Source of the DNA: an uncultured Solirubrobacterales bacterium
GTDB taxonomy: Bacteria; Actinomycetota; Thermoleophilia; Solirubrobacterales; Solirubrobacteraceae
Assembly (NCBI GenBank): GCA_963723675.1
Contig: CAVRRW010000007.1
Location: 134,527-198,526 of the forward strand
DNA length: 64,000 nucleotides
Reading direction: 5' to 3'
A model generated the notes under the pieces. The model saw nothing but the letters and a program-made list of their open reading frames with translations, searched no databases and was not told where the DNA came from. A program made the position numbers and the translations under genes. This document shows, one piece after another, positions 1 to 64,000 of the stretch; positions within the stretch are counted from its first letter, which is position 1; each line of letters opens with the position of its first letter.

Positions 1-1067
1 GACAGCCGCGCGACCGCGCGGTCGATGATCGCGCGCCGCTGCGAAGGGCTCGCCGACGGCTCCCATGGCGGCGCGAGCTCCACGCACAGGCTGCTCTCGT
101 GCAGCCCCTGGCTGAGCGCGCCGGCGGGCGCGGCCTCGCCGCGGCGGACGGCCGCAAGGAATCGCTCGAGCGCTTGCGTGTGACCTCGGGCGGCGGCATG
201 CAGCGCCGTCGGCACCCCGGGAAACGACGGCGACACGATGCTCTCGGCGACGAGCGCATTCAGCAGCGCCGGTCCATCTCGCCGCGCGCGGACGATCGTT
301 TCGACATCCCGGGCCGGATCAAACCCGCACCGCTGCTGGACGCAGGCGGACCGAAGCGCGCCCGCGGTTGCCCGCAGAGCGGCGAGATACAGGGGATCGG
401 CACCCTCTTGGGGCACCACCGAGTCAAGCACCAGGCGGGCCACGTGGTCGGGATGGGCCAGCGCGTAGCGTTCGGCGACGAACGTCCCGTATGAGACGCC
501 GTCGAGGGTCAGCCGCGGCGCTCGCAGCGCGGCCCGCAGCGCCTCGAGGTCGCCGACCGTCTCGGCAGTCGTGTAATAGCCCCGCGACGGGCCGACCGTC
601 TGTGCGCACGCGGCGATCGAGCCGGGCGGCGGCACCACCAGGTCCGAAGCGCCGGCGGCCGCCTGCAGCGGCGGACAGCGCAGGGCGCCGGCGCCGGTTC
701 CCCGTTGGTCGAGCATCACCAGCCGGTAGCCCCGCAGCTCGGGTCCCAGCGCCGAATCGATTCGGTGAAGAAACGGGACGCCGGGCTGTCCCGGGCCGCC
801 GGTCAGGAACACGAGCACCCCGCGCGGCGGGTTCGCTTCGCTCGAGAACCCAACGGCCAGATGCAACGTTCCCGGGCTCTGGCCGGCGTGGTCGAGTGGC
901 ACCGTCAGCGACGCGCAGGTGAAGCCCCCCACCCCCGGACAGGGGCGGAAGGCTCCAAGGTGTGACCGCGCTGCCGGAGCGGCGCTCGACGGCGCGCGAT
1001 GATGCCCGCCGCAAGCGGTGAGGCAGCTCGCCGCGGCCACAAGCGCCACCCTCGCGCATCTCCTCAT
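1..1067 (-). CDS. Alpha/beta hydrolase (TAP-like/S33 peptidase family) lipoprotein, 3' end runs off the window
   Basis: Hand translation from ATG 1067: MRRCARVALVAAASCLTAC (lipobox-like LTAC), then FTCASLTVPLDH, LTGGPGQPG, LDQRGTG and the nucleophile elbow GVSYG. Not in the ORF track because it is open at the window edge. Confidence 0.85.
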   Translation of the reverse strand, partial: MRRCARVALVAAASCLTACGGHHRAPSSAAPAARSHLGAFRPCPGVGGFTCASLTVPLDHAGQSPGTLHLAVGFSSEANPPRGVLVFLTGGPGQPGVPFLHRIDSALGPELRGYRLVMLDQRGTGAGALRCPPLQAAAGASDLVVPPPGSIAACAQTVGPSRGYYTTAETVGDLEALRAALRAPRLTLDGVSYGTFVAERYALAHPDHVARLVLDSVVPQEGADPLYLAALRATAGALRSACVQQRCGFDPARDVETIVRARRDGPALLNALVAESIVSPSFPGVPTALHAAARGHTQALERFLAAVRRGEAAPAGALSQGLHESSLCVELAPPWEPSASPSQRRAIIDRAVARL

Positions 1068-1101
1068 CGGGATCTCAACGGTAACGAGTAGGGTTCGCGC
1101 G

Positions 1102-1260
1102 ACAACGCTGACGGATCCCGAGCGGCGCGTCTGCGACGCGATCGCGGATCGGCAGGAGGAGCTCGTCTCGCTCGCCCGCGCGCTGATCGCGTTCGACAAG
1201 ACGGCGCGCAACGTCGGCGACCCGCGGGGAGACAACGCGGCGCTACAGGAGTATCTCGCC
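1102..1260 (+). pseudogene. Orphan N-terminal fragment of an ArgE/DapE-like M20 peptidase
   Basis: TTLTDPERRVCDAIADRQEELVSLARALIAFDKTARNVGDPRGDNAALQEYLA resembles M20 deacylase N-termini. The sequence then degenerates and no metal-binding motifs follow. Confidence 0.5.
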
Positions 1261-1416
1261 GGGGTGGCGCTCCGGGGGGGACAGCGCGATCACCGCGTCG
1301 CAATTGGGGCCGTCGCGCCCGGCACCACCTCAGCGCTCCAGAGCCCGTGGCAGCTTGGTTGGGGTACGAGGGCTGGCGATTGAAGAGTGTCTCGGCGGCA
1401 GCCCTGCGGCGGCGTA

Positions 1417-1881
1417 CTAGTGCAGCACCGTCCTGAGCACGATCACGAGCGTCCCGAGCGCGGCGCCGACGGCCACCTGCACGATCAGTTCCCTCCCGCT
1501 CAGCTTCGCGCGCAGGCCGGCGATCAGCTCGTAGACGACGATCATCCCCGCCGCGGTCCAGATCGCGGCGGTCACAGCGCTCGTCAGGCTCGCGCCCCCC
1601 ACCCACCAGATCAGCACGGGCACCAGCGGGACCGCGGCCCCGAGGATGATCGGGGATTCGTGCAACATCGAGCGGACCAGCTCGTCGAGCGTCAGCCGTG
1701 CACGCTCGGCGATGCGCTTCGCTGCGGACTCGGCGTACGCGTGCGCGAACCAGTAGAGCAGCAGCGCGACCACGACCCCGCTCACCGTCTCGGCATAGGT
1801 CTCTCGTTCCGCGCTCTCGGCCGCGAGCAGCACCGCCACCACGATCGTGCCATAGACGACGCGTGCAGCGTTCGCCGGCAT
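1417..1881 (-). CDS. Conserved actinobacterial integral membrane protein (about 4 TM)
   Basis: 154 aa with hydrophobic helices and VYGTIVV / WFAHAYAE motifs. Confidence 0.7.
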   Translation of the reverse strand: MPANAARVVYGTIVVAVLLAAESAERETYAETVSGVVVALLLYWFAHAYAESAAKRIAERARLTLDELVRSMLHESPIILGAAVPLVPVLIWWVGGASLTSAVTAAIWTAAGMIVVYELIAGLRAKLSGRELIVQVAVGAALGTLVIVLRTVLH

Positions 1882-1888
1882 CTGCGAG

Positions 1889-4432
1889 TCAGGTGCCCAG
1901 CGCCAGACGGAACTTCGCAGTGACGGTCGCCGTGTAAGCGTTCCAGACGCTCACCGCAGAAAGCGTGGCCCGCAGCCTGTTGCCGTGGCGCGCGTGCGTC
2001 ACCGCGGCGCCGTTGAGTTTCAACAGTACCGTCGCGCTGTGGTCGCCCCGGATCCTCGCGCCGCCTGCGGCGATCACCCGGTTGCCGGCCCTGGCGGTCA
2101 GTCGTACGGGGCACGCGGCCGACCCGTGACAGCGGACCACGACCGCGAGCTTGCCCGCCCGCACCGCGGCCTTACCCAGCGTGACCGGGGAGGTCTTGAC
2201 TCGCACGACCGCGCTGCCCCGCAATCCGCCCCCGTTCGCCGCGAGCACCTGTAGGTAGTAGACCCTGCCCGCGGCAAGACCGCGCAGATTCCATGTGGCA
2301 GTGCCCGCGCTTGTGGACGATCGCGCCGGCGTGCGACGGGCCAGCGCCGGCGTCGTGCCGTACGCGAGTAAGTAGGTCGTCGCCGCGCCGTGGGGGTCGA
2401 TCGTGGCGCCGGCGGTCGCCGTGCCGGCGCCGAGTGCGACGATTCGCAGCCTGCCCAGCGACGGCGCGCTCGGAAGCGCGTGTGGAACCGTGCTCGGCGG
2501 CGGCGCCGGCGAGGGGGTCGGGGCAGGTGGTGGCGTGATCGTGGTCGGCGGCGGCGGGGGTGTGGTCACCGGCGCCGGGGGTGTGGTCACCGTCGGCGGC
2601 GATGGTGCTGGCGGCGTCGTGACCGTGTAGTCGTAGCCGGCCTCGATGCCGACACTGTTCTCGGCGACGAGCCGGTAGTGATAGGTGGTGTTCGGTGCAA
2701 GCCCCGTCAGCGCATCTGAGACCGCGACCGGACTGGTGCCCGCGGTGATAGTGGTGTGAGCGGTTTCCTGCCCGTAGGAATTCGTCGTGCCGTACTCCCA
2801 CCACGACATCGTGTCAGCGCCGTTCGGGTACAGGCCCCCTTGCAGCTGTGCGCCGTTGGAGTCGACGCTCTGGGTGTAGGAGCCGCTGGGACCAGGGGCG
2901 CCGATGCCAGGGGCGCCCGCGACCACCGCGCCGGAGATGCTGCCCGCTCCGGTCGGGCCGTCGTAGCCGGACGCAGCGGTACACAGGTACGGGGCGAGGG
3001 GATCGCAGGGCCCGTTGAAGCCGCCAACGGGATCGTTGAGCTGCTTCGCGACCGATGTGTCATACAGCCATTCGGGGGTGTCGAGGCTGACCGGTGCGGA
3101 CTGGCCTGTTGTCGATTGCAACAACGCGTAATAGGCGGCAACGAGTGGCGCCGCCTCGCTGGTTCCGCCGACGACCGTCCAAATGTCGGCGGGTGAGGTC
3201 CCGTCCGGGAATTGGTAGGAGGGGCCGTAAACCAGCATGCCGGTGGCGGGGTTCCCGTTTGCCGAGATGTCGTTGTACGCGCGTCCGGCGCAGCCCGTGT
3301 CTGTCTGCCACGTCGGCTTCGTGGCCGCCGGGGACGAATCGCATCCGGACCCCGTCGCGCCGTCCTTCGTCGTGTCCTTCGTCGCGGGGTCCTTCCAGAC
3401 CCAGGCCGATTCGCCCATGCCTCGAGGGCCGCTCGCCGGCGCGAGCGTGGTGCCGCCGACCGCGGTGACGCCCTGCTGCGCCGCGGGGTAGGCATTGCAG
3501 AGTGCCGGGGTCTGGGTGAAGGCGGCGCCGGAGCACGCGGGATCGCTGTCCACTCCGAGATAGCCGCTGTCGCCCGATGCGGCGACGGTGGGTGTGCCGG
3601 TGAACGTGAAAGCGCCGTGCTCGAAATTCGACTGCTGGGTCGAATTCGTGGGCAACATTCTCCAGCTGTCGGAGATCACCGTCGCCCCAAGCTTGTTTGC
3701 CGTCTTATGAGCCGCGACCATGTTGGCAAGCGAGAGGCTGTTCGCTTCGACGAGCACGATGTGACAGCTCGGGCACAGCGCCGAGACGGCATCGAGATCC
3801 AACGAGGTCTCGAGACCCCAGCCCAGGGCGTTCGAAGGGGGCTGGGACGGATAGGTCGTTCCGCCGGTCTGGTCGACCTTTTGGAAGCAGCCGTCGTCGG
3901 TGGTGCACGCGGGGAGGGAGAACTGCGAGCGGTACGCCGCGAGATCGGCCTCGGCGCTCGGATCGTCGTAGGCGTCGATGACCGCGACCGTCTGACCCGT
4001 CCCAGCGGTTTGGGAAAGGTAGGCGAGGTCGTAGGCCTGCTGCAGGTACGCGGGCGTTCCCGGCTGTGGCGCCGCCGCCGCCGGCATGGCGAGCGCAGAC
4101 GCGACGGCGCGCGAACGCCCCCGCCGTCGGATGAATCGATCCGGGGACGCCGCCGGGCGTACGTGCGCACGGATGGGCGTGCGGGTTCCGCGCCGGGCGA
4201 GGAACTGGGCCAGGCACGTCGCCTGCCCCGGGCTCGGCGCCGAGCACGCATCGCGGGGGACGACCGAGGAGGAGGCATTCGAAATGCCCGTGGTCGCGTC
4301 GGTGACATTCGCGGTCGCCGTAGCGGAGACGGCGGGGGTGACGGCGGCGCCGGCGGTCGCCGGCACGATCGCGGCGATCGCGAGCACGACCAATGCGCAA
4401 AGCCGGCCACGGGCCGCCACGGGCGGAGACAT
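1889..4432 (-). CDS. Secreted S53 (sedolisin/kumamolisin-like) serine protease with Pro/Thr linker and fibronectin type III-like domains
   Basis: Signal peptide after MSPPV (ATG 4432). Motifs GQTVAVIDAYDDP, ETSLDLD (Glu/Asp), ASGDSG (oxyanion Asp), GGTSEAAP (Ser) and YDGPTGAG (Ca site). Two YGTT-containing FN3-like repeats flank a PT-rich linker. Confidence 0.85.
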   Translation of the reverse strand: MSPPVAARGRLCALVVLAIAAIVPATAGAAVTPAVSATATANVTDATTGISNASSSVVPRDACSAPSPGQATCLAQFLARRGTRTPIRAHVRPAASPDRFIRRRGRSRAVASALAMPAAAAPQPGTPAYLQQAYDLAYLSQTAGTGQTVAVIDAYDDPSAEADLAAYRSQFSLPACTTDDGCFQKVDQTGGTTYPSQPPSNALGWGLETSLDLDAVSALCPSCHIVLVEANSLSLANMVAAHKTANKLGATVISDSWRMLPTNSTQQSNFEHGAFTFTGTPTVAASGDSGYLGVDSDPACSGAAFTQTPALCNAYPAAQQGVTAVGGTTLAPASGPRGMGESAWVWKDPATKDTTKDGATGSGCDSSPAATKPTWQTDTGCAGRAYNDISANGNPATGMLVYGPSYQFPDGTSPADIWTVVGGTSEAAPLVAAYYALLQSTTGQSAPVSLDTPEWLYDTSVAKQLNDPVGGFNGPCDPLAPYLCTAASGYDGPTGAGSISGAVVAGAPGIGAPGPSGSYTQSVDSNGAQLQGGLYPNGADTMSWWEYGTTNSYGQETAHTTITAGTSPVAVSDALTGLAPNTTYHYRLVAENSVGIEAGYDYTVTTPPAPSPPTVTTPPAPVTTPPPPPTTITPPPAPTPSPAPPPSTVPHALPSAPSLGRLRIVALGAGTATAGATIDPHGAATTYLLAYGTTPALARRTPARSSTSAGTATWNLRGLAAGRVYYLQVLAANGGGLRGSAVVRVKTSPVTLGKAAVRAGKLAVVVRCHGSAACPVRLTARAGNRVIAAGGARIRGDHSATVLLKLNGAAVTHARHGNRLRATLSAVSVWNAYTATVTAKFRLALGT

Positions 4433-4597
4433 CGGCGCGAGGGGTCGTGATGTCGGGGAGGCCGCCATAGAGCAGGTTGGGGGACCCGGCGTCCCCCTAG
4501 CGATATCGGCACGCTTGCGCACGGGCTTAAGCGATGGTAGGACCAACCGCCGCGCAAGCATGAGAGAGCGCCCGAGGACGCTCGCGCAGCCGATGCG

Positions 4598-5539
4598 CTA
4601 CTTCGTGGTCAGCAGCAGCTTGGCGGCGGTGTTGCGGCTTTGCAGGTCCCAGTGCGCCTGGGCAGCGTCGGCCAGCGGGTACCGGGCGCCGATGCGCACG
4701 TTCAGCTTCCCCGCGACCACGAGTTCGAACACCTGGCCCGCGAGCTCGCGCAGCAGTTCGGGCGTGCGGGTGTAGGTAACGAGCGTTGGCCGCTGGACGT
4801 AGAGCGAACCCGCCGGCGCGAGCGTCGCCAGCGCGAGCGGATCCGGCTGGCCGCTGGCGGCGCCGTAGAGGATCACGAACCCGGTCGGGCGCAGTGCCTT
4901 CAGGCTGTCCAGGAACGTTGTCTTGCCGATCGCGTCGTAGACGGCCGCGGCGCCTTCGCCGTCGGTGATCTCCTTGACGCGTTCGGCGAAGCCCTCGTAG
5001 CCGATCGTCTCATCGGCGCCGGCCTCGCGCGCGAGCTCGGCCTTCTCCTGCGTCGACGTCGTCGCGATCACGTGCCCGCCACGGAGCTTGGCCAGCTGTG
5101 TCAGCAGCAGGCCGACGCCCCCGGCAGCGGCATGGACCACCACCCAGTCGCCCTCCTGGATGGGATAGGAGTCAAACGAGAGGTAGTGCGCGGTCATGCC
5201 CTGGAGCAGCACGGCGGCCGCGACCTCGGTGTCGAGATCGTCGGGGATCGGGACGAGGCGGCTGCGGTCCGCTGCCACCCGTTCGGCGTAGCTGCCGTCG
5301 ACGTCCGACCAGGCCACGCGCTCGCCGGTATCGCTGATCCTTCCGGCGCCTTCGACCCCGATCACCGCCGGCGGCGTGGAGCCGTAGCCGCGCCCCTCCC
5401 GCTCATAGACATCGCGGAAGTTGACGCCGACCACGTCGACGTCGACCAGCACCTCCCCCGGGCCCGGCGAAGGGTCCGTGACCTCCTTGAGCTCGAGCAC
5501 GTCCGGGCCTCCGTGACGTTCGAAGACGACCGCGCGCAT
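4598..5539 (-). CDS. qor: NADPH:quinone oxidoreductase (zeta-crystallin family)
   Basis: GVNFRDVY, AAVLLQGMTAHYL, HAAAGGVG and YGAASG motifs. Confidence 0.9.
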   Translation of the reverse strand: MRAVVFERHGGPDVLELKEVTDPSPGPGEVLVDVDVVGVNFRDVYEREGRGYGSTPPAVIGVEGAGRISDTGERVAWSDVDGSYAERVAADRSRLVPIPDDLDTEVAAAVLLQGMTAHYLSFDSYPIQEGDWVVVHAAAGGVGLLLTQLAKLRGGHVIATTSTQEKAELAREAGADETIGYEGFAERVKEITDGEGAAAVYDAIGKTTFLDSLKALRPTGFVILYGAASGQPDPLALATLAPAGSLYVQRPTLVTYTRTPELLRELAGQVFELVVAGKLNVRIGARYPLADAAQAHWDLQSRNTAAKLLLTTK

Positions 5540-5642
5540 GGCGGCAGTCTACGGGCGCGCGGCGCAAGCGCCGCGATCGGGGCCCGGCCGCTGCCCGGTT
5601 TCCGGAAGTCCGCTTACAGGGATGGGGCTTCTGCCGGCGGGT

Positions 5643-5948
5643 TCAGTGGGCCCTTGCGCGGGTGCGGGCGGCCTTCTTCGCGGCGGCGCTGCGCGCCTGG
5701 GCGTCTTGCTTGCGAGTGTTGGCGGCCTTCTTGGCCGCGGCCTGGCGCTTGGCGGGGCCACCGGAGAGCCGGTCCTCGGCCTCGTCGATGACCTTTCTCA
5801 GATCAGTCAACGTCCGCCTTACCGCCTCGTCGGGCTTGCCGCCCCGGTTGTTGCTCTCCGAAATCTGCTTTGCCGTCCGCTTGCGCAGGCCCTGGGCGCG
5901 CAGGCGATCGAACAGCTCTTGGTCTCGGTTGGTCTTGGCGTTGGCCAT
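5643..5948 (-). CDS. Small basic protein with Ala/Lys-rich (AAAKKAA) C-terminal repeats
   Basis: 101 aa, upstream GGGGAGG RBS, two AAAKKAA repeats. Confidence 0.7.
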   Translation of the reverse strand: MANAKTNRDQELFDRLRAQGLRKRTAKQISESNNRGGKPDEAVRRTLTDLRKVIDEAEDRLSGGPAKRQAAAKKAANTRKQDAQARSAAAKKAARTRARAH

Positions 5949-6016
5949 GAGTACCTCCCCTGGTCGGTGTACACGGTGGCGCTACCCGATGTACGCCCCG
6001 CCATCACCCAAAGCAC

Positions 6017-6931
6017 TCAGGCCGGCACGGTCTCCCGCTCCATCAGATGTTGGGCGAACCAGTCCACTGCGGCGCCGCTCGAGAGGTCGAAGCCGTCGAC
6101 GTACGCGTCGAAGTGGCCGCCGGGCATGATCACGAGCTTCTTGGGCTCGCGAGCGCGCTCGAAGGCCTCGATGGCGAGATCGACGACGGTCAGGACATCG
6201 TTCTCGGCGACGCACAGCAGCAGCGGTGTCGGGCTGATCCACGGCATGTAGACGCCCGGCTCATAGTCCATGAACATCTCCACGCTGCGCAGCGTCACTT
6301 CGTTTCGCCACGCCGGCGCCCGCAACCGATGCGTCCCGGTGAACCACTCATGGGAGTCCGCCGTGGGCAGCGCCGACGGTGCCAGCGGGTCGGCATCAAC
6401 GACCGGCACCATCGCCGGCGGCTCACCCCGGAAGCGCGCCAGGCGGTCGGCGTCGAACTGCTCCTGGAAGGCGCCGATGAAGTCAGCGCGCACCAGCCGC
6501 CGCGCGTTCTGGTGACCGGACACCAGCGGGACCTGGGCGACAACGCACCTGACGCGGCGATCGATCGCACCGACCACTAGGACGTGGCCTCCCGAGTAGC
6601 TCGAACCCCAGATCCCGATTCGCTCGGCGTCGAGCTCGGGCCGGGTGCCGGCGTACGTGATCGCGGTGCGGTAGTCGCGGACCTGCGCCCAGGGATCTAT
6701 CTCCTGGCGCGGCTCCCCGTCGCTGGCCCCGAAATTGCGGTTGTCGTACACCAGCGCGGCCATTCCCGCGCTGGCGAACACCTCCGCAAACCGGTCCAGG
6801 TACATCTCCTTGACGGCCGAGAAGCCGTGCGACATCACGATCGTCGGCGCGGGGCCCGCCGCGCCGACGGGCACGTACAGCCAGCCTCGCAGGGTTACGC
6901 CGTCGGCGCTGAACTCGACGTCCTCTCTCAT
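6017..6931 (-). CDS. Alpha/beta hydrolase (S15/AidA-like)
   Basis: MREDVEF..LRGWLY, HGFSAVKEM, YDNRNFGASDG, nucleophile GSSYSGGH, C-terminal GGHF. GAGGAG RBS before ATG 6931. Confidence 0.9.
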   Translation of the reverse strand: MREDVEFSADGVTLRGWLYVPVGAAGPAPTIVMSHGFSAVKEMYLDRFAEVFASAGMAALVYDNRNFGASDGEPRQEIDPWAQVRDYRTAITYAGTRPELDAERIGIWGSSYSGGHVLVVGAIDRRVRCVVAQVPLVSGHQNARRLVRADFIGAFQEQFDADRLARFRGEPPAMVPVVDADPLAPSALPTADSHEWFTGTHRLRAPAWRNEVTLRSVEMFMDYEPGVYMPWISPTPLLLCVAENDVLTVVDLAIEAFERAREPKKLVIMPGGHFDAYVDGFDLSSGAAVDWFAQHLMERETVPA

Positions 6932-7011
6932 CACGCTCTCCTCGGTCGCGGACAGATGCAAGCAACATACGCCTAGCCCATCGCGGGCGCATGAACGATT
7001 CGTGATTGCGA

Positions 7012-7839
7012 TCAGCCGCGCTTGATCGCCTGCAGCGTGTAGGTGTGGGGCAGGCGCCAGGGGCGATCGGTGAGCCGCCATTCGCCGGGCCCGACGCGCT
7101 CCATCTGCCCGGGCAGCGCCTCCCACGGGACCGTGTCGTGCTCGACCAGCATCGTCAACTCCATGCCCGCGTCCATCAGCGCGGTCACGATTTCGCCGAG
7201 GCCGTGGTTCCACTCATGTGTGATGTTGTGCTCGAAGAAAGCGTCGGTCACGACGTAGGTGCCGGGCTCGTCCCAGACCATCGGTTCCTCGCTCTCGAAG
7301 TACGGATATTCGACCACCAGCAACTGGTCGGGCCGTGGGTCGGCGAGCGTCCACAGCATCGGGTGGCCCTCGCGCATGAACAGCCTCCCGCCGGGCCTCA
7401 GCAGGTCGGCCACCACCTGCGCCCAGCGTCGGATCGACGGCAGCCAGCAGATCGCTCCGACGCCGGTGAACACGAGGTCGAATGCGCTTGCGCCGAGCGC
7501 CGACGCGGCGTCGTAGACCTCGGACTCGACGAACGTGACGTCGGCGCCGGTCTGGCCTGCGAGGCGCCGTGCCTGCGCCAACGACGCCGCCGACAGATCC
7601 AGCCCGGTCATCCAGGCGCCGAGCCGGGCGAGCGAGATCGTGTCGGTGCCGATGTGGCACTGCAGGTGCACTCCCTTCAGTCCGCTGATGTCGCCGAGGC
7701 GGGGAAGGTCGAAGCGCACGACGTGGCTGAGGAACGACGGGTCCTCGACGAACCGCTCGAACGCGTAATCGGGCGACGCCGCATGCGCCGGCGCGCGATC
7801 ATCCCAGTTGGCGCGGTTGAATTCGACGTAGCGCTCCAC
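7012..7839 (-). CDS. Class I SAM-dependent methyltransferase
   Basis: VHLQCHIGTDT motif I variant, GLDLS, LLRPGGRLFM. Confidence 0.88.
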   Translation of the reverse strand: MERYVEFNRANWDDRAPAHAASPDYAFERFVEDPSFLSHVVRFDLPRLGDISGLKGVHLQCHIGTDTISLARLGAWMTGLDLSAASLAQARRLAGQTGADVTFVESEVYDAASALGASAFDLVFTGVGAICWLPSIRRWAQVVADLLRPGGRLFMREGHPMLWTLADPRPDQLLVVEYPYFESEEPMVWDEPGTYVVTDAFFEHNITHEWNHGLGEIVTALMDAGMELTMLVEHDTVPWEALPGQMERVGPGEWRLTDRPWRLPHTYTLQAIKRG

Positions 7840-7928
7840 GTCCCCCGGTATAGCGCGTGGATCGCATGGAATCCACGATCGCCGCGATGCGCGACGGGCG
7901 GGTGTCGTCGAAGGGCAGGCCGGTCGCG

Positions 7929-8639
7929 TCAGAGCGGACGGCGAACGCCGACCTCGTCGATGTGCGCGAGCATGTCGGCGGGGTCTTCATACACGCGGAA
8001 GGCGCCGGCGTAGAGCAGCTCCTCGCGTCCGTATCCGCCCGACAGCAGGCCGATGCCCAACGCCCGCGCGCGCCTGGTTGCGAGCAGGTCCCAAACGCTG
8101 TCGCCGACGACGATGCTGTCCCGGATGTCGACCCCGATGCGTTGCGCGGCGGTCAGGAACAGATCCGGGTCTGGCTTTGCATAGCGCACCTGATCGCGCG
8201 TGATCAGCGGCGTGTCCGGCGGCAGTCCGAGCAGTTCCAGGGAGAGCCGGGCATAGCGCTCGGCGCCGCTGGTGGCGATCGCCCAAGGGACGTTGTTTTC
8301 GGCGAGCGTCGCGAGCAGATCGCGTGCGCCGGGGAGCGCCCGGACGCTCTCGAACTTGTCGATGTACGCCTCGGCGTGCAGACCGGGGAGCTTGGCCAGC
8401 GCGTCGCGGTCGAGCTCGGTCTTGAGCTCCCGGGCGAGGGCGGCGACGAACAGGCCGCCGCTCATCCCGATCCGTCGGTGGATCTTCCAGACCGCGAGAT
8501 TGATGCCGACGACCTCGAGCGCTTCGCGCCAGGCGACAACGTGCTGGTACACGGAGTCGATCAGAGTGCCGTCGAGATCGAACAGGAACGCCGGCTGGGT
8601 GAAGCTCCCGTCAGGCTGGCTGGGGGTTCCCTGGCTCAC
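7929..8639 (-). CDS. HAD-superfamily hydrolase (phosphatase-like)
   Basis: [12 protein letters not shown] (motif I), [20 protein letters not shown]. Confidence 0.92.
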
Positions 8640-9697
8640 GCGCGCGAGCCGACCGTAGCAGCGTTGGCGGCTTGCGCGGTTCGCTGCGCCACCTCGGCGC
8701 GCACCAGCGGCGCGACCCCGGTACCGAACAGTTCGATCGAGCGCATCACGTCCGCGTGCGCGACCGCCCCGACGCTCATCTGGCCGATGTAGCGCTGGTG
8801 TGCGAACAGCTCGTGCTCGAAGAGGATCTTCTCGGCGACCTGCTCGACGGAGCCGACCGCCAGCGCTCCGCGGGGCGAGCGCAGCGCCTCGTACTGCTCC
8901 CGGCCGGCCGGGGGCCAGCCCCGCTCGCGTCCGATCCGGTTCATCATCTGCAGGTAGGAGCTCGCGAACGCCGAGTCGGCCTGGGCTGCTGTCTCATCGA
9001 CGAACGCGTGCGTGTTGATCGCCAGCCTGGCCGCGGCCGGGTCGTGTCCGGCGGCCTCCCAGGCGTCCCGGTACAGCCTGACCAGCGGCTCGAACCGCTC
9101 CGGCTGGCCGCCGATGATCGCGATCGTCAACGGGAGCCCGAGCGCCGCCGCGCGGATCACCGACTGCGGCGTGCCGCCGACCGCGACCCACACCGGGAGG
9201 GGCTCCTGCACCGGCCGCGGCCACACGCCGGCCTCGTTCAGCGCCGCTCGGTGGCGGCCCGCCCACGTGACGTGCGGCTCCTTGCGGATCTCCAGCAGCA
9301 ACTCGAGCTTCTCGGCGAACAGCTCGTCGTAGTCGTCGAGGTCATAGCCGAACAGCGGGAAGGACTCGATGAACGACCCGCGGCCGGCCATGATCTCCGC
9401 GCGCCCACCCGACAGCAGGTCGACGTGGGCGAAGTCCTCAAAGACCCGCACCGGATCGTCCGAGCTCAGCACGGTCACGGCGCTCGACAGGCGGATCTGC
9501 TTCGTCCGCGCGGCGATCGCCCCGAGCACGACCGCCGGCGACGACACCAGATAGTCGGGGCGGTGATGCTCGCCGATCGCGAACACGTCAAGCCCGAGCT
9601 GATCGGCCAGCTCCGCCTCCTCGAGCAGGTGCTGCATCCGCTGCCGCGGCGTGACGCCTGGTCCCACGTCTGCGAAGGTCGCCAGTCCAAGTTCCAT
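8636..9697 (-). CDS. LLM-class flavin-dependent oxidoreductase
   Basis: [10 protein letters not shown] start at 9697; [32 protein letters not shown]. Confidence 0.9.
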
Positions 9698-9904
9698 GCC
9701 GTCAGCGTAGCAGGTAGTTGTTGGCGCAACTATCATCCGCGGCCCCTGGCGATCTTGGAGTCCCCTCGCGGACCACGCGCGCGCGGGCCGTCTGCAGGCC
9801 GAGCGCCATGGCGCGAGGAAGCTCGCGGGGCCCCGGCGACGCGAGCCACACCGCCAAAGATGGAGAACAGGCTTGTGGCGCGCCGCGCGTTTGCGAAAAC
9901 GTCA

Positions 9905-10768
9905 TCAGCGCATGGCGAGCGACGGACTGGATCCGGCCTCGACCGGACATCTCGGATCATTACCCCACTCGGCCCAGGAGCCGTCGTATACGCGAACGTT
10001 GCGATAGCCGGCAAGCGAGAGCGCGAACGCAGTATGCGCGGCACGCACCCCGCCCTGGCAGTAAGTGACGATCTCGTCCTCAGGATGTAGCCCCGCAGCC
10101 TGCGCCCGCGCACCGATCGCGGCTGCGGAGCGCAGCGTGTGGTCGCTGCACACGTTGCCGTCCCAAGGCAGCAACAAGGCACCGGGGATGTGACCGCCAC
10201 GCGCCGCCCGGCGCTCGTCGCCGGCGAACTCGGCGGGGGCCCGCACGTCGACGATCTGCAGCAGGGGATCTCCGAGACGCGAACGAATTTCCTCGCGTCC
10301 GACGATTGCCGGGCTATCGGCGTCAACGTTGGGATGAAAGGCCCTCGCTGCCGGTCGCATCGTGTCTGTCAGGAGGGGACGCTCCTCCGCGATCCATTTC
10401 GCGATTCCGCCGTCCAGAAGCGCGACGTGCGAGTGTCCAAACACGCTCAGCACATGCCAGAGCCGCGAGGCGTACAGATTGGCGGTGTCGGCATATCCGA
10501 CGACGATCGTCTGGTCCTCGATTCCGAGTCGCCCCAGCTTCTCCCGTGCCTGTTCAGGGGTCGGCAGGAACGTGGTCACGCTGGTGTCGGCGGCGCAGAG
10601 GTCCTCCAACCAATAGACGTGGATCGCGTGGGGAAGGTGACCAGCGAGGTAGGCCGCCCTAGATGCCTCCGCCGACCCCGCGAAGCGACAGTCGCACAAG
10701 AGCAGCCGCTCGTCGTCCAGGTGATCAGACAGCCAGGCGGTATCGACCAGCGGCGAGTAAGGCTGCAT
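9905..10768 (-). CDS. Tandem-domain rhodanese (thiosulfate/3-mercaptopyruvate sulfurtransferase)
   Basis: GHLPHAI, LLDGGIAKW, GHIPGA, active-site YCQGGVRAA and the C-terminal signature YDGSWAEW. Confidence 0.92.
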   Translation of the reverse strand: MQPYSPLVDTAWLSDHLDDERLLLCDCRFAGSAEASRAAYLAGHLPHAIHVYWLEDLCAADTSVTTFLPTPEQAREKLGRLGIEDQTIVVGYADTANLYASRLWHVLSVFGHSHVALLDGGIAKWIAEERPLLTDTMRPAARAFHPNVDADSPAIVGREEIRSRLGDPLLQIVDVRAPAEFAGDERRAARGGHIPGALLLPWDGNVCSDHTLRSAAAIGARAQAAGLHPEDEIVTYCQGGVRAAHTAFALSLAGYRNVRVYDGSWAEWGNDPRCPVEAGSSPSLAMR

Positions 10769-10810
10769 GAGAGCTCCTTTGAGTTGGGCCGGCTGGTCGC
10801 GGGGCGTGGG

Positions 10811-10972
10811 CTATTCGACGATCTCGACCCAGTCGGCGATGTCGTCTCGCTGGAGCTGGTCGAGGAGCTGCGGATGGTCGCTACGCAGATGATCTTGGAT
10901 CAGGTCCACGACCTCATCCTCGTCCTCACCGCGAGCGACATACCCACATTCACACGTGATCTGCCTGACCAT
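10811..10972 (-). CDS. DUF1059-like small metal-binding protein (53 aa)
   Basis: Hand translation MVRQITCECGYVARGEDEDEVVDLIQDHLRSDHPQLLDQLQRDDIADWVEIVE*, with a CxC...HxxxxH pattern. Below the ORF-track length cutoff. Confidence 0.8.
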   Translation of the reverse strand: MVRQITCECGYVARGEDEDEVVDLIQDHLRSDHPQLLDQLQRDDIADWVEIVE

Positions 10973-11039
10973 GATCTTCTTGGAAGGGATTGTTCGCCAC
11001 CGGGGTTTCCTTTATGTTGGGCCAAACGTTGGAGGAAGG

Positions 11040-11819
11040 TTGGAGCGCACCGAACCTACCACGGTGCAACTGTGCGGAAAGGTCGTTCTTGAGCTGCGCG
11101 GCCGCCGTATCGAGCCGCTGCTCCCCAGCCGCCAGGGTCTAGTCCTGTTCGCCTACCTCGCGCTGAACCGCACGCGCGCCACCGGGCGCGACGAGCTCAT
11201 CGACGCGCTCTGGTGCGACGCCATCCCAGCCAACGCCGCAAACGCGCTTACCGCGCTGCTGTCGAAGCTCCGCGCCGTCCTCGGTACCGATGTCCTCGCG
11301 GGGCGCAGCAGCATCCAGCTCATGCTTCCCATCGACGCCCGTGTCGACGTCGAGCACGCGCTCGCCGCCGTGCATCGCGCCGAGTCCGCGGTGGCGCTTG
11401 GATCCTGGGCACGGGGTTGGAGCGCCGCGCTCAGCGCCCAGTTCATCGCAGCCCGCCCACTCCTACAGGGCTGCGATCGTCCGTGGATCGATGCGTGGCG
11501 ACGCCGGCTTGACGACACGCTCGAGCGCGCGCTCGAGGCCTACGCCGCTGCCTGCCTCGGTCTGGGAGGCACCGAGCTCCACGCGGCCGAGCGCGCTGCT
11601 CGCCGCTTACTCGAGCGCAGCCCGCTACGCGAGACCGGTTACCACCTGCTCATGCAGTCACTCGCCGCTCGAGGCAACGTCGCCGAGGCACTGGTGGTCT
11701 ATGAGCAGGCCCGCACAGTCCTGCGCGACCAACTCGGTACGACACCCGGCCCCGGAATTCAGGCCCTGCATAGCGAACTGCTCCACAACCGCGCACCGAT
11801 CGTCCATCCGGCGCCCTAA
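11040..11819 (+). CDS. AfsR/SARP-type transcriptional activator (winged HTH + BTAD, no ATPase)
   Basis: GGAGG RBS at 11031-11035 before TTG 11040; ELIDALW, ALTALLSKLR, PLRETGYHLLMQSLAARGNVAEAL. Confidence 0.85.
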   Translation: MERTEPTTVQLCGKVVLELRGRRIEPLLPSRQGLVLFAYLALNRTRATGRDELIDALWCDAIPANAANALTALLSKLRAVLGTDVLAGRSSIQLMLPIDARVDVEHALAAVHRAESAVALGSWARGWSAALSAQFIAARPLLQGCDRPWIDAWRRRLDDTLERALEAYAAACLGLGGTELHAAERAARRLLERSPLRETGYHLLMQSLAARGNVAEALVVYEQARTVLRDQLGTTPGPGIQALHSELLHNRAPIVHPAP

Positions 11820-11856
11820 CGCACCGGTGGCCGGGCACAGCCACGAAGCAACGGGC

Positions 11857-12537
11857 TCACCCGCTGAAGCCGCAGCGCGCCTCGCGGCGGAGCCGGTCGA
11901 GGCCGTCGAGGATGAGGTCGAGCCCCCATGCGAACTCGAGGGCGTTGTCGTATCGGGAGTGGGGGAGCTTCGTCACGATCTCGGTGAGATACGGGTAGTC
12001 GTCGAGGGCGCCGATCGTCTGCGCCCTTCTTTGCGCAGCTTCTCCGGCGCTTTCGGGGGTCTCGAATCCGAGATCCTGCTCCTGCAGGGCGAACCCGTAG
12101 ATGTAGGCGTCCTGGACGGAGTAGGCGTGGATCGCCGTTTCGAACGAGAAGCCGGCCTCGCGCAGGCAGCCCATCACGGCGTTGTGGTTTCGCAGGTTCG
12201 CCGGCCCCGGGTGCCGCGACTCCATCAGCCCGATCGCCCAACTGTGGCGCCTCAGCGTCTCGCGCGCCGATATCGCCCGGCGGCGCATTGCTGACCTCCA
12301 GTCGAGACCACCAGAGGGAGATTCGATCTCGCCAAAGACGACGTCGACCATGCCATCGAGGAGCTCGTCCTTGTTGGCGACGTGCTTGTAGAGCGCCATC
12401 GGCACGACGCCGAGCTCCTGCGCGAGCCCGCGCATGCTGAACGCCTCGAGCCCGATCTCGTCGGCGAGCGCGACGGCAGCCTGCAGCACGCGAGCTTTGC
12501 TCAGCGGTGTCCGAGTGGTGTCGGTCTGTTGCGTCAT
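11857..12537 (-). CDS. TetR/AcrR family regulator (TetR-class C-terminal domain)
   Basis: LSKARVLQAAVALAD..FSMRGLAQELGVVPMALYKHVANKDELL. Confidence 0.92.
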   Translation of the reverse strand: MTQQTDTTRTPLSKARVLQAAVALADEIGLEAFSMRGLAQELGVVPMALYKHVANKDELLDGMVDVVFGEIESPSGGLDWRSAMRRRAISARETLRRHSWAIGLMESRHPGPANLRNHNAVMGCLREAGFSFETAIHAYSVQDAYIYGFALQEQDLGFETPESAGEAAQRRAQTIGALDDYPYLTEIVTKLPHSRYDNALEFAWGLDLILDGLDRLRREARCGFSG

Positions 12538-12543
12538 TTAGGC

Positions 12544-12572
12544 TTGACAAGTGTACAGCGTACACCTATGCT
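12544..12572 (+). promoter_or_regulatory. Housekeeping-sigma promoter of the DUF4389 gene
   Basis: TTGACA (12544-12549), a 17-bp spacer, then TATGCT (12567-12572). Confidence 0.8.
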
Positions 12573-12599
12573 TTCACGATCAGAGTGTACGCCGTACAC
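12551..12599. promoter_or_regulatory. Twin TetR operators GTGTAC-N3-GTACAC
   Basis: Perfect inverted repeats at 12551-12565 and 12585-12599, between the divergent tetR and DUF4389 genes. Confidence 0.8.
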
Positions 12600-12627
12600 C
12601 TGAGACGGACCGACAGAAAGGCATCTC

Positions 12628-13293
12628 ATGGAGCAGTCGTATCCCCCCCAGCCGCCGGCGCAGCCGCCGGGCCCGGGCGCCTATCCCGTCCAGTACGCGG
12701 TCGACTACCCAGACCGGCCGCTGAACCGCCTGAGCACGTTCTTTCGCCTGTTGGTCATCATCCCGATCGCGATCGTGCTCTCCCTGGTGGAGGGCGGCAC
12801 CTACGGCTACGAGGGAGGCCGGGCCGTCACGATCGCCGCCGCCGGCGGGCTGATCGTGCTGCCGACGCTGCTGATGATCCTGTTTCGCCAGAAGTACCCG
12901 CGCTGGTGGTTTGACTGGAACCTCGAGCTGATGCGGTTCTCCGCCCGGGTGGGCGTCTTCCTGGCGCTGATGGACGACCGCTATCCCTCCACCGACGAGC
13001 ACCAGGCGGTGCATCTGGACTTCCCCTATCCGGACGCGCGCAACGACCTCAACCGCTGGCTGCCGCTGGTCAAGTGGCTGCTGGCGATCCCGCACTACGT
13101 GGCGCTGTTCTTCCTCTACATCGCGGCGTTGTTCGTCGTGATCGTGGCCTGGTTCGTGATCCTGTTCACCGGTCGCTTCCCACGCGCGATGTTCGACTTC
13201 CTCGTCGGCATCGGCCGCTGGACCAACCGGGTGATCGCCTACGCCCACGTGCTGGTAACCGATCGCTACCCGCCCTTCCGCCTCGCCCCGTAG
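12628..13293 (+). CDS. DUF4389-family membrane protein
   Basis: Two repeated units (LNRL..FFRLLVIIP / LNRWLPLVKWLLAIPHY; ILFRQKYPR / ILFTGRFPR; DRYPPF). Confidence 0.85.
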   Translation: MEQSYPPQPPAQPPGPGAYPVQYAVDYPDRPLNRLSTFFRLLVIIPIAIVLSLVEGGTYGYEGGRAVTIAAAGGLIVLPTLLMILFRQKYPRWWFDWNLELMRFSARVGVFLALMDDRYPSTDEHQAVHLDFPYPDARNDLNRWLPLVKWLLAIPHYVALFFLYIAALFVVIVAWFVILFTGRFPRAMFDFLVGIGRWTNRVIAYAHVLVTDRYPPFRLAP

Positions 13294-13477
13294 ATCCCCG
13301 GGGCGCACGCTGGGAGCCGACGGCCGAAGATTTCGCCCGGTCGGATTACGCAGACCAACCGATCTCTAAATGAGTCGCGCCCCGCAACCGGCGGGGAGTT
13401 GAAGGCCGGTCTCGCGGGGCGCGCTCGAGGGAGGAGAGGGTGTTGCCTGCACATCGTTGCGCGTCGGGCTTCAGAAG

Positions 13478-13521
13478 TCCAAGACGAGTATTGTCTTGGA
13501 TCCATAGGTTGAGCTTATGGA
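13478..13521. promoter_or_regulatory. Candidate LysR binding region
   Basis: TCCAAGAC-N7-GTCTTGGA (13478-13500), and TCCATA-N9-TATGGA (13501-13521) which contains T-N11-A and overlaps the lysR ATG. Confidence 0.55.
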
Positions 13522-14413
13522 TATTCGGCAGCTTCGATATCTGATCGCGCTCGCTGACGAGCGGCACTTCACTCGCGCGGCCGAACGAGAGCACATCGCG
13601 CAGCCGGCACTTTCGCAGCAGATCCGCCGGCTCGAGGAGGAGGTCGGGATCGCGCTGGTCGAGCGGACTACCCGCCGCGTTGCGATGACCGAGGCCGGCG
13701 AGCTGCTCGTGGGACGGGCCCGGCGGATCCTGTCCGAGCTCGACGCCGCCGAATCAGAGCTGCAGGGGCTGCGTGGGATTCAGGCCGGTCACGTGTCGGT
13801 CGGAGCGATGCATACGATGGGTCCGGTCGACGTCTCGCTGGCGCTGGCGATCTTCCACGAGCGCCATCCGGGCGTCGAGTTGACCGTTCGCGAGCAATCC
13901 AGCGAGGAGCTCGCAGAGATGCTCCGCGACGACGTGCTCGACCTCGCGTTCCTGTCGGTAACCGAGCGGATCGAGAGTCACGGCCTCGGCCTGCAGCTGC
14001 TGCTGTCGGAGGAGCTGGTCGTGATCCTGCCGCCGGCGCACCCGCTCGCACAACACTCCGGCGTGCGCATGGCAGAGCTCGCGGGCGAGCAGTTCATCAG
14101 CTACCGCGAGGGCGCACGATTGCGCGAGCTCCTCAACCACGCCGCCCGCGAGGCCGACTTCGACCCCCAGGTGATGCTCGAGTCAAACGAGAGCCGGCGG
14201 ATCCGCCGGCTGGTGGCCCGCGGGATGGGAGTGGCGATCCTGCCGCGCTCCGACACCGAGGGGGCCGGCGCCGACGTGGCCGTCGTCGACTTGACCGATC
14301 CGGCGCTGACGCGCGATATCACCCTTGCCTGGCGCCAGGGACGCCAGCACACGCCGGCGGTGGCCGAGTTCATCGAGCTCTCGCGGACGCTGTTCACGGT
14401 CGGCGGCTCGTAG
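13517..14413 (+). CDS. LysR-family transcriptional regulator
   Basis: MDIRQLRY..HFTRAAEREHIAQPALSQQIRRLEEEVG. Confidence 0.95.
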   Translation: MDIRQLRYLIALADERHFTRAAEREHIAQPALSQQIRRLEEEVGIALVERTTRRVAMTEAGELLVGRARRILSELDAAESELQGLRGIQAGHVSVGAMHTMGPVDVSLALAIFHERHPGVELTVREQSSEELAEMLRDDVLDLAFLSVTERIESHGLGLQLLLSEELVVILPPAHPLAQHSGVRMAELAGEQFISYREGARLRELLNHAAREADFDPQVMLESNESRRIRRLVARGMGVAILPRSDTEGAGADVAVVDLTDPALTRDITLAWRQGRQHTPAVAEFIELSRTLFTVGGS

Positions 14414-14429
14414 CATCACAGGGGTGGGC

Positions 14430-15479
14430 ATGTTCTCCCTCGACAACCTCCCAGAGCCGATCGTCCAGGCGCCGCTGGCGGGTGGACCGTCGACCCCGGA
14501 GCTCGCGCTCGCGGTGTGCGAGGCCGGCGGCCTCGGCTTCGTCGCGGCCGGGTACAAGTCCGCCCAGGCGCTGCGCGAGCAGATCGAGACCATGCGGGCC
14601 GCAACCGAGCGGCCCTTCGGCGCCAACTTGTTCGTCCCGTCGCCCCAGCCGGCGGACCCCGCAGGGCTACGCGCGTACCTGCGGGAGCTCGAGCCGGAGG
14701 CGCGGCACCGAGGCGTGGAGCTCGGCGCTCCGCACTTTGACGACGACGACTGGGAGCAAAAGCTCGACGTCGTCTGCGATCAATCGGTCCCGGTCGTGTC
14801 GTTCACGTTCGGGTGCCCGCCGCCGGCGGTGGTGGACCGGCTCCACCGAGCGGAGATCTCGGTCTGGGTGACGATCACGAACGCACGGGAGGCCCGGCAG
14901 GCGCAGGAAGTGGGCGCCGACGCCCTCGTGGTGCAGGGGATCGAGGCCGGTGGTCACCGCGGCGGCTTTGTCGACGACGAGAGCGCCGGCGGCACCGGGC
15001 TGCTGGCGCTGCTGCGCGTTGTCGACGAAGCGGTGTCCCTGCCTCTTGTCGCAAGCGGCGGTATCGCCGACGGAGCGGCGGTCGCGGCCGTCCTGTGTGC
15101 CGGCGCGAGCGCCGCCCAGATCGGCACGGCGCTGATGCTGGCGCCGGAAGCGGGCACGAACGAGGCGCAGCGCGCCCTCGTGACCGAGCCGATCCCGACT
15201 CGCCTGACCCGAGCGTTCACGGGCCGCCTCGCGCGCGGGATCGTCAACCGGTTCCTCGAAGAGCACAGCTCGTCGGCTCCGATTGCCTATCCCGAAATCC
15301 ACCACGTGACCGCCCCGTTGCGCGCGGCGGCCCGGCGTGAGGGGGACGCCGGCGGATTCAACCTCTGGGCCGGGGAAGCGCACGAGCTGGCCCGAGCGCT
15401 GCCGGCGGGCGAGATCGTGCGCACCATGGGAGCGGACGCTCGGCGGGTGTTGCGCGAGCTCGGCGAGCGGTACACGTGA
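14430..15479 (+). CDS. Nitronate monooxygenase family flavoprotein
   Basis: PIVQAPLAGG, VQGIEAGGHRG, ASGGIADG, AQIGTA, TRAFTGRLARG. Confidence 0.9.
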   Translation: MFSLDNLPEPIVQAPLAGGPSTPELALAVCEAGGLGFVAAGYKSAQALREQIETMRAATERPFGANLFVPSPQPADPAGLRAYLRELEPEARHRGVELGAPHFDDDDWEQKLDVVCDQSVPVVSFTFGCPPPAVVDRLHRAEISVWVTITNAREARQAQEVGADALVVQGIEAGGHRGGFVDDESAGGTGLLALLRVVDEAVSLPLVASGGIADGAAVAAVLCAGASAAQIGTALMLAPEAGTNEAQRALVTEPIPTRLTRAFTGRLARGIVNRFLEEHSSSAPIAYPEIHHVTAPLRAAARREGDAGGFNLWAGEAHELARALPAGEIVRTMGADARRVLRELGERYT

Positions 15480-15500
15480 GCGGCCGGTAGAACTACCCGC

Positions 15501-16457
15501 ATGTCCGACGCCGAGTTGGTGCTCCGCGGTGCCAGGCGGCCGTTGGTGATCGGGATGGGCGGCGGCGGGGATGTCGTCGGCGCGCTCGCGACCGCCGAGT
15601 TCGCCCGCATCTACGACGGCGCCCACCCGATCCTCGGGGGTGTGACCTGGGAGCGCCGGCCGATCGACCCGGTGCCGGGACCGCGGGCGGCCGATGAGAT
15701 CGACGATGCCCTCGAGCTCGCGCCCGGGATCCTGCTCGCCGGACCGCGGACTCGGGTCCGCGATCGCGACGTGTTCTTCGCCGAGTCGAGGATGTCGGAG
15801 TTCCTGGGCGAGCCGACGGTGCTGATCGACATCCGCGCCGGCGCGGGCGCCGTGGCGGACGGCCTCGCGCGGGCGGTCCGCCGGCTCGAGGCCGACCTGA
15901 TCGTGTTCGTCGATGTCGGCGGCGACCTGCTGGCCCGGGGCGATGAGGCGGGACTGAGGAGTCCGCTGTGTGACGCACTGATGCTCGCGGCGGCGTCGCG
16001 ACTGGACGATCGCGGTTACCCGGTGCTCGCCGCGATCTTCGGGATCGGCTGTGACGCAGAGCTTTCGCCGGCCGAAGTGCTCGCGCGGATGTCGAACGTC
16101 GCGACCGCCGGCGGATTGCGGGGCGCGCGCGGCCTGACCGAACCGGTGGTGGAGCGACTCGAGGGGGCGATGGAGCTCGTACCGACCGAGGCCAGCGCTC
16201 AGGCCGTGCGCGCGTTCCGGGGAGCCTCGGGCACCGCCGTGATCAGAGGTGGAACGCGGACGCTCGAGCTGACTCCCGCCGCGGCCCTGACGTTCTATCT
16301 CGACGTCCCCGTGACGTACCGCGAGGCCGGGCGGCTGGCTCGCGCGCTGGTGGACGCGCCGAGCCTGGAGCTGGCAAATCACGCACTGAACTCGCTGGGG
16401 GTGAGGACCGAGCTGGACTTGGAGCTCGAGGCCGCGGGGCAGACTGCCAGGCCGTGA
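15501..16457 (+). CDS. DUF1152-family protein
   Basis: GMGGGGDV, VDVGGD.LARGDE..LRSPLCDA, GIGCDAEL, PTEAS. Confidence 0.8.
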   Translation: MSDAELVLRGARRPLVIGMGGGGDVVGALATAEFARIYDGAHPILGGVTWERRPIDPVPGPRAADEIDDALELAPGILLAGPRTRVRDRDVFFAESRMSEFLGEPTVLIDIRAGAGAVADGLARAVRRLEADLIVFVDVGGDLLARGDEAGLRSPLCDALMLAAASRLDDRGYPVLAAIFGIGCDAELSPAEVLARMSNVATAGGLRGARGLTEPVVERLEGAMELVPTEASAQAVRAFRGASGTAVIRGGTRTLELTPAAALTFYLDVPVTYREAGRLARALVDAPSLELANHALNSLGVRTELDLELEAAGQTARP

Positions 16458-16479
16458 GCTCGACGCCGCGGGCGCGCAC

Positions 16480-16650
16480 GGCTAGACCCGTGGGCCAGAG
16501 GCGGCCAGACCCGTGGGCCAGAGGCGGCTAGGCCGTGGACCAGAGGCGGCTAGACCCATGGGCCAGAGGCGGCTAGACCCATGGGCCAGAGGCGGCTAGA
16601 CCCGTGGGCCAGAGGCGGCTAGACCGTGGGCCAGAGGGGGCTAGACCGTG
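16480..16650. repeat. Tandem repeat, 22-23 bp unit (GGCTAGACCCGTGGGCCAGAGGC), about 7.5 copies
   Basis: Read directly. The last partial copy contains the stop codon of the convergent dehydrogenase gene. Confidence 0.95.
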
Positions 16651-17606
16651 AAGGCGATCTTGCCTACCACCTCGCCGCCGAGCATCGCCTCGAATCCATC
16701 GCGGGCGTCGGCCAGCGCCATCGTGCTGTGAATCACCGGGCGCACGTCCCGGTCCAGGCAAAGGCGTATCAGTCGCTCGAGCTCGTCGCGGGTGCCCATC
16801 GTCGACCCGATGACCGACAGCTGCAGGAAGAAGATCCGGTTCAGCTGCGCCGGCGAGGGGTCTCCGGTGGTCGCGCCGCAGACGACCAGTGTGCCGCCGG
16901 GCTTGAGCGATCGCACCGAGTGCTCCCAGGTCGCCTGACCGGTCGTCTCCATCACCGCATCGACGCGCTCGGGCACGCGCGCGCCCGATTCGAACACCTG
17001 GTCGGCGCCGAGCTCGAGCGCATGCGCGCGCTTCTCCTCCGAGCGCCCCGTGACCCACACGCGGATGCCGGTGGCGCTTGCGAGCACGGTCAGGGCCGTC
17101 GCGACGCCGCCGCTGGCGCCCTGGACGAGGATCGTGGCACCTGGGACCACGCGCCCCCGCGTGAACAGCATCCGGTAGGCGGTCAGCCACGCGGTCGGAA
17201 GGCACGCCGCCTGTTCGAAGGAGATCTCCGCCGGCTTGGAAACGAGGTTTCGCCGCGGCACGGCGACCCCCTCGGCGAATGTGCCCTGGTAGCGCTCGGA
17301 CAGGAGCGAGCGGCGCGGGTCGAAGGTCTCGTCGCCTCGCCAGCTGTCGCTGGCGATCACCGCGTGGACGACGACCTCGTTGCCGTCCTCATCGAGGCCG
17401 GCGGCGTCGCAGCCGAGGATCATCGGCAGCCGGTCGCGCGGAAGGCCGACCCCCCGCAACGACCAGAGGTCGTGATAGTTCAGCGACGCGGCCTTGACGG
17501 ACACCGTGGTCCAGCCGTCGGGGACGGAGGGCTCGGGGCGATCGCCGATGACGAGTCCGCTTAGGGGGTTTTTGGGATCGATGTCGGAGGCAAATGCTGC
17601 GAGCAT
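16641..17606 (-). CDS. Zinc-binding/MDR-family oxidoreductase
   Basis: Start MLAAFAS at 17606; ASLNYHD, ILGCDAAG, CLPTAWLTAYRML, QGASGGVA, GSTMGT. Confidence 0.9.
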   Translation of the reverse strand: MLAAFASDIDPKNPLSGLVIGDRPEPSVPDGWTTVSVKAASLNYHDLWSLRGVGLPRDRLPMILGCDAAGLDEDGNEVVVHAVIASDSWRGDETFDPRRSLLSERYQGTFAEGVAVPRRNLVSKPAEISFEQAACLPTAWLTAYRMLFTRGRVVPGATILVQGASGGVATALTVLASATGIRVWVTGRSEEKRAHALELGADQVFESGARVPERVDAVMETTGQATWEHSVRSLKPGGTLVVCGATTGDPSPAQLNRIFFLQLSVIGSTMGTRDELERLIRLCLDRDVRPVIHSTMALADARDGFEAMLGGEVVGKIAFTV

Positions 17607-17839
17607 CGGCGCATGATGACGGACCAGGCACGCCGAGGGGCTCGCGCTGACCGAGCGCCTGTGCGCGCCGGACGCGGTGGCCACGCATCGGCTCGGCGGC
17701 GGACGATCTCCCGCGTGGTACCGATACGGACGCGGCCGGCGTTCATCTGCGCGATGCCGGTCCGAATCGCGGCCGGCGATCACCTGCGCGATGGCCGATA
17801 CGAGCTGCGTCGATGCGGTCGCGTGAGCGCGATGCGAGA

Positions 17840-18310
17840 ATGAGCTCGATGGCCAGGGTCAAGGTCTTTACAAACCGTGAAGTGAACGCGCCGGCGGACC
17901 GGGTGCTCGCGGTCCTGCGCGACTACCGCGCGGCACGTCCACGAATCCTCCCCAGCAACTACACCGCGTATCGCGTCGAGCAGGGCGGACAAGGGGACGG
18001 GACGGTGATCGCCTACCACTTCGCCGCAGGTGGCCGCGAACGCGACTACCGCCTCCGCGTCGAGGAGTCCGGCAGCGAGCTTCGCGAGCGCGACGAGTCG
18101 TCGTCGTTCGTCACCACCTGGAACGTCGCGCCCGCCGGGGCGGGCAGCACTGTGACCCTCGAGTCCTCGTGGGAGGGCGCCGGTGGAATCGGCGGCTTCT
18201 TCGAGCGGACGTTTGCGCCGATCGGGCTGCGCCGGATCTACGGCGAGATGCTCGACCGCCTTGCGGCGGCGGCTCAATCCGGACCGCCCCCGGCCGCCGA
18301 GTCAGCCTGA
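17840..18310 (+). CDS. SRPBCC/polyketide cyclase-like protein
   Basis: APADRVLAVLRDY...ILP, GGRERDYRL, GGFFERTFAP. Confidence 0.8.
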   Translation: MSSMARVKVFTNREVNAPADRVLAVLRDYRAARPRILPSNYTAYRVEQGGQGDGTVIAYHFAAGGRERDYRLRVEESGSELRERDESSSFVTTWNVAPAGAGSTVTLESSWEGAGGIGGFFERTFAPIGLRRIYGEMLDRLAAAAQSGPPPAAESA

Positions 18311-18465
18311 TCGCGGGCGGCTGCCAGGCCATGTCGGGCGTACGGCTTGGGTGCTGCGACGGGCGCATGTCGTTCAGCCTCAGCGCTCGCCGCGGAGAGA
18401 GTCCGACACCGCGATGGGGTTCATCGACCGGAAACATCCCAGCCGAGCCCTTCCTGAGGTCGCGC

Positions 18466-18536
18466 GGGACGTTGCCCCCTTCCTAGAACGGCAACGTCCC
18501 TGGCAAGGCTCAAGAAGCCTCGAGTGGGACGTTGCC
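18466..18536. repeat. REP-like palindromic element, copy 1
   Basis: GGGACGTTGCC(18466)-13 nt-GGCAACGTCCC(18490)-25 nt-GGGACGTTGCC(18526). The same motif and spacing recur at 46246-46352. Confidence 0.8.
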
Positions 18537-18568
18537 GAGTCCAGTTTCCGGTGCATTTGCCGCCGGGT

Positions 18569-18826
18569 TTGGGGTGTGGTCCGTGGCGGACGGGTTGGGC
18601 GCGGGGTGCGGTCCGCGGCGGACGGGTAGGGCGCGGGGTGCGGTCCGCGGCGGACGGGTTGGGCGCGGGGTGCGGTCCGCGGCGGACGGGTAGGGCGCGG
18701 GGTGCGGTCCGCGGCGGACGGGTAGGGCGGGGGGTGTGGTCCGCGGCGGACAGGTTGGGCGCGGGGTGCGGTCCGCGGCGGACGGGTTGGGCGCGGGGTG
18801 CGGTCCGCGGCGGACGGGTAGGCGCG
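18569..18826. repeat. G-rich minisatellite, 32 bp unit (GGGCGCGGGGTGCGGTCCGCGGCGGACGGGTW), about 8 copies
   Basis: Period measured from 18601 to 18633. Each unit holds a GTCCG-cgg-CGGAC hairpin and three G-runs. Confidence 0.95.
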
Positions 18827-19265
18827 CACCGCTCGCCGCCAGCCGCCCCGCCCTCGCCGGCGCCAGCTCACCCCCCGTCCTCGCCGGCGCCCGTGTGCCG
18901 TCTCGGACCCGCCGGCGATGCCACCCCTGTACGCTCCCCCTGAAGTGATCGCCAACTCCGGCTGACGGGCCGCGGCCCGACCGCCAGAGTTCCGCCCCAG
19001 GAGGAGAGCCTCGCGAGCCCCAGGTCCGTCGACCCTATGCCTGTCCGGGTCTCAGATAAGCAGGCTTTTGCAAGTTCCGGCACCGTTTGAGACGAGCGTG
19101 CGGCGAGCGTGGAGAACGCGCTGGAGTTGGTCACGCGGCTGGGGCCGGAGCCGGCCCGCCGGCGGACGGCCGCGCGCATCGGCGCGCGCCGGCGCGCGGG
19201 AGAGCACTCGCCTGCGGAGGCAGGCAATTTGATGGTCGGTGCCCATCCAGTCAAGGAGGTGTGAC

Positions 19266-19526
19266 GTGCCCGTGATCGCTGCTTCGACGGGTTGGTACAT
19301 CGGGCTTGTGCTCGGGATCGTGGTCGTCGCGGTAGCCGCCGCGATCGTGATCGCGATCGTGCTCCTGGCCAACCGCATCGCCGCGCAGGCTCGGACCGCG
19401 GTCGCAGGAGTGGACAAGGTGCGCGAGCAGACGACGGAGCTCGGTGGGATCGGCCGGATAAACGACTCCGGCGTGCGGATCTTGCACTCCGCGCGAGCGC
19501 TTCGAAAGGTGGCGGTCGGAAAATGA
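19266..19526 (+). CDS. Small single-TM helical protein 1 (cox-linked)
   Basis: AAGGAGG RBS then GTG 19266; TM GWYIGLVLGIVVVAVAAAIVIAIVLLA followed by an amphipathic helix; stop overlaps the next ATG (ATGA). Confidence 0.85.
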   Translation: MPVIAASTGWYIGLVLGIVVVAVAAAIVIAIVLLANRIAAQARTAVAGVDKVREQTTELGGIGRINDSGVRILHSARALRKVAVGK

Positions 19527-19816
19527 CGCTCTCCTACGCCGCGCTGTCCAACCACGGCGCCTGGTGGATCGCGCTGGCGATCGGCCTGGTCGCGGCGCTG
19601 GTCGTGGCGGGCCTGCTGCTCGTCCTGGTCAGGACCGTAACCGACATTCGGAAGTCCGCCGGCGCGTTGCTCGAGGCCGCCGGCAAGGTCGCCGCGAACA
19701 CCGCAAACATCCCGCAGCTAGAGGCCACCGCGCCGGTGCTGGGACTGATCGTGGAGGAGGCCGTGGTCCAGGACGGCTACATGAACGCGCTCACCGACGG
19801 GTTCGGTGGCAAATGA
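19523..19816 (+). CDS. Small single-TM helical protein 2 (cox-linked)
   Basis: MTLSYAALSNHGAWWIALAIGLVAALVVAGLLLVLVRTVTDIRK...TANIPQLEAT...DGFGGK; ATGA coupling. Confidence 0.85.
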   Translation: MTLSYAALSNHGAWWIALAIGLVAALVVAGLLLVLVRTVTDIRKSAGALLEAAGKVAANTANIPQLEATAPVLGLIVEEAVVQDGYMNALTDGFGGK

Positions 19817-19940
19817 TCGCGTTGATCACCACACGGGTTCGGTGGCAAGTGATCGCGTTGATCATCACACACGGGTTCGGTGGCAAATGATCGCGTTGAC
19901 CATCACACACGGGTTCGGTGGCAAATGACCACGTTAATCA
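19797..19940. repeat. Tandem 36-38 bp repeat (about 4 copies) of the gene2-stop/gene3-start junction
   Basis: ACGGGTTCGGTGGCAAATGATCGCGTTG... starts at 19797, 19833, 19871 and 19909. Confidence 0.92.
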
Positions 19941-20194
19941 TCCTCAGCGTCATCCTCGCCGTGGTCGTGGTGGCGGTGCTCGCGGCGGCGCTGACCAAGG
20001 TGCGCGCCGACCTGGAGGCGACTTCCAAGGACCTGGCGACGCTGGCCTCGGCGCTGGCGACGGTAGAGGCCGAGCACCTGCGGCCGCTCGAGCCCGCAGT
20101 CAAGGCGATCAACGCCCAGTTCGACGTGATCCTCAGCGCGCTGCCGGGGATCGCATCAAAGGCGGCGATCGTCGCCGAAAGGAGGCCGACGTGA
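19925..20194 (+). CDS. Small single-TM helical protein 3 (cox-linked)
   Basis: MTTLIILSVILAVVVVAVLAAALTKVRADLEAT...HLRPLEPAVKAINAQFD; stop overlaps the next GTG. Confidence 0.85.
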   Translation: MTTLIILSVILAVVVVAVLAAALTKVRADLEATSKDLATLASALATVEAEHLRPLEPAVKAINAQFDVILSALPGIASKAAIVAERRPT

Positions 20195-20448
20195 TCCTCG
20201 AGTGGATCGGAGACGCGGTGCTCCTCCTGGTGCTGCTGCCGGTCGTGGTCTACCTCCTTCGCAGTGTCCTGAACGCCGCCAACAGCATCGTCGGAAGCGT
20301 CGAGCAGACCGCCGGCGCCGCACAGGCCGGGTCCAAGGACCTCGACGCGGTGCCGCTGCTGCTGACCACGCAGGAGCAGGTAAGAAAGACGATCGAGTCG
20401 GCAGCCAACTACGGCGGCTCGCTCGACGTGATCCTCGACGACGCCTGA
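20191..20448 (+). CDS. Small single-TM helical protein 4 (cox-linked)
   Basis: AAAGGAGG RBS, GTG 20191; ILEWIGDAVLLLVLLPVVVYLLRSVLNAANSI...LDAVPLLLTT. Confidence 0.85.
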   Translation: MILEWIGDAVLLLVLLPVVVYLLRSVLNAANSIVGSVEQTAGAAQAGSKDLDAVPLLLTTQEQVRKTIESAANYGGSLDVILDDA

Positions 20449-20459
20449 TTGGAGGAGCG

Positions 20460-21176
20460 ATGCCGGCAGCCGGCATAGTCATGATCATCGCCGTCGTCCT
20501 GATCGTCCTGGCGCTCGTCTACTACCTCGTCTCGACGATCCTCGCGCTCCAGAAGATCACCAAGGGGCTCGACAGGGCGATCGCCGCAGTCGTCGAGATC
20601 ATCCAGAAGACCGAGGCCGTGGCCCCGGTCGTCAACGACATCAACGCCAACCTCGACGCCGGCGTCGACCTGCTCGAGGGCCTGCTCGTCAAGAAGGCGG
20701 GGATGGCCGATGCGCTCGGGCTGGTCGACGGCCTCTACCCGGGGGCTGCCGCGGCGGGCTTTCGCAACTTCCCCGACAGCGCCACGACGAAGGCGCCGCG
20801 CATCTCCGAGGTGTACACGAGGGGAACGCTGACGCTCGCGCGGCTTGGCCGGGAAGCGCCGATCGCGGCCGCCAGCCCCGATGGGCCCGCGTTGCGCAAC
20901 CCGGCCTACGGCAGCCTGGCGGCGAGGTTGCTGTATCCCGAGATCCGCCAGCGGCGGCCCGAGCGCCTGCCCCGCTCACCGGTGATCGGGGCCGGCTCCC
21001 CGGTCCAGTACGAGCCCAGCGAGGAGCCTGGGGTCCGCCGGCGCATGCCCACTGGCACGGAGGATCCTGGGGTCCGCCGGCGCATGCCCACTGGCACCCA
21101 CCCCGCGGACCCGTCCGGGGCCGCTCTCGCCGACCCAGAGGAAACGAGGCCCGATGCAGACACCGGCTCCGTTTGA
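20460..21176 (+). CDS. Single-TM helical protein 5 with extended soluble C-terminal tail (cox-linked)
   Basis: GGAGGAG RBS, ATG 20460; IVMIIAVVLIVLALVYYLVSTILALQKI...EAVAPVVNDINANLD; overlaps the coxM start. Confidence 0.85.
   Translation: MPAAGIVMIIAVVLIVLALVYYLVSTILALQKITKGLDRAIAAVVEIIQKTEAVAPVVNDINANLDAGVDLLEGLLVKKAGMADALGLVDGLYPGAAAAGFRNFPDSATTKAPRISEVYTRGTLTLARLGREAPIAAASPDGPALRNPAYGSLAARLLYPEIRQRRPERLPRSPVIGAGSPVQYEPSEEPGVRRRMPTGTEDPGVRRRMPTGTHPADPSGAALADPEETRPDADTGSV
21021..21098. repeat. In-frame 39-bp duplication (EEPGVRRRMPTGT x2)
   Basis: Copies start at 21021 and 21060. Confidence 0.9.
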
Positions 21177-22029
21177 GTACGAGCGCGCCACAAGCGTCGA
21201 GGGCGCGATCGCGTCGCTGCAGCGGCTCGGCTCCGAGGCGCGAATCATCGCCGGCGGCCACAGCCTGCTGCCGATGATGAAGCTCCGGCTGGCCAACCCC
21301 GAGCACCTGATCGACATCAACGATCTCGACGAGCTGTCCTACATCCGCCAAGACGGCGAGGAGATCCGGATCGGCGCGCTGACCCGCCACGCGGATCTCG
21401 ACAAATCGGAGCTGCTGGCCGAGCACCTGCCGGTGTTCCGCGACGCCGAGCAGATGATCGCCGATCCGCCGGTCCGTAATCGCGGCACGATCGGCGGATC
21501 GCTGTGTCAGGCCGACGCCGCCGAGGACCTCAGCGCCGTGTGCGCGGCGCTCAAGGCCAAGGTCGTGATCCGCGGGCCCGGCGGCGAGCGCGTGCTCGGG
21601 ATGGACGGCTTCTACCTCGGGCCGTTCACCACCGCCGTCGGCGCCGATGAGCTGCTGACCGAGATCCGGATCCCGCTGCGTCCCAACGGCGGCAGCGCCC
21701 ACGAGAAGGTCGAGCGCCGCGCCGGCGACTTCGCGATCGCGGCCGCGTCGGCGGCGGTCTGGATCGAGGGATCGCGGATCGCCGACGCGGGGCTGGCGCT
21801 GAGCGCGGTCGGCCCGATCACGATCCAGGTCTCCCGCGTGGAGGAGCTGCTGCGGGACAAGCCGCCGTCGGAGGAGCTGTTCGCGGCGGCCGGGGAGCTG
21901 GCGGCCGAGGACTGCGCTCCGATCGCCGACGGCCGCGGGACCGTCGCATACAAGCGGCACCTCGCGGCGGTGCTCAGCAAACGTGCGCTGCGCCGGGCAA
22001 CGGCGCGCGCGCTCCACCAGGAGGTGTGA
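21154..22029 (+). CDS. coxM: CO dehydrogenase medium (FAD) subunit
   Basis: IIAGGHSLLPMMKLR, IRIGALTRH, VRNRGTIGGSL, KVERRAGDFA. Confidence 0.93.
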   Translation: MQTPAPFEYERATSVEGAIASLQRLGSEARIIAGGHSLLPMMKLRLANPEHLIDINDLDELSYIRQDGEEIRIGALTRHADLDKSELLAEHLPVFRDAEQMIADPPVRNRGTIGGSLCQADAAEDLSAVCAALKAKVVIRGPGGERVLGMDGFYLGPFTTAVGADELLTEIRIPLRPNGGSAHEKVERRAGDFAIAAASAAVWIEGSRIADAGLALSAVGPITIQVSRVEELLRDKPPSEELFAAAGELAAEDCAPIADGRGTVAYKRHLAAVLSKRALRRATARALHQEV

Positions 22030-22079
22030 GTGCTCCCCCCTAAATTCCACTCCATTCGAGCACGAGGAGAAGCACTGAC

Positions 22080-22559
22080 GTGCAGGTGACGATCACGATC
22101 AACGGCGAACCGGTCTCCCGGGACGTGGAGCCGCGCCAGCTGCTCGTGCACTTCATCCGCGAGACGCCCGGGCTGACCGGCACCCACTGGGGCTGCGACA
22201 CGTCCAACTGCGGCGCCTGCGTGGTGCTGATGGACGGCAAGCCCGTGAAATCCTGCACGATCCTCTCCGCGATGGTCGAGGGCCACGAGGTCCGCACGGT
22301 CGAGTCGCTCGAGGTCGACGGCCGGCTTGATCCGCTGCAGCAGGGCTTCCACGAGAAGCACGCGCTGCACTGCGGCTTCTGCACGCCGGGGATGCTGATG
22401 ACCGCGCGCGCCCTGCTGGACGAGAACCCCGACCCGACCGAGCAGGAGATTCGAACCGCGATCTCGGGCGCGATCTGCCGTTGCACCGGCTACAAAAACA
22501 TCGTCAGCGCGGTTCGCTGGGCGGCCGAGCACCAAGCCGCGACAAAACAGGAGGCGTGA
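22080..22559 (+). CDS. coxS: CO dehydrogenase small (2x[2Fe-2S]) subunit
   Basis: GCDTSNCGAC...KSC; CGFCTPG; ICRCTGY. Confidence 0.95.
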   Translation: MQVTITINGEPVSRDVEPRQLLVHFIRETPGLTGTHWGCDTSNCGACVVLMDGKPVKSCTILSAMVEGHEVRTVESLEVDGRLDPLQQGFHEKHALHCGFCTPGMLMTARALLDENPDPTEQEIRTAISGAICRCTGYKNIVSAVRWAAEHQAATKQEA

Positions 22560-22563
22560 AAGC

Positions 22564-24957
<2,394 letters not shown>

Positions 24958-24975
24958 GGATCCGACGAACCTGAG

Positions 24976-25917
24976 ATGACGCCAGTGCATGTCACCGGGG
25001 AGGCCGCGGACGAGATCCGCCGGCTGGTGCCCGACGTGGAGACGCTGGCCCGGCGGCTGGCATCGGTGGACTACCTCGTCGACGAGGGCCTGGCCACGTC
25101 GATGTTCCTGAGCCTGGCGCTGCCCCAGCCGCTGCTGCTCGAGGGCGAGGCGGGGGTCGGCAAGACCGAGGCGGGCAAGTCGCTTGCGGCGGTGCTGCAG
25201 ACGCCGCTGATCCGCCTGCAGTGCTATGAGGGGATCGACGCGGCCGAGTCGCTGTACGAGTGGAACTACCCGCGCCAGCTGCTCAGCATCAGGCTCGCCG
25301 ACGCCCACGGCGCCGACCTGCGCGAGGAGGACCTGTTCGGCCGCGACTACCTGATCCGCAGGCCGTTGCTGCGGGCGCTGGAGCATCCGGGGCCGCGACC
25401 GGCGGTGCTGCTGATCGACGAGATCGACCGCGCCGACGACGACTTCGAGGCGTTCCTGCTGGAGCTGCTCGCCGAGGCGGCGGTGACGATCCCCGAGCTG
25501 GGCACCGTGCGGGCAACGCATCCTCCAATCATCGTGCTGACCTCCAACCGCACGCGCGACCTGCACGACGCGGTCAAGCGCCGTTGCCTGTACCACTGGA
25601 TCGACTATCCGAGCGCCGAGCGCGAGGTCGAGATCGTGCGCCGCCGGGTCAAGGGCTCGTCGGAGACGCTCGCGGTGCAGGTGGCCGGCGCGGTCGCGAG
25701 GATGCGCGATTCCGACGTGCAGAAGCCTCCGGGCGTGGCGGAGGCGATCGACTGGCTGGCCGCGCTGACCGTGCTCGGCGTGCGGCGACTCGACGAGCGG
25801 GCGATCGCGCGCACGCTCGGGTCCGTGCTCAAGTACTCAGAGGACCAGGAGGTGATCCGGGCCGCCGGTCTGGAAACGCTCGTGGCCGGCGGCGGGGGAG
25901 GGCGAGGAGATGGCTGA
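24976..25917 (+). CDS. coxD: MoxR-type AAA+ ATPase, CODH maturation
   Basis: Walker A GEAGVGKT, RLQCYEG, Walker B LLIDEIDRAD, LTSNRTR. Confidence 0.9.
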   Translation: MTPVHVTGEAADEIRRLVPDVETLARRLASVDYLVDEGLATSMFLSLALPQPLLLEGEAGVGKTEAGKSLAAVLQTPLIRLQCYEGIDAAESLYEWNYPRQLLSIRLADAHGADLREEDLFGRDYLIRRPLLRALEHPGPRPAVLLIDEIDRADDDFEAFLLELLAEAAVTIPELGTVRATHPPIIVLTSNRTRDLHDAVKRRCLYHWIDYPSAEREVEIVRRRVKGSSETLAVQVAGAVARMRDSDVQKPPGVAEAIDWLAALTVLGVRRLDERAIARTLGSVLKYSEDQEVIRAAGLETLVAGGGGGRGDG

Positions 25918-27343
25918 GACGGCCTTCACGGTCGAGACGATCGAGCTCGACCTGCCGGCCGTGGTCGTCGCCTTCAGCCGGCGACTGCACCGCGCCGGTG
26001 TGCCGATGACCGCCGAGCGAGCGGCCCGCTTCGCACAGGCCCTGACGCTGGTCAGGCCGATCACCCGGCGGCGGCTCTACTGGACTGCGCGGGCGGTGGT
26101 GGTCTCCGACGCCTCGCAGGTCGGGGCGTTCGATGCGGTGTTCTTCTCGGTGTTCGGGGCGCGGCCCGGCCGCGACGAGCCCGTCGCCGATGACCCGCAG
26201 CCGGTTGCGCCATCGGCCGATGAGCGGCCCGGATCTGACCGCGAGACAGACGGCGCGGGGGCGGTTCCGCGCGGCACTACCGCGGGATCGGCGGCACCGA
26301 CCCCGAATCGGCGGCCGCAGGATCCCTCGCGCGAGGTGGCGCTGCCGATGGCCGCCAGCGACGAGGAGGTGCTGCGCGAGAAGCGCTTTGACGCGCTCGA
26401 GCCCGACGAGCTGGCCCAGCTCTACCGCGTGATGGCGCGGCTGCGGGTGGCGACACCGCTGCGTCGCACCCGCCGCGTCCGGCGCGACCGCCGCGGCGAG
26501 CGTATCGACATGCGCCGCACGCTGCGCGCGAGCATGCGCACCGGCGGCGATCCGATTCGCCTGGCCCGGCGGCGCCGGCGCGTGGTCCGCCGGCGGCTGG
26601 TGCTGCTCTGTGACATCTCCGGTTCGATGGAGCCCTACGCGCGCGCGTACCTGCAGTTCCTCACCTCTGCCGCCGGCAGCGGCGCCGGCGGGGGGTGGGG
26701 GCGCGGGAGCGGGGTGCGCGGGGGCCGGGTGTCCCGGGGCGGGTCGGAGGCATTCGTGTTCGCCACGCGACTGACCCGCGTGACCCGGCCCCTGGCTTCG
26801 CGAAGTCCGGAGCGGGCGATCCAGCGCGCCGCCGCGGCCGCTCCGGACTGGTGCAGCGGCACCCGGATCGGCGATGCGCTCAAGGCCTTCAACGACCGCC
26901 ACGGACGTCGCGGGATGGCGCGCGGCGCCGTGATCGTGATCCTCTCCGACGGCTGGGAGCGCGGCGCTCCGGCGCTGGTGGGCAGGGAAATGGAGCGCCT
27001 GGCGCGGCTCGCGCACCGGATCGTCTGGGTCAACCCGCGGGTGGCGGCGAGTGGCTTTCAGCCGCGCGCCGGGGGGATGGCGGCGGCGCTGCCGCACTGC
27101 GACGCGCTCGTCAGCGGCCACAACCTGCGTGCGCTCGAGGAGGTCGCAGAGGCGATCGCCGCGCCGCGCGGGGCCGGGGAGGGGCCGGGGATGAGCTGGA
27201 AGAGCGACCCGGTCGAGGCGGAGGCCGAGGAGGAGAGCTGGGCCAGCGCGACACCAGTTCAGGGCAGCTCGGTCGCGATGCCCAGCGGCTACGGCCCAAG
27301 CAGGGGACGCACGATCCCGGGATGGGGGTCTGATGGGCGCTGA
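25910..27343 (+). CDS. coxE: VWA-domain CoxE-like protein
   Basis: IDMRRTLRAS, MIDAS motif LCDISGSME, SGTRIG, ILSDGWERG, WVNP. Confidence 0.9.
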   Translation: MAETAFTVETIELDLPAVVVAFSRRLHRAGVPMTAERAARFAQALTLVRPITRRRLYWTARAVVVSDASQVGAFDAVFFSVFGARPGRDEPVADDPQPVAPSADERPGSDRETDGAGAVPRGTTAGSAAPTPNRRPQDPSREVALPMAASDEEVLREKRFDALEPDELAQLYRVMARLRVATPLRRTRRVRRDRRGERIDMRRTLRASMRTGGDPIRLARRRRRVVRRRLVLLCDISGSMEPYARAYLQFLTSAAGSGAGGGWGRGSGVRGGRVSRGGSEAFVFATRLTRVTRPLASRSPERAIQRAAAAAPDWCSGTRIGDALKAFNDRHGRRGMARGAVIVILSDGWERGAPALVGREMERLARLAHRIVWVNPRVAASGFQPRAGGMAAALPHCDALVSGHNLRALEEVAEAIAAPRGAGEGPGMSWKSDPVEAEAEEESWASATPVQGSSVAMPSGYGPSRGRTIPGWGSDGR

Positions 27344-27551
27344 CCGGGCGACCGGCAAGCGCTGCATCTATCCGGGTTGCGAACGGCCCGCCGTTCCGCC
27401 ACATCCACTTGGCGGCCCGCAGCCGAGCTTCTGCGAGCTGGAGGAGCACAACGCGCTGACCGCCCACCTGGAACGCCGGCGGATCGCGCGCGAGGCGGCG
27501 CCCAACGGCGCCGGGGACCAAACCACCGCCGGGAGGTTCGACGATGGCTGA
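27333..27551 (+). CDS. Small Cys/His putative metal-binding protein
   Basis: 72 aa, CIYPGC...SFCELEEHN; overlaps the coxE stop and the next start. Confidence 0.7.
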   Translation: MGADRATGKRCIYPGCERPAVPPHPLGGPQPSFCELEEHNALTAHLERRRIAREAAPNGAGDQTTAGRFDDG

Positions 27552-27996
27552 GGAGGCATATCGCGCCGTGTTCCTGCGGGTGCACCCGACCGGAAAAATG
27601 GTGCTCAGCCTGACCACCGAGTCCGACGGAATGGAGCCGGAGTACGCGCAGCTGGTCGCGGAGGCGCTGGGGGTCCCGGCGCTCGACGTCAAGGTCGTGT
27701 CGGCCGACGAGAACCGGTTCGGAGTCGGTCACGGGTTCAACACCAGCCCCTCGCAAGCGACGCCGGCGGCGATCACCAGCGCCGCCGGAAAGATCCTCGA
27801 CAAGGCCCGCCTGCTCGCGGGCGCCGCGCTCGACGCCCCGCCCGACAGCCTCGAGTGGAGCAACGGAGCGTTCGTCGGCGCCGATCCAGCGCGGGCCCAG
27901 ACGATCGCGGACATCGCGCTGTACGCGCACGGCAGCGGCGTCCTTCCTGCGGGCGTCGAGGGCGGGCTCGACGCGCAGACCGTCTACCGCGAATGA
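27544..27996 (+). CDS. Stand-alone degenerate molybdopterin-binding subdomain homologous to internal CoxL
   Basis: LRVHPTGKMVLSL...AQLVAEALGVP...EGGLDAQTVY aligns by eye with CoxL LRVHPSGKAVVSL...AQIVAEELGIP...EGGLDAQVIY. Confidence 0.85.
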   Translation: MAEEAYRAVFLRVHPTGKMVLSLTTESDGMEPEYAQLVAEALGVPALDVKVVSADENRFGVGHGFNTSPSQATPAAITSAAGKILDKARLLAGAALDAPPDSLEWSNGAFVGADPARAQTIADIALYAHGSGVLPAGVEGGLDAQTVYRE

Positions 27997-28064
27997 TGCT
28001 CCCCAACGCAGACAAGGCGAGCGCTACCGGGATTCCGAGGCCGGGTCCGGAGATGCACGCGGAG

Positions 28065-28592
28065 TCAAAGCGCGGCGTCGACCTCGACCTGCACCTCGTC
28101 GAGGACCTTGAGCGTCCCGAACAGCGCCGAGTACGGCTTCATGCCCCAGTCGCTCTGCTTGACGGTGGCGGTCCCGGCAAGCCGCCCGTCATCGATGCCC
28201 AGCTCGAACGCGATCGGGTGGCGGGCGCCGGCGAGCTCGAGCTCGCCCCGGACGTTCAGGCGCCTCCCGTCGGAACTGACGTTCACGTCGCTGGACTCGA
28301 ACGCGATCGCGGAGCCCTTGAGCACCTCCTCGTCGATCGTCTGCTCGATCCCCGCCTTGTCATCGTCGCCGAGCACCATCATGCCGCCGATGCCCTCGCG
28401 CACGCGCAGCGAGCGCGCGTCGGCGGTGAGCGAGATCCGGGGCTGTGGGGCGAGCTCGAGCGTCCCCTCCCACGAGCTGACCTCGATCACGAGATCGTGG
28501 GCGGCCTTCGCGGCGGCGCCGCCCTTCTTCGTCCTGACCGTGAGCATGGCGTTGCCGGGGCCGAATGCATGCGTTCCGTCAGCGAGTGGCAT
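28065..28592 (-). CDS. YceI-family (polyisoprenoid-binding) protein
   Basis: HDLVIEV, ISLTADARSL, IAFESS, GELELAG..HPI, TVKQSDWGMKPYSALFG.LKVLDEV pattern; no signal peptide. Confidence 0.8.
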   Translation of the reverse strand: MPLADGTHAFGPGNAMLTVRTKKGGAAAKAAHDLVIEVSSWEGTLELAPQPRISLTADARSLRVREGIGGMMVLGDDDKAGIEQTIDEEVLKGSAIAFESSDVNVSSDGRRLNVRGELELAGARHPIAFELGIDDGRLAGTATVKQSDWGMKPYSALFGTLKVLDEVQVEVDAAL

Positions 28593-28668
28593 CGGGGCAA
28601 CGATGCTAAGCGATCAGGTTTCGACAGGACATTGGACATCGACACAGTGAGCGCAAGGAGACATCCAA

Positions 28669-29097
28669 ATGGTTGAGCTGGACCATCGGTTCTCCACGGG
28701 GAAGCCGATCGAGGAGAACTGGGAGGCGATCCTCGACCTCGAGCGGCTGGTGCCGTGCGTGGAGGGAGGCAGCGTCATCGAGCGAACCGATTCGGAGGCG
28801 GTGAAGGCCGAGATCAAGGTGAAGATGGGGGCGATGTCGATGAAGTTCACGGGCACGGTGGCGGTCGTCGAGCAGGATCCCGGGGCTCATCGGGCCCTGA
28901 TACGCGTCAAGTCCAAGGAGGCCGGTGGCCAGGGTCACGCCAACGCCGATGTGGTGTTCTCCCTGTCGGATGGTGGCGGAACGATCCACACCGCCGCGCA
29001 GATCACCGGTAAGGCGGCGTCGATGGGCGAGGGAGTGGTGGTCAGCGTGCTCGACGCGCTGATCAAGGACTTCACCGAGAAGCTCGCCAACATCTAA
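28669..29097 (+). CDS. coxG: CoxG-family SRPBCC protein, no C-terminal membrane anchor
   Basis: W..ILDLERLVPCVEGG, VKMGAMSMKFTG, GKAASMGEGVV..V...LIKDFTEKL; AAGGAG RBS; the protein ends at 142 aa. Confidence 0.88.
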   Translation: MVELDHRFSTGKPIEENWEAILDLERLVPCVEGGSVIERTDSEAVKAEIKVKMGAMSMKFTGTVAVVEQDPGAHRALIRVKSKEAGGQGHANADVVFSLSDGGGTIHTAAQITGKAASMGEGVVVSVLDALIKDFTEKLANI

Positions 29098-29110
29098 AAG
29101 ACCGACGGAG

Positions 29111-29389
29111 ATGGCGCGCAAGACGATGCGACACGTGCGTGAAGGGGAGATCCCGATCGACGGCGGGACTGCTGTCCAGGAGAACCCGGACCGTCCCGTG
29201 TTCAGGGGCAACGGGCCCGACGATCACGTGTGCGTGGAGTGCGGCAACGTGCTCGCGGCGTCGATGCCCCCCGAATACATGAACCGCAAGGTGCGGGTGC
29301 GCTGTGGCCGTTGCAACACGGTCAACGTCGCCGTCGAGGAGCGGGGCGTGGACTACTCCAGGGCGTGGCGGAGAAAGCCGGTCAGCTGA
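29111..29389 (+). CDS. Small zinc-ribbon protein
   Basis: CVECG...CGRCNTVN (two CxxC knuckles); stop overlaps the next ATG. Confidence 0.75.
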   Translation: MARKTMRHVREGEIPIDGGTAVQENPDRPVFRGNGPDDHVCVECGNVLAASMPPEYMNRKVRVRCGRCNTVNVAVEERGVDYSRAWRRKPVS

Positions 29390-30309
29390 TGATCAGAGGA
29401 CAATTGATCAAGCGTGTCCAGCAGTTGGGCGACGAACGCGTGCCGTTCGTGCTCGCGACCGTGGTCCGGGCGCGCCGGCCCACCAGCGTGCGCGCCGGGG
29501 ACAGCGCCGTGGTGCTGGGCGACGGGACGATCGAAGGCTTCGTCGGCGGCGACTGCGCCACGTCGTCGGTGCGCCTGCACTCGCGCAAGGCGCTCGAGAC
29601 CGGGGAACCGGTGCTGCTGCGCCTGGTCCCCGGCGATAGCGAGGACACACACCACGGCGACGCGGTACACGGCACCGTGATCGTCGAGCGCAACCCGTGC
29701 CTGAGCGGCGGCGCGCTCGAGATCTTCCTCGAGCCGCAGCTGCCGGCGCCGCGCATCGTAGTGATCGGTGATGCGCCGATCGCCCGCGCGCTGGCGGAGA
29801 TCGGACGGGCGGCCGGCTACGACGTGGCCGCGTCCGACGCCGAACAAGCGCAACCCGGGCCTGCCGACGCGGCCGTCGTGGTCGCCTCGCACGGGTCGGG
29901 TGAGGAGAGGGTGCTGGGACAAGCGCTCAGCGCCGGTGTCCCGTACGTCGCGCTGGTCGCCAGCAGGGTCCGCGGGGCCGCGGTTCGCGCGGCGCTCGAC
30001 GTGCCCGACGAGCTCCGGCGACAGCTGCACACGCCCGCCGGGATGGACATCGGGGCCCGGACGCCCGCCCAGATCGCAATCGCGATCCTGGCCCAGCTGG
30101 TCGCCGAGCATCATGCGCAGCCGGCGTCTGCAGGGGTGCCTGTGGTCGGCGCAACCGCACCGATGACCGATCCGGTCTGTGGGATGGAGGTGGCGGCCAC
30201 CGATGCGACGCCGCATCTCGATGCCCCCGGCGGCCGGGTGTACTTCTGCTGCTCGGGTTGCCGAGACGCCTACGCCAAGCAGACGACGGGCGATGCCGGC
30301 AGCGGCTAG
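29389..30309 (+). CDS. coxF: XdhC/CoxF-family Mo-cofactor maturation protein with C-terminal YHS/TRASH domain
   Basis: LATVVRARRPTS, EGFVGGDC, CLSGGALEIFLEP, PAGMDIGARTPAQIA; C-terminal DPVCGM...YFCCSGC. Confidence 0.85.
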   Translation: MIRGQLIKRVQQLGDERVPFVLATVVRARRPTSVRAGDSAVVLGDGTIEGFVGGDCATSSVRLHSRKALETGEPVLLRLVPGDSEDTHHGDAVHGTVIVERNPCLSGGALEIFLEPQLPAPRIVVIGDAPIARALAEIGRAAGYDVAASDAEQAQPGPADAAVVVASHGSGEERVLGQALSAGVPYVALVASRVRGAAVRAALDVPDELRRQLHTPAGMDIGARTPAQIAIAILAQLVAEHHAQPASAGVPVVGATAPMTDPVCGMEVAATDATPHLDAPGGRVYFCCSGCRDAYAKQTTGDAGSG

Positions 30310-30907
30310 ACCGACGTCGGCAGGTGGTCGGCCGTTCGTCACGGGCCTCGTGCTCGCCGCCGGCGGCTCCAAGCGACTGGGCCGGCCAAAGCAGCTGCTC
30401 CCCTACGGATCGGGCACCTTGCTGCACCACGTGCTGCAGACCGCGCGGGCGTGCCGATTCGATCAGCTCCTGTGCGTGATCGGCGCGGGCGCCGATGAAG
30501 TCCGCGCCGGCGTCGATCTCAGCGGCCTCGAGGTCGTCGAGAACGGCAGCTTCGGCGAGGGCTGCTCATCGTCGATCGCGGCGGCGCTGAGCGCCGTCGA
30601 CGCGCGGGCGGAGGTGCTGGTGCTGATGCTCGGAGACCAGCCCGGCGTCGAGGCGGAGACGGTTGCGCGGCTGCTCGCGGGGCGGGGGACGGCGCCGCTT
30701 GCGGCCTGCGTCTACGGCGACGGTCGCGGCCATCCGCTCGCTTTCGGGCGCGCTATGTTCGAAGAGCTGGCGAGCCTGCACGGCGACAAGGGCGTGTGGA
30801 AGCTGCTCGACCGGCACCGATCGGAGGTCGCCGACGTGGCGGTGGCTGGACCAATCCCGCGAGACGTGGACACATTGGAGGACTACATGGCGGTACGAGC
30901 CGGATGA
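30293..30907 (+). CDS. mocA: Molybdenum cofactor cytidylyltransferase (MocA-like)
   Basis: LVLAAGGSKRLGRPKQLL, LGDQP, GHP, GDKG, DVDTLEDY. Confidence 0.85.
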   Translation: MPAAARPTSAGGRPFVTGLVLAAGGSKRLGRPKQLLPYGSGTLLHHVLQTARACRFDQLLCVIGAGADEVRAGVDLSGLEVVENGSFGEGCSSSIAAALSAVDARAEVLVLMLGDQPGVEAETVARLLAGRGTAPLAACVYGDGRGHPLAFGRAMFEELASLHGDKGVWKLLDRHRSEVADVAVAGPIPRDVDTLEDYMAVRAG

Positions 30908-31986
30908 ACTCGGTGCTCGACACGATCGAGACGTGGGTGCAGCGCGGGGACAAGGTCGCGGTGGCGACCGTCGTCGACACCAAGAAGTCGGCGCCACAGC
31001 CCGCCGGGACGAAGATGGGCATCAACGAGGTTGGCGAGGTGTGCGGCGCGGTTTCGGGCGGATGCGTCGAGGGCGCGGTCGTCGAGGTCGCTGAGCAGGT
31101 GATCGACGGCGCCCAGCCGCGGCTGCTGCATTACGGGATCGCCGACGAGGACGCCTGGGACGTGGGGCTTCCGTGCGGCGGCGAGATCACGGTCTGGGTG
31201 CAGGGCTACGCCGCGGGCGACCTGCAGGCGCGCTTCACCGAGCTCGCGCAGAGCGGGTTGCGCGCGGCGCTCGTGACCGCGGTCGCGGGCACTGCGCAGC
31301 CGGGCGCGAGGATGCTCGTGCGCGCCGACGGCGAGCCGGAGGGGACGCTCGGCGATCCCGCGCTCGACGGGGCCGCGCTGGCGCTGGCGCGCGAGGCGTT
31401 GTGGTCTGAGGCGACGGAGCTGCACGAGCACGGCGAGGCGAGGCTGTTCATCGACGTCGCGGCGCCGCCCCCGCGGCTGATCATCGTCGGCGCCGTCGAC
31501 TTCGCCGCGCAGCTGTCGGAGGTCGCGCGGCTCGCCGGGTGGCGCCCGTTCGTGATCGATCCGCGCGCCCGGTTTGCGACGCAGGCCCGCTTCCCCGCGG
31601 CCGAGCGCGTGATCGTCGCCTGGCCCGAGGAGGGATTCGCCCACCTCGAGGCGATCGACCCCGCCACCGCGATCGCGGTGCTGACGCACGACCCCAAGCT
31701 CGACGACGCGGCCCTGATCGCCGCGCTGCACTCCGAGGCGAGCTACATCGGCGCGATGGGGAGCCGGCGTGCGCAGGCGCGTCGGCGCGAGCGCCTGCTG
31801 GCCGCCGGGATCGACTCGGCGCTGCTGGACCGGGTGTCGGCGCCGATCGGGCTCGACATCGGGGCGCTCAGCGCCCCGGAGACCGCGCTGTCGATCATGT
31901 CCGAGATCATCGCCCTCAAACACGGCCGCTCGGGCGGCCGGCTGATCGAGTCGCGCGGGCGCATTCACGACGCGGTCGCCGCCTAG
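30904..31986 (+). CDS. xdhC: XdhC/CoxI-family protein
   Basis: KSAPQPAG, GAVSGGCVEG, VGLPCGG, LTHDPKLD, YIGAMGSR, PIGLDIGA..PETA. Confidence 0.88.
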   Translation: MNSVLDTIETWVQRGDKVAVATVVDTKKSAPQPAGTKMGINEVGEVCGAVSGGCVEGAVVEVAEQVIDGAQPRLLHYGIADEDAWDVGLPCGGEITVWVQGYAAGDLQARFTELAQSGLRAALVTAVAGTAQPGARMLVRADGEPEGTLGDPALDGAALALAREALWSEATELHEHGEARLFIDVAAPPPRLIIVGAVDFAAQLSEVARLAGWRPFVIDPRARFATQARFPAAERVIVAWPEEGFAHLEAIDPATAIAVLTHDPKLDDAALIAALHSEASYIGAMGSRRAQARRRERLLAAGIDSALLDRVSAPIGLDIGALSAPETALSIMSEIIALKHGRSGGRLIESRGRIHDAVAA

Positions 31987-31988
31987 TA

Positions 31989-32468
31989 CTACGCGAGCCG
32001 GTCTCGCAGCCGCACCACGTCGGCTCGCTGCCCCGTGAACAGCTCGCAGCGATGGCGGCGATCGAGCCGAGCGCGCCGGATCACGTCGGCCATGAACGCG
32101 TCGCAGGTCACGAGGTCGCACCGCGTCAGCGCGATCGTCAGCGCCTCGAGATCGGCGGCGTCGCTCGCCCGCGGCCGGCGCTCGGGCAGCTCGTACTCGA
32201 TGATCCACTCCATCCGGCGACGCGCCTCGCGTGCGGCACGATCGGGCCGCGCCGGCAGCCGCCGCCCGCCGGACAGCTCGCGCAGCAAATCCAGCAGCCC
32301 GAGATCCGGCCGCGGCCGCGACTCCCGCTCGTGAACGGCCGACTCGACCACCTCGACCACGCCGGCCGCGACCGCCCGCCGAAGTACCGGCTCGAGCTCG
32401 GCGAACGCCGGCTTTCGCTTGACGATGCCGCTGAGGTAGTTCTGGTCGAGATAGAGCCGGACGCTCAC
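31989..32468 (-). CDS. PIN-domain-like protein
   Basis: N-terminal LYLDQN, central [20 protein letters not shown] acidic pattern. Confidence 0.55.
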
Positions 32469-32488
32469 GGGAAGTAGATTCTCGGGCT

Positions 32489-34125
<1,637 letters not shown>

Positions 34126-34129
<4 letters not shown>

Positions 34130-35385
34130 GCGCGGTCGCGGGCAACGGCGCCGTCGCGATCAACCGCGCGGCGCAGGTGCTGCGGCCACCCGAGGACGGG
34201 CTCTCCTATCTGCGCCACCACCGCGCGCGCCAGCTGCGTGCCGAGCCAGGCTCGCTGCTGATCGACGGCGAGACGATCGCGGGGTTCGACGGCGCCGGTG
34301 ACGCCGAGGTGCAGATCGACGCGAGCGGCTGCGCCCTGGTTCCGGGCTTCGTCGATTGCCATACCCACCTCCCGTTCGCCGGCTGGCGGGAGCGCGAGTA
34401 CGAGCTCAAGGTGGCGGGCGAGTCGTATGAGAACATCGCCCGGGCCGGGGGCGGGATCCGCTCCTCGGCGCGGTCGCTGGCGCAGGCCGGCGACGAGCAG
34501 GTGCTGTCGCAGGCCGAACGGCTGGCGACGGAGATGCTCGCGCACGGCACCACCACGTTTGAGTGCAAGAGCGGCTACGGGCTCGCGGCGGAGGGCGAGG
34601 TGCGATCGGTGCGGCTCGCCGCCGCCCTGTCGGCGCGGGTGGTCCAGCGGACCCGCTCCACGGCGCTGCTCGCGCACGCCGTGCCCGAGGGCCATGACTC
34701 GGCGTCGTGGATGGACGCGGTCGCGGAGATGCTGCCCGAGGTCCTCGCCGCCGGCGCGGTCAGTGCGCTTGACATCTACGTGGAGAGTGTCGCGTTCTCA
34801 AACGACGACCTGCGGCGAATGAGCGAGCTCGCCAGGGCGCACTCGCTCGACCTGCGCGCCCACGTCGAGCAGTTCAACGCCAACCACTCCGTCCCGGTCG
34901 CGGTGCAGGCCGGCGCCAGGTCGGTCGACCACCTGTCGTGCCTGCCCGACGACGAGATCCCCGAGCTCGCCGCGTCCGAGACCGCCGCGGTGGTGCTGCC
35001 CGGCGCCGAGCTGATGGGGGAGGAGCGGGTGGCCCCGGGGCGCAAGCTCGCCGACGCCGGCGCGATCTGCGTGCTCGCCACCGACCTCAATCCCGGCACC
35101 TCGCCGATCCTGTCGATGCCGCTGATCATCGGGCTGGCGGTGCGCCGCTACCGGTGGTCGGCGCCCGAGGCGCTGCTGGCGTGCACGCTGAACGCCGCCT
35201 GGGTGCTGCGCATGTCCGACACGGTCGGCTCGCTCGAGGTCGGCAAGCATGCCGACGTGCTCGTGCTGGACGGGCCGATCGAGCGGATCGCCTACCGCTT
35301 CGGCCGCAATCCGGTCGCGGCGGCGATCGTCGGCGGCGCCGTCGTGTACGTGCGACCCGACTGCGCCTGGAGGATCCGCCGGTGA
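34126..35385 (+). CDS. hutI: Imidazolonepropionase
   Basis: GTG 34126 overlaps the hutU stop; [45 protein letters not shown]. Confidence 0.92.
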
Positions 35386-35437
35386 TCGGCGCCGCGGGGG
35401 TCGCGGCCCGGCGTGCGCCACGGGACGGGATCGGCCG

Positions 35438-36631
35438 GTGATCACAGCGGAGGGCATCGCCGCCCGGCTTGCGTCACTGGACGGGGTCGGCGTCGGTCCG
35501 GGCGGGGTCAAGCGGATGGCCTGGAGCGAAGAGGACGCCGCCTCCGGAGCCTGGTTTTCAGACCAGGCGCGACCCGCCGGCTTGGTCGTGCAGCGCGATC
35601 CGGCCGGGAACCTGTGGGCCTGTCCGCAACGGGAACCGCCGTGGTGGGGGGTCGGGTCGCATCTGGACAGCGTCAGCGGCGGCGGGCGCTTCGACGGTCC
35701 GCTAGGGGTCGCCTGCGCCTTCGAGATCGCCGCCGACTCGAAGCGCCCCCTGGCGGTGATCTCGTTCGCCGACGAGGAGGGCGCGCGTTTCAACACGCCG
35801 ACGTTCGGCAGCAAGGCGCTGGCCGGACGCCTGGAGCCGGCCGGGGTGCTGTCACGGCGAGACGAGGCCGGCGTGACCGTGGCGGACGCGATGCGCGACG
35901 CGGGCGTAGATCCCGGCGGCCTGGCCGATGCGCCGGGATGGCTCTCGCGGCTGGCGGGCTTCGTCGAGCTGCACATCGACCAGAGCACCGACGTGGCGCG
36001 TGCCGAGGTGCCGTTCGGGATCGTCAGCTCGCTCGCCGCGCGCCTGCGGCTGGAGGTCGAGCTTCGCGGCCGCGCCGACCACTCGGGGACCACGCCGCCG
36101 AGCGAGCGGCGCGACGCGCTCGCGGCCGCGGCGAGGTTGATCGTTGCCGCGCAGGACTCCGCCGGCGAGGTCACCGTGACCACGACGCGGCTGCTGGTGA
36201 AGCCCAACGCCCCGACCACGATCCCCGTCGAAGTGCGGCTGTGGGTCGACGCGCGGGCGCTGCACCCGGAGGAGATCGAGCGCTGGCTGCGCGGGCTCGA
36301 ACGCGAGGCCTCGCAGCTCGAGGAGCGCAGCGGCGTCGCGATCTCGGTCGGGATCGCTTCGCAATCGGACGCGACTCCGTTCCCGGCATCCGTGCGATCA
36401 CGGCTCGCGCGCGCCGGCGAGGCCGTGCTCGGGCGGCCCGTCCCCGAGGTCGTCTGCTTCGCCGGCCACGACGCCGGCGTGCTTGCCGCGAAGATCCCGG
36501 CCGCGATGGTGCTGGTGCGAAACCCCACCGGCGTCAGCCACTCGCCCGAGGAGTCGGTCGAGCTCGAGGACGCCGCGGTCGCGGCGCGGGTCGTGGCCGG
36601 CGCGCTCGCGGACGTGGACGGGGCCGGCTGA
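35438..36631 (+). CDS. M20 Zn-dependent amidohydrolase (allantoate amidohydrolase/HyuC-like)
   Basis: GSHLDSV..GGRFDGPLGV, FADEEGARF, ELHIDQ, GRADHSGTTP, AGHDA, GVSHSPEE. Confidence 0.88.
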   Translation: MITAEGIAARLASLDGVGVGPGGVKRMAWSEEDAASGAWFSDQARPAGLVVQRDPAGNLWACPQREPPWWGVGSHLDSVSGGGRFDGPLGVACAFEIAADSKRPLAVISFADEEGARFNTPTFGSKALAGRLEPAGVLSRRDEAGVTVADAMRDAGVDPGGLADAPGWLSRLAGFVELHIDQSTDVARAEVPFGIVSSLAARLRLEVELRGRADHSGTTPPSERRDALAAAARLIVAAQDSAGEVTVTTTRLLVKPNAPTTIPVEVRLWVDARALHPEEIERWLRGLEREASQLEERSGVAISVGIASQSDATPFPASVRSRLARAGEAVLGRPVPEVVCFAGHDAGVLAAKIPAAMVLVRNPTGVSHSPEESVELEDAAVAARVVAGALADVDGAG

Positions 36632-36690
36632 TGGCGGCGGCGCTGATGCGGAAGGCGTCGGGCTGATGCCGAAGGCGTCGGGCTGATGCC
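36627..36690. repeat. Short tandem repeat of the TGATG stop/start junction (GCTGATG x4, 15-20 bp period)
   Basis: GGCTGATGCCGAAGGCGTCG units between the M20 stop and the hutF start. Confidence 0.85.
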
Positions 36691-37837
36691 GGTGACCGTG
36701 TCGGTCGCGGCGATGCCGAACGCGCACTCGCACGCCTTCCAGCGGCGGCTGCGCGGCCGCGCCGAGCGCCTCGCTCCAGACCGCGACGACTTCTGGACAT
36801 GGCGCACCGAGATGTACCGCCTCGCCGGCGAGCTCGATCCCGAGGCGATGCGAGCCGTCGCGGAGCAGACCTATCGCGAGATGGTCGGCGCCGGTTACGG
36901 CGCCGTCGGCGAGTTTCACTATGTCCACCACCAGCCCGACGGCACGCCCTACGCGGACCGAAACGCGATGGCGCGGGCGGTCGCCGAGGCCGGGATCGCG
37001 GCCGGGCTTGCGACCGTGATGCTGCCGGCCGCCTATCACCGGGCCGGCTGGGACGGCGCCGACGTGCCCCCGCTCCCGGGCCAGCGGCGCTTCTGCGACC
37101 CCGACGTCGAGGCATTCCTGGATCGGGTCGAGGAGCTGCGGGCGTGGGCCGACGGAGTCGACGGCGTCGCCGTCGGGGTCGCGGCGCACAGCGTCCGGGC
37201 CGTACCCGCACCGTGGCTTGAAGCGATCGCCGAGTACTCCGAGCGCCACGGGCTGGTCCGTCACGTGCACGCGCACGAGCAGCGACGCGAACTGCTGGAA
37301 TGCCAGGCCGAGCACGGCTGCTCGCCGATCGAGCTGCTCGAGCGAACCGGCTTTCTGGGACCCCGCACGAGCGTGATCCACGGCATCCACGTGACGGCGG
37401 ACGACGTCGGGGCGCTCGCCCGGACCGGGACGATCGTGGTCTCGTGCCCCACCACCGAGGGCAATCTCGGCGACGGGTACCTGCCGGCGATGACCTACTC
37501 CGAGGCCCGCGTCCCGCTTGCGATCGGCAGCGACTCGCAGGTGCGAATCGACCCGTTCGAGGAGGCGCGCGAGCTCGAGACGCTCTCGCGTCGCGAGCGA
37601 CAGCTTCGCTCCGGCCTGCTCGCGGCGACCGGCGACCTCTGGCGGGACCTGTGTGCCAACGGCTATCGCAGCCTCGGATTGCCCGACGGCATCGCGCGAC
37701 GCGCTACCGTGCAGCTCGATCTCGAGCATCCCGACCTGCGCGGCATCGACCCGGCCGACCTGCCGCTGGCGCTGGTGACCTGCGCGTCGGCCGGCGTCGT
37801 CGCGGGGGGGCGGTGGCGGGGCGGGCGGGCCGGATAG
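36686..37837 (+). CDS. hutF: Formimidoylglutamate deiminase
   Basis: PNAHSHAFQR, DDFWTWRTEMY, VGEFHYVHH, HSVRAV, HVHAHEQ, CPTTEGNLGDG, GSDS. Confidence 0.92.
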   Translation: MPVTVSVAAMPNAHSHAFQRRLRGRAERLAPDRDDFWTWRTEMYRLAGELDPEAMRAVAEQTYREMVGAGYGAVGEFHYVHHQPDGTPYADRNAMARAVAEAGIAAGLATVMLPAAYHRAGWDGADVPPLPGQRRFCDPDVEAFLDRVEELRAWADGVDGVAVGVAAHSVRAVPAPWLEAIAEYSERHGLVRHVHAHEQRRELLECQAEHGCSPIELLERTGFLGPRTSVIHGIHVTADDVGALARTGTIVVSCPTTEGNLGDGYLPAMTYSEARVPLAIGSDSQVRIDPFEEARELETLSRRERQLRSGLLAATGDLWRDLCANGYRSLGLPDGIARRATVQLDLEHPDLRGIDPADLPLALVTCASAGVVAGGRWRGGRAG

Positions 37838-37849
37838 CATCGGACGGCC

Positions 37850-38503
37850 GTGACTCCCCATCGTTTTGAGCGCATCGGGCACGGAGGCGCGAGCGCCCTG
37901 GCGCCGGCCAACACGCTTGCCTCGTTCGACGCCGCCTGCGACGTCGGCATCGACACGGTGGAATTCGACCTACGCGGGTGGGGCGGCGAGCTGGTGCTCG
38001 CGCACACGATGTTTCACGCCCGCGGCGGGGGGATCATCCGGCTGCGCCAGGCGCTCGAGCATCTGTCGGCTCGTCGCTTTCTCGACGTCGACCTCAACGT
38101 CGACGTCAAGCACGTGGGCTGCGAGCGCGCGCTGATCGACGGCCTGCGCAACTCGCGCCTGCTCGAGCGGACCCTGATTTCCTCACAGGTGCCCGCGGTG
38201 CTGGACCGGGTCCGCGCGCTCGAACCGCGGGCCCGGGTCGGGGTCTCGGTGGGAGGCCGGATGGCCCGGTTCAGCCGACGCTGGAGCGACTGGCGCGCGC
38301 AGGTGCTGGCCGGCCTGGAGAGCCGGCGCTGGGACGCGCTGATGGCCCAGCACCGGCTGGTCGGTCCCAGCCTGCTCGAGGAGGTCGTCGCGCGCAGCGG
38401 CCTGCTCTATGCCTGGACCGTCAACGAGCGTCCCGCGATCGACCGGTTGCGCGCGCTCGGCGTGCACGGGATCGCGACCGCGGATCCGCGTCTGTTCGCA
38501 TAG
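37850..38503 (+). CDS. Glycerophosphodiester phosphodiesterase family protein
   Basis: IGHGG...PANTLASF, VEFD, LNVDVK, AWTVN, GIATADP. Confidence 0.8.
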   Translation: MTPHRFERIGHGGASALAPANTLASFDAACDVGIDTVEFDLRGWGGELVLAHTMFHARGGGIIRLRQALEHLSARRFLDVDLNVDVKHVGCERALIDGLRNSRLLERTLISSQVPAVLDRVRALEPRARVGVSVGGRMARFSRRWSDWRAQVLAGLESRRWDALMAQHRLVGPSLLEEVVARSGLLYAWTVNERPAIDRLRALGVHGIATADPRLFA

Positions 38504-38505
38504 TC

Positions 38506-39240
38506 GTGGCGACGGACGGGTTCAGCGAGCTCGTCGCCCCGGCGCGGCACGGGCGCGTGTTCAGCCAAGAGGTGACCCCGGGCTTCGCCGACTCGGCGCC
38601 GTCCGGACGGGTTCGCCTGGACGCGATCGCGCGCTGGCTGCAGGACGTCGCGTACGCCGACGTGGCCGACGCGGGCCTGGAACGGGCGGCGGTCTGGGTG
38701 GTGCGGCGCACCCGAATTGCGGTCGGCGACTTCCCGCGCTTCGGCGAGCGCTTCGGACTTGCCACCTTCTGCAGCGGCCTCGGGCGGATGTGGGCAGAGC
38801 GCCGGACCACGGTCACCCGGCTGCGGGACTCTTGCGCGTGCGTCGAGGCGGTGTCGCTGTGGATACACCTCGATCCGGCGAGCTGGCGGCCTGCGCCGTT
38901 GAGCGCCGCGGAGCTCGCCGTCTACGGCGACGCCGCTTCGGGACGGCGCGTGCCGGCGCGGCTGCGCCATCCCGCTCCGCGCTCGGCCGACGGGAGCGCG
39001 CCATGGACGTTTCGGGCGACCGAATGCGACCTCGCCGGCCATGTCAACAACGCCGCCTACTGGCAACCGCTCGAGGAGGAGCTGTTGCGCGACAGCGACC
39101 CCCCGTCGATCGACGCCGAGATCGAGTACCGCACTCCGGCCCAGCCGGGGCCGGTGCGCGTCGTGCGTGACGGCGCGTGCAGGTGGATCGTCGACGGCGA
39201 CGGCGAGACGCTCGCCTCGATCGTCGTCGGGGGGTCGTGA
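38506..39240 (+). CDS. Acyl-ACP thioesterase family protein (double hotdog)
   Basis: RVRLDAIARWLQDVA..D, WVVRRT, CDLAGHVNNAAYW. Confidence 0.85.
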   Translation: MATDGFSELVAPARHGRVFSQEVTPGFADSAPSGRVRLDAIARWLQDVAYADVADAGLERAAVWVVRRTRIAVGDFPRFGERFGLATFCSGLGRMWAERRTTVTRLRDSCACVEAVSLWIHLDPASWRPAPLSAAELAVYGDAASGRRVPARLRHPAPRSADGSAPWTFRATECDLAGHVNNAAYWQPLEEELLRDSDPPSIDAEIEYRTPAQPGPVRVVRDGACRWIVDGDGETLASIVVGGS

Positions 39241-39307
39241 GCAGACACGGCCGCTGGATCTCGGCGGCGCCGGCACCGGGCTCGCGAGCGTCTTGCAGCC
39301 TGACACC

Positions 39308-40448
39308 TCAACCCCGCAGCGCTCGCAGCGCGTTGAGGATGACGGCGATGTCGATCCCCTCCTGCAGCAGCGCGCCCCCGACGGGCGGCAGGTAGCCGAA
39401 CGCGGCGACGACCATCGCGACGATGCTCAGCGACATGCCCGTCGAAGGTGACGATCCGTTCGACGGCGGGGCGCCCTTGGGTCAGCGTCCTCGTCTTGTC
39501 GAGCAGCACCGTGCGCGCCGTCCCCAGCTGCTCGAGCGCGCCGCCGCCCTTGAGCACGATCCCACTGCTGGCCGCGCGCGACAGTCCCGCCACCAGCGCG
39601 ATCGGCGCGGCCAGGATCAGCGGGCAGGGGGTGGCCACGACCAGCACGGCCAGTGCGCGGATCTGATCGCCGCTCAGCGCCCACGCCGCGCCGGCCAGGC
39701 CGAGCGTGACCGGCAGGAAGATCATCGCGTAGCGGTCCGCCATGCGCGTGAACGGGGGCCGCTCGCGCGCGGCCTCTTGCACGAGCTTGACCAGCGCCGC
39801 GTAGGAGCTGTCGGCCGCGCCGCGCGTGGCCCGCAGCTCGAACGGCGCGCCCGCGTTCACCGTGCCGCTGCGGACCGTCGCCCCCTGCGCCGCGTCGACC
39901 GGCAGCGGCTCTCCCGTCACGGTGGACGCGTCGATTGCAGCGCGTTCGCTGACGAGCGTACCGTCGGCGGGCACGACCTCGCCCGCGCGCACCAGCAACA
40001 GATCCCCGGCCTCGACGGCGTCGACGGCGATCTCCTCCCACCCGTCCCGAACGCGGCGCCGGGCCGCCTGCGGCGCTCGGCGCAGCAGCGCTGTCAAATC
40101 GCGGCGGGCGCGCCCCGCCGCGTAGTCCTCCAGCGCGTCGCCGCCGGTGAGCATGACGGCGACGATCGCGCCCGCCAGCAGCTCGCCGCCGATCAGCGCG
40201 GCGACCATCGCCAGCAGCGCGATGATGTCCACGCCGAAGTCCCCACGCGCCATGCCCCGCGCGACCTCCCACGTCACCGGCAGGACCGTCACTACGATCG
40301 TGACCTGCCAGAGGACGTCGCCAGCGCCCCCAGCGCCGGCCAGGTGACAGACGCCGCCGGCGAGCAGACCCAGGACCGCGATCCCCGCGCGCGCGGCCGC
40401 CGGCGTCACCAATCGCCGCAGCCGCGACCAGATTGCGGCGGGCGTCAC
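39308..40448 (-). pseudogene. Heavy-metal P1B-type ATPase with large internal deletion and frameshift
   Basis: GEVVPADG, TGEPLP, VATPCPLILA. The phosphorylation motif reads DKTRT. After ERIVTFD the sequence jumps out of frame (near 39440) to the C-terminal GMSLSIVAM...[18 protein letters not shown]. Confidence 0.88.
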
Positions 40449-40610
40449 CGGCCGATTGTCGCACGGACGACGGCCTCATGACCGGATATTCGGCTACGGG
40501 TTGACCTCACGGGTGACGCAAAACGTGACTATCTGCTCTTGGCGGGCTGACTTGCTGCTCCGATGCGCCTCACCGGTTCAGGCTCGGGGCCGGCGGGTAG
40601 CTAGCCAACG

Positions 40611-40781
40611 ATGACGACCCTAGAACTCATCATCCTTATCGTCCTGTGTGTGGGCATCGTCTTGGTGGTCGTGGGCTACCTCGGCTACGGGATAAGGCGC
40701 GACGTGGATCACCGAAGGCGGCTCGCTCGACGCGATCGGGCGCGCGCTCGCCGCTCGCGTGGCGGCCCAGACCGGGCATAG
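40611..40781 (+). CDS. Putative 56-aa single-TM protein with Arg-rich tail
   Basis: Hand translation MTTLELIILIVLCVGIVLVVVGYLGYGIRRDVDHRRRLARRDRARARRSRGGPDRA*; follows the positive-inside pattern. Confidence 0.55.
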   Translation: MTTLELIILIVLCVGIVLVVVGYLGYGIRRDVDHRRRLARRDRARARRSRGGPDRA

Positions 40782-40821
40782 GTGACGTGTACCGATCTGC
40801 CCCGGACGTGCTGCTCGACGA

Positions 40822-42435
40822 CTAGCGTTGCCGGGCGGGTTGGCCGGAGCGCCGGCCGGCGGCCTCGAGCATTGCCTGCGCCGCGTTGTGCCCCGGGATC
40901 CCGCTGACGCCGCCGCCCCGGCGCGCGCCGGCGCCGCAGAGCCACACGTTGGCGTGCTCGGTCTCGACGCCCCACCTGCCCTCCTCCTCGGGCGACTCCG
41001 CGAATGGCCAGGCAAGGTCGCAGTGGAAGATATGGCCCCCCGGCATCCCGAGCTCCGCCTCGAGCTCAGGCGGCGTCAGGGCCTCGACGCAGGGGCTCCC
41101 GTCCGCGGCGCGCCACAGGCAGTCCTCGAGCGGCTCGGCAAGCACCGCGTCGACCGACCTCAGCGTCGCCTCGACCGCAACTTGCTTGGCGACGGCGGCC
41201 CCGGCCTCCGCGGCGGTCCCGCCGGCGCCGGCGAACAACCGCGCCGGCATGTGCAGTCCGAACAACGTCAGCGTGTGCGCGCCGGCCTCGCGCAGGTCGG
41301 CGGAGAGGATGCTGGGGTCAGTCAGCGAGTGGCAGTAGAGCTCGCATGGCGGCAGGCTCGGAATCTGCCCGGCGCGAGCCTGCTCGTAGGCCGTCTGCAA
41401 CTGCCCGTAACCCTCGTTGACGTGAAACGTGCCGGCGAACGCGTCGGCCGGCGCGATGTCGGGGTCGCGCAACCGCGGCAGGCGCTCGAGCAGCATGTTG
41501 AGCTTCAGCTGCGAGCCCTCCGGCGCGCCCGCTGCCGGGGCGGTCCCGAGCAGTCTCGCCAGCACGGCCGGCGCGACGTTTGCGAGCACGTCGGCGGCGG
41601 CGTAACGGGCGCCGTCGGCGCAGGCGACCTCCGCCGCGCGACCGTCGGTGGCGATCGACACCACCTCGGCACCGGCGCCGGTGCGGATCTTCGCCCCGGC
41701 TGCACGAGCGGCGGCGGCCAGCGCGTCGCTCAGCGCCCCCATCCCTCCGACCGGGACGTCCCATCGCCCCGTGCCGTTGCCGATCACGTGGTAGAGAAAG
41801 CAGCGGTTCTGACGGAGGAGCGGATCGTCGGCCGGGGCGAACGTGCCGATGGTCGCGTCGGTCAGCACCACCCCCCGCACGAGGTCGGACGTGAACGTCC
41901 CCTCGATTGCCTCCGACAGCGGCCGCTCGAACAGCATCCCCCAGGCGACGTCGTCGTCGAGCAGGCGACGAAGCTGCTCGCGCGAGCGCAGCGGTTCGGT
42001 CATCGTCGGAAACAGCCGCGCGGCGGCCGTGGCGATCGTCGCGTAGAAGCGCCGCCAGGCGCCGAAGTCCGCCGCGTCGTCGGTGACCCGGGTCATCGAG
42101 TCGCGCGTGATCGCGTCGTCGCGGTCTACCAGCAGGCCCCGATCACCGCAGGGCGTGTACGAGGCGACCCGGCGCGCGCGCAGCTCGAGGCCGAGCCCCA
42201 GCGTCCGCGCCAGCGCCGCCGGGAACAGGCTGACCAGGTACGCGTAGCGCGACAGGCACACGCCGAGGCCGGGGAACGGCGTCCCCGACACGGCGGCGCC
42301 GCCCACATCGCGGCGCTCGAGCACGATCACGGAGCGACCGGCGCGCGCCAGCAACGTCGCGGCGACCAGGCCGTTGTGGCCGGCGCCGACGATCGCGACG
42401 TCGGTCGTCTCCGCCCCCGGCGGCCCCGCGGACAT
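40822..42435 (-). CDS. Phytoene desaturase-like FAD-dependent oxidoreductase
   Basis: VGAGHNGLVAA, GGAAVS, SRYAYLVSL, PVGGMGALS, GGHIFH, GGGVSGIPGHNAA. Confidence 0.88.
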   Translation of the reverse strand: MSAGPPGAETTDVAIVGAGHNGLVAATLLARAGRSVIVLERRDVGGAAVSGTPFPGLGVCLSRYAYLVSLFPAALARTLGLGLELRARRVASYTPCGDRGLLVDRDDAITRDSMTRVTDDAADFGAWRRFYATIATAAARLFPTMTEPLRSREQLRRLLDDDVAWGMLFERPLSEAIEGTFTSDLVRGVVLTDATIGTFAPADDPLLRQNRCFLYHVIGNGTGRWDVPVGGMGALSDALAAAARAAGAKIRTGAGAEVVSIATDGRAAEVACADGARYAAADVLANVAPAVLARLLGTAPAAGAPEGSQLKLNMLLERLPRLRDPDIAPADAFAGTFHVNEGYGQLQTAYEQARAGQIPSLPPCELYCHSLTDPSILSADLREAGAHTLTLFGLHMPARLFAGAGGTAAEAGAAVAKQVAVEATLRSVDAVLAEPLEDCLWRAADGSPCVEALTPPELEAELGMPGGHIFHCDLAWPFAESPEEEGRWGVETEHANVWLCGAGARRGGGVSGIPGHNAAQAMLEAAGRRSGQPARQR

Positions 42436-44489
42436 CAGCGAAACAGCGCGTCGACCGACACGCTGATCTTCCGCGGCGGATGCCCGGCGCGCGAGACGCC
42501 GGCGTGTTCGTCATCGGGTCTGACCACCTGGCACGTGCTCCGCACCTCGTCTGTCAAGAACCGCGATGGCTTCCCGTAACCATGGGCGTCGTCGACGCCC
42601 CGCGGCCGGTGGTAGTAGCGGACCGGCACGTACAGGTGAAGCTGCCGGCGCGACCGCGTCATCGCCACGTACAGCAGCCGGCGCTCCTCCTCGATCGTCT
42701 CGCTCGTCCCGGCCGACATGCACGCGGGGATATTGCCGTCATAGAGCGCGAGCACATGCACGGCGCTCCACTCGAGCCCCTTGGCGGAGTGGATCGTGGA
42801 GAGCACCAGGTAATCCTCGTCGAGCAGCGGCGGACCTGCCAGGTCGGCGCTCGACTGCGGGGGGTCGAGCGCGAGCTCGGCGGCGAAATGGCCGAGATCG
42901 GAGGACTGGCGCGCCGCGGCGACGAGCTGCTCGAGGTCCGCCAGCCGCACCGGTCCGTCGGGGTACCGCGCGCTGACCAGCGGTGCCAGCGCGTCTCGGA
43001 GGACCTCCGCGCGGACGCCGGCGGGCCCCGGAGAGCGGGCCACGCGCAGCGCCTCGATCAGCGTGTCGGCCGGCTCGCGGACGGACGTGGGAAGGCGCTC
43101 CCGTGCCCGCGCCCACCTGCCCAGCGGGTCGGCGCCGGCGCCCTGAGCGCCGACGAGCACGTCGAGCGCTCTGCGTGCGGTGACCGGCCCGACACCCTCG
43201 AGCAGCTGCAGCACCCGGAACCAGGAGAGCTCGTTCGCAGGGTTGTCGACGAGCCGGAACAGCGCGATCAGATCCTTCACGTGCGCGGCTTCGAGGTAGC
43301 GCAGGCCGCCGTACTTGACGAACGGGATCCGGCGCCGGGTGAGCTCGAGCTCGAGCAGGTCGCTGTCGTGGGCGGCCCGCATCAGCACCGCCTGCGTGCG
43401 CAGGTCCATGCCCTGCTCGCGCGCCTGCAGGACGCGCGCGCACACCTCCGATGCCTGGGCCGCCTCGTCCCGGATGAAGATCAGCTCGGGTCGGCTGCCG
43501 TCGCGCAGCTCGGTGTGAAGCCGCTTGCGGTAGGACCGCGCCGCCTGGGCGGCGACCGCGTTGGCGGTGTCGAGCACCGGCTGCGAGGAGCGGTAGTTGC
43601 GCTCAAGCGTCATCACGGTGGCGTCGGCGAAGTGCTTTGCGAAGTCGAGGAGGTGCTGCGGCGACGCCGACCGCCAGCCGTAGATCGCCTGCATGTCGTC
43701 GCCCACGGCGGTGAGCTCGCGGCAGCGGCCGCGCAGCCCGCGGATGATCTCCACCTGAAGCCCATTGACGTCCTGGTATTCGTCGACCAGGACATGATCG
43801 AACCCGTCCTCGATCGCCGGCCCGGTCACCTCGTCGGCGACGAGCGCGCGCCAGTACAGCAACAGGTCGTCGAGGTCGAGCACCCCGAGCGTGCGTTTGC
43901 GCGCCGTGTAGGCCTTGAGCAGCGCCGCGATCTCCTCGACCTGGTCCTCGCACCAGGGAAAGCTCTCGGCCACGACCTCCGACAGCGTGCGCTGCGCGTT
44001 GACCGTGCGCGAATAGATGTCGAGCAGGGTGCTCTTCTTGGGAAATCGATGCCGGCGCTGGGCGTGGCCGTGCTCCTCGCGGATCAGGTCGATCAGGTCG
44101 GCGGCGTCGGCGGCGTCGAGCACCGCGAACCCTGACACCAGCCCGAGCGACGAGGCGTGCATGCGCACAAAGCGATGTGCGACCGAGTGAAACGTCCCGC
44201 CGACAACCCCATTCGCACCGGCCGGCATCGAGACGAGCGCCCGCGCACGCTGGAGCATCTCGCGAGCGGCCCGGCGCGTGAACGTCAACAGCAGGATCCG
44301 CTCGGGTGTGACGCCCTCGGTGACGAGCCATGCCACCCGCGAGCAGAGCGTGGTCGTCTTGCCGGTGCCGGCGCCGGCGAGGATCAGCAGCGGACCGCCG
44401 GGGTGCGTCGCCGCGCCCGCCTGCTCGGGGTTCAGCCGCTCGAGCCAGGGCGGGGCATCGAGCCGGTCGGGGGAGGCGGTGACGAACAC
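42435..44489 (-). CDS. UvrD/Rep-family ATP-dependent helicase
   Basis: LNPEQ, AGAGTGKT, LTFTRRAA, VDEYQD, VGDDMQAIY, LERNYRS, STIHSAKGLEW, EERRLLYVAMTR. The start is uncertain (GTG 44489 chosen). Confidence 0.9.
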   Translation of the reverse strand: MFVTASPDRLDAPPWLERLNPEQAGAATHPGGPLLILAGAGTGKTTTLCSRVAWLVTEGVTPERILLLTFTRRAAREMLQRARALVSMPAGANGVVGGTFHSVAHRFVRMHASSLGLVSGFAVLDAADAADLIDLIREEHGHAQRRHRFPKKSTLLDIYSRTVNAQRTLSEVVAESFPWCEDQVEEIAALLKAYTARKRTLGVLDLDDLLLYWRALVADEVTGPAIEDGFDHVLVDEYQDVNGLQVEIIRGLRGRCRELTAVGDDMQAIYGWRSASPQHLLDFAKHFADATVMTLERNYRSSQPVLDTANAVAAQAARSYRKRLHTELRDGSRPELIFIRDEAAQASEVCARVLQAREQGMDLRTQAVLMRAAHDSDLLELELTRRRIPFVKYGGLRYLEAAHVKDLIALFRLVDNPANELSWFRVLQLLEGVGPVTARRALDVLVGAQGAGADPLGRWARARERLPTSVREPADTLIEALRVARSPGPAGVRAEVLRDALAPLVSARYPDGPVRLADLEQLVAAARQSSDLGHFAAELALDPPQSSADLAGPPLLDEDYLVLSTIHSAKGLEWSAVHVLALYDGNIPACMSAGTSETIEEERRLLYVAMTRSRRQLHLYVPVRYYHRPRGVDDAHGYGKPSRFLTDEVRSTCQVVRPDDEHAGVSRAGHPPRKISVSVDALFR

Positions 44490-44539
44490 GTGTTCCGGCA
44501 AGCTAGGCCGGGGGGCGGACGGATAGCCTGCGGCGATGC

Positions 44540-44735
44540 CCGCGCGTCGGCTCGCGCGGTCGACTACCTCAACGCTGCCACGGGCAACCGCGTGCTGCAC
44601 CAGCGCCAGGTGTTCGTCGTACACGGGAGATGGATCTACACGATCACATACTCGGCGCTTCCGAGCGCCTACGTTGCCGACGTCCTCGCGCTCGACACGG
44701 TCACCACGGCGTGGCGCTGGCTGGACTCGCCATAG
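44540..44735 (+). pseudogene. C-terminal remnant of a PsbP/DUF1795-like protein
   Basis: AVDYLNAATGNRVLHQRQVFVVHGRWIYTITYSA...TAWRW* has a protein-like beta pattern and no convincing start. Confidence 0.35.
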
Positions 44736-44829
44736 CCTCCGCCGATCGACTTAGGACCAAAAGCGTCTGGAAACCGGGCGCCCCGTCTTGCACCATGGAT
44801 CGCACCGGCCCCGAGATGAAGGAGCAACC

Positions 44830-45177
44830 ATGTCCAAGACCCTGACTGCCAGCGAGCAGATCACCGAGGAGGTCACTTCCTGGCCCGGAGTGAAGGCGGG
44901 CTACGGCCGGCGGGGCGAATTCTCCTTCAAGGTGGGCGCGCGCGAGGTCGGACACCTGCACGGCGACTACGCCGCACACTTCATGTTCCCCAAGGACGTG
45001 TTCGAGCGCCTGTACGGCGAGGGGAGGGTCGTTCATCACCCCGTCTTTCCCGACCGCAACGGCCCCGGGGCCCGGCGGATCGAGCACGAAGCCGACGTGC
45101 CTGACGTGATCGAGCTGATGCGGCTCAACTACGACCGGATCGTCGAGCAGCGTCGCATTGCGGGGATGCCGACGTGA
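44830..45177 (+). CDS. DUF5519/luciferase-domain small protein
   Basis: AAGGAG RBS; SWPGV, REVGHLHG, HHPVFP, VIELMRLNY. Confidence 0.8.
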   Translation: MSKTLTASEQITEEVTSWPGVKAGYGRRGEFSFKVGAREVGHLHGDYAAHFMFPKDVFERLYGEGRVVHHPVFPDRNGPGARRIEHEADVPDVIELMRLNYDRIVEQRRIAGMPT

Positions 45178-45614
45178 CCCGGCTCGTCGGGATCAACCAT
45201 GTCGCGCTCGAGGTCGGCGACATCGACGACGCGCTCGACTGGTACGGACGCCTGTTCGAGTTCGAGCTGCGCGGCCGCCACCGCTCGCGGATGGCGTTCA
45301 TCGACATGGGCGACCAGTTCATCGCGCTGGCGGCTGGACGAAGTCAAGCGCCCGACGACGATCGTCACTTCGGGCTGGTGGTCGAGGACAAGGAGGCCGT
45401 GCGGAGGGCCCTGCAGGACGCCGGGGTGGCAGTCCAGGGCTCGGGCTCCGTCGACTTTCGCGATCCATGGGGCAACCACCTCCAGATCGTCGACTACCGC
45501 GACATCCAGTTCACCAAGACGCCGGAGGTGCTGCGGGGGATGGGATTGGACGGTCTCGAGAAGACCGAGGCCGCGCTCGGCGAGCTGCGCAGCAAGGGGC
45601 TGACCGGTCGCTAG
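45174..45614 (+). CDS. VOC/glyoxalase family protein
   Basis: GINHVALEV, HFGLVV, DPWGNHLQIV. Confidence 0.88.
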   Translation: MTRLVGINHVALEVGDIDDALDWYGRLFEFELRGRHRSRMAFIDMGDQFIALAAGRSQAPDDDRHFGLVVEDKEAVRRALQDAGVAVQGSGSVDFRDPWGNHLQIVDYRDIQFTKTPEVLRGMGLDGLEKTEAALGELRSKGLTGR

Positions 45615-45706
45615 CAGGCGCGCCGGCGGCTGCGCGAACGCGGTCGCCGGCGGGCGCTCGTGGGCGGGCGGCGTCTGTCAACGTTTGACGCGGTGGCGCG
45701 AGGCGG

Positions 45707-46180
45707 ATGTCATATGCGGCGCAGATGAAGGAGCTTCACGGATCGGCTGCCACCGCTGTGCCGGCGCCTGTCGAGCGCTGCATGGCCCTGTTCGAAGCCG
45801 TCGATCAGTACCCGACGTGGTATCCCGACGTCGTCCGGGAGGTCGAGGTGCTCGAGCACGGCGAAGGCGGGCGCCCGACCCGGGTGCGGACGATCCTTCA
45901 CGTCGCGCGTGGGCCGCTGGTCAAGGATTTCCATCTGGTGCTGGCGGTGGCGAGCGACGGCGCCCGCCAGGTGCGATTGACGCGGGTGCCCGACGCATCG
46001 TCGGGGCCGGAGCTGTTCGAGTCGACCTGGCATGCCGAGCACGAGGCCGGCACGCGGATCGGGCTCGATCTGACGGCGAGCCTCGACGTCCCCCGATTTC
46101 TGCCGGTCGGGGGGATCGGCGACGCGATGGCCGAGGGCTTCGTCGCGGCCGCCGCGAACCGGCTGCGCGCCGGCGGATAG
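45707..46180 (+). CDS. SRPBCC (coenzyme Q-binding/cyclase-like) protein
   Basis: APVERC...AVDQYPTWYPDVVREV pattern. Confidence 0.75.
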   Translation: MSYAAQMKELHGSAATAVPAPVERCMALFEAVDQYPTWYPDVVREVEVLEHGEGGRPTRVRTILHVARGPLVKDFHLVLAVASDGARQVRLTRVPDASSGPELFESTWHAEHEAGTRIGLDLTASLDVPRFLPVGGIGDAMAEGFVAAAANRLRAGG

Positions 46181-46245
46181 CCGGCGGCATCTACCGGTCC
46201 GAACCGCGCGGGTGCTCTGGATCGGTGCGCCCCCGGCAAACGCAC

Positions 46246-46352
46246 GGCAACGTCCCAATGATCGCCTGTTTGAGATCGCCGGGGACGTTGCCGTTCCACC
46301 AGGACGGAAACGTCCCTGGCGTCCTTGAACCGGGCTCCGCCGGGACGTTATT
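46246..46352. repeat. REP-like palindromic element, copy 2
   Basis: GGCAACGTCCC(46246)-25-GGGACGTTGCC(46282)-13-GGAAACGTCCC(46306)-25-GGGACGTTATT(46342). Confidence 0.8.
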
Positions 46353-46449
46353 CACGGGCTGCGGTCGCCGCCGGGTGGCCACTCGGCCCTAGACCCGGGA
46401 CCTTCAGGGCATCCCGCGGTCAAGGCATTTCACGATGGACGCCGACGAA

Positions 46450-46515
46450 CTCGGCGGCGACGATCGCGCCCCGGCCCACCTCGGCGGCGACGATCGCGCC
46501 CCGGCCCACCTCGGC
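46450..46515. repeat. 30-bp direct tandem repeat (2.2 copies)
   Basis: CTCGGCGGCGACGATCGCGCCCCGGCCCAC at 46450 and 46480. Confidence 0.9.
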
Positions 46516-46613
46516 CGACTTACCACCGCCCCCCACCTGCCCTCCGACGGCCGGACGACGCGCTCGCGCGCGTCGTCCGGCGGCTGACCGAGTCGGAGTC
46601 AAAGCACTTCTGG

Positions 46614-46970
46614 TTAGATCTGCTGGATCGCCCAGCCGTTGCCGTCGGGATCGCTGAAGAACACGAACCGTCCCCACGGGAACTGCTGCACCTCGCTGAC
46701 TTCGATTCCCCGTTCGGTCAGTTCGGCGCGGGCGGCATCGGCGTCGCTGACGACGATTTGCAGCCCTTTGATCGTTCCGGGCGCCATCTCGACGAGGCCC
46801 TTTCCGATCGCGATCGAGCACGCCGAACCGGGAGGCGTCAGCTGCACGAAGCGAATGTCCTCGTTGACGGTGTGGTCGTGGTCGAGGTGGAACCCGACCT
46901 GCTGATAGAACGCCTTGGCGCGGTCGACGTCGGAGACCGGCACCGAGATCAATTCGAGCTTCCAATCCAT
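46614..46970 (-). CDS. VOC/glyoxalase family protein
   Basis: LELISVPVSDVDRAKAFY, VQLTPPGSACSI, FSDPDGNGWAIQQ. Confidence 0.9.
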   Translation of the reverse strand: MDWKLELISVPVSDVDRAKAFYQQVGFHLDHDHTVNEDIRFVQLTPPGSACSIAIGKGLVEMAPGTIKGLQIVVSDADAARAELTERGIEVSEVQQFPWGRFVFFSDPDGNGWAIQQI

Positions 46971-47011
46971 GCTGTGCTCCTTCGGGTTGGGGGGGTCGCC
47001 TCACGGGGGTT

Positions 47012-47078
47012 TCGGAACGGACGCTACGGTTCCGATATTACCACACAGGCGGTCGGAACGAATGCATCCGTTCCGACC
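47012..47078. promoter_or_regulatory. Twin TetR operators TCGGAAC-N10-GTTCCGA
   Basis: 47012-47035 and 47051-47078 (the second is a perfect 10-bp-arm palindrome), between the divergent VOC and tetR genes. A -10 TATGCT at 47084-47089 sits 6 nt before the GTG, suggesting a leaderless transcript. Confidence 0.8.
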
Positions 47079-47095
47079 GGTGTTATGCTCCTCGA

Positions 47096-47872
47096 GTGGC
47101 AGCCGACGAGCAGACGCCGACACCGACAGAGACACCAACACCGACAGAGACATCGACACCGACAGAGACACCGACACCGACAGAGACACCAACACCGACA
47201 GAGACACCAACACCGACAGAGACACCGACACCGACAGAGACACCGACGCCGCCGCTCAGTGGCCGCAGGGCCGAGGCAGCCGTGAACGACGCCCGGATTC
47301 TCGCCGCCGCGCGCGAGCTGTTGACATCGGCTCCCGACACGCCGATGGCCGAGATCGCGGCGCGCGCCGGCGTGGGCATCGGGTCGCTCTACCGGCGGTT
47401 TCCGAGCAAGGAAGCGCTGGCCTACCGGCTCTGCCTGGATGGCATGAACGCTCTCGCCGAGGTCGCGCGCCGGGCGCTTGGGGCGATGGAGCACGAGGAT
47501 CCATGGGAGGTGTTCGCCGGGTTCGTGTCCGCCGCGGTGCAAGCCGGCGCGGGATCGCTGCGCGGGCTCGCCGGGACGTTCACTCCCGACGAGACCCTGA
47601 ATCGCGTCGCCGTCGACATGGCCGCCCTCATGCAGCACGTGATCGAGCGCGCGCAGGCGGCCGGCGCCGTGCGCGACGACATCACCGCCAACGACGTCGG
47701 CCTGTTCTACGAAATGCTGCGCGCGATCCGCGTCGGCGACACCGCCCGCAGCGACGCCTTGCGGCGCCGCTACATCGAGATGCTGATCCCCGGCCTACGC
47801 GCCCCGGGCGAGAACACGCTGACGGTGCCCCCGGCGTCGTGGGAGGAGATCAGCGGCGCCTGGAACCCGTAG
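47096..47872 (+). CDS. TetR/AcrR family regulator with N-terminal (TPTETP)n extension
   Basis: NDARILAAAREL, MAEIAARAGVGIGSLYRRFPSKEAL. Confidence 0.9.
   Translation: MAADEQTPTPTETPTPTETSTPTETPTPTETPTPTETPTPTETPTPTETPTPPLSGRRAEAAVNDARILAAARELLTSAPDTPMAEIAARAGVGIGSLYRRFPSKEALAYRLCLDGMNALAEVARRALGAMEHEDPWEVFAGFVSAAVQAGAGSLRGLAGTFTPDETLNRVAVDMAALMQHVIERAQAAGAVRDDITANDVGLFYEMLRAIRVGDTARSDALRRRYIEMLIPGLRAPGENTLTVPPASWEEISGAWNP
47114..47250. repeat. In-frame 18-bp tandem repeat (about 7.5 copies)
   Basis: ACACCGACAGAGACACC(A/G) units encoding TPTETP. Confidence 0.93.
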
Positions 47873-47878
47873 CCCAGG

Positions 47879-48379
47879 CTACGCCGCCACCAATGGCAGC
47901 ACGCCGGCCTCGAGGTCGAGCAGCAGGCGCTTGCGTTCAAGCCCACCGCCGTAACCGACCAGCGCTCCGTCGGAGCCGATCACGCGATGGCACGGGACGA
48001 TCACCGCGATCGGGTTGCGGCCGTTGGCGAGACCGACGGCGCGGGCAGCATCGGGCCGTCCCATCCCGCGGGCGATCTCGCCGTAGCTGACCGTCTCGCC
48101 GTAGGGGATCTCGAGCAGCGCCTCCCAGACCGGCAGCTCGAACGAGTTGCCCCCCAGAGCGAGCGGCACGTCGAACGCGCGCCGGTGGCCGTCGAAGTAC
48201 TCCGTCAGCTGGCCGCGGACGTCGGCGAACGCCTCATCGCGGCGCTGCCAGCGCGGGTTGATCGCGGTCGGCCTGCGCCCCTGCTGCATGTCGAGTCGGT
48301 ACAGCGCCTCCCCGTCTCCGACGAGCAGGAGGTCGCCGATCGGGCTGTCCATCTGTGTGTAGAGAAGTTCTGTCGTCAT
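47879..48379 (-). CDS. ogt: Methylated-DNA--protein-cysteine methyltransferase
   Basis: IPYGETVSYGEIA, ARAVG.ANGRNP, active-site PCHRV, GYGGGL. Confidence 0.95.
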   Translation of the reverse strand: MTTELLYTQMDSPIGDLLLVGDGEALYRLDMQQGRRPTAINPRWQRRDEAFADVRGQLTEYFDGHRRAFDVPLALGGNSFELPVWEALLEIPYGETVSYGEIARGMGRPDAARAVGLANGRNPIAVIVPCHRVIGSDGALVGYGGGLERKRLLLDLEAGVLPLVAA

Positions 48380-48419
48380 GCGCAGTAAACGCTTTGCGTC
48401 GGCGGAACGTGAGATAGCC

Positions 48420-48506
48420 GTGTCAGCTCACGCCGACGCCGCCGGCCTGTGTCAGCTCACGCCGGCGCCGCCGAGCCGTGTCAGCTCACGCCGACGCCGC
48501 GGCGAG
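48420..48506. repeat. 29-bp tandem triplication spanning the LLM gene stop codon
   Basis: GTGTCAGCTCACGCCG(A/G)CGCCGC... at 48420, 48449 and 48478. Confidence 0.9.
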
Positions 48507-49514
48507 CTCGCGCGGGTCGAGCCCTATCACCTCGGCCAGCAGCTCGTAGGAGTGCCGCCGCGCCTGGTGGTCGTAGGTGATCGTGACCGCGATCACCTCC
48601 TCCGCGTCGTACTCGTCGGCCAGCCGCTGCACCCCGGCGCGCACCTTCTCGGGCGAGCCGATGATCGCTCGGCGGCCCGGCACCGCGCTGTCCACCGTCT
48701 TGCGCTCGCGCGCGAGGAACTCCAAGGCCCGCTCGGGAGGCGGCACGGCGATCAGCCGGTTGCGGCGCAGCAGCATCATCGTCATCCGGCTGCTTGAGGC
48801 CAGCCGCTGGGCCTCCTCGTCGGTGTCCGCGCAGAGGATCCATGCCGCCACCGCAGTGCGCGGCGCCGGCAAGTCGGCTGTCGGCTCAAAACGCTCCCGG
48901 TACATCGTCGCGATCTCGGCGCCGCCGGGATTGATGAAGTCGGCGAACGCGTAGGGCAGCGCCAGCTGACCGGCCCATATCGCACTCTGGGGCGAGGACC
49001 CCAGCAGCCATACGGCCGGCAGCTCGGGCAGGCCAGGCAACACGGCGGCCAGGTGATGAAAGGGATGATCCTCCGGAAGCGAGTCTTCGAAGTAGGCGAG
49101 CAGCTCGGCGAGCTGCTGGGGGAAGTCGTCGGGCGCGGCCTGGCGCCGGTCGCGCTGCAGGGCAAACGTCGTCATCGGGTCGGTGCCGGCCGCGCGTCCG
49201 AGCCCGAGGTCGATCCGGCCGGGAAACAGCGCCGCCAGGATCGTGAACGTCTCGGCCACCTTGAGCGGGCTGTAGTGAGGCAGCATCACGCCGCCGCTGC
49301 CGACTCTGATCTCCGTGGTCGCGGCCGCGATCGGCCCGATCAGCGCCTCCGGGCTGGCGCTCGCCAGCATCGGTCCGCCGTGATGCTCGGCCACCCAGTA
49401 GCGGTGGTAGCCCAGCTCGTCGGCCAGGCGCGCGAGGTCGAGCGTGTTGCGGAGCGCGTCGGCGCCGGTGGATCCCTCCGGGATCGGCGATTGGTCCAGT
49501 ACGGAGAGGCGCAC
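48486..49514 (-). CDS. LLM-class (luciferase-like, YhbW-type) oxidoreductase
   Basis: LSVLDQSP, WVAEHH, VGSGGVMLPHYSPLKVAE, GRIDLGLGRA, LLGSS. Confidence 0.92.
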   Translation of the reverse strand: MRLSVLDQSPIPEGSTGADALRNTLDLARLADELGYHRYWVAEHHGGPMLASASPEALIGPIAAATTEIRVGSGGVMLPHYSPLKVAETFTILAALFPGRIDLGLGRAAGTDPMTTFALQRDRRQAAPDDFPQQLAELLAYFEDSLPEDHPFHHLAAVLPGLPELPAVWLLGSSPQSAIWAGQLALPYAFADFINPGGAEIATMYRERFEPTADLPAPRTAVAAWILCADTDEEAQRLASSSRMTMMLLRRNRLIAVPPPERALEFLARERKTVDSAVPGRRAIIGSPEKVRAGVQRLADEYDAEEVIAVTITYDHQARRHSYELLAEVIGLDPRELAAASA

Positions 49515-49642
49515 TCCTTCATGGTAGGCATCCGCCAGAAGCCGGACTCAGCCCGAAGTCGATCTGAGTCCAGTTCGTCTATCTGGCCCCCCTGGTCGAT
49601 CTTCCGCGCCGGCTTCGGCTGAGGCTCAAGCTTCGCCGGCGC

Positions 49643-50593
49643 CTACTGCCCGCCGCCGAGCCCGGTGGTGAAGCCGACGCGGTAGCTCGGATATCGCGGA
49701 GACCAGCCGAGCTCGCGCTTGGCCTTTGCGTTGGAGATGCCGCGGATCTGGGTCATCATCGAGACCACCACTTCGCCGGCGAGCAGTCGCCCGACCCACA
49801 GCGGGATCCTGCGCGGCGGCTTGGCCCCGACCGCGGCGGCGAGCGCGGGCAGCCAGTCCGAGACGGGTGCGGGCTCATCGTCGGCGACGTTGTAAACGCC
49901 CGGGTCGCCGCGGTCGACCGCGGCGACGGTTGCGGCCGCGGCGTCGTCGATGTGCAGGAACGACCAGATGCCGGTGCCGGCGCCGATGATCGGCAGGCGA
50001 CGCTTACGGACCAGCTCGGTCATCTCGCCGTCGTAGGCAGCGGATGTCCCCGGTCCGTAGAAGCCCGCGTAGCGCAGCACGACACCCTCGATCTCGCCGG
50101 CGCCCAGGACGGCGGACTCGAGATGGCGGATCGCGCTCAGGGACTGTCGCTGCGCGGCGGGCGGCGACGGGTCAAGGGAGTCCTCCTCGCTCTTGGCGAC
50201 GGCGCCCGCGCGCGCGTAGTTCCAGCCGCCAAAGCTCTGGGCGATGAACCGGCGCGCTTCCGCGGCCTGGGCGGCCTCGAGCAGGGCGTCGGTGCCCTCC
50301 GTGCGCAGCCTGTTGGTGAGCGCGAACTCGCGATCGAACTTCCTGAGGTTGGTGACGCCGGTCAGCGCGGTCATCTGATGGATCACCGCTTCGGGCGCGG
50401 CTCGCGCCACTGCCTTGATGACCGCCTGGCGATCGAACGCATCCGCAACCGCCGCCTGGGCGCCGAGCTCCTGGAGGGCAGCGGCCTTGCCCGGCGATCG
50501 GGTCATCGCGACGACCTCATGGCCGCCGTTCACCAACTGGGTCACAAGCCGCTTGCCCAGGACGCCACTGCCACCGGCGATGAAGATCTTCAT
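49643..50593 (-). CDS. NAD-dependent epimerase/dehydratase family protein
   Basis: KIFIAGGSGVLG, NRLRTEGT, LRYAGFYGPG, SFLHIDDAA, YNVADDEP. Confidence 0.9.
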   Translation of the reverse strand: MKIFIAGGSGVLGKRLVTQLVNGGHEVVAMTRSPGKAAALQELGAQAAVADAFDRQAVIKAVARAAPEAVIHQMTALTGVTNLRKFDREFALTNRLRTEGTDALLEAAQAAEARRFIAQSFGGWNYARAGAVAKSEEDSLDPSPPAAQRQSLSAIRHLESAVLGAGEIEGVVLRYAGFYGPGTSAAYDGEMTELVRKRRLPIIGAGTGIWSFLHIDDAAAATVAAVDRGDPGVYNVADDEPAPVSDWLPALAAAVGAKPPRRIPLWVGRLLAGEVVVSMMTQIRGISNAKAKRELGWSPRYPSYRVGFTTGLGGGQ

Positions 50594-50626
50594 GATCGGC
50601 TCCTTCGATTTGCTCTTGCGCTCTTA

Positions 50627-50653
50627 GACAATCGAGCGCCCTCGCTTGTGACA
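50627..50653 (-). promoter_or_regulatory. Candidate ECF41 (SigJ-type) promoter
   Basis: The minus strand reads TGTCACA-N16-TGTC upstream of the epimerase gene; the ECF41 consensus is TGTCACA-n16-CGTC. Confidence 0.6.
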
Positions 50654-50660
50654 GCTTCTC

Positions 50661-51437
50661 TCAGCGCTGCTCGCGGGGGCACCAGCACGCGGTGCGCCCT
50701 GCGATCGTCGCGCGCCGCAGGAGGGTGCCGCAGCGCGGACAGACGGCCGCGCGGTCGTCGCGCACACGCGTGAGCCAGCGCCTGCCGCGGGGGACACGGC
50801 CGTAGCGAACGGACTCTCCAATCGCGGCACGCAGCGCCTCGTAGACGCGCCGCCGGCGGGCCGGACCGAGCGATCTGACCTCCCTGGCCGGATGCACGCC
50901 CGCCCGCCACAGGATCTCGTCGGACAGGAGGTTGCCGATCCCGGCAATCAGCCGCTGGTCCATCAGCGCCGCCTTGATCGCACCGCGGCGTCCCCCCATC
51001 AGCCGCTCGAACTGCTGTTGATCCAGAGCCGCCGCATCGGGGCCGAGCGGTCCGGTCACCGCGTCGCGTTCGCCGGCGTCGCGGGCCACCCACACGCCCC
51101 CGAACCGCCGCATGTTGTTGTACCGGAGCTCCCCTCCTTCGCAGACCAGGATCAGGCGATCGTGGCGATGGCGTTCCGCGCGATCGAGCGACCAGCGCAG
51201 CTCGCCGGTCATTCCGAAGTGCAGCAAGAGCTCGACGTCGCCGACGGGAGCGATCAACCACTTGCCGTGACGCCGCGGAGCGGCCACGGTCTGTCCGTGG
51301 AGAGCGCGCCCCAGGCCCTGTGGCGTGCGGTTGCGGACGATCTCGCGATCGGGCACGTCGACGCGGGCGATGCGGCGGCCCTGGGCGTGACGTGCCAGGT
51401 AGCGGCGGAACCCCTCGACGTCGGGAAGCTCCGGCAA
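50661..51437 (-). CDS. mutM: Fpg/Nei-family DNA glycosylase
   Basis: N-terminal PELPDVE, RRHGKW, HFGMTG, LGPDA, IAGIGNLLSDEILW, C-terminal zinc finger. Confidence 0.9.
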   Translation of the reverse strand: MPELPDVEGFRRYLARHAQGRRIARVDVPDREIVRNRTPQGLGRALHGQTVAAPRRHGKWLIAPVGDVELLLHFGMTGELRWSLDRAERHRHDRLILVCEGGELRYNNMRRFGGVWVARDAGERDAVTGPLGPDAAALDQQQFERLMGGRRGAIKAALMDQRLIAGIGNLLSDEILWRAGVHPAREVRSLGPARRRRVYEALRAAIGESVRYGRVPRGRRWLTRVRDDRAAVCPRCGTLLRRATIAGRTACWCPREQR

Positions 51438-51455
51438 CGGCTCCCGCCGCCCGGC

Positions 51456-51980
51456 TCAGGCCGGCACGATCGCGCCGCGCGAGTCCCCCGGCTTGACCGG
51501 CGCCTCGCGCGTGGCCTGCTGGGGCGCGGGCGCGGTGGCCTCGCGCTCATCGGCGTGCACGACCAGGACCGGGATCGGGCTGTGGTTGAGGGCGTAATGG
51601 CTGACGCTTCCCAGCAGCGAGGAGGCAAACGCGCCGCGCCCCCGCGAGCCGACCACGAGCAGGTCGTGGTGTCCCTCCACGATCCGGGCCTGCAGCGCAT
51701 CGCGGATCGGCCGGCGCGTGAGGATCGTGGTCACCGGCACCGAGTCCGGTACACGGTGCTCGGCGGCACGCAGGATCTCCTGCGATTCGCGCTCGAGCTC
51801 GCGGTCCAGAGGGGGCGGCGCGGGGACGGCGAGCGACGCGCACATCCACGTCGGAGACTTCGGGATCGCGGTGAGGATCGTCAGGCGAGCGCCACTTGAC
51901 GCCGCGATGTCGATCGCCTCTGAGAGGGCCCGTTCCGCGTGCGGGGAGCCATCGACGCTGACAAGAATGTTGTGGAACAC
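51456..51980 (-). CDS. Universal stress protein (Usp)
   Basis: ILVSVDGSPHAERAL, DLLVVGSRGRG, LLGSVS, PVLVVH; GTG 51980. Confidence 0.9.
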   Translation of the reverse strand: MFHNILVSVDGSPHAERALSEAIDIAASSGARLTILTAIPKSPTWMCASLAVPAPPPLDRELERESQEILRAAEHRVPDSVPVTTILTRRPIRDALQARIVEGHHDLLVVGSRGRGAFASSLLGSVSHYALNHSPIPVLVVHADEREATAPAPQQATREAPVKPGDSRGAIVPA

Positions 51981-52001
51981 GACTTGCCTTTCCGAGGCAA
52001 A

Positions 52002-52032
52002 GCTTAGCATGCCAACGGTTGTCATGCCAAGC
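52002..52032. promoter_or_regulatory. 31-bp palindrome, candidate MarR operator
   Basis: GCTTAGCATGCCAAC-G-GTTGTCATGCCAAGC (13 of 15 arm positions match), between the divergent usp and marR genes. Confidence 0.7.
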
Positions 52033-52053
52033 ATAGCTGGTACCCTGATTCTC

Positions 52054-52545
52054 ATGGATGCGTATGTGCGCGCGCAACCGATGATCGAAGAGGTGGACGG
52101 CACCGATGCGTTCCTGACCTCGTTCGATGCCTTCGCACAGGCCGTGCGGAGGGCCCGAGGCGCCAACTCGCAGTCGGCGGAGAACGGCACCCTGACGCTG
52201 TCTCAGTACGCGCTCCTGCAGGCGCTGGCGACGCGCAATCAGGCCCGCGTGCAGGAGCTGGCCGCCGAGGCGGGGATCACGGCGTCGACCGCGACCCGCA
52301 TCCTCGACGCGCTCGAACGCCGCTCCATCATCCATCGCACCCGTTCGCCCCACGACCGTCGCGTGGTCACGGTCACGCTGACCGAGTTCGGGCGGGAGGC
52401 GCTCAGCCACCAGGACGAGTGGATGCGCTGGCGCCAGCGCGCGTTCTACGCGACCCTCCCGGAAGTCGAGCGCGGGCTTGCCCCCGACCTGCTGATGCGG
52501 CTCGCGGCGCTGATCGACGAGCTCGCCGCGGGCCCGGACTCCTGA
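52054..52545 (+). CDS. MarR-family regulator
   Basis: LTLSQYALL, ELAAEAGITASTATRILDALERRSII.R, DRRVVTVTLTE.G. Confidence 0.9.
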   Translation: MDAYVRAQPMIEEVDGTDAFLTSFDAFAQAVRRARGANSQSAENGTLTLSQYALLQALATRNQARVQELAAEAGITASTATRILDALERRSIIHRTRSPHDRRVVTVTLTEFGREALSHQDEWMRWRQRAFYATLPEVERGLAPDLLMRLAALIDELAAGPDS

Positions 52546-52705
52546 CGCGGCGCCGTGTGAGGCTCGCCCCCGCTGCGCCAGCTGCCCGACGGTCAGCTCT
52601 GCTCCTCTACGGATCCCTGGCGCCGACGCGGGTCGACCCCCCGTCTGTCGGGTTTAAGGGCCCCCGACCTTTGGTGTCACGGCGCCCCTCGGTGAGGTTA
52701 CTCGC

Positions 52706-53713
52706 GTGACTGCCACCGTTCCCACGAGCGATCCGCGGCCACGGGAGCCCGCGCGGCCGCCGGGCCGCGCCGGCGCCGCGATCGCATCGGTCGGAGTGAG
52801 ACTCCCCGGGAGGGTCGTCTCCAACGCCGAGATCGCGCCGCGAATCGGCGTCAGCGACGAGTGGATCGTCCGTCGCACGGGGATTCGCTCGCGCCACATC
52901 GCCGAGCCTCAGGAGCGCCTCACGACCCACGCGATCGACGCCGGCGCGGCGGCGCTGGAGCGGGCGCGGGTGTCGCCGGCGGACCTCGATCTGGTGCTCG
53001 TCGCGACGACCACCGCCGACGAGCTGATGCCCAACGCCGCTCCGCTGGTCGCCCACGGACTTGGCGCATTACGCGCCGGCGCGTTCGATATCGGGGCGGC
53101 CTGCACGGGCTTCCTGTCGGCCCTCGCGGTCGGCGTCGCCCAGCTCGAGGCCGGCCGTGGCGGCGCCGTGCTCGTGATCGGAGTGGACTTCATGTCGCGG
53201 ATCACCGATCCCGACGACCGCGCGACTGCCGCGGTGTTTGCCGACGGCGCGGGCGCCGTGGTGCTGCGGGCGACGGGGTACCCCGGCCGGATCGGGCCGA
53301 TCGTGCTCGGCGCCGACGGCGCCGGCGCCGACCACATCTTCGCCGAGCGCGCGGGCGGGATGATCCGGATGCGCGGACACGAGACGTTCCGCGAGGCGGT
53401 GGCGCGGTTGACACTCTGCACCCTGCAGGCGACGCGGGCCGCGGGCCTGCGGATCGATGACATCGACCTGTTCGTCTATCACCAGGCCAACGGCCGGATC
53501 CTCAGCGCGGTCGGCGAAAGGCTCAATCTCCCGCCAGAACGGGTAGTAGATTGCATCGGCCAGTACGGCAACACATCCGCGGCCACGCTGCCGCTGGCGC
53601 TCGCGTTCAGCGACGCGGAGGGACGCTTGGCGCGCGGTGACCGGGTCCTGCTCGGCGCGTTCGGGGCCGGCTTCACCTGGGGCGCCACCGTTGTCCAATG
53701 GGGGATGCCATGA
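52706..53713 (+). CDS. fabH: 3-oxoacyl-[ACP] synthase III (KAS III)
   Basis: WIVRRTGIRSRH, DIGAACTGF (Cys), YHQAN (His), GNTSAA (Asn), FGAGFTWG. Confidence 0.92.
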   Translation: MTATVPTSDPRPREPARPPGRAGAAIASVGVRLPGRVVSNAEIAPRIGVSDEWIVRRTGIRSRHIAEPQERLTTHAIDAGAAALERARVSPADLDLVLVATTTADELMPNAAPLVAHGLGALRAGAFDIGAACTGFLSALAVGVAQLEAGRGGAVLVIGVDFMSRITDPDDRATAAVFADGAGAVVLRATGYPGRIGPIVLGADGAGADHIFAERAGGMIRMRGHETFREAVARLTLCTLQATRAAGLRIDDIDLFVYHQANGRILSAVGERLNLPPERVVDCIGQYGNTSAATLPLALAFSDAEGRLARGDRVLLGAFGAGFTWGATVVQWGMP

Positions 53714-53807
53714 CCGGCTTCACCCGGGGCGTCACCGTTGTCCAGTGGGGGATGCCATGACCGGCTTCACCCGGGGAGCCACCGTCGTCCAATGGGGGAC
53801 GCCATGA
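53667..53807. repeat. 47-bp tandem triplication of the fabH 3' end ending in ATGA
   Basis: CCGGCTTCAC...GGGGA(T/C)GCCATGA at 53667, 53714 and 53761; the copies have diverged slightly. Confidence 0.95.
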
Positions 53808-54931
53808 CGCGGATCAACGGCGGCGTCCTGATCTCCGGAGCGACGGGATTCGTCGGGATGGAGCTGCTCGCACGCTACCTGGAGCGGGGAGATCGGCGCG
53901 TGTTCGCGCTCGTGCGCGCGCGCGACGATGAAGCGGCCCGCGAGCGGATCGACTCGGTCCTGGCAAACCTGTTCGGATCCCGCGGAGCCCGACGCTACGC
54001 CGACCGCGTCGAGCCGGTTGCCGCCGAGCTGACCGAGCCCGGACTGGGGCTGGGGACTCGCCGCAGCAAAGAGCTGGCCGACCAGGTCTCGACGATCCTG
54101 CACAGCGCCGCCTCGGTCTCGTTCACGCTGCCGCTGCAGGAGGCGCGCGAGATCAACCTCGATGGCACACGCCGGATGCTCGAGTTTGCACGGGTCGTCC
54201 AGGAGCGAGACGGACTCGAGCGCTACGGACACGTATCGACCGCGTACGTGGCCGGGACGCACGTCGGGCGCTTTGCCGAATCCGACCTCGACGTCGGCCA
54301 GAGCTTCAACAACTCCTACGAGCAGTCCAAGTTCGAGGCCGAGCAGCTGGTGCGGTCGCTGCCCGAGATCCCGGCGACGATCATGCGCCCGAGCATCATC
54401 GTCGGCGATCGTCGCAGCGGCTGGACGTCGGCGTTCAACGTCCTCTACTGGCCGCTGCGGGCTTTCGCGCGCGGGCTGTTCGAGGCCGTCCCCGCGATCC
54501 CCTCGGCGCCGGTCGACGTCGTCTCGGTGGACTACGTGGCCGATGGGATCTACGAGCTGTGCGAGCGCTCCGGCGGGATCGGCGAGACCTACCACCTGAC
54601 CGCCGGCGCGCAGGCGAGCACGATCGGCGAGATCTCGCAGCTCGCCAGCCATTACTTCCGGCGCCCCGCCCCGAAGGTGCTCTCTCCCGACGAGTTCGAG
54701 GCGCTCCAGGGGGGTTCCAACGGCGGCACCACGATCGAGGGCGGTCGCGCGTACTTCCCGTACTTCTCGATGAGAGCGGTATTCGACGACGCTGCCACCA
54801 GGGAGCGCCTCGAGCCAGCCGGCATCCACGTGACGCCCCTGCGCGACTACATGGAACGACTGCTGGACTTCGCCACCAGGAGCCGCTGGGGGAAGCGACC
54901 GATCGCTCGGGTCGAGGCGCTCGCGCCCTGA
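53804..54931 (+). CDS. Stand-alone thioester/fatty acyl-CoA reductase-like SDR (NAD_binding_4)
   Basis: LISGATGFVG, LHSAASVSF, NLDGT, HVSTAYVAG, YEQSKFEAE, RPSIIVG, VVSVDYVA. Confidence 0.85.
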   Translation: MTRINGGVLISGATGFVGMELLARYLERGDRRVFALVRARDDEAARERIDSVLANLFGSRGARRYADRVEPVAAELTEPGLGLGTRRSKELADQVSTILHSAASVSFTLPLQEAREINLDGTRRMLEFARVVQERDGLERYGHVSTAYVAGTHVGRFAESDLDVGQSFNNSYEQSKFEAEQLVRSLPEIPATIMRPSIIVGDRRSGWTSAFNVLYWPLRAFARGLFEAVPAIPSAPVDVVSVDYVADGIYELCERSGGIGETYHLTAGAQASTIGEISQLASHYFRRPAPKVLSPDEFEALQGGSNGGTTIEGGRAYFPYFSMRAVFDDAATRERLEPAGIHVTPLRDYMERLLDFATRSRWGKRPIARVEALAP

Positions 54932-55082
54932 GCGAGCGCGGCGGGCGCTGCGGAGCGAGCCCCCAAGCCGGCGCCCCGTCCCCAGCCGGCGCCCCCCTCT
55001 CCGCGGCGCCCGCCCCCCAGCCGGGGGGTCGTGCGGCGCAGCGGGTTGTCGGGCCAGGGGACCGCGGGCATGCTCAGCTCAG

Positions 55083-55313
55083 ATGCTGGCCGACACGGCC
55101 CGATTCCGCGCAGACGACCCCGACGTGCTCGTCACCGCCTCGCTGGCGTGTCCCGTCTGCCTGCGCGCCGATGGGGTGCGATGGGACGCCGCGCTCGACG
55201 GATACGATCCGTTCGTCGAATGCCGTTGTCCGAGCTGCGATCACAGCTGGCGTGTCTATCTGGCGCCGCAACAGGCCCTGCGCCTGGGCCTGATGAACGC
55301 GCACGGCCGCTAG
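55083..55313 (+). CDS. Small zinc-ribbon protein
   Basis: CPVC...CRCPSC within 76 aa. Confidence 0.65.
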   Translation: MLADTARFRADDPDVLVTASLACPVCLRADGVRWDAALDGYDPFVECRCPSCDHSWRVYLAPQQALRLGLMNAHGR

Positions 55314-55382
55314 CGCCAAGCGATCGCCCGCCGGGCGGGTTGGCATCTCCGTCTCGCCCGGCGAGAGGGTAACTCCACCGCC

Positions 55383-56537
55383 ATGGACGCTTCGATCGAG
55401 CGGGATCGCACCACGGGCGCCTCCACGGAGCAGGATCGCACCGCCGTGGGCATCGAGGCGCTCGAGCTGTTCGTCGGCGTGCTTTCGCAATCGGAGGGAG
55501 GGCCGCCCAGCGGCGAGGCGTTCTACGGTCGCCTGTGCGATGCGGTATGTCGCCTGGCTCGGATGCGGCGGGCGATCATCTTCCGCTACGACCCTGCCCG
55601 CCGCCGGGTGCGCGCGGTCGGCTCGCACGGGGTCGACCTCGAGCAGTTCGCCGAGGCGCACGTCACCGTCGAGTCCGCGCCGATCGCGGCTCGTGCCCTG
55701 CAGGAGGACCGCGTCGTGGAGATCGCCGGCGACGTCACCGACCAGTTCCCGGCGGAGTACGCCGGCCTGTTCCCCGAGCCCGTTCGCCTGGTCTGTGCCC
55801 CGATGGCGGCGGCGGGTCGTGCGATCGGCGTGATCTTCGCCGACCGCCTGATGCCGGCGCCGCCGCTCCACGACGCCGACCGCTACCTGCTGTGGACGCT
55901 GGGCAAGGCCGCGGCGCTCGCCTCGGTCGCGCGGATTGTCGCCACGCAGGCGGAGACCGCGCGCCAGCTCGAGCACCGGATCGACCTCGCGCGCGAGATC
56001 CACGAGGGCGTCATCCAGCGGCTGTTCGGCGTGTCGATGGCCCTCGACGGGGAGGGCGATCTGCCAAGCGATGCCCGGCAGCGCTGTGCCTCGGAGACCC
56101 AGGCGGCGCTGGTCGATCTGCGGCTGGCGCTGCAACGGCCATTGGGCCGCACGCCGCGCGCGACTCAGACCACGTTCGCCGCCGAGGTCAAACGCCTCGC
56201 GGGCATGCATCCCGAGCTGAATATGACGCTCGAACAGGGAGACGGCGACGAGGTGCCGGCGGCGCTGGAGCCGCTCGCGCAGTCGGTCCTCGCCGAGGCC
56301 GTGCGCAACGCTCACAAGCACGCCAAGCCCAACCAGGTCCGGATTCGCGTGCAGCGACGCAACGGCACGTTCGTGCTCGAGGTCGCCAACGACGGGGTCA
56401 ACGGACGCCAACGACGGCCGGGGATGGGCCTGCGGCTGGCCGCGCTCGAGGCTCTGCAGAGCGGCGGGGTGGTCGAGTTCGGCGAGCGCGAGCCGGGGAC
56501 CTGGCAGGTGCGCCTGGTCGTTCCACACGATGGCTGA
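55383..56537 (+). CDS. GAF-domain sensor histidine kinase (HisKA_3 type)
   Basis: N-terminal GAF, H-box AREIHEGVIQRLF, N-box EAVRNAHKHA, NDG and GMGL boxes. Confidence 0.88.
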   Translation: MDASIERDRTTGASTEQDRTAVGIEALELFVGVLSQSEGGPPSGEAFYGRLCDAVCRLARMRRAIIFRYDPARRRVRAVGSHGVDLEQFAEAHVTVESAPIAARALQEDRVVEIAGDVTDQFPAEYAGLFPEPVRLVCAPMAAAGRAIGVIFADRLMPAPPLHDADRYLLWTLGKAAALASVARIVATQAETARQLEHRIDLAREIHEGVIQRLFGVSMALDGEGDLPSDARQRCASETQAALVDLRLALQRPLGRTPRATQTTFAAEVKRLAGMHPELNMTLEQGDGDEVPAALEPLAQSVLAEAVRNAHKHAKPNQVRIRVQRRNGTFVLEVANDGVNGRQRRPGMGLRLAALEALQSGGVVEFGEREPGTWQVRLVVPHDG

Positions 56538-57147
56538 GGAGACCCGTAGCCCCGAGCGGCTGCGGGTGCTCGTTGTCGACGACCACGACGTCGTGCACTG
56601 GGGGTTTCGCCTGATGCTCACCCAGCAGACCTGGGTCGAGCGCTGCGTAAGCGCTCATACCGGCGCCGAGGCGATCCGGCTCGCGTCGCGCTACCGCCCG
56701 CACGTCGCCCTCGTCGACCTGTTCATCGGCGAGGAGTCCGGCGCGGAGATCTGCGAGCAGCTGCGGGCGGCGGAGCCGAGCACGCGCGTGCTGCTGTTCT
56801 CGGGCGCCGGCGAGATCTCACCGCACGCCGCCCGCGCGGCCGGCGCATCCGGATTCGCCTACAAGGACTGGTCGGCGGCGCGAATCGCCGCCGCCGTCCG
56901 TGCGGTCGGACTCGGCAAGGCAGTGTTCGATCGTCACGACCGCCAGGGCGAGCTGGGTCTGACAGAGCGCGAGCGCGCGGTGCTGGCGCTGATGGCGTCG
57001 GGCGCGACCAACCCGGAGATCGCCGACACGCTCCACCTCTCAAAGCACACCGTCAAGGAACACACCAGCGCCGTATACCGCAAGCTGGGCGTGCGCAACC
57101 GCACCGAGGCGGTGCAGCGAGGTCAACGCCTGGGACTGCTGGCCTAG
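56530..57147 (+). CDS. NarL/LuxR-family response regulator
   Basis: VVDDHDVV, ALVDL (phospho-Asp), YK; HTH LTERERAVL..GATNPEIA..LHLSKHTVKEH. Confidence 0.93.
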   Translation: MAEETRSPERLRVLVVDDHDVVHWGFRLMLTQQTWVERCVSAHTGAEAIRLASRYRPHVALVDLFIGEESGAEICEQLRAAEPSTRVLLFSGAGEISPHAARAAGASGFAYKDWSAARIAAAVRAVGLGKAVFDRHDRQGELGLTERERAVLALMASGATNPEIADTLHLSKHTVKEHTSAVYRKLGVRNRTEAVQRGQRLGLLA

Positions 57148-57157
57148 TCTTTTCAGC

Positions 57158-58855
57158 ATGGAAGCCAGTCGGAGCGAGGTCGCGCGCTTCCTGGCCCTGC
57201 GTCCTCCGTTTGACGCGCTCGCGCCGGAGGAGCTCGGGGAGGTCGTGGCCGACACGCAGCTCGAATTCCACGCGTCCGGCGACGTGATCCTCTCCGAGGA
57301 GGGCGGCCCCGTCACGTTCCTGCGCGTGATCCACAGCGGCGCCGTCGACATCGTCCACGACGGACGGCTGCTCGACATGCTCGGTGCCGGTGACACGTTC
57401 GGCCACGCCGCGATGCTGTCCGGCTTGCCTCCAGGCTTCGAGGCACGCGCGGCCGAGGACACGCTCTGCTACCGGATCGGCGCTGCGGTCGCGCGGCCGC
57501 TCCTCGAGCGCGCCAGGAGCCGCGAGCTGCGGGTGGGCGCCCAGGAGCCCGCTCACCAGCCGGTGGCGAGCCTGATCCGCGCGCCGACTATCCGCTGCGA
57601 GCCGATGACGAGCATCCGCGAGGTCGCCCGTCAGATGACGCGGCTCGGAGCCAACGCAGCGGTAGTGGACCTTCGCGGCGGCGGCTTCGGGATCGTCACT
57701 GACCGCGACATCCGCACCCGGATCGTCGCCGCCGGGGTGCCCCTGAGCGCGCCGGTGGCGGGCGTGATGACCTCGCCCGCCTATCTCGTGGAGCCCGGGC
57801 GGCTCGGTGGCGAGGTGCTATTTGAGATGCTCGAACGGGGGATCCGACACGCGCCCGTCGTCAACGAGCGCGGCGAGCTGGTCGGAGTCGTCGAAGACGT
57901 CGACCTGTTCGGAGTGCAGCCACGATCGTGGTTCGGCGCGCGCCGCTCGATCGCTCGCGCTCAGAGCGTCGAGTCGCTGTCCACGGTCGCGGCGCGCCTC
58001 CCGAAGATCGTCGCCGATCTGCACGCCTCCAATCTGCGCGCGCTCGAGGTCGCGCGGGTGCTGTCGGCGCTCGTCGACGCGCTCACCGTGCGCGCGATCG
58101 AGCTCGCCGCGCCGGCGCGGCAACTGCCCGCCGACGGGCTCGTCTGGGTCGCGGTCGGCAGCCAGGCCCGCCGCGAGCTCACGCCGGCGTCGAGCGCGCG
58201 GGGAGCGGTCGTCTGCAGCGAGCCGCCCCCGGAGGGATGGCTCCGGTCGGTGTCCCAGGCGCTTGCCGGCTGCGGGCTGACCGACCACGTGGTCGCGCGC
58301 ACGCCGAGCCAATGGGTGCAGACCGGCAGCGACGACGAACTGTCGTTGACCGTGCTCGTCGAGCGCCGGCCGCTGTGGGGGACGCCCCGGGACCCGCTGC
58401 CGGTCGCCGACGGCGCCGCGCGCGAACGGGTGCTCGCCGCGCTCGCCGCGCGCGCGCTCGCCTACAGCCCGCCGACCGGCTTCGACGCCGATCGCGTGCT
58501 CGAGCTCGACGGCACCCGCAGCGACTGTCTCGACATCCGGCGTGCCGCCGTGATCCCGATCGTGGAGCTGGCGCGATGGGCGGGCGCCGCCGCCGGGGTC
58601 GTGGAGGGCTCGACCGCGGATCGCCTGCAGTCGGCCGGCGCCGCCGGCGTGCTGGAGGGGGGCGACGCGCAGACGCTGGCCGACGCCTTCGAGCTCGCAC
58701 TCGAGCTGCGGATCGACCACCACATGCAGCAGCTTGCGCGGGGCGCCGCGCCGGACGACCGGATAGAGACTGCTGCGATCAGCGCCCTGACCCGCGACTA
58801 CCTGCGCGACGTGTTCCGGGCGGTCACCGCCGTGCAGCGGAAGCTCCGTACGTGA
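57158..58855 (+). CDS. cNMP-binding/CBS/DUF294 nucleotidyltransferase-like signal protein
   Basis: cNMP domain (HSGAVDI, GDTFG), CBS pair (GIVTDRDIR, IRHAPVV), DUF294 region GSQARRE, C-terminal LDIRR..VIPIVELAR. Confidence 0.85.
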   Translation: MEASRSEVARFLALRPPFDALAPEELGEVVADTQLEFHASGDVILSEEGGPVTFLRVIHSGAVDIVHDGRLLDMLGAGDTFGHAAMLSGLPPGFEARAAEDTLCYRIGAAVARPLLERARSRELRVGAQEPAHQPVASLIRAPTIRCEPMTSIREVARQMTRLGANAAVVDLRGGGFGIVTDRDIRTRIVAAGVPLSAPVAGVMTSPAYLVEPGRLGGEVLFEMLERGIRHAPVVNERGELVGVVEDVDLFGVQPRSWFGARRSIARAQSVESLSTVAARLPKIVADLHASNLRALEVARVLSALVDALTVRAIELAAPARQLPADGLVWVAVGSQARRELTPASSARGAVVCSEPPPEGWLRSVSQALAGCGLTDHVVARTPSQWVQTGSDDELSLTVLVERRPLWGTPRDPLPVADGAARERVLAALAARALAYSPPTGFDADRVLELDGTRSDCLDIRRAAVIPIVELARWAGAAAGVVEGSTADRLQSAGAAGVLEGGDAQTLADAFELALELRIDHHMQQLARGAAPDDRIETAAISALTRDYLRDVFRAVTAVQRKLRT

Positions 58856-59532
58856 GGCTGCGGGCACGGCGCGAGGGCGGGGCCGCCGTATTCGCCGAAG
58901 CGGGCCGCCCGCGAGGGCGGACCCCGTGGCGGCAGGCCCGCTGGTGCGCGCTAGATCTCGAGCTGACCGGTCTGGACCCGGACAGCGACGACATCATCGC
59001 GATCGGCGCGGTGCCGATCGAGGACGGGCGCGTGATCCTGGGCGAGAGCCGCTACACGCTGGTGCGCACCTCCAAGCGCTCCGAGCACGACGCCGTGCTC
59101 ATGCACAAGCTCCGCGTCGCCGACCTCGCCGAGGCTCCCCCGCTCGAGCGCGCGGTGGCGCTGGTGCTGGACCTGCTGACCGGACGGGTGCCCGTATTCC
59201 ACACGGAGGCCGTGGAGCGGAGCTTCCTCGGCCCGCTGTTCGCCCGGCAACACGTTCGCCTGCCGGCGGCCGCGGACACGGAGGCGCTCGGCCGGCTGCT
59301 GCTGCGCCGGCGCGATGGTCAGGCGCCGGCGCGCCTGCCGCTGGCGCGGCTGACCGGCCTGCTCAACCAGTCGGGCGAGGCGCCTCATCACGCGCTCGCC
59401 GACGCGCTGACCACCGCCCAGGCGTTCATCGCGCTGGCCAGCCTGCTCGAGGCATTCGAGCCCCAGACGGTGGGGTCGCTGACGGGCGCCGCGCAGCGGC
59501 TGGGCGGCGGCCGCCGCTTCGGGCCGCTGTAG
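58852..59532 (+). CDS. DEDDh 3'-5' exonuclease (PolC/epsilon-like, DUF294 partner)
   Basis: ALDLELTGLDP..DDIIAIG, FHTEAVERSFL, HHALADA; GTG overlaps the upstream stop. Confidence 0.85.
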   Translation: MRLRARREGGAAVFAEAGRPRGRTPWRQARWCALDLELTGLDPDSDDIIAIGAVPIEDGRVILGESRYTLVRTSKRSEHDAVLMHKLRVADLAEAPPLERAVALVLDLLTGRVPVFHTEAVERSFLGPLFARQHVRLPAAADTEALGRLLLRRRDGQAPARLPLARLTGLLNQSGEAPHHALADALTTAQAFIALASLLEAFEPQTVGSLTGAAQRLGGGRRFGPL

Positions 59533-59556
59533 ACGGTGGCCCGGTGGTCCCGGTGC

Positions 59557-59620
59557 GAGCCCGCCCGAGCCCGCCGGAGGCCGCCCGAGCCCGCCGGAGC
59601 CCGCCCGAGCCCGCCCGAGC
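59557..59620. repeat. 10-bp microsatellite (GAGCCCGCCC) x about 6, between convergent genes
   Basis: Read directly. Confidence 0.85.
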
Positions 59621-59626
59621 GTCAGC

Positions 59627-61018
59627 TCAGAACAGCTGCAGGTACCGGTCGAGCTCCCACTGCGTGATCTGCTCGTGGGCCGCCTGCCACTCGCCGCGCT
59701 TGACCTTGACGAAGTAATCGAGATAGTCCCCGTCGGGGGTCTTGCCGAGCGCGGCGCGCAGCACGTCGTCGCGCTCCAGCTCCCGGGTCGCGTCGAGCAG
59801 GTTGGCCGGGAGCAGGTCGATCCCCTGCGAGGCGCGTAGCTCGTCGCTGAGCTCGTACAGGTTGGCGGAGTTTGGCTCGCCGGCGTCGAGCTCGCGCTCG
59901 ATCCCGTCAAGGCCGGCGGCGAGCATCGCCGTCGCCGCCAGATAGGGATTGCAGGAGCCGTCGACGGTGCGGTCCTCGATCCGCCCGGCGGCGGGGATCC
60001 GCAGCATCTGCGTGCGGTTGTTGTAGCCGTAGCTGATGTACACCGGCGCCCACGTGGCGCCGCTGGTGGGCGCGCCCACCACCAGGCGCTTGTACGAGTT
60101 GACGGTCGGCGCGGTCACCGCGATGTAGGCCTTCGCGTGAGCCTTGAGCCCGCCGATGAAGCTGTAGGCGAGCGCCGTCAACCCGAGCCCCCGGGGGTCG
60201 TCGGATGGATCGCACTCGAACAGGTTCTCGCCGTCGCGCCAGAGGCTGAAGTGGAAGTGACAGCCGTTCCCGGTCAGATGCGCAAACGGCTTGGGCATGA
60301 ACGTCGCGATCAGCCCGCGCTCCTGAGCCAGCGACTCGACCATGTAGCGGAAGAACACCGCCCGGTCACACGTCGTCAGCGCGTCGTCGAACTGGAAGTT
60401 CTGTTCGAACTGGCCGTTGGCGTCCTCGTGATCGGTCGCGTAGTTGTCCCAGCCGAGCGAGGTCACCGCCTGCGCCACGCTCGAGACGAAGTCGAGGTTG
60501 CGCGTCAGTGCGCGCATGTCGTAGCAGGGCTGGTCGAGCGTGTCGAGCTCGTCGGCGGGCTCGATCCCGCCGTCCTCCCTGCGCCGCAGCAGGAAGTATT
60601 CGAGCTCGGCGCCCATCCGCGGCTCGTAGCCGAGCTTCTTCGCCCGCTGCAGGGCGTTGCGGAGGATCGTGCGCGGGCAGAACGGCCATGGCTGACCCTC
60701 CACGGTCACGTCGCAGGCAAGGCGCGCGACGTTGGGCTTCCACGGCAGCACCGTCAGGCTGCGCGGATCGGGGATCGCGATCATGTCGGGGTCATGCGGC
60801 CCCTGGCCGATGTCGCCCGCGGCGAAGCCGGCAAAGCCGGCGCCCTCGGTCAGCAGGTCGTCGAGGTGGTGGGCGGGCACCAGCTTGGCGCTGGGCTTGC
60901 CGTGCATGTCGACGAACTGCGCGAATAGAAACTCGATGCCGCCTTCGCTGACGACCTTGCGAACCTGATCGGCGCCGCTGTCCGGCTTGGTGTCTTGTCC
61001 CTGCTCGGTTGTGGCCAT
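59627..61018 (-). CDS. glnT: Type III glutamine synthetase-like / gamma-glutamylmethylamide synthetase-like enzyme
   Basis: AQFVDMHGKPSAKLVP, GAGFAGFA, GAELEYFL, DHEDANGQFEQN, FMPKPF, GNGCHFH, NSYKRL, NNRTQMLRIP, RIEDR..DGSCNPYL. Confidence 0.85.
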   Translation of the reverse strand: MATTEQGQDTKPDSGADQVRKVVSEGGIEFLFAQFVDMHGKPSAKLVPAHHLDDLLTEGAGFAGFAAGDIGQGPHDPDMIAIPDPRSLTVLPWKPNVARLACDVTVEGQPWPFCPRTILRNALQRAKKLGYEPRMGAELEYFLLRRREDGGIEPADELDTLDQPCYDMRALTRNLDFVSSVAQAVTSLGWDNYATDHEDANGQFEQNFQFDDALTTCDRAVFFRYMVESLAQERGLIATFMPKPFAHLTGNGCHFHFSLWRDGENLFECDPSDDPRGLGLTALAYSFIGGLKAHAKAYIAVTAPTVNSYKRLVVGAPTSGATWAPVYISYGYNNRTQMLRIPAAGRIEDRTVDGSCNPYLAATAMLAAGLDGIERELDAGEPNSANLYELSDELRASQGIDLLPANLLDATRELERDDVLRAALGKTPDGDYLDYFVKVKRGEWQAAHEQITQWELDRYLQLF

Positions 61019-61108
61019 GGTGCGATGTATATAGCTCCCGGTCGGTGTCGGACAATGGCTGCGAGCACCCGTTGGCGGCCACTAGCATGTGCTTCGCGCA
61101 CATAGGAG

Positions 61109-62902
61109 GTGGTGCCGGAAGTGTCACTAAGCGCCGATCCGGCGGTGTCGCAGGGCTCGCAGCTGCGAGCTTTGCGCGAAGAGAACCAGACGCTCTACAG
61201 CGTGATCAGGCTCGTCTCCTCGTCGGTGGAGATGGCGCCGATGCTCCAGGGCGTGGTCGATCTCGCGACCGACGCGACCGGCTGCCACGCCTGCTTCATC
61301 TACCTGCTCGAGGGCGATCGGCTGACGATTCGCGCCGCCTCGCCGGTGTTCGCCGACGCCGTCGGCAACGTGCAGATGGGGCTCGACGAGGGCCTCACCG
61401 GCTGGGTGGCGCGCCACCGCACTCCCGAGTTCATCCGCGACCGGGCGATGCACGACCCGCGGATGAAGTACATCCCGCTGCTTGAAGAGGAGCGCTTCCA
61501 GTCGATGGTCGCGGTCCCGATCCTGGCGCGCGCGGGAGACACGATCGGCGTGATCGTCCTGCACACCCGAGCGCCGCACGAGTTCACCGAGGACACGCTG
61601 AAGCTGCTCGTGCACATCGCGTCGCTGGTCAGCGGCGCGATCGAGAACGCCCAGCTGTATGACCAGCAGCGCCGGCGCGTCGACACCCTGACCCAGCTGT
61701 CGCGGCTCGCCCAGGAGGTCGCCGCGGCCACCGACGCCACCGACCTCGGCCGGGTCGTGGTGACCGAGACCGGCCGGTTGCTGGGCGCCGAGATCTGCCA
61801 GCTGTACCGCCTGCAGGCCGACAACGGCGGCCTGCAGCTGCTGTCCTCCGCGCCCGAGGTGCAGCCGCCCGCGACGGCGGTGTCCGCCACCGGGGTGCTG
61901 CTCGCGGCGCTGGATGGCGGCGCCGCCCGTCCGCCCGCCCGGAGCCTGTGGCCGGAGCTCGACGTCGGCGATCTGCTGGTCGCGCCGCTGACCGCGGGCG
62001 GCGAGCGGATCGGGTTGCTGTGCGCGGCCGCGCCGGCGCGGCGTCCGTTCAGCGGCGAGGACACCGAGGTGGCGCGCGCGGTGGCGCACCTTGCGGCGAT
62101 CGCGATCAAGCGCGCCGAGCTGATCGAGGGGCTGACCAACGCGAGCATCGTCAAGGACCTGTTCGAGGCGCTCGCCGCGGGCGCCACCACCTTCGCCGCT
62201 GCCAAGGCGGCCGAGGTGCGGTGCGACCTGACCGGCTCCTACGCGATGGTGTGCGCCGAACCGGCGGGCGGCCGCGAGCAGGCCTCGAGCGACTGGCGGA
62301 CTTCGGCGGAGGCGGTCGGGCGCGGCCTGGCGGCCCTGGCACCGGACGCCGCGATCGACGCCGGCCCGGGTCCGCTCCGCGCGCTGCTCGCGCTGGGGGC
62401 GCGGCGCGAGCAGCGGATCGAGCAACTGCTGCGGGCGTGCCGGGAGCTGGGGGAGCAGGGGCGCGCCGCGATCGGGGTCAGCGAGATCCACGAGGGGCCA
62501 TCCGATGCGACCCGGGCCTACCGCGAGGCGCTGGACGCGGCCACGATCGGGCGGGCGCTGCTGGGCGAGGGAGGCGCAATCGCCTACGCCCAGGTCGGCG
62601 CCTACCGCTACCTCGTGCACATCGCCGCCGAGGATGCTCCCCACGATCGCATGCGTGCGGCGGTCGATCGGCTGATCGACTACGACCGCCGGCGGCGCAC
62701 CGCGCTGTTGGACACGCTCGAGCGCTACCTGGCCGAGCGTCGCAGCGTGATCGAAAGCGCCCGCGCCCTGTTCATCCACCCCAACACGCTGCGCCAACGG
62801 CTGGGGCGGATCGAGGAGCTCACCGGCCTGGCGCTGGACGAGGACGACCTGCTCTCGCTCGAGCTGGCGATCAAGCTCGCCCGCCTGCACGGGCGGCCCT
62901 AG
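61109..62902 (+). CDS. GAF-containing PucR/CdaR-family transcriptional regulator
   Basis: Two GAF-like regions; C-terminal LLDTLERYL, ARALFIHPNTLRQRLGRIEELTG. Confidence 0.88.
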   Translation: MVPEVSLSADPAVSQGSQLRALREENQTLYSVIRLVSSSVEMAPMLQGVVDLATDATGCHACFIYLLEGDRLTIRAASPVFADAVGNVQMGLDEGLTGWVARHRTPEFIRDRAMHDPRMKYIPLLEEERFQSMVAVPILARAGDTIGVIVLHTRAPHEFTEDTLKLLVHIASLVSGAIENAQLYDQQRRRVDTLTQLSRLAQEVAAATDATDLGRVVVTETGRLLGAEICQLYRLQADNGGLQLLSSAPEVQPPATAVSATGVLLAALDGGAARPPARSLWPELDVGDLLVAPLTAGGERIGLLCAAAPARRPFSGEDTEVARAVAHLAAIAIKRAELIEGLTNASIVKDLFEALAAGATTFAAAKAAEVRCDLTGSYAMVCAEPAGGREQASSDWRTSAEAVGRGLAALAPDAAIDAGPGPLRALLALGARREQRIEQLLRACRELGEQGRAAIGVSEIHEGPSDATRAYREALDAATIGRALLGEGGAIAYAQVGAYRYLVHIAAEDAPHDRMRAAVDRLIDYDRRRRTALLDTLERYLAERRSVIESARALFIHPNTLRQRLGRIEELTGLALDEDDLLSLELAIKLARLHGRP

Positions 62903-62953
62903 GCCTGCTGGTCTTGCCCCAGGCCCGGGGCCGGGGTCACGGCAAGGCGGCCG

Positions 62954-63445
62954 CTACTCCCGCTCGACGACCAGGAACACGGGCACCTTCGCCTTGCGCC
63001 GCACCCGCTGCGGCTCCTGGGACCACAGCATGTCGCCGACGAACCGGTTGCGATCCGGATCGGCCCCCATCACGATCGCGTCGCACGCCTCGCGTTTTGC
63101 CTCTTCGATGATCTTCTTGGTGGCCTTGCGCGTGCCGAGCACGTGGCCCTCGGCCTCGAGCCCCTTGCGCCGCAGGCGCTTTACCGCCTGGGCCACGAGG
63201 TCGCGCTGCTCCTTCCACTCCTGCCGGGTGGGGAGCAGCCCCGGGACCGGCAGTCCAAACGAAGTGCCGTGGACGCGGGCGATCGAGAACACGTGGACGC
63301 TGGCCTTGCCTCCGGCGAGCTCCAGCACGCACTCGATCGCCCTGTCCGGGATCTGCCGCCCCTCAGACGCAAGCAGGATTCGCTGCAACCGCTGGGTTTC
63401 AATGCTCGACTGCGGATCGCGCACCGCCACCGCCATCGGGCTCAT
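62954..63445 (-). CDS. Universal stress protein-like
   Basis: RILLASEG, IIEEAKREACDAIVMGA, VPVFLVV; ATG 63445 overlaps the permease stop. Confidence 0.75.
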   Translation of the reverse strand: MSPMAVAVRDPQSSIETQRLQRILLASEGRQIPDRAIECVLELAGGKASVHVFSIARVHGTSFGLPVPGLLPTRQEWKEQRDLVAQAVKRLRRKGLEAEGHVLGTRKATKKIIEEAKREACDAIVMGADPDRNRFVGDMLWSQEPQRVRRKAKVPVFLVVERE

Positions 63446-64000
63446 GGGCCGGCGCCCTCGCTCGTCGCCGCGGTCATCGGCGCCGACGGCGCCGCGGTCG
63501 CCGGTGGCTCGGCCTCGGGGTGTCGTTTGTCCTCGATCAGCTTGCGATACCCGTAGAAGAGCACGTACGAGAGGACCGTGGCGATCCCGATGAAGTAGTA
63601 GGGCAGCGTCTTGCGTCCTGCCGCATTGCACGCGCACGAAGCGTACGTCGGGCCGCCGTAGAAGTAGATGATCAGGTAGACCCCCGCGATCACCAGCGCC
63701 ACGTACTTCATCCACTCGGGCAGCTTGAACGGGCGCCGCACGTTGGGGCGGTGCTTGCGCAGCAGGTAGTAGCCGATCAGCACCGGGATGAACGACGCCA
63801 GGTAGCCGACGTTGGAGAACGTGTAGATCTCGACGGCGCCGCCCATGAACACCACCGCGATCGAGCAGGCCACGTTAAACCACATCGAGCGGTTGGGCAC
63901 CCCGTGCTTGTTGACCTTCTGGAAGAAGCGCGGGAACTGGCCGTCGGTCGACATCTGGTGCAGCGAGCGCGCGGTTCCGGTGATCGCGTTCAGCGCCGAC
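63442..64000 (-). CDS. APC-family amino acid/amine permease (5' part outside the window)
   Basis: GQFPRFFQKVNKHGVP, several TM helices, RPFKLP. Confidence 0.85.
   Translation of the reverse strand, partial: SALNAITGTARSLHQMSTDGQFPRFFQKVNKHGVPNRSMWFNVACSIAVVFMGGAVEIYTFSNVGYLASFIPVLIGYYLLRKHRPNVRRPFKLPEWMKYVALVIAGVYLIIYFYGGPTYASCACNAAGRKTLPYYFIGIATVLSYVLFYGYRKLIEDKRHPEAEPPATAAPSAPMTAATSEGAGP

Follow-up and report, generated by a model that had tools for sequence, protein, structure and literature searches.

In the window, i.e., the whole stretch of 64,000 nucleotides from an uncultured Solirubrobacterales bacterium that was analyzed, five small genes encoding single-pass membrane proteins (P1 to P5) lie directly before the genes of a form I Mo-CO dehydrogenase (CODH), and this gene set is real and strongly conserved. 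Most likely, the set serves as a dock at the membrane that is shared by soluble trace-gas oxidoreductases, and its version in the window has a P5 tail specific to CODH. The features are compiled in Table 1.

Table 1. Features of the five-gene set and the adjacent CODH operon (positions within the window)
Feature	Position	Strand	Remarks
P1, 86 aa	19266..19526	+	GTG start, AAGGAGG ribosome-binding site, GC3 0.82; N-terminal TM helix and helical hairpin
P2, 97 aa	19523..19816	+	ATGA overlap with P1
38-nt tandem repeat, 3.9 copies	19797..19942	+	P2 stop/P3 start junction duplicated; window-specific
P3, 89 aa	19925..20194	+	
P4, 85 aa	20191..20448	+	GTGA overlap with P3
P5, 238 aa	20460..21176	+	GGAGGAG ribosome-binding site; TM helix and hairpin, conserved extension, basic tail
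coxM (FAD subunit)	21154..22029	+	start within the P5 3' end
coxS	22080..22559	+	
coxL, form I	22564..24957	+	AYRCSFR loop
coxD (MoxR-type AAA+) and coxE (VWA)	24976..27343	+	
coxG, 142 aa	28669..29097	+	ends right after the SRPBCC domain, without C-terminal membrane helix

The GC3 values of P1 to P5 (0.82-0.92, versus 0.92-0.93 in coxMSL) were of the coding type, and the comparison with relatives yielded dN/dS values of 0.17-0.32, indicating purifying selection. All five genes are on the plus strand and, as predicted from the DNA alone, lead straight into coxM, the start of which is overlapped by the 3' end of P5 by 23 nt. No plus strand terminator was found between P1 and coxL, and Rfam had zero matches within positions 17500-22500. 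The original prediction had also assigned a ribosome-binding site or a stop/start overlap to every gene. This was verified for the ribosome-binding sites of P1 and P5 and for the overlaps P1-P2 and P3-P4, but P2 and P3 are uncoupled and 108 nt apart. The gap was created by the 38-nt tandem repeat; in most relatives the same junction is a 4-nt overlap, and contigs of relatives from soil RNA libraries skip 117 nt at the repeat site. Such contigs also span the P1-P4, P4/P5, and P5/coxM junctions, which is weak evidence for transcription and concerns the relatives only, as a search for RNA runs from the window's organism turned up nothing but soil libraries with relatives.

Each of the five proteins has a single hydrophobic stretch near the N terminus (Kyte-Doolittle 19-residue mean 2.6-3.35), with no K/R before it and 1.2-2.6 K/R in the following 15 residues. 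This charge pattern obeys the positive-inside rule, and thus the predicted topology is N-out/C-in, with the helical parts in the cytoplasm. Such a predicted orientation suits the docking of a cytoplasmic enzyme. The AlphaFold2 model of P5 contained long helices at residues 3-52 and 54-92 (pLDDT 80-98) and was confident only for the TM helix and the hairpin, while residues from about 100 to 238, i.e., the tail, were of low confidence. The model breaks at the Ala-Pro hinge and that of P4 at Pro55, in agreement with the expected Gly/Pro hinge between two helices; the proposed common architecture, with a TM helix at the N terminus and a helical hairpin after it, was likewise borne out. P5 consists of three parts: the TM helix with the hairpin occupies residues 1 to about 95, the extension that follows (about 100-200) is highly conserved, and the basic tail is variable and contains a 13-aa repeat. 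At 50% identity, the P5 family formed 472 clusters in a set of 1.84 billion representatives. The tail of about 140 residues that had been ascribed to the fifth protein is present, but only in the Thermoleophilia cassette and not throughout the set.

The five proteins had been called paralog-like, which applies to their architecture, but the comparison of the five families with hhalign gave only weak support (P1-P2 77%, P3-P5 53%, remaining pairs below 15% probability). A more diverse P4 profile reached P1- and P2-type neighbors with per-genome E-values of 1e-4 to 1e-5. Because the profile-profile comparison was weak, paralogy among P1 to P5 is not claimed. Searches of Pfam and NCBIfam with all five proteins and their hydrogenase-cluster orthologues (see below) gave sub-threshold noise only, and neither a PDB sequence search with the P5 profile nor a Foldseek search of the PDB with the P5 model yielded a match. 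A fusion of P4, P5, and CoxM, made by natural-frame read-through of their stop codons in one related locus (L070) with partly paired alignment rows, was also modeled with AlphaFold2. In this model, which was judged by pLDDT and pTM, the P5 tail was again of low confidence (pLDDT 40-55), and the pTM was 0.52.

The adjacent enzyme has the hallmarks of form I Mo-CODH, i.e., the AYXCSFR loop (here AYRCSFR) and the gene order coxM-S-L, and the best PDB match of CoxL was the Mo-CODH of M. smegmatis (8UEM, 1252 bits). The cassette occurs once in the genome, beside the sole form I coxL; the genome also encodes at least four form II/XOF paralogues. The CoxG of the cluster is anchorless in every related locus in which it could be read. 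For M. smegmatis CoxG it has been shown that the C-terminal TM helix is needed for menaquinone shuttling (Kropp et al. 2025, PMC12202499). The missing anchor points to the electron-output side of the enzyme. CoxM is about 41% identical between two form I clades; this divergence was considered as a sign of co-adaptation and rejected, because CoxM is usually the least conserved CODH subunit.

The order of the five genes was kept in all 163 related loci, which represent about 150 distinct species. In the 80 closest loci (P5 identity 63-87%) the arrangement was always P1-P2-P3-P4-P5-coxM-S-L, mostly with 4-nt overlaps, and P1 was found in 79 of them at 65-92% identity. The further 83 loci, down to 45% P5 identity, had kept the five-gene order, and coxMSL was located 0-7.5 kb downstream of the cassette wherever the contig was long enough. 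A scan of 301 Thermoleophilia genomes revealed 30 with a CoxL of the window's clade (in 29 with at least 75% identity, in one as a partial copy with 71%), and the cassette, represented by P5, was present in all 30. Eighteen Thermoleophilia genomes with a different form I clade (CoxL identity 59-72%; AYRCSFR confirmed in all 11 that were inspected) had no cassette. Strict synteny beside AYxCSFR-type coxL and perfect co-occurrence with one CoxL clade, together with the single copy by the only form I enzyme, the P5-coxM overlap, and the lack of a terminator, uphold the predicted functional tie to form I CODH. In one clade the cassette does not adjoin coxMSL but is set apart from it by a divergent LysR gene and moaA/moaC, and thus co-transcription with coxMSL is not universal. 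Many form I CODHs, including those of other Thermoleophilia and of M. smegmatis, work without the cassette, so that the enzyme family as a whole does not depend on it.

Outside Thermoleophilia, all five families were also represented by short orthologues, which lay in [NiFe]-hydrogenase clusters of other Actinomycetota. HhyS was encoded within 10 kb in 74 of 80 loci with a hydrogenase-type P2; P1-type orthologues adjoin hhyS in other Actinomycetota, and in Acidimicrobiia the P1 to P3 types are directly beside it. P4 aligned over its full length with hydrogenase-cluster proteins, and its profile had matches in 31 of 401 Actinomycetota genomes. In Rubrobacteraceae, five ORFs between the genes for the small (HhyS-like) and the large (HhyL-like) hydrogenase subunits matched the family profiles of the window. 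With the P4 profile A4, matches in five Rubrobacteraceae genomes had per-genome E-values between 3e-13 and 2e-12, and the HMM matches of the others reached 1e-10 (P1), 4e-15 (P2), 5e-8 (P3), and 4.5e-4 (P5), from a small ORF set and with P3 and P5 weaker. The typical neighborhood of P4- and P5-type orthologues outside Thermoleophilia was a CooC-like NTPase gene, P4, P5, a DUF1059 gene, and a NifU-like gene. A protein encoded beside the P4 type ("hyp174") was considered as HucM-like and rejected, as it is the NifU-like protein. In two genomes the set follows xdhC at the 3' end of the cox cluster. Group 1h-type hydrogenases are membrane-associated without a TM segment, and their partner is unknown (10.1101/769216; PMC7174314). 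The link to CODH is thus stronger than originally noted, because the orthologues occur in clusters of a high-affinity [NiFe]-hydrogenase, an enzyme that also has an unexplained membrane association. Judged by sequence, P1 to P5 belong to an unnamed five-member set that is known from high-affinity hydrogenase clusters and is uncharacterised.

The hydrogenase clusters are also the source of the strongest rival explanation, namely that P1 to P5 form a membrane platform for maturation instead of catalysis, which holds the cofactor-insertion machinery while the apo-enzyme is loaded. For the Mo-S-Cu site this machinery would be CoxD/CoxE/CoxF, and for the [NiFe]-hydrogenase it would be CooC-type NTPases, NifU-like, and DUF1059 proteins. 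The placement of P4 and P5 between the CooC-type NTPase gene and DUF1059 or NifU-like genes, away from the structural genes, suits this role equally well. It would also fit that in a distant Thermoleophilia clade the cassette is separated from coxM by moaA and moaC, and that CoxD and CoxE of Oligotropha carboxidovorans are membrane-bound without a TM helix (PMC4240915). However, in the window and the 80 loci closest to it the cassette is coupled to coxM and not to coxD/coxE, in Rubrobacteraceae the five genes are flanked by the two structural hydrogenase genes, the direct neighbor of P1 to P3 in Acidimicrobiia is hhyS, and the anchorless CoxG points to electron output. A maturation role is therefore regarded as unlikely, albeit plausible.

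A role as membrane sensor or regulator of the expression or activity of the trace-gas enzyme, in which DUF948- or MCP-like hairpins would report the membrane potential or the quinone redox state, is decidedly improbable. P1 to P5 do resemble DUF948/YoxC proteins (PF06103) in their layout, with a TM helix at the N terminus and then a helical hairpin, the weak likeness to these "MCP-like" proteins has an E-value of 0.19, some JGI homologues are named YoxC, and a LysR gene adjoins in one clade. Against this stand the lack of a conserved kinase, anti-sigma, or DNA-binding partner and the fact that five stoichiometrically coupled structural-type genes would be unusual for a sensor. Membership in DUF948 was rejected, as P5 scored 12.4 bits, far under the cut-off of 37.2, and the other four proteins had no match. 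Although all loci are from one class and synteny may be inherited among close relatives, it is very unlikely indeed that the genes are neighbors by descent only and have no functional tie to CODH, because the association survives both a drop to 45% identity and rearrangements (cassette at the 5' end, cassette at the 3' end, separated units), because it has no exception in 22 genera, among which the distribution is patchy, because the set is found again with another enzyme that is unrelated to CODH, and because a genome without this CODH (locus L176) has kept only a truncated remnant of the cassette.

The closest published counterparts are HylTM1-5, five short predicted TM proteins in group 1l [NiFe]-hydrogenase clusters, which are known from prediction only (Ortiz et al., bioRxiv 10.1101/2020.08.06.239558). 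Like P1 to P5, they are five consecutive small ORFs with one predicted TM helix each, they are tied to a soluble high-affinity trace-gas enzyme, and a membrane complex with this enzyme has been proposed. The likeness to HylTM1-5, the published sequences of which are from Hymenobacter roseosalivarius, rests on this layout and on the homology of P1 to P5 to the interposed ORFs of Rubrobacteraceae hydrogenase clusters (P4 profile A4, see above). A word-based search that started from a Rubrobacter protein led to relatives in Rubrobacter only. In contrast to HylTM1-5, the client here is Mo-CODH, the set heads the operon (coxMSL) with no hydrogenase gene nearby, and P5 has the tail of about 140 residues. 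In addition, two cluster proteins without identifiable domains or a proposed role were listed in 2022 (PMC9561532), in the same neighborhood as that of the P4- and P5-type orthologues outside Thermoleophilia; the remaining three (P1 to P3 types) were found here beside hhyS in the same clusters. No paper linking such proteins to CODH was found. The module had been thought to be undescribed, which, judged by this literature search, holds for CODH, but not for the hydrogenase clusters, where such proteins have already been published as predictions.

Two characterized systems offer functional parallels. The C-terminal helix and linker of M. smegmatis CoxG are, as proposed for P1 to P5, a membrane tether for the electron-output machinery of CODH, and this anchor is absent where the cassette is present. 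The two are unrelated in sequence, and the anchor of CoxG consists of one helix that is part of the quinone shuttle, whereas P1 to P5 are a separate five-protein set. The HucM stalk of the Huc hydrogenase (Grinter et al. 2023, PMC10017518) is a helical, membrane-associated scaffold by which a soluble oxidoreductase of an atmospheric gas is connected to menaquinone. The analogy is functional only: copies of a single protein, HucM, assemble into a homo-tetrameric tube via their C-terminal helices, in contrast to five proteins here, and a HucM/DUF1641-type scaffold was not matched by P1 to P5 in Pfam and NCBIfam, nor by P5 in the Foldseek (PDB) and PDB sequence searches.

The preferred reading, to which we assign a probability of roughly 55%, is that P1 to P5 form a single helical complex, rooted in the membrane, which keeps a soluble trace-gas oxidoreductase at the inner membrane face, in this case form I Mo-CODH. 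The five proteins would be co-produced, each with a short N terminus outside, one TM helix in the inner membrane, and a cytoplasmic helix-turn-helix, and they would assemble into one complex. Docking of the enzyme at its inner face would allow electrons to reach menaquinone. In the window's organism the client would be form I Mo-CODH, and P5 would have gained the conserved extension of about 100 residues and the basic tail, probably as a CODH-specific (or CoxG-specific) adaptor that would make up for the missing C-terminal anchor of CoxG. This dock is favored because P1-P5-coxMSL synteny is strict and co-occurrence with one CoxL clade perfect, because the single-copy cassette lies by the only form I coxL, without a terminator before coxL and with P5 overlapping coxM, and because the genes are under purifying selection. 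It is also favored because the cluster CoxG is anchorless while M. smegmatis CoxG needs its TM helix, because orthologues occur in clusters of membrane-associated hydrogenases without a TM segment, and because the positive-inside rule predicts a cytoplasmic location, the same as that of both enzymes, for the helical parts. A more specific version is tentative and rather unlikely, namely that P1 to P5 are a 1:1:1:1:1 hetero-pentamer which, besides tethering, serves two unrelated enzyme types, Mo-CODH and group 1h/1l/1m [NiFe]-hydrogenases, as a device for quinone hand-over. At the membrane surface, the bundle would raise menaquinone or offer it to the anchorless CoxG or to the distal redox center of the enzyme, and the P5 tail that is specific to Thermoleophilia would be the adaptor by which the hydrogenase module was re-targeted to CODH.

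The oxidation of atmospheric CO and H2 by soil bacteria is a major sink for both gases. CODH and the high-affinity hydrogenase are soluble, yet their electrons must reach membrane quinones. Known links are HucM for Huc and the anchored CoxG for mycobacterial CODH, while the membrane partner of the group 1h/1l/1m hydrogenases, for which membrane association has been called essential for high affinity, is still unknown. The CoxG anchor is missing in Thermoleophilia, an abundant class in soil. P1 to P5 are the best candidate for the link between soluble air-scavenging enzymes and the cell membrane, and one five-protein set that is tied to both enzyme types is a concrete, testable candidate for this missing connection. 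In addition, the distribution of the set shows that a membrane module can move between unrelated oxidoreductases.

The five genes P1 to P5, which encode small single-pass membrane proteins and are together called the cassette, lie just ahead of the CO dehydrogenase (CODH) genes.

Cassette genes and the adjoining coxM
Gene	Position	Strand	Remarks
P1	19266-19526	+	86 aa; GTG start, AAGGAGG ribosome-binding site
P2	19523-19816	+	97 aa; overlaps P1 via ATGA
P3	19925-20194	+	89 aa
P4	20191-20448	+	85 aa; overlaps P3 via GTGA
P5	20460-21176	+	238 aa; GGAGGAG ribosome-binding site ahead
coxM	21154-22029	+	first 23 nt shared with the end of P5

The coxM gene is followed by coxS, coxL (form I, AYRCSFR loop), coxD and coxE, and beyond coxE by an ORF for a CoxL fragment, an antisense yceI gene, coxG and xdhC-type genes. 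No terminator-like site was found on the + strand between P1 and coxL, and an Rfam search of the cassette region gave no match. The GC3 values of P1 to P5 (0.82-0.92) were of the coding type and resembled those of coxMSL, and dN/dS was 0.17-0.32 (20 relatives compared per gene), showing that the five are genuine genes under selection. Together with the AYRCSFR-type coxL and a five-gene order that was kept at all related loci, this confirmed the original prediction that five tandem genes head a form I CODH operon. In soil RNA libraries, contigs of relatives bridged the P1-P4, P4/P5 and P5/coxM junctions, and the depth of the P genes was near that of coxM and coxS. This weakly supports expression of the cassette in relatives, because DNA carry-over is possible.

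Upstream of the cassette, an SRPBCC/Polyketide_cyc2 protein of 165 aa, belonging to the superfamily of CoxG, is encoded at 17813-18310 and was kept in the seven closest relatives. The 950-nt gap 5' of P1 contains a G+C-rich 32-nt tandem repeat (18571-18827, 8 copies, 93% matches). Downstream (27333-27996, 28065-28592) lie a 72-aa Cys/His ORF, found again in 70 of the 80 closest loci, the 150-aa ORF for the CoxL fragment (74 of 80) and the antisense YceI gene (67 of 80); they are stable components of this type of cox cluster.

At the P2/P3 junction the assembled sequence contains 3.9 tandem copies of a 38-nt unit (19797-19942), which copy the P2 stop and P3 start ('GFGGK-stop/ATG') and shift P3 108 nt downstream. 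In relatives the junction is, nearly without exception, a 4-nt overlap. The repeat yields two mini-ORFs with ATGA at the end of each, so that translational coupling from P2 to P3 may be relayed via them. Insertions fall at the same junction in a few relatives (132 nt in locus L021, 67 nt in L062, 55 nt in L051), which suggests that it is an insertion hot spot.

At each of the 80 species-level loci whose P5 is most closely related, the gene order is P1-P2-P3-P4-P5-coxM-S-L. For a second locus scan, the seeds were P5 proteins of only 45-50% identity whose tails finish with repeats of GRxxxRGxRPWER, and 80 further loci were analyzed together with three separately fetched ones. Again, the five-gene order was intact throughout, and coxMSL was located downstream in every contig that was long enough, either immediately or after 1.5-7.5 kb with moaA, moaC, a divergent LysR gene and more TM proteins. 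Two tandem cassettes were present in some genomes. In one distant clade (L100, 6343-8824 and 10901-12115; L081, L084, L086, L088) extra membrane proteins are encoded on both sides of the cassette. On the 5' side these are paralogues (two or three, each 245-275 aa long) with weak DUF948/Laminin_II-type coiled-coil matches, and a PadR-like regulator is located further upstream; on the 3' side there is a TM protein with a length of about 190 aa.

The host lineage, Solirubrobacterales, belongs to the class Thermoleophilia, of which 301 evenly drawn genomes were used to analyze co-occurrence. A P5 match was found in 32 genomes, 30 of which also encode a CoxL of the same clade (in 29 the identity is ≥75%, and the remaining copy, with 71%, is partial), and none of the 301 genomes had the same-clade CoxL without P5. 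The homologs are thus enriched beside form I cox operons, as had been predicted. In the P5-positive genome G003, which lacks a same-clade CoxL, the match was weak and part of a hydrogenase-type set. Genome G061 (locus L176, 9679-10553) contains a P3-P4-P5 remnant without P1 and P2, in which P5 is shortened to 109 aa; no coxL of the cassette clade was found in it, and the remnant would fit cassette decay following loss of the client enzyme.

Another form I clade (CoxL 59-72% identity) was present in 18 genomes, all without the cassette, and its AYRCSFR motif was confirmed in 11 inspected loci. In ten loci of cassette-less Thermoleophilia (L164-L173), the form I set (AYRCSFR; CoxL 62-64%, CoxM about 41% identity) has divergent coxD/coxE, and a form II operon (AYRGAGR) adjoins it in four. 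In the window's genome the cassette and the form I coxL are both single-copy, alongside at least four form II/XOF paralogues. In several close relatives, at L175 (genome G017, 4735-17632) and also at L104, L111, L113, L117, L129 and L132, a second form I-like set flanks the cassette operon on both sides: coxM2-coxS2 adjoin P1 upstream, and coxL2 (AYACSFR, 65-70% identity) and xdhC lie 3' of coxG. This layout suggests insertion of the P1-P5-coxMSLDE...G block into an older cox operon.

Outside Thermoleophilia, the P5 and P4 profiles detected genes for 78-104 aa in several Actinomycetota families. Their neighbors encode large and small subunits of [NiFe]-hydrogenases, HypC/D/F, CooC-type NTPases, NifU-like proteins and DUF1059. 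Among solved structures, that of the group 1h enzyme 5AA5 is nearest to the large subunit. HhyS, the small subunit of a high-affinity hydrogenase, was encoded within 10 kb in 74 of 80 loci with a hydrogenase-type P2 (mostly Acidimicrobiia). It is usually divergent and immediately adjoins the orthologues of P1-P2-P3, while those of P4-P5 are placed elsewhere within the same cluster. In Rubrobacteraceae, five short ORFs between the HhyS-like and HhyL-like genes correspond, in order, to P1, P2, P5 (weakly), P4 and P3. In G653 and G497 the set is 3' of xdhC, closes the cox cluster and has a short P5. A P4-profile sample of 401 genomes yielded 31 positives, nearly all with cox genes or hydrogenase/hyp accessory genes around P4; the exceptions were one locus with nothing called and one second-copy cassette without identifiable neighbors. 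The five-protein set is, therefore, not specific to CODH.

For group 1l hydrogenases, five short predicted TM proteins located between HylS and HylL had been described as HylTM1-5 and depicted as a 'speculative complex' (10.1101/2020.08.06.239558). For group 1m clusters, two single-TM proteins (82-92 aa), a CooC-type NTPase and DUF1059 were reported (PMC9561532), which is exactly the neighborhood seen here for the hydrogenase-type P4 and P5. Enzymes of the Hhy type are membrane-associated without a TM segment (10.1101/769216; PMC7174314). Based on the Rubrobacteraceae arrangement and the profile matches, the cassette set appears to be of the HylTM1-5 kind; in contrast to HylTM1-5 it is linked to CODH and its P5 is tailed. 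A literature search found no paper tying such small TM proteins to CODH. The predicted "undescribed" module is, thus, new in its CODH link and its tailed P5, but its general kind, which is wholly uncharacterised, was already published (HylTM1-5, group 1m TM proteins).

P1 to P5 have a common architecture with a single strongly hydrophobic stretch on the N-terminal side. Because K/R residues are absent before the TM helix and number 1.2-2.6 in the next 15 residues (about 75-80 orthologues per family), an N-out/C-in topology with cytoplasmic helical parts is predicted. No Pfam or NCBIfam family matched; the best Pfam score was DUF948 with 12.4 bits versus a cut-off of 37.2. The P5 family is narrow, as a search of 1.84 billion representatives yielded 472 clusters at the 50% identity level. 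BLASTP among the five gave 25-31% identity across about 80 residues with weak E-values, hhalign of family profiles gave a probability of 77% for P1-P2 and of 53% for P3-P5, with all remaining pairs below 15%, and a more diverse P4 profile matched adjacent P1- and P2-type genes with per-genome E-values of 1e-4 to 1e-5. A single origin is plausible but unproven, since scores of this kind are inflated by TM composition. Hence, of the claim that the proteins are "paralog-like", the shared architecture stood, but sequence support was weak.

In the AlphaFold2 model of P5, helices 3-52 and 54-92 are broken at an Ala-Pro hinge (pLDDT 80-98), and pLDDT is below 60 from about residue 100 onward. Within the family, conservation is highest at residues 100-200, where dozens of columns are invariant; being conserved without a confident fold, this segment is a candidate for partner binding. 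In a modeled read-through fusion P4-P5-CoxM, CoxM folded well and the P5 tail had a pLDDT of 40-55. The long tail is limited to the Thermoleophilia cassette that heads the cox operon. A 39-nt direct repeat (21021-21097) doubles the tail motif EPGVRRRMPTGT, and distant P5 proteins carry C-terminal GRxxxRGxRPWER in one to three copies; the repeated basic motif looks like a docking peptide.

The CoxG of Mycobacterium smegmatis, which is tethered by a C-terminal TM helix and a flexible linker, picks up menaquinone at the membrane and delivers it to CODH (PMC12202499), and in Oligotropha carboxidovorans CoxG brings CODH to the membrane (PMC4240915). The window's CoxG stops at residue 142, right after the SRPBCC domain, as does the cluster CoxG of relatives in all readable cases. 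In cassette-less Thermoleophilia, the sole CoxG seen adjoins form II genes and has an amphipathic C-terminal extension. The correlation of an anchorless CoxG with the cassette directs attention to the side of the enzyme where electrons leave.

Taken together, the best-supported reading, given a probability of roughly 0.55, is that P1 to P5 would be produced in fixed proportion and build one helical complex, rooted in the membrane on its cytoplasmic side, to which a soluble trace-gas oxidoreductase would dock. In this organism, the adaptor to CODH or CoxG would be the conserved extension of P5. The main rival, a membrane platform where cofactors are inserted, is rather improbable; it draws on the CooC, NifU and DUF1059 genes next to the orthologues and on the binding of CoxD and CoxE to the membrane in Oligotropha (PMC4240915). 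Synteny, co-occurrence and CoxG partly support the membrane coupling of the original prediction, and the orthologues in hydrogenase clusters broaden it. The cassette makes membrane coupling of soluble trace-gas enzymes a directly testable question.

Follow-up and report, generated by a model that had tools for sequence, protein, structure and literature searches.

Thermoleophilia, a class of the Actinomycetota, are abundant in soil; form I CO dehydrogenase (CODH) enables bacteria of this kind to live on trace atmospheric CO. The large subunit of this enzyme, CoxL (TIGR02416; structures 8UEM_A and 1N5W_B), has about 800 aa and includes a hammerhead domain, MoCoBD_1, the AYRCSFR loop and a catalytic Glu region. 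Parts of related subunits can be encoded by genes of their own: the medium subunit of nicotinate dehydrogenase (3HRD_B, 330 aa) is a separately encoded MoCoBD_2, and the split Mo subunits in xanthine-oxidase-family enzymes are catalytic halves that retain the ligands of the cofactor and stand in for the part that is missing from the large subunit. Enzymes of this family are also accompanied by Moco insertion chaperones of the XdhC family, encoded in the same clusters. In another system, NifEN, a full-length paralogue of NifDK, acts as a non-catalytic scaffold that binds cofactor precursors.

The way in which the buried Mo-S-Cu site of CODH is built is still largely unknown; CoxD, CoxE and CoxF are needed for the insertion of S and Cu into the folded apo-CODH of Oligotropha, and missing factors are explicitly expected (PMC4240915). 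CoxF, whose gene lies directly 3' of coxE in the coxMSLDE-x-G cluster of Oligotropha (Afipia) carboxidovorans, was proposed to bind CoxE, a VWA protein, at the stage of Cu insertion (PMC4240915).

In this work we analyzed a cox cluster from an uncultured Solirubrobacterales bacterium, located in a stretch of 64,000 nucleotides (below, the window; contig CAVRRW010000007.1). It contains a gene, mini-CoxL (mini; 27544–27996, plus strand), encoding a 150-aa stand-alone copy of the MoCoBD_2 subdomain of CoxL.

The cox cluster and the mini gene

The genes for the structural subunits, all on the plus strand, are coxM (FAD subunit, 21154–22029) and coxS ([2Fe-2S] subunit, 22080–22559), both assigned with Pfam, and coxL (22564–24957), whose 797-aa product, the parent of mini, scores 1230 bits with the model of form I aerobic CODH large subunits (TIGR02416, cut-off 991). 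They are followed on the same strand by coxD (24976–25917), encoding a MoxR-type AAA+ ATPase (Pfam AAA_5 and AAA; NCBIfam MadB-like ATPase), coxE (25910–27343; VWA_CoxE, Pfam PF05762, E 1.5e-57), orf72 (27333–27551), which overlaps both the end of coxE and the start of mini and encodes a 72-aa protein with a CIYPGC...FC....H motif, and mini itself. The unit coxMSL-coxD-coxE-orf72-mini ends here; the next gene is a YceI-like one on the minus strand, convergent with mini (28065–28592; GC3 0.93, Pfam YceI E 1.6e-8) and part of a conserved Thermoleophilia module. Two plus-strand ORFs (27855–28676 and 27993–28676), considered as a coupled downstream gene, were rejected because their GC3 is wrong and the real gene in this place is YceI. 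Further on, the plus strand carries coxG (28669–29097; SRPBCC, Pfam COXG), orf92 directed to a small zinc-ribbon-like protein (29111–29389; weak zinc-ribbon Pfam matches), a gene for an XdhC-family protein with a C-terminal YHS domain, CoxF/CoxI-like (29230–30309; Pfam), a mocA-like gene for a Moco cytidylyltransferase (30179–30907; NCBIfam) and a gene for a second XdhC-family maturation factor (30796–31986; NCBIfam).

The slot after coxE that is occupied by coxF in Oligotropha is thus held here by orf72 and mini. CoxF is a positional analogue of mini with no sequence similarity to it; CoxF is XdhC-like, and the XdhC-YHS protein is encoded separately in the cluster of the window.

The mini ORF begins with ATG at 27544, contains no internal stops and overlaps the stop of orf72 by 8 nt. 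A Shine-Dalgarno-like GGGAGG (27531–27536, plus strand) lies 7 nt 5' of the ATG, and the GC content by codon position (0.73/0.50/0.89) is like that of real genes of the region (0.67/0.46/0.93 in coxL). The own start, the overlap with the upstream gene and the intact frame, all described in an earlier note on this DNA, were therefore borne out. In BLASTP comparison with the product of coxL, residues 11–148 of mini matched CoxL residues 495–636, encoded at 24046–24471 (plus strand), with 42% identity (E 4e-30). The nucleotide range given in the earlier note was exact, but the alignment does not extend over the whole length of mini as had been claimed: its first ten residues (MAEEAYRAVF) do not align with CoxL.

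With Pfam PF20256 (MoCoBD_2) mini scored 52.7 bits (gathering cut-off 27; E 5.6e-14), covering only positions 49–183 of the 283 of the profile and hence an incomplete domain; the protein ends directly past EGGLDAQTVY. Its score with TIGR02416, 92.3 bits against the cut-off of 991, is far from that of a full-length equivalog. Both the AYXCSFR active-site loop (VAYRCSFR in the neighbouring CoxL) and the catalytic Glu region lie outside CoxL 495–636, so mini lacks them, as it lacks the hammerhead domain and MoCoBD_1. Mini is a real gene derived from CoxL and, judged from its sequence, cannot be a CO dehydrogenase itself.

Changes relative to CoxL

Mini resembles CoxL over residues ~495–640 of the latter, where the two are superposable and have LRVHPxGK, DTD and EGGLDAQ in common; they differ in the two Moco loops, both replaced in mini, and in the new N-terminal strand of mini. 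The replacements noticed earlier were confirmed by the alignment: TQGQGHET of CoxL corresponds to TESDGMEP, and GTYGSRST to approximately G-HGFNTS(PS).

Position-by-position comparison of 76 mini and 67 CoxL sequences revealed 40 positions that are conserved and identical in both (LRVHPxGK, LG.P, D..V, DxxD, EGGLDAQ.Y), 27 positions that are conserved in both and yet different, and 15 positions conserved in mini only. The second group includes (mini/CoxL numbering) D28/Q514 in the QGQG loop and H63/Y552 and N66/R555 in the GTYGSRST loop. The fold-forming residues (LRVHPxGK, DTD, EGGLDAQ) are retained in mini. Its 24 N-terminal residues, MAxEAYRAVFLRVHPTGKMVLSLT, are almost invariant, and the strand EAYRAVF is an invariant gain of mini. 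The Moco-contacting loops of CoxL (QGQGH and the GSRS-type loop), which contact molybdopterin cytosine dinucleotide (MCD) in that protein, are absent and replaced by TExDGxE and FGxGHGxNxxPS. Since these are near-invariant, the loops have been rebuilt rather than decayed. Mini is thus presumed to do without Moco binding of the CoxL type. It should be mentioned that a divergent subfamily (G032 type, 48–49% identity) has a more CoxL-like loop, SxxSQGxEA.

Fold and origin

The AlphaFold2 model of mini (69-sequence alignment) has pLDDT 93.3 and pTM 0.88 and consists of a four-stranded sheet, three main helices and a small hairpin. The best Foldseek match was CoxL of M. smegmatis (8UEM_A; TMq 0.83, rmsd 2.3 Å, 44% identity), followed by the CoxL structures of Oligotropha and Hydrogenophaga. 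At the sequence level the profile of the mini family matches residues 498–640 of 8UEM_A, 511–650 of 1N5W_B and 25–156 of 3HRD_B. The model thus predicts a compact stand-alone alpha/beta subdomain of the C-terminal Moco-binding domain of CoxL. It differs from the split Mo subunits in that CoxL is complete here, and mini is an additional half-domain without the ligands.

In the tree of the homologous segments all mini proteins group together (100/99), and the sister of their clade is the neighbouring Thermoleophilia CoxL (90/89); the clade has a long stem (0.47) and is nested in the actinobacterial form I CoxL. This topology indicates a single origin of mini, from a partial copy of the cognate form I coxL made no later than the radiation of those sampled Thermoleophilia lineages that carry it. 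After the duplication the gene diverged fast, and it has been conserved ever since.

The earlier note also pointed to a 21-nt stretch identical in mini and coxL. The identity is exact: the 21-mer GAGGGCGGGCTCGACGCGCAG occurs twice in the window, at 24442–24462 and 27958–27978, while no such repeat is expected by chance. It encodes EGGLDAQ, the peptide conserved in both proteins, and the corresponding 21-mers are likewise identical in 12 of 56 relatives. Gene conversion was considered as the cause and rejected, because identity within genomes (19.45 of 21) is about the same as between genomes (18.95) and the mini clade is monophyletic; the segment tree has no sign of concerted evolution of mini and CoxL. 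The identity is explained by the conserved peptide together with the GC3 and codon bias of the genome, and it lends no support beyond that of the protein similarity.

Distribution of mini

The earlier note had proposed that homologs of about 150 aa be sought in other cox clusters, and they do exist. Orthologs of 148–153 aa with their own Shine-Dalgarno site and start were found in more than 100 independent Thermoleophilia genomes. Searching 5.8 billion clustered proteins gave 7568 matches, of which the best 120 were all 142–153 aa long, with 95–100% query coverage and 77–93% identity. The short copy is present in 18 of 24 other genomes of the same genus and in 29 of 301 sampled genomes of the class, across seven families; in each of the 29 a coxL segment lies 2.3–5.4 kb away on the same contig. 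The scan of 185,579 species genomes yielded 80 mini loci, nearly all of them labelled Solirubrobacterales, Gaiellales, Thermoleophilaceae, Miltoncostaeaceae or Thermoleophilia/Actinomycetes. One locus labelled Acidobacteriota (L038, JAQBGG010000116.1) contains a complete cluster of the Thermoleophilia type, with CoxL 89% identical to that of the window; the label is probably due to mis-binning.

About 75 of the 80 loci contain an intact mini ORF of 145–153 aa with the common start M-A-x-E-A-Y-R; in the others the copy is frameshifted or truncated, mostly in error-prone long-read assemblies. A Shine-Dalgarno-like tetramer precedes the start in 79 of 81 orthologs. No short copies outside the Thermoleophilia were found in a sample of 401 genomes of the phylum (Actinomycetota), and both mini and orf72 are absent from the coxMSL-xdhC-coxD-coxE-coxG clusters of the other Actinomycetota classes examined. 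Mini therefore appears to be lineage-specific, seen so far only in Thermoleophilia. Among public sequencing runs we found none near-identical to the window, only relatives with a word share of ≤0.05.

Several individual cases deviate from this pattern. One genome of the same genus (G014; locus L025, G014:C67:5457-8783) has a degraded mini with a frameshift and, in a neighbouring piece, one in-frame TAG, which shows that loss of the gene is possible. Two genomes contain two copies: G002 (L124:5844-6266, on contig G002:C213), where the second copy is located ~9 kb upstream of coxM, apart from coxE, and G004 (contigs C11 and C14). Many representatives of the family at 50% identity (P0126, P0130, P0142, P0152, P0243 and others) are internally frameshifted and contain Arg/Pro-rich stretches; they probably come from error-prone long-read assemblies and inflate the apparent diversity of the family. 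Apparent CoxE-orf72-mini fusions (G259, 561 aa; P0149 and P0153) were rejected as stop-free junk frames or products of frameshifted long-read assemblies.

Gene order in relatives

The order coxMSL-(xdhC/mocA)-coxD-coxE-orf72-mini was found in all 80 loci, typically followed by YceI-coxG-orf92. Mini is linked to coxMSL and co-occurs with maturation genes in the 80 loci, and in the 29 class genomes it is linked to a coxL segment. Adjacency to coxE is the most conserved. In three divergent lineages (G032, G188 and G249) coxD has moved and YceI and coxG are located upstream of coxM; mini is still 3' of coxE, amid xdhC, mocA and coxD. YceI adjoins mini in nearly all loci in variable orientation: L040, L077 and L086 have it on the plus strand, G056 lacks it, and in the G032 type it is located elsewhere. 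In G062 mini itself is inverted and co-oriented with YceI.

Two other features of the clusters should be mentioned. Most relatives contain orf92, whose product has a CxxC...CxxC pattern; it is missing from the other Actinomycetota clusters examined. In some relatives (L026, L036, L040–L042, L046, L086, L089, L103 and L123) a second full-length coxL paralogue, 65–74% identical to CoxL, is located directly 3' of orf92, without coxM and coxS of its own and followed by xdhC-mocA-xdhC; the window does not contain it.

Orf72 and the CoxE tail

The product of orf72 matches no Pfam family. Relatives share the near-invariant motif K.CIYPGC.RPA....GGP.P.FC....HNAL.AH.ER and vary in the 20–25 C-terminal residues. 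Of the 301 class genomes 27 contain the gene, each of them one of the 29 holders of mini; none of the genomes without mini has it. This Cys3His protein is a probable partner of mini. A natural in-frame orf72-stop-mini read-through modelled as a single chain with AlphaFold2 (12-row alignment) gave a fold of low confidence (pLDDT 66, pTM 0.56), with values below 50 for orf72. Three genomes of one genus have orf72 upstream of coxM.

The ~40 C-terminal residues of CoxE (27230–27343, plus strand) are conserved among Thermoleophilia (E.EpWaSATPVpGSSVaMPSG.GPsrG.tTPGW). Since tblastn alignments to CoxE of other Actinomycetota end at about residue 405–417 of 477, this tail may be lineage-specific, and it may serve as a docking site for orf72 or mini.

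Selection, rate and expression

Under a maximum likelihood codon model (GY+F3X4+G4) omega was 0.049 for mini and 0.018 for the homologous segment of CoxL; with the Nei-Gojobori method it was 0.16–0.31 for mini and 0.11 for the CoxL segment of the same genomes. Mini is under purifying selection, and a dN/dS near 1, named earlier as the mark of a pseudogene fragment, is not observed by either method. Protein distances among relatives were 0.36 for mini, 0.41 for CoxE, 0.38 for CoxG and 0.10 for CoxL, i.e., mini evolves about 3.6 times faster than CoxL and at the rate of the accessory proteins. Correlations of its rate with those of nine neighbouring proteins were all near zero in the only 18 complete loci available. 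Contigs from relatives in a soil metatranscriptome span mini at a depth similar to that of coxE and coxG, which is weak evidence of expression because DNA carry-over is possible.

Possible functions of mini

Taken together, mini is a conserved, expressed-looking, well-folded and neofunctionalized copy of a CoxL subdomain, genetically tied to coxE and orf72. It probably helps to assemble or control CODH. More specifically, we see about an even chance that it is a non-catalytic accessory protein which works with CoxE, and via CoxE with CoxD, in the assembly of the Mo-S-Cu site. The role of a domain-mimic chaperone or placeholder in CoxD/CoxE-driven maturation, suggested in the earlier note, is consistent with the adjacency to coxE, the accessory-like rate and the CoxL-like fold without ligands. 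Mini would then most likely present a CoxL-like surface, with the re-made loops as a new binding site. It would either serve as an adaptor by which the CoxE/CoxD machine or orf72 docks to apo-CoxL, or stand in for the homologous subdomain of CoxL as a placeholder or decoy. Such finer mechanisms are much less certain, and we regard as somewhat unlikely the most detailed of them, in which mini and orf72 dock to apo-CoxL or replace its subdomain and offer the acidic loops to the CoxE MIDAS, thereby opening or targeting the buried Mo site for the insertion of S and Cu. Since maturation of this enzyme proceeds without mini in other Actinomycetota and in Oligotropha, mini is not universally required.

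Among described accessory factors, the XdhC-family chaperones would be similar to mini in serving xanthine-oxidase-family enzymes from the same clusters; they are unrelated to it in fold and sequence. NifEN may be compared with mini by analogy only, both being duplicates of a structural enzyme kept as helpers, mini in the form of a single subdomain.

Gene position alone cannot separate a role in maturation from a role together with YceI and CoxG in quinone handling. Mini might be a fourth, non-catalytic subunit or regulator of mature CoxMSL, bound for instance at the CoxL surface or at the CoxL-CoxL contact, which we consider unlikely; it would in this case tune stability, oligomeric state or the way in which CoxG and YceI, the soluble quinone carriers encoded beside it, dock to the enzyme. 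Homotypic contacts are plausible for a protein with a CoxL-like fold, CODH heterotrimers dimerize via CoxL, and CoxG docks at the CoxL/CoxM surface (PMC12202499). The gene is always found in the structural operon beside YceI and coxG, and in G062 it is co-oriented with YceI. However, in the three divergent lineages YceI and coxG have parted from mini and lie upstream of coxM, apart from the gene which stays with coxE, xdhC, mocA and coxD, and the protein distance of mini, 3.6-fold that of CoxL, is not what a subunit of the mature enzyme would suggest. Nor do the solved mycobacterial and proteobacterial CODHs contain such a subunit, though those organisms have no mini gene.

The acidic conserved loops of mini might just as well be sites for a small ligand or a metal. 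Its acidic and His-containing loops TExDGxE, DTDR and GHGxN would in this case take up a cargo and hand it over to apo-CoxL, a function that seems improbable to us; the candidate cargoes would be sulfur, Cu/Zn and a precursor or nucleotide fragment of Moco, and the Cys3His protein orf72 may take part. It is true that no part of mini is more strongly re-conserved than the loops that bind MCD in CoxL, that mini co-occurs strictly with the Cys/His-rich orf72 and that scaffolds derived from paralogues exist elsewhere, as in the case of NifEN and NifDK. Against such a carrier, MCD is enclosed in CoxL by several segments, of which mini has just two, both of them changed; mini has no Cys, and the XdhC-YHS, XdhC and MocA proteins of the same cluster already cover the handling of Moco and Cu.

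Finally, that mini is a relic without function, left by a partial duplication of coxL, or a chimera created in assembly, as could be thought of an internal fragment of a neighbouring gene without catalytic and cofactor residues that is degraded in one relative (G014), is practically excluded and already refuted by the conservation and selection data: length, start, Shine-Dalgarno site and position are kept in more than 100 genomes that come from many studies, with contigs of up to 3 Mb, omega is 0.05, the fold is confident and the replaced motifs are near-invariant. The claim of the earlier note that mini is not a decaying duplicate thus holds, given the same-length orthologs, the omega far below 1, the fixed synteny and the conserved replaced loops.

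Novelty and annotation of mini

Neither Pfam nor NCBIfam has a model for the mini family, which gives only partial matches to models of the CoxL type, and a full-text literature search found no description of the protein. What is new is a stand-alone subdomain of a xanthine-oxidase-family Mo subunit with remodelled ligand loops that is kept as an accessory gene, a clean example of one subdomain copied from an enzyme and re-purposed. Together with orf72 it would extend the CoxD/CoxE maturation module in a strictly conserved and lineage-specific manner, and its re-made loops may provide a concrete handle on the recognition of CoxL by the VWA/AAA+ machinery. If mini is indeed an adaptor derived from its client, it would be the first known molybdoenzyme maturation factor with an evolutionary origin in a part of the very protein that is its substrate.

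Databases misname mini as 'CO dehydrogenase large subunit' or label it by its domain only, as 'molybdopterin cofactor-binding domain-containing protein'. By such labels the counts of coxL in annotation-based metagenome surveys could be inflated.

Follow-up and report, generated by a model that had tools for sequence, protein, structure and literature searches.

Form I CODH oxidises atmospheric CO, a process of global relevance, and the only link between this enzyme and the respiratory chain to have been worked out is the membrane-tethered, menaquinone-carrying CoxG of M. smegmatis. That protein binds menaquinone-9 in its N-terminal SRPBCC domain, which is soluble and is joined by a flexible linker to a TM helix at the C-terminus (PMC12202499, Kropp et al. 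2025). It shuttles menaquinone, using a lysine face that serves the membrane and CODH alike, and whole cells of M. smegmatis require it to oxidise CO (PMC12202499). Here we ask how a soluble CODH could reach the membrane quinone when the CoxG of its locus has no membrane tail. Such a CoxG is encoded in the window, the whole 64,000-nucleotide stretch of DNA analysed here, which comes from a Solirubrobacteraceae-like genome. An initial annotation of the window had proposed that this CoxG is either a free soluble carrier or tethered in trans, which would account for five TM proteins encoded upstream.

The genes of the locus follow one another as five TM genes, coxM, coxS, coxL, coxD, coxE, a CoxL fragment, a yceI-like gene on the minus strand, coxG, a Zn-ribbon gene, XdhC-YHS, a MobA-like gene and a second XdhC gene. 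The features needed for the argument are the following.

19266 to 21176, plus strand: five tandem single-pass TM genes, directly 5' of coxM
19266 to 19526, plus strand: TM1
19523 to 19816, plus strand: TM2
19925 to 20194, plus strand: TM3
20191 to 20448, plus strand: TM4
20460 to 21176, plus strand: TM5
21154 to 24957, plus strand: form I Mo-Cu CODH, made up of coxM (21154 to 22029), coxS (22080 to 22559) and coxL (22564 to 24957)
24976 to 25917, plus strand: coxD (AAA+ MoxR type), maturation gene
25910 to 27343, plus strand: coxE (VWA), maturation gene
27544 to 27996, plus strand: stand-alone CoxL-like Moco-binding domain piece of 150 aa (PF20256, 52.7 bits)
28065 to 28592, minus strand: YceI-like gene of 175 aa, without signal peptide (PF04264, 35.5 bits, cut-off 23.7)
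28593 to 28668, no strand: spacer of 76 bp between the divergent yceI-like and coxG genes, presumed to be their shared promoter region
28669 to 29097, plus strand: coxG, 142 aa, SRPBCC/CoxG domain only, without linker or membrane tail
29111 to 29389, plus strand: Zn-ribbon gene (CxxC...CxxC) of 92 aa, 13 nt 3' of coxG in a different frame

The window coxL encodes the AYRCSFR active-site loop, the sole such motif in the genome, and CoxG thus sits in a form I coxMSL cluster, as expected of a CODH-associated CoxG. The linker and C-terminal membrane-anchoring helix of such proteins are absent from the window CoxG and from its clade. Each of the five upstream genes encodes one TM segment, at the N-terminus; five tandem single-pass TM genes of a family that also occurs beside [NiFe]-hydrogenase genes form what we call a HylTM-like cassette. 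As close loci we took the 76 species-level loci with a CoxL at least 88% identical to that of the window, and the closest 80 species-level loci retrieved all belong to Thermoleophilia (Solirubrobacterales, Gaiellales). The 150-aa CoxL-like fragment lies beside the yceI-coxG pair and is 64-82% identical in the close loci that extend that far. A sigma-70 consensus scan around the yceI-coxG spacer gave no match. Two observations concern gene order and spacing. The XdhC-YHS and MobA-like genes follow the Zn-ribbon gene in the window (29390-30907), and in many relatives XdhC-YHS, in some together with the MobA-like gene, lies between coxL and coxD (for example L008:12400-13320 and L011:12400-14005), a simple rearrangement within the locus. 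The TM2-TM3 spacer (19817-19924) holds a 38-bp direct duplication, with the word TCACACACGGGTTCG-GTGGCAA at about 19865 and 19903, which creates two overlapping GTG-started ORFs with near-identical N-termini.

Is the short coxG a complete gene? Its ATG is preceded at 8 nt by AAGGAG, a good RBS, and the ORF as read from the sequence ends in ...LIKDFTEKLANI, followed by TAA. The PF06240 (COXG) match spans residues 8-140 of 142 (56.1 bits, cut-off 22.2), so that the stop falls 1-2 residues past the end of the SRPBCC domain, and the 19-residue Kyte-Doolittle mean reaches a maximum of only 1.18 within the protein. The length is equally constant among relatives: in a collection of 5.8 billion proteins, the best 120 homologue clusters, at 86-94% identity and including several named Solirubrobacteraceae, all have 142 aa except for one of 137. 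On the claim that CoxG has 142 aa and lacks a linker or hydrophobic tail, the ORF, the extent of the Pfam match, hydropathy and conserved length therefore all agree with the initial annotation.

The same data bear on whether coxG might have been truncated or frameshifted, its real anchor having been lost by assembly error or recent decay. The sole point in favor of such an artefact is that characterised CoxGs are longer, and we consider it vanishingly improbable. A frameshift is excluded because more than 100 relatives at 86-94% identity share the length of CoxG, and in 74 of the 76 close loci the stop lies at the same position, no more than 4 residues from where the domain ends. Over the 600 bp 3' of coxG the Kyte-Doolittle mean never exceeds 0.84 in any of the three frames, and hence no hydrophobic remnant of an anchor is present there. 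The next gene is also conserved and tightly coupled: the Zn-ribbon gene lies within 400 bp 3' of coxG in 73 of the 76 close loci and was relocated together with coxG, upstream of the cassette, in L038 and L064. It is missing from the more distant tail-less loci L083-L086, and its product gave no family match above cut-off. The frameshift that the initial annotation had named as a possible refutation was thus not found.

The domain itself appears to be that of a quinone carrier. An AlphaFold2 model built with 45 homologues as input has a mean pLDDT of 95.5 and SRPBCC helix-grip topology, with a last helix (121-139) that runs up to the C-terminus. Its top structural match is PDB 8UDS, deposited as 'CoxG from M. 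smegmatis, minus lipid anchoring C-terminus' (TM-score 0.89, rmsd 2.0 A), which is also the top match by sequence (E=9.5e-19, residues 4-139). Further structural matches are 2PCS and 2NS9, the latter deposited as Pfam COXG; stand-alone PF06240 proteins are therefore already known. Lysines of 8UDS lie opposite K50, K52, K81, K83 and K115 of the window CoxG, the five lysines of the M. smegmatis paper being given there without numbers. The charge of the domain is the same in tail-less and tailed CoxGs (median pI 5.0 versus 5.07), and there is accordingly no sign of a compensating membrane-binding surface. We conclude that the window CoxG is intact and full-length, belongs to a tail-less lineage of its own and has a whole SRPBCC quinone-carrier domain, whose nearest counterpart by both sequence and fold is the N-terminal, menaquinone-binding domain of M. 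smegmatis CoxG.

How unusual is the missing tail? A HMMER scan of 1.84 billion 50%-identity representatives yielded 91 full-domain matches among the best 150. A hydrophobic C-terminal extension was predicted in 71 of these 91, either with a clear TM-like segment (48) or with a weaker hydrophobic or amphipathic one (23); 11 had an extension without a hydrophobic segment, and 9 ended within 12 residues past the domain, that is, were tail-less. Judged by such predictions, a hydrophobic tail is the norm among the nearest CoxG relatives. A further sample comprised 40 form I loci from 401 Actinomycetota genomes. Loci with a CoxL 68-71% identical to that of the window, from families f40 and f27, which have large genomes and presumably comprise mycobacteria and their relatives, encode CoxG with a linker and a TM helix, and those with a CoxL 61-65% identical encode CoxG extensions of 45-140 aa with a TM or amphipathic helix at the end. 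Within this sample, tail-less CoxG was confined to the CoxL clade of the window itself (78% identity or more). One locus, L107, carries tail-less and tailed copies in tandem.

On a maximum-likelihood tree of 133 CoxG domains, the tail-less CoxGs form one clade with an SH-aLRT of 99; this is a quick version of the tree, and its deep nodes are weak. The clade comprises 23 short proteins and 2 with an unrelated C-terminal domain. It adjoins tail-bearing proteins and lies far from the mycobacterial-type CoxGs, and its earliest branches belong to form I CODH operons with a HylTM-like cassette and a cytoplasmic YceI-like gene. As a separate observation, clade members P0183/P0192/P0295 and L150 are fused to a non-hydrophobic C-terminal domain of ~150-170 aa, ending in ...DGLDAAEWTGHTMEALGGVQD, for which no Pfam match was found. 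These fused members have a non-cox context and adjoin a catalase-peroxidase and a VTT-domain protein.

The genome that contains the window also encodes a second CoxG, of 288 aa (contig C12:2432479-2433423, PF06240 57.7 bits). The two share the Pfam family at 29-31% identity, and in the second one, unlike the window CoxG, the domain is followed by ~120 aa of Pro/Gln-rich linker and then by a TM helix at the C-terminus (...AIVLAVALAVALVLLRRRRR). Its linker is repetitive, with ESQPAPAQ repeats, and it closes a form II-like coxS-L-M-D-E-F-mocA cluster (C12:2431402-2441000), whose large subunit has AIRGAGR in place of AYRGAGR. The organism thus possesses CoxGs of both types, tailed and tail-less, and it is the tail-less one that belongs to the true CODH. 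We also considered whether the second, tailed CoxG supplies the anchor. This is unlikely as a general case, because 10 of 17 genomes with the window's CoxL clade have the tail-less gene alone, with no further CoxG at E<=1e-5.

These 17 genomes, found among 151 genomes of the class, without exception encode tail-less CoxG as well as TM5 of the cassette. In 5 other genomes of the class with another form I clade (CoxL 59-64% identity) there is no cassette, and CoxG is represented by distant matches only, or in one genome by none. We then pooled all fetched form I loci, all sampled within Actinomycetota, by type of CoxG, with the following counts.

Tail-less CoxG, close loci: 71 with cassette, 1 without (a contig without the upstream flank)
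Tail-less CoxG, distant loci: 7 with cassette, 0 without
TM-tailed CoxG: 0 with cassette, 13 without
CoxG with a weak, amphipathic or non-hydrophobic extension: 3 with cassette, 9 without

The co-occurrence of anchorless CoxG and cassette, which the initial annotation had suggested looking for across genomes, is therefore borne out in form I loci, and the converse finding of anchorless CoxG occurring equally in cassette-free cox loci was not seen. Two genomes, G158 and G210, were dismissed as cassette-free counter-examples, since their cassette was found outside the first 20-kb stretch, ~7 kb upstream of coxL and behind inserted genes.

Such a pattern is what one would expect if the tail-less CoxG were held at the membrane in trans by binding one or more of the TM proteins, for example through the 120-aa cytoplasmic domain of TM5, the cassette replacing the C-terminal helix. 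Besides the full co-occurrence in the 17 genomes and in the close and distant tail-less loci, and the absence of a cassette from the 13 TM-tailed loci, this explanation draws on gene order. The cassette is directly adjoined by coxG in three different, independent arrangements, coxG-TM1-5-coxMSL (L084, L151), coxG-ZnR-TM1-5 (L038, L064) and coxMSL-coxG-TM4,5,1,2,3 (L134-L136), and G158 and G210 keep both despite the genes inserted between cassette and coxM. However, the cassette is found without a tail-less CoxG. Cassette-gene profiles match TM genes a few kb from [NiFe]-hydrogenase large-subunit genes (PF00374) of other Actinomycetota, in L137, L138 and L141, where there is no CoxG nearby, in agreement with the scaffold role predicted for the hydrogenase-associated HylTM1-5 (bioRxiv 10.1101/2025.11.03.686391). 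Since the profiles match such genes, the cassette family is, as far as gene neighborhoods indicate, a partner of soluble trace-gas enzymes in general. The third arrangement above belongs to another form I CODH clade (L134 in G382, L135 in G212, L136 in G379; CoxL 57-58% identical, AYRCSFR), in which cassette-family genes in the permuted order TM4, 5, 1, 2, 3-like directly follow a CoxG that has an amphipathic tail of 50-60 aa (...LALMRVFRRFFLPYQ). Conversely, tail-less CoxG occurs without a cassette in the genomes G468 and G452 and on the contigs P0131 and P0289, which are described below. Finally, the tail was lost only once, so that the correlation of cassette and tail-less CoxG is a single event, one data point that is inseparable from ancestry. 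The co-occurrences of CoxG, YceI and cassette trace to one clade, and shared ancestry could explain them. We therefore regard tethering of CoxG in trans as unlikely: of the initial annotation's proposal that the cassette is there for tethering, the co-occurrence stood and the causal reading was weakened. More probably, the TM proteins scaffold the whole enzyme rather than bind CoxG specifically.

Three further observations were made in this search. L130 (G435:C9) holds a cassette remnant, in which TM3 and TM4 are left along with a TM5 that is truncated and has an in-frame TGA; no cox genes surround it, and the G435 genome has no form I CoxL of the window clade. Around L133, a second TM5-like match in G158, the ORF listing has no hydrogenase or cox genes among the neighbors. 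In two same-genus genomes, a second CoxL copy (67-71% identical) lies a few kb from the main cluster (G145:C9:300262-302631 and G494:C156:45245-47617).

A more constant partner of the tail-less CoxG, as judged by gene neighborhood, is the YceI-like gene. In 70 of the 76 close loci no more than 400 bp separate it from coxG, and it adjoins the tail-less CoxG in L083-L086, L123, L124, L131, L132, L151 and on the contig P0131; none of the fetched loci with a tailed CoxG was found to contain it. The pair is also kept apart from CODH. G468 has it with no cox genes within 15 kb, G452 has it beside a different molybdenum hydroxylase, and neither genome contains form I CoxL or TM5, which shows that the pair is not dedicated to CODH. 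The metagenomic contig P0131 (JGI 3300047160) encodes a 50%-identical CoxG in the order FAD_binding_2 - CoxG - YceI, and P0289 encodes a 45%-identical CoxG directly upstream of a KstD-like flavoprotein. Both contigs lack the cassette; because tail-less CoxG is found there beside KstD-like FAD enzymes, it can exist without one. On the P0131 contig and in L146/L147, divergent tail-less CoxGs have KstD-like FAD_binding_2 flavoproteins as neighbors, and the surrounding clusters contain many SDR, enoyl-CoA hydratase and luciferase-like genes; one of these CoxGs has a YceI gene directly 3', and in L146 a molybdenum hydroxylase large subunit is followed by a further CoxG, of the ordinary tail-anchored type. 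On the tree, the non-CODH tail-less members nest within CODH-linked branches, which suggests that the non-CODH use of tail-less CoxG is a later recruitment.

The YceI-like gene has a counterpart near hydrogenase genes as well. L142 (G190:C48) and L143 (G393:C110) encode a strong YceI-like orthologue, with 170-198 bits against the clade HMM and PF04264 scores of 75 bits (L142) and 88 bits (L143). It lies 6-8 kb from TM4/TM5-like genes and adjoins hypF, hypE and CooC-like ATPase genes, with coxD/E-like genes near. This hints that a cytoplasmic YceI may also accompany hydrogenase systems that use the TM cassette family.

From these occurrences one could argue that YceI and CoxG form a general soluble lipid or quinone module that merely happens to sit in the cox locus, with the electrons of CODH passing to quinone via the cassette scaffold alone. 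The pair, or a CoxG of the same clade, is indeed found apart from form I CODH in G468, G452, P0131 and P0289, and the YceI orthologues of L142 and L143 stand near TM4/5-like and hydrogenase maturation genes. Moreover, isolated CODH reduces quinone analogues without CoxG (PMC12202499), as does Sulfolobus G3PDH (PMC11962113). Yet coxG is kept in all 17 CODH-clade genomes, mostly inside the locus, and is the only CoxG in 10 of them; CoxG is essential to whole-cell CO oxidation in M. smegmatis; and the nesting of non-CODH members in CODH-linked branches suggests that these were recruited later. We consider a role unconnected with CODH to be quite improbable.

With moderate confidence, we favor a reading in which the tail-less CoxG would act as an untethered soluble menaquinone carrier between the membrane and the FAD site, probably together with YceI, while the cassette would hold the enzyme at the membrane. 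CoxG would take menaquinone at the membrane via the lysine-bearing face of its cavity; the loaded protein would then dock at the CoxM/CoxL FAD site and bring menaquinol back. The YceI-like barrel is a probable second carrier or loading partner of CoxG, given that its fold binds polyisoprenoid tails, one structure holding ubiquinone-8 (PMC8981238), and the handover could run either way. The five TM proteins would hold the whole enzyme at the membrane and so shorten the shuttle distance. Because the cassette would keep the enzyme there, a covalent tether on CoxG would be dispensable. The tail-less CoxG belongs to a conserved lineage, and all its links, with YceI and within CODH loci also with the cassette, are genomic. 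The other half of the initial proposal, a free soluble carrier, fits the protein, which consists of an intact SRPBCC domain only and has no second CoxG beside it in 10 of 17 genomes; the quinone cargo itself we infer.

Should the tether prove dispensable, the mycobacterial model would not apply in general; the route by which a soluble enzyme gains access to quinone in the membrane would then be a concrete question open to testing, with three candidate partners already named. Thermoleophilia CODH loci consistently encode a tether-free CoxG, a cytoplasmic YceI-like protein and five small TM proteins, and the tail-less lineage, YceI and cassette together point to a different wiring of a soluble enzyme to the respiratory chain. 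A broader version is tentative and, in our view, doubtful: CoxG and YceI might be a portable soluble quinone module that serves form I CODH, KstD-like enzymes, other molybdenum hydroxylases and perhaps hydrogenases, and that in Thermoleophilia CODH, along with the HylTM-like scaffold, replaces the tethered CoxG. If true, long-range quinone transport would have a third solution in addition to HucM and tethered CoxG. A 2026 review (PMC13525633) asks whether other enzyme systems use START-domain quinone delivery, and the tail-less CoxGs beside KstD-like flavoenzymes bear on this question.

These results may be set against the known systems. M. smegmatis CoxG (8UDS) shares with the window CoxG the Pfam family and fold, at 33-38% identity and a TM-score of 0.89, as well as a place in a form I coxMSL cluster, and in the pairwise alignment the window protein keeps the lysines of the VKVK, KxKE and GK motifs. 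In contrast to the linker and TM helix of the mycobacterial protein, the window CoxG ends 1-2 residues past the domain; the two fall in different halves of the CoxG tree, and the mycobacterial-type loci, unlike that of the window, have neither TM cassette nor YceI. The CoxG of Oligotropha (Afipia) carboxidovorans is likewise an accessory gene product of a form I CODH cluster. It has 205 aa and a proposed role in recruiting the soluble enzyme to the membrane, and the metal centre matures without it (PMC4240915, Pelzmann et al. 2014). By description it differs in having ~60 residues beyond the domain and in a cluster with coxB, C, H and K, not the cassette. Both proteins agree with the initial annotation's statement that characterised CoxGs have a membrane-attached C-terminus, the former by its linker and TM helix and the latter by its length.

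Precedents for the other components come from further afield. Saci_1119/2031 of Sulfolobus acidocaldarius are small CoxG-like proteins of G3PDH, found in the membrane fraction, whose partner is a soluble quinone-reducing flavoenzyme (PMC11962113). They offer a precedent for CoxG serving non-CODH enzymes, comparable to the KstD-like neighbors of the tail-less clade, and differ from the window CoxG in being archaeal, distant in sequence and described as membrane anchors rather than carriers. [quoted passage not shown] As the Hymenobacter proteins are described, they resemble TM1-5 of the window in being five short single-pass TM proteins that go with a soluble trace-gas oxidoreductase; window TM5 has, in addition, a conserved domain of ~120 aa. 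Within the literature searched, we found no precedent for a conserved lineage of tail-less CoxGs that fills the CoxG role of a true form I CODH and has YceI as a partner alongside a HylTM-like cassette.
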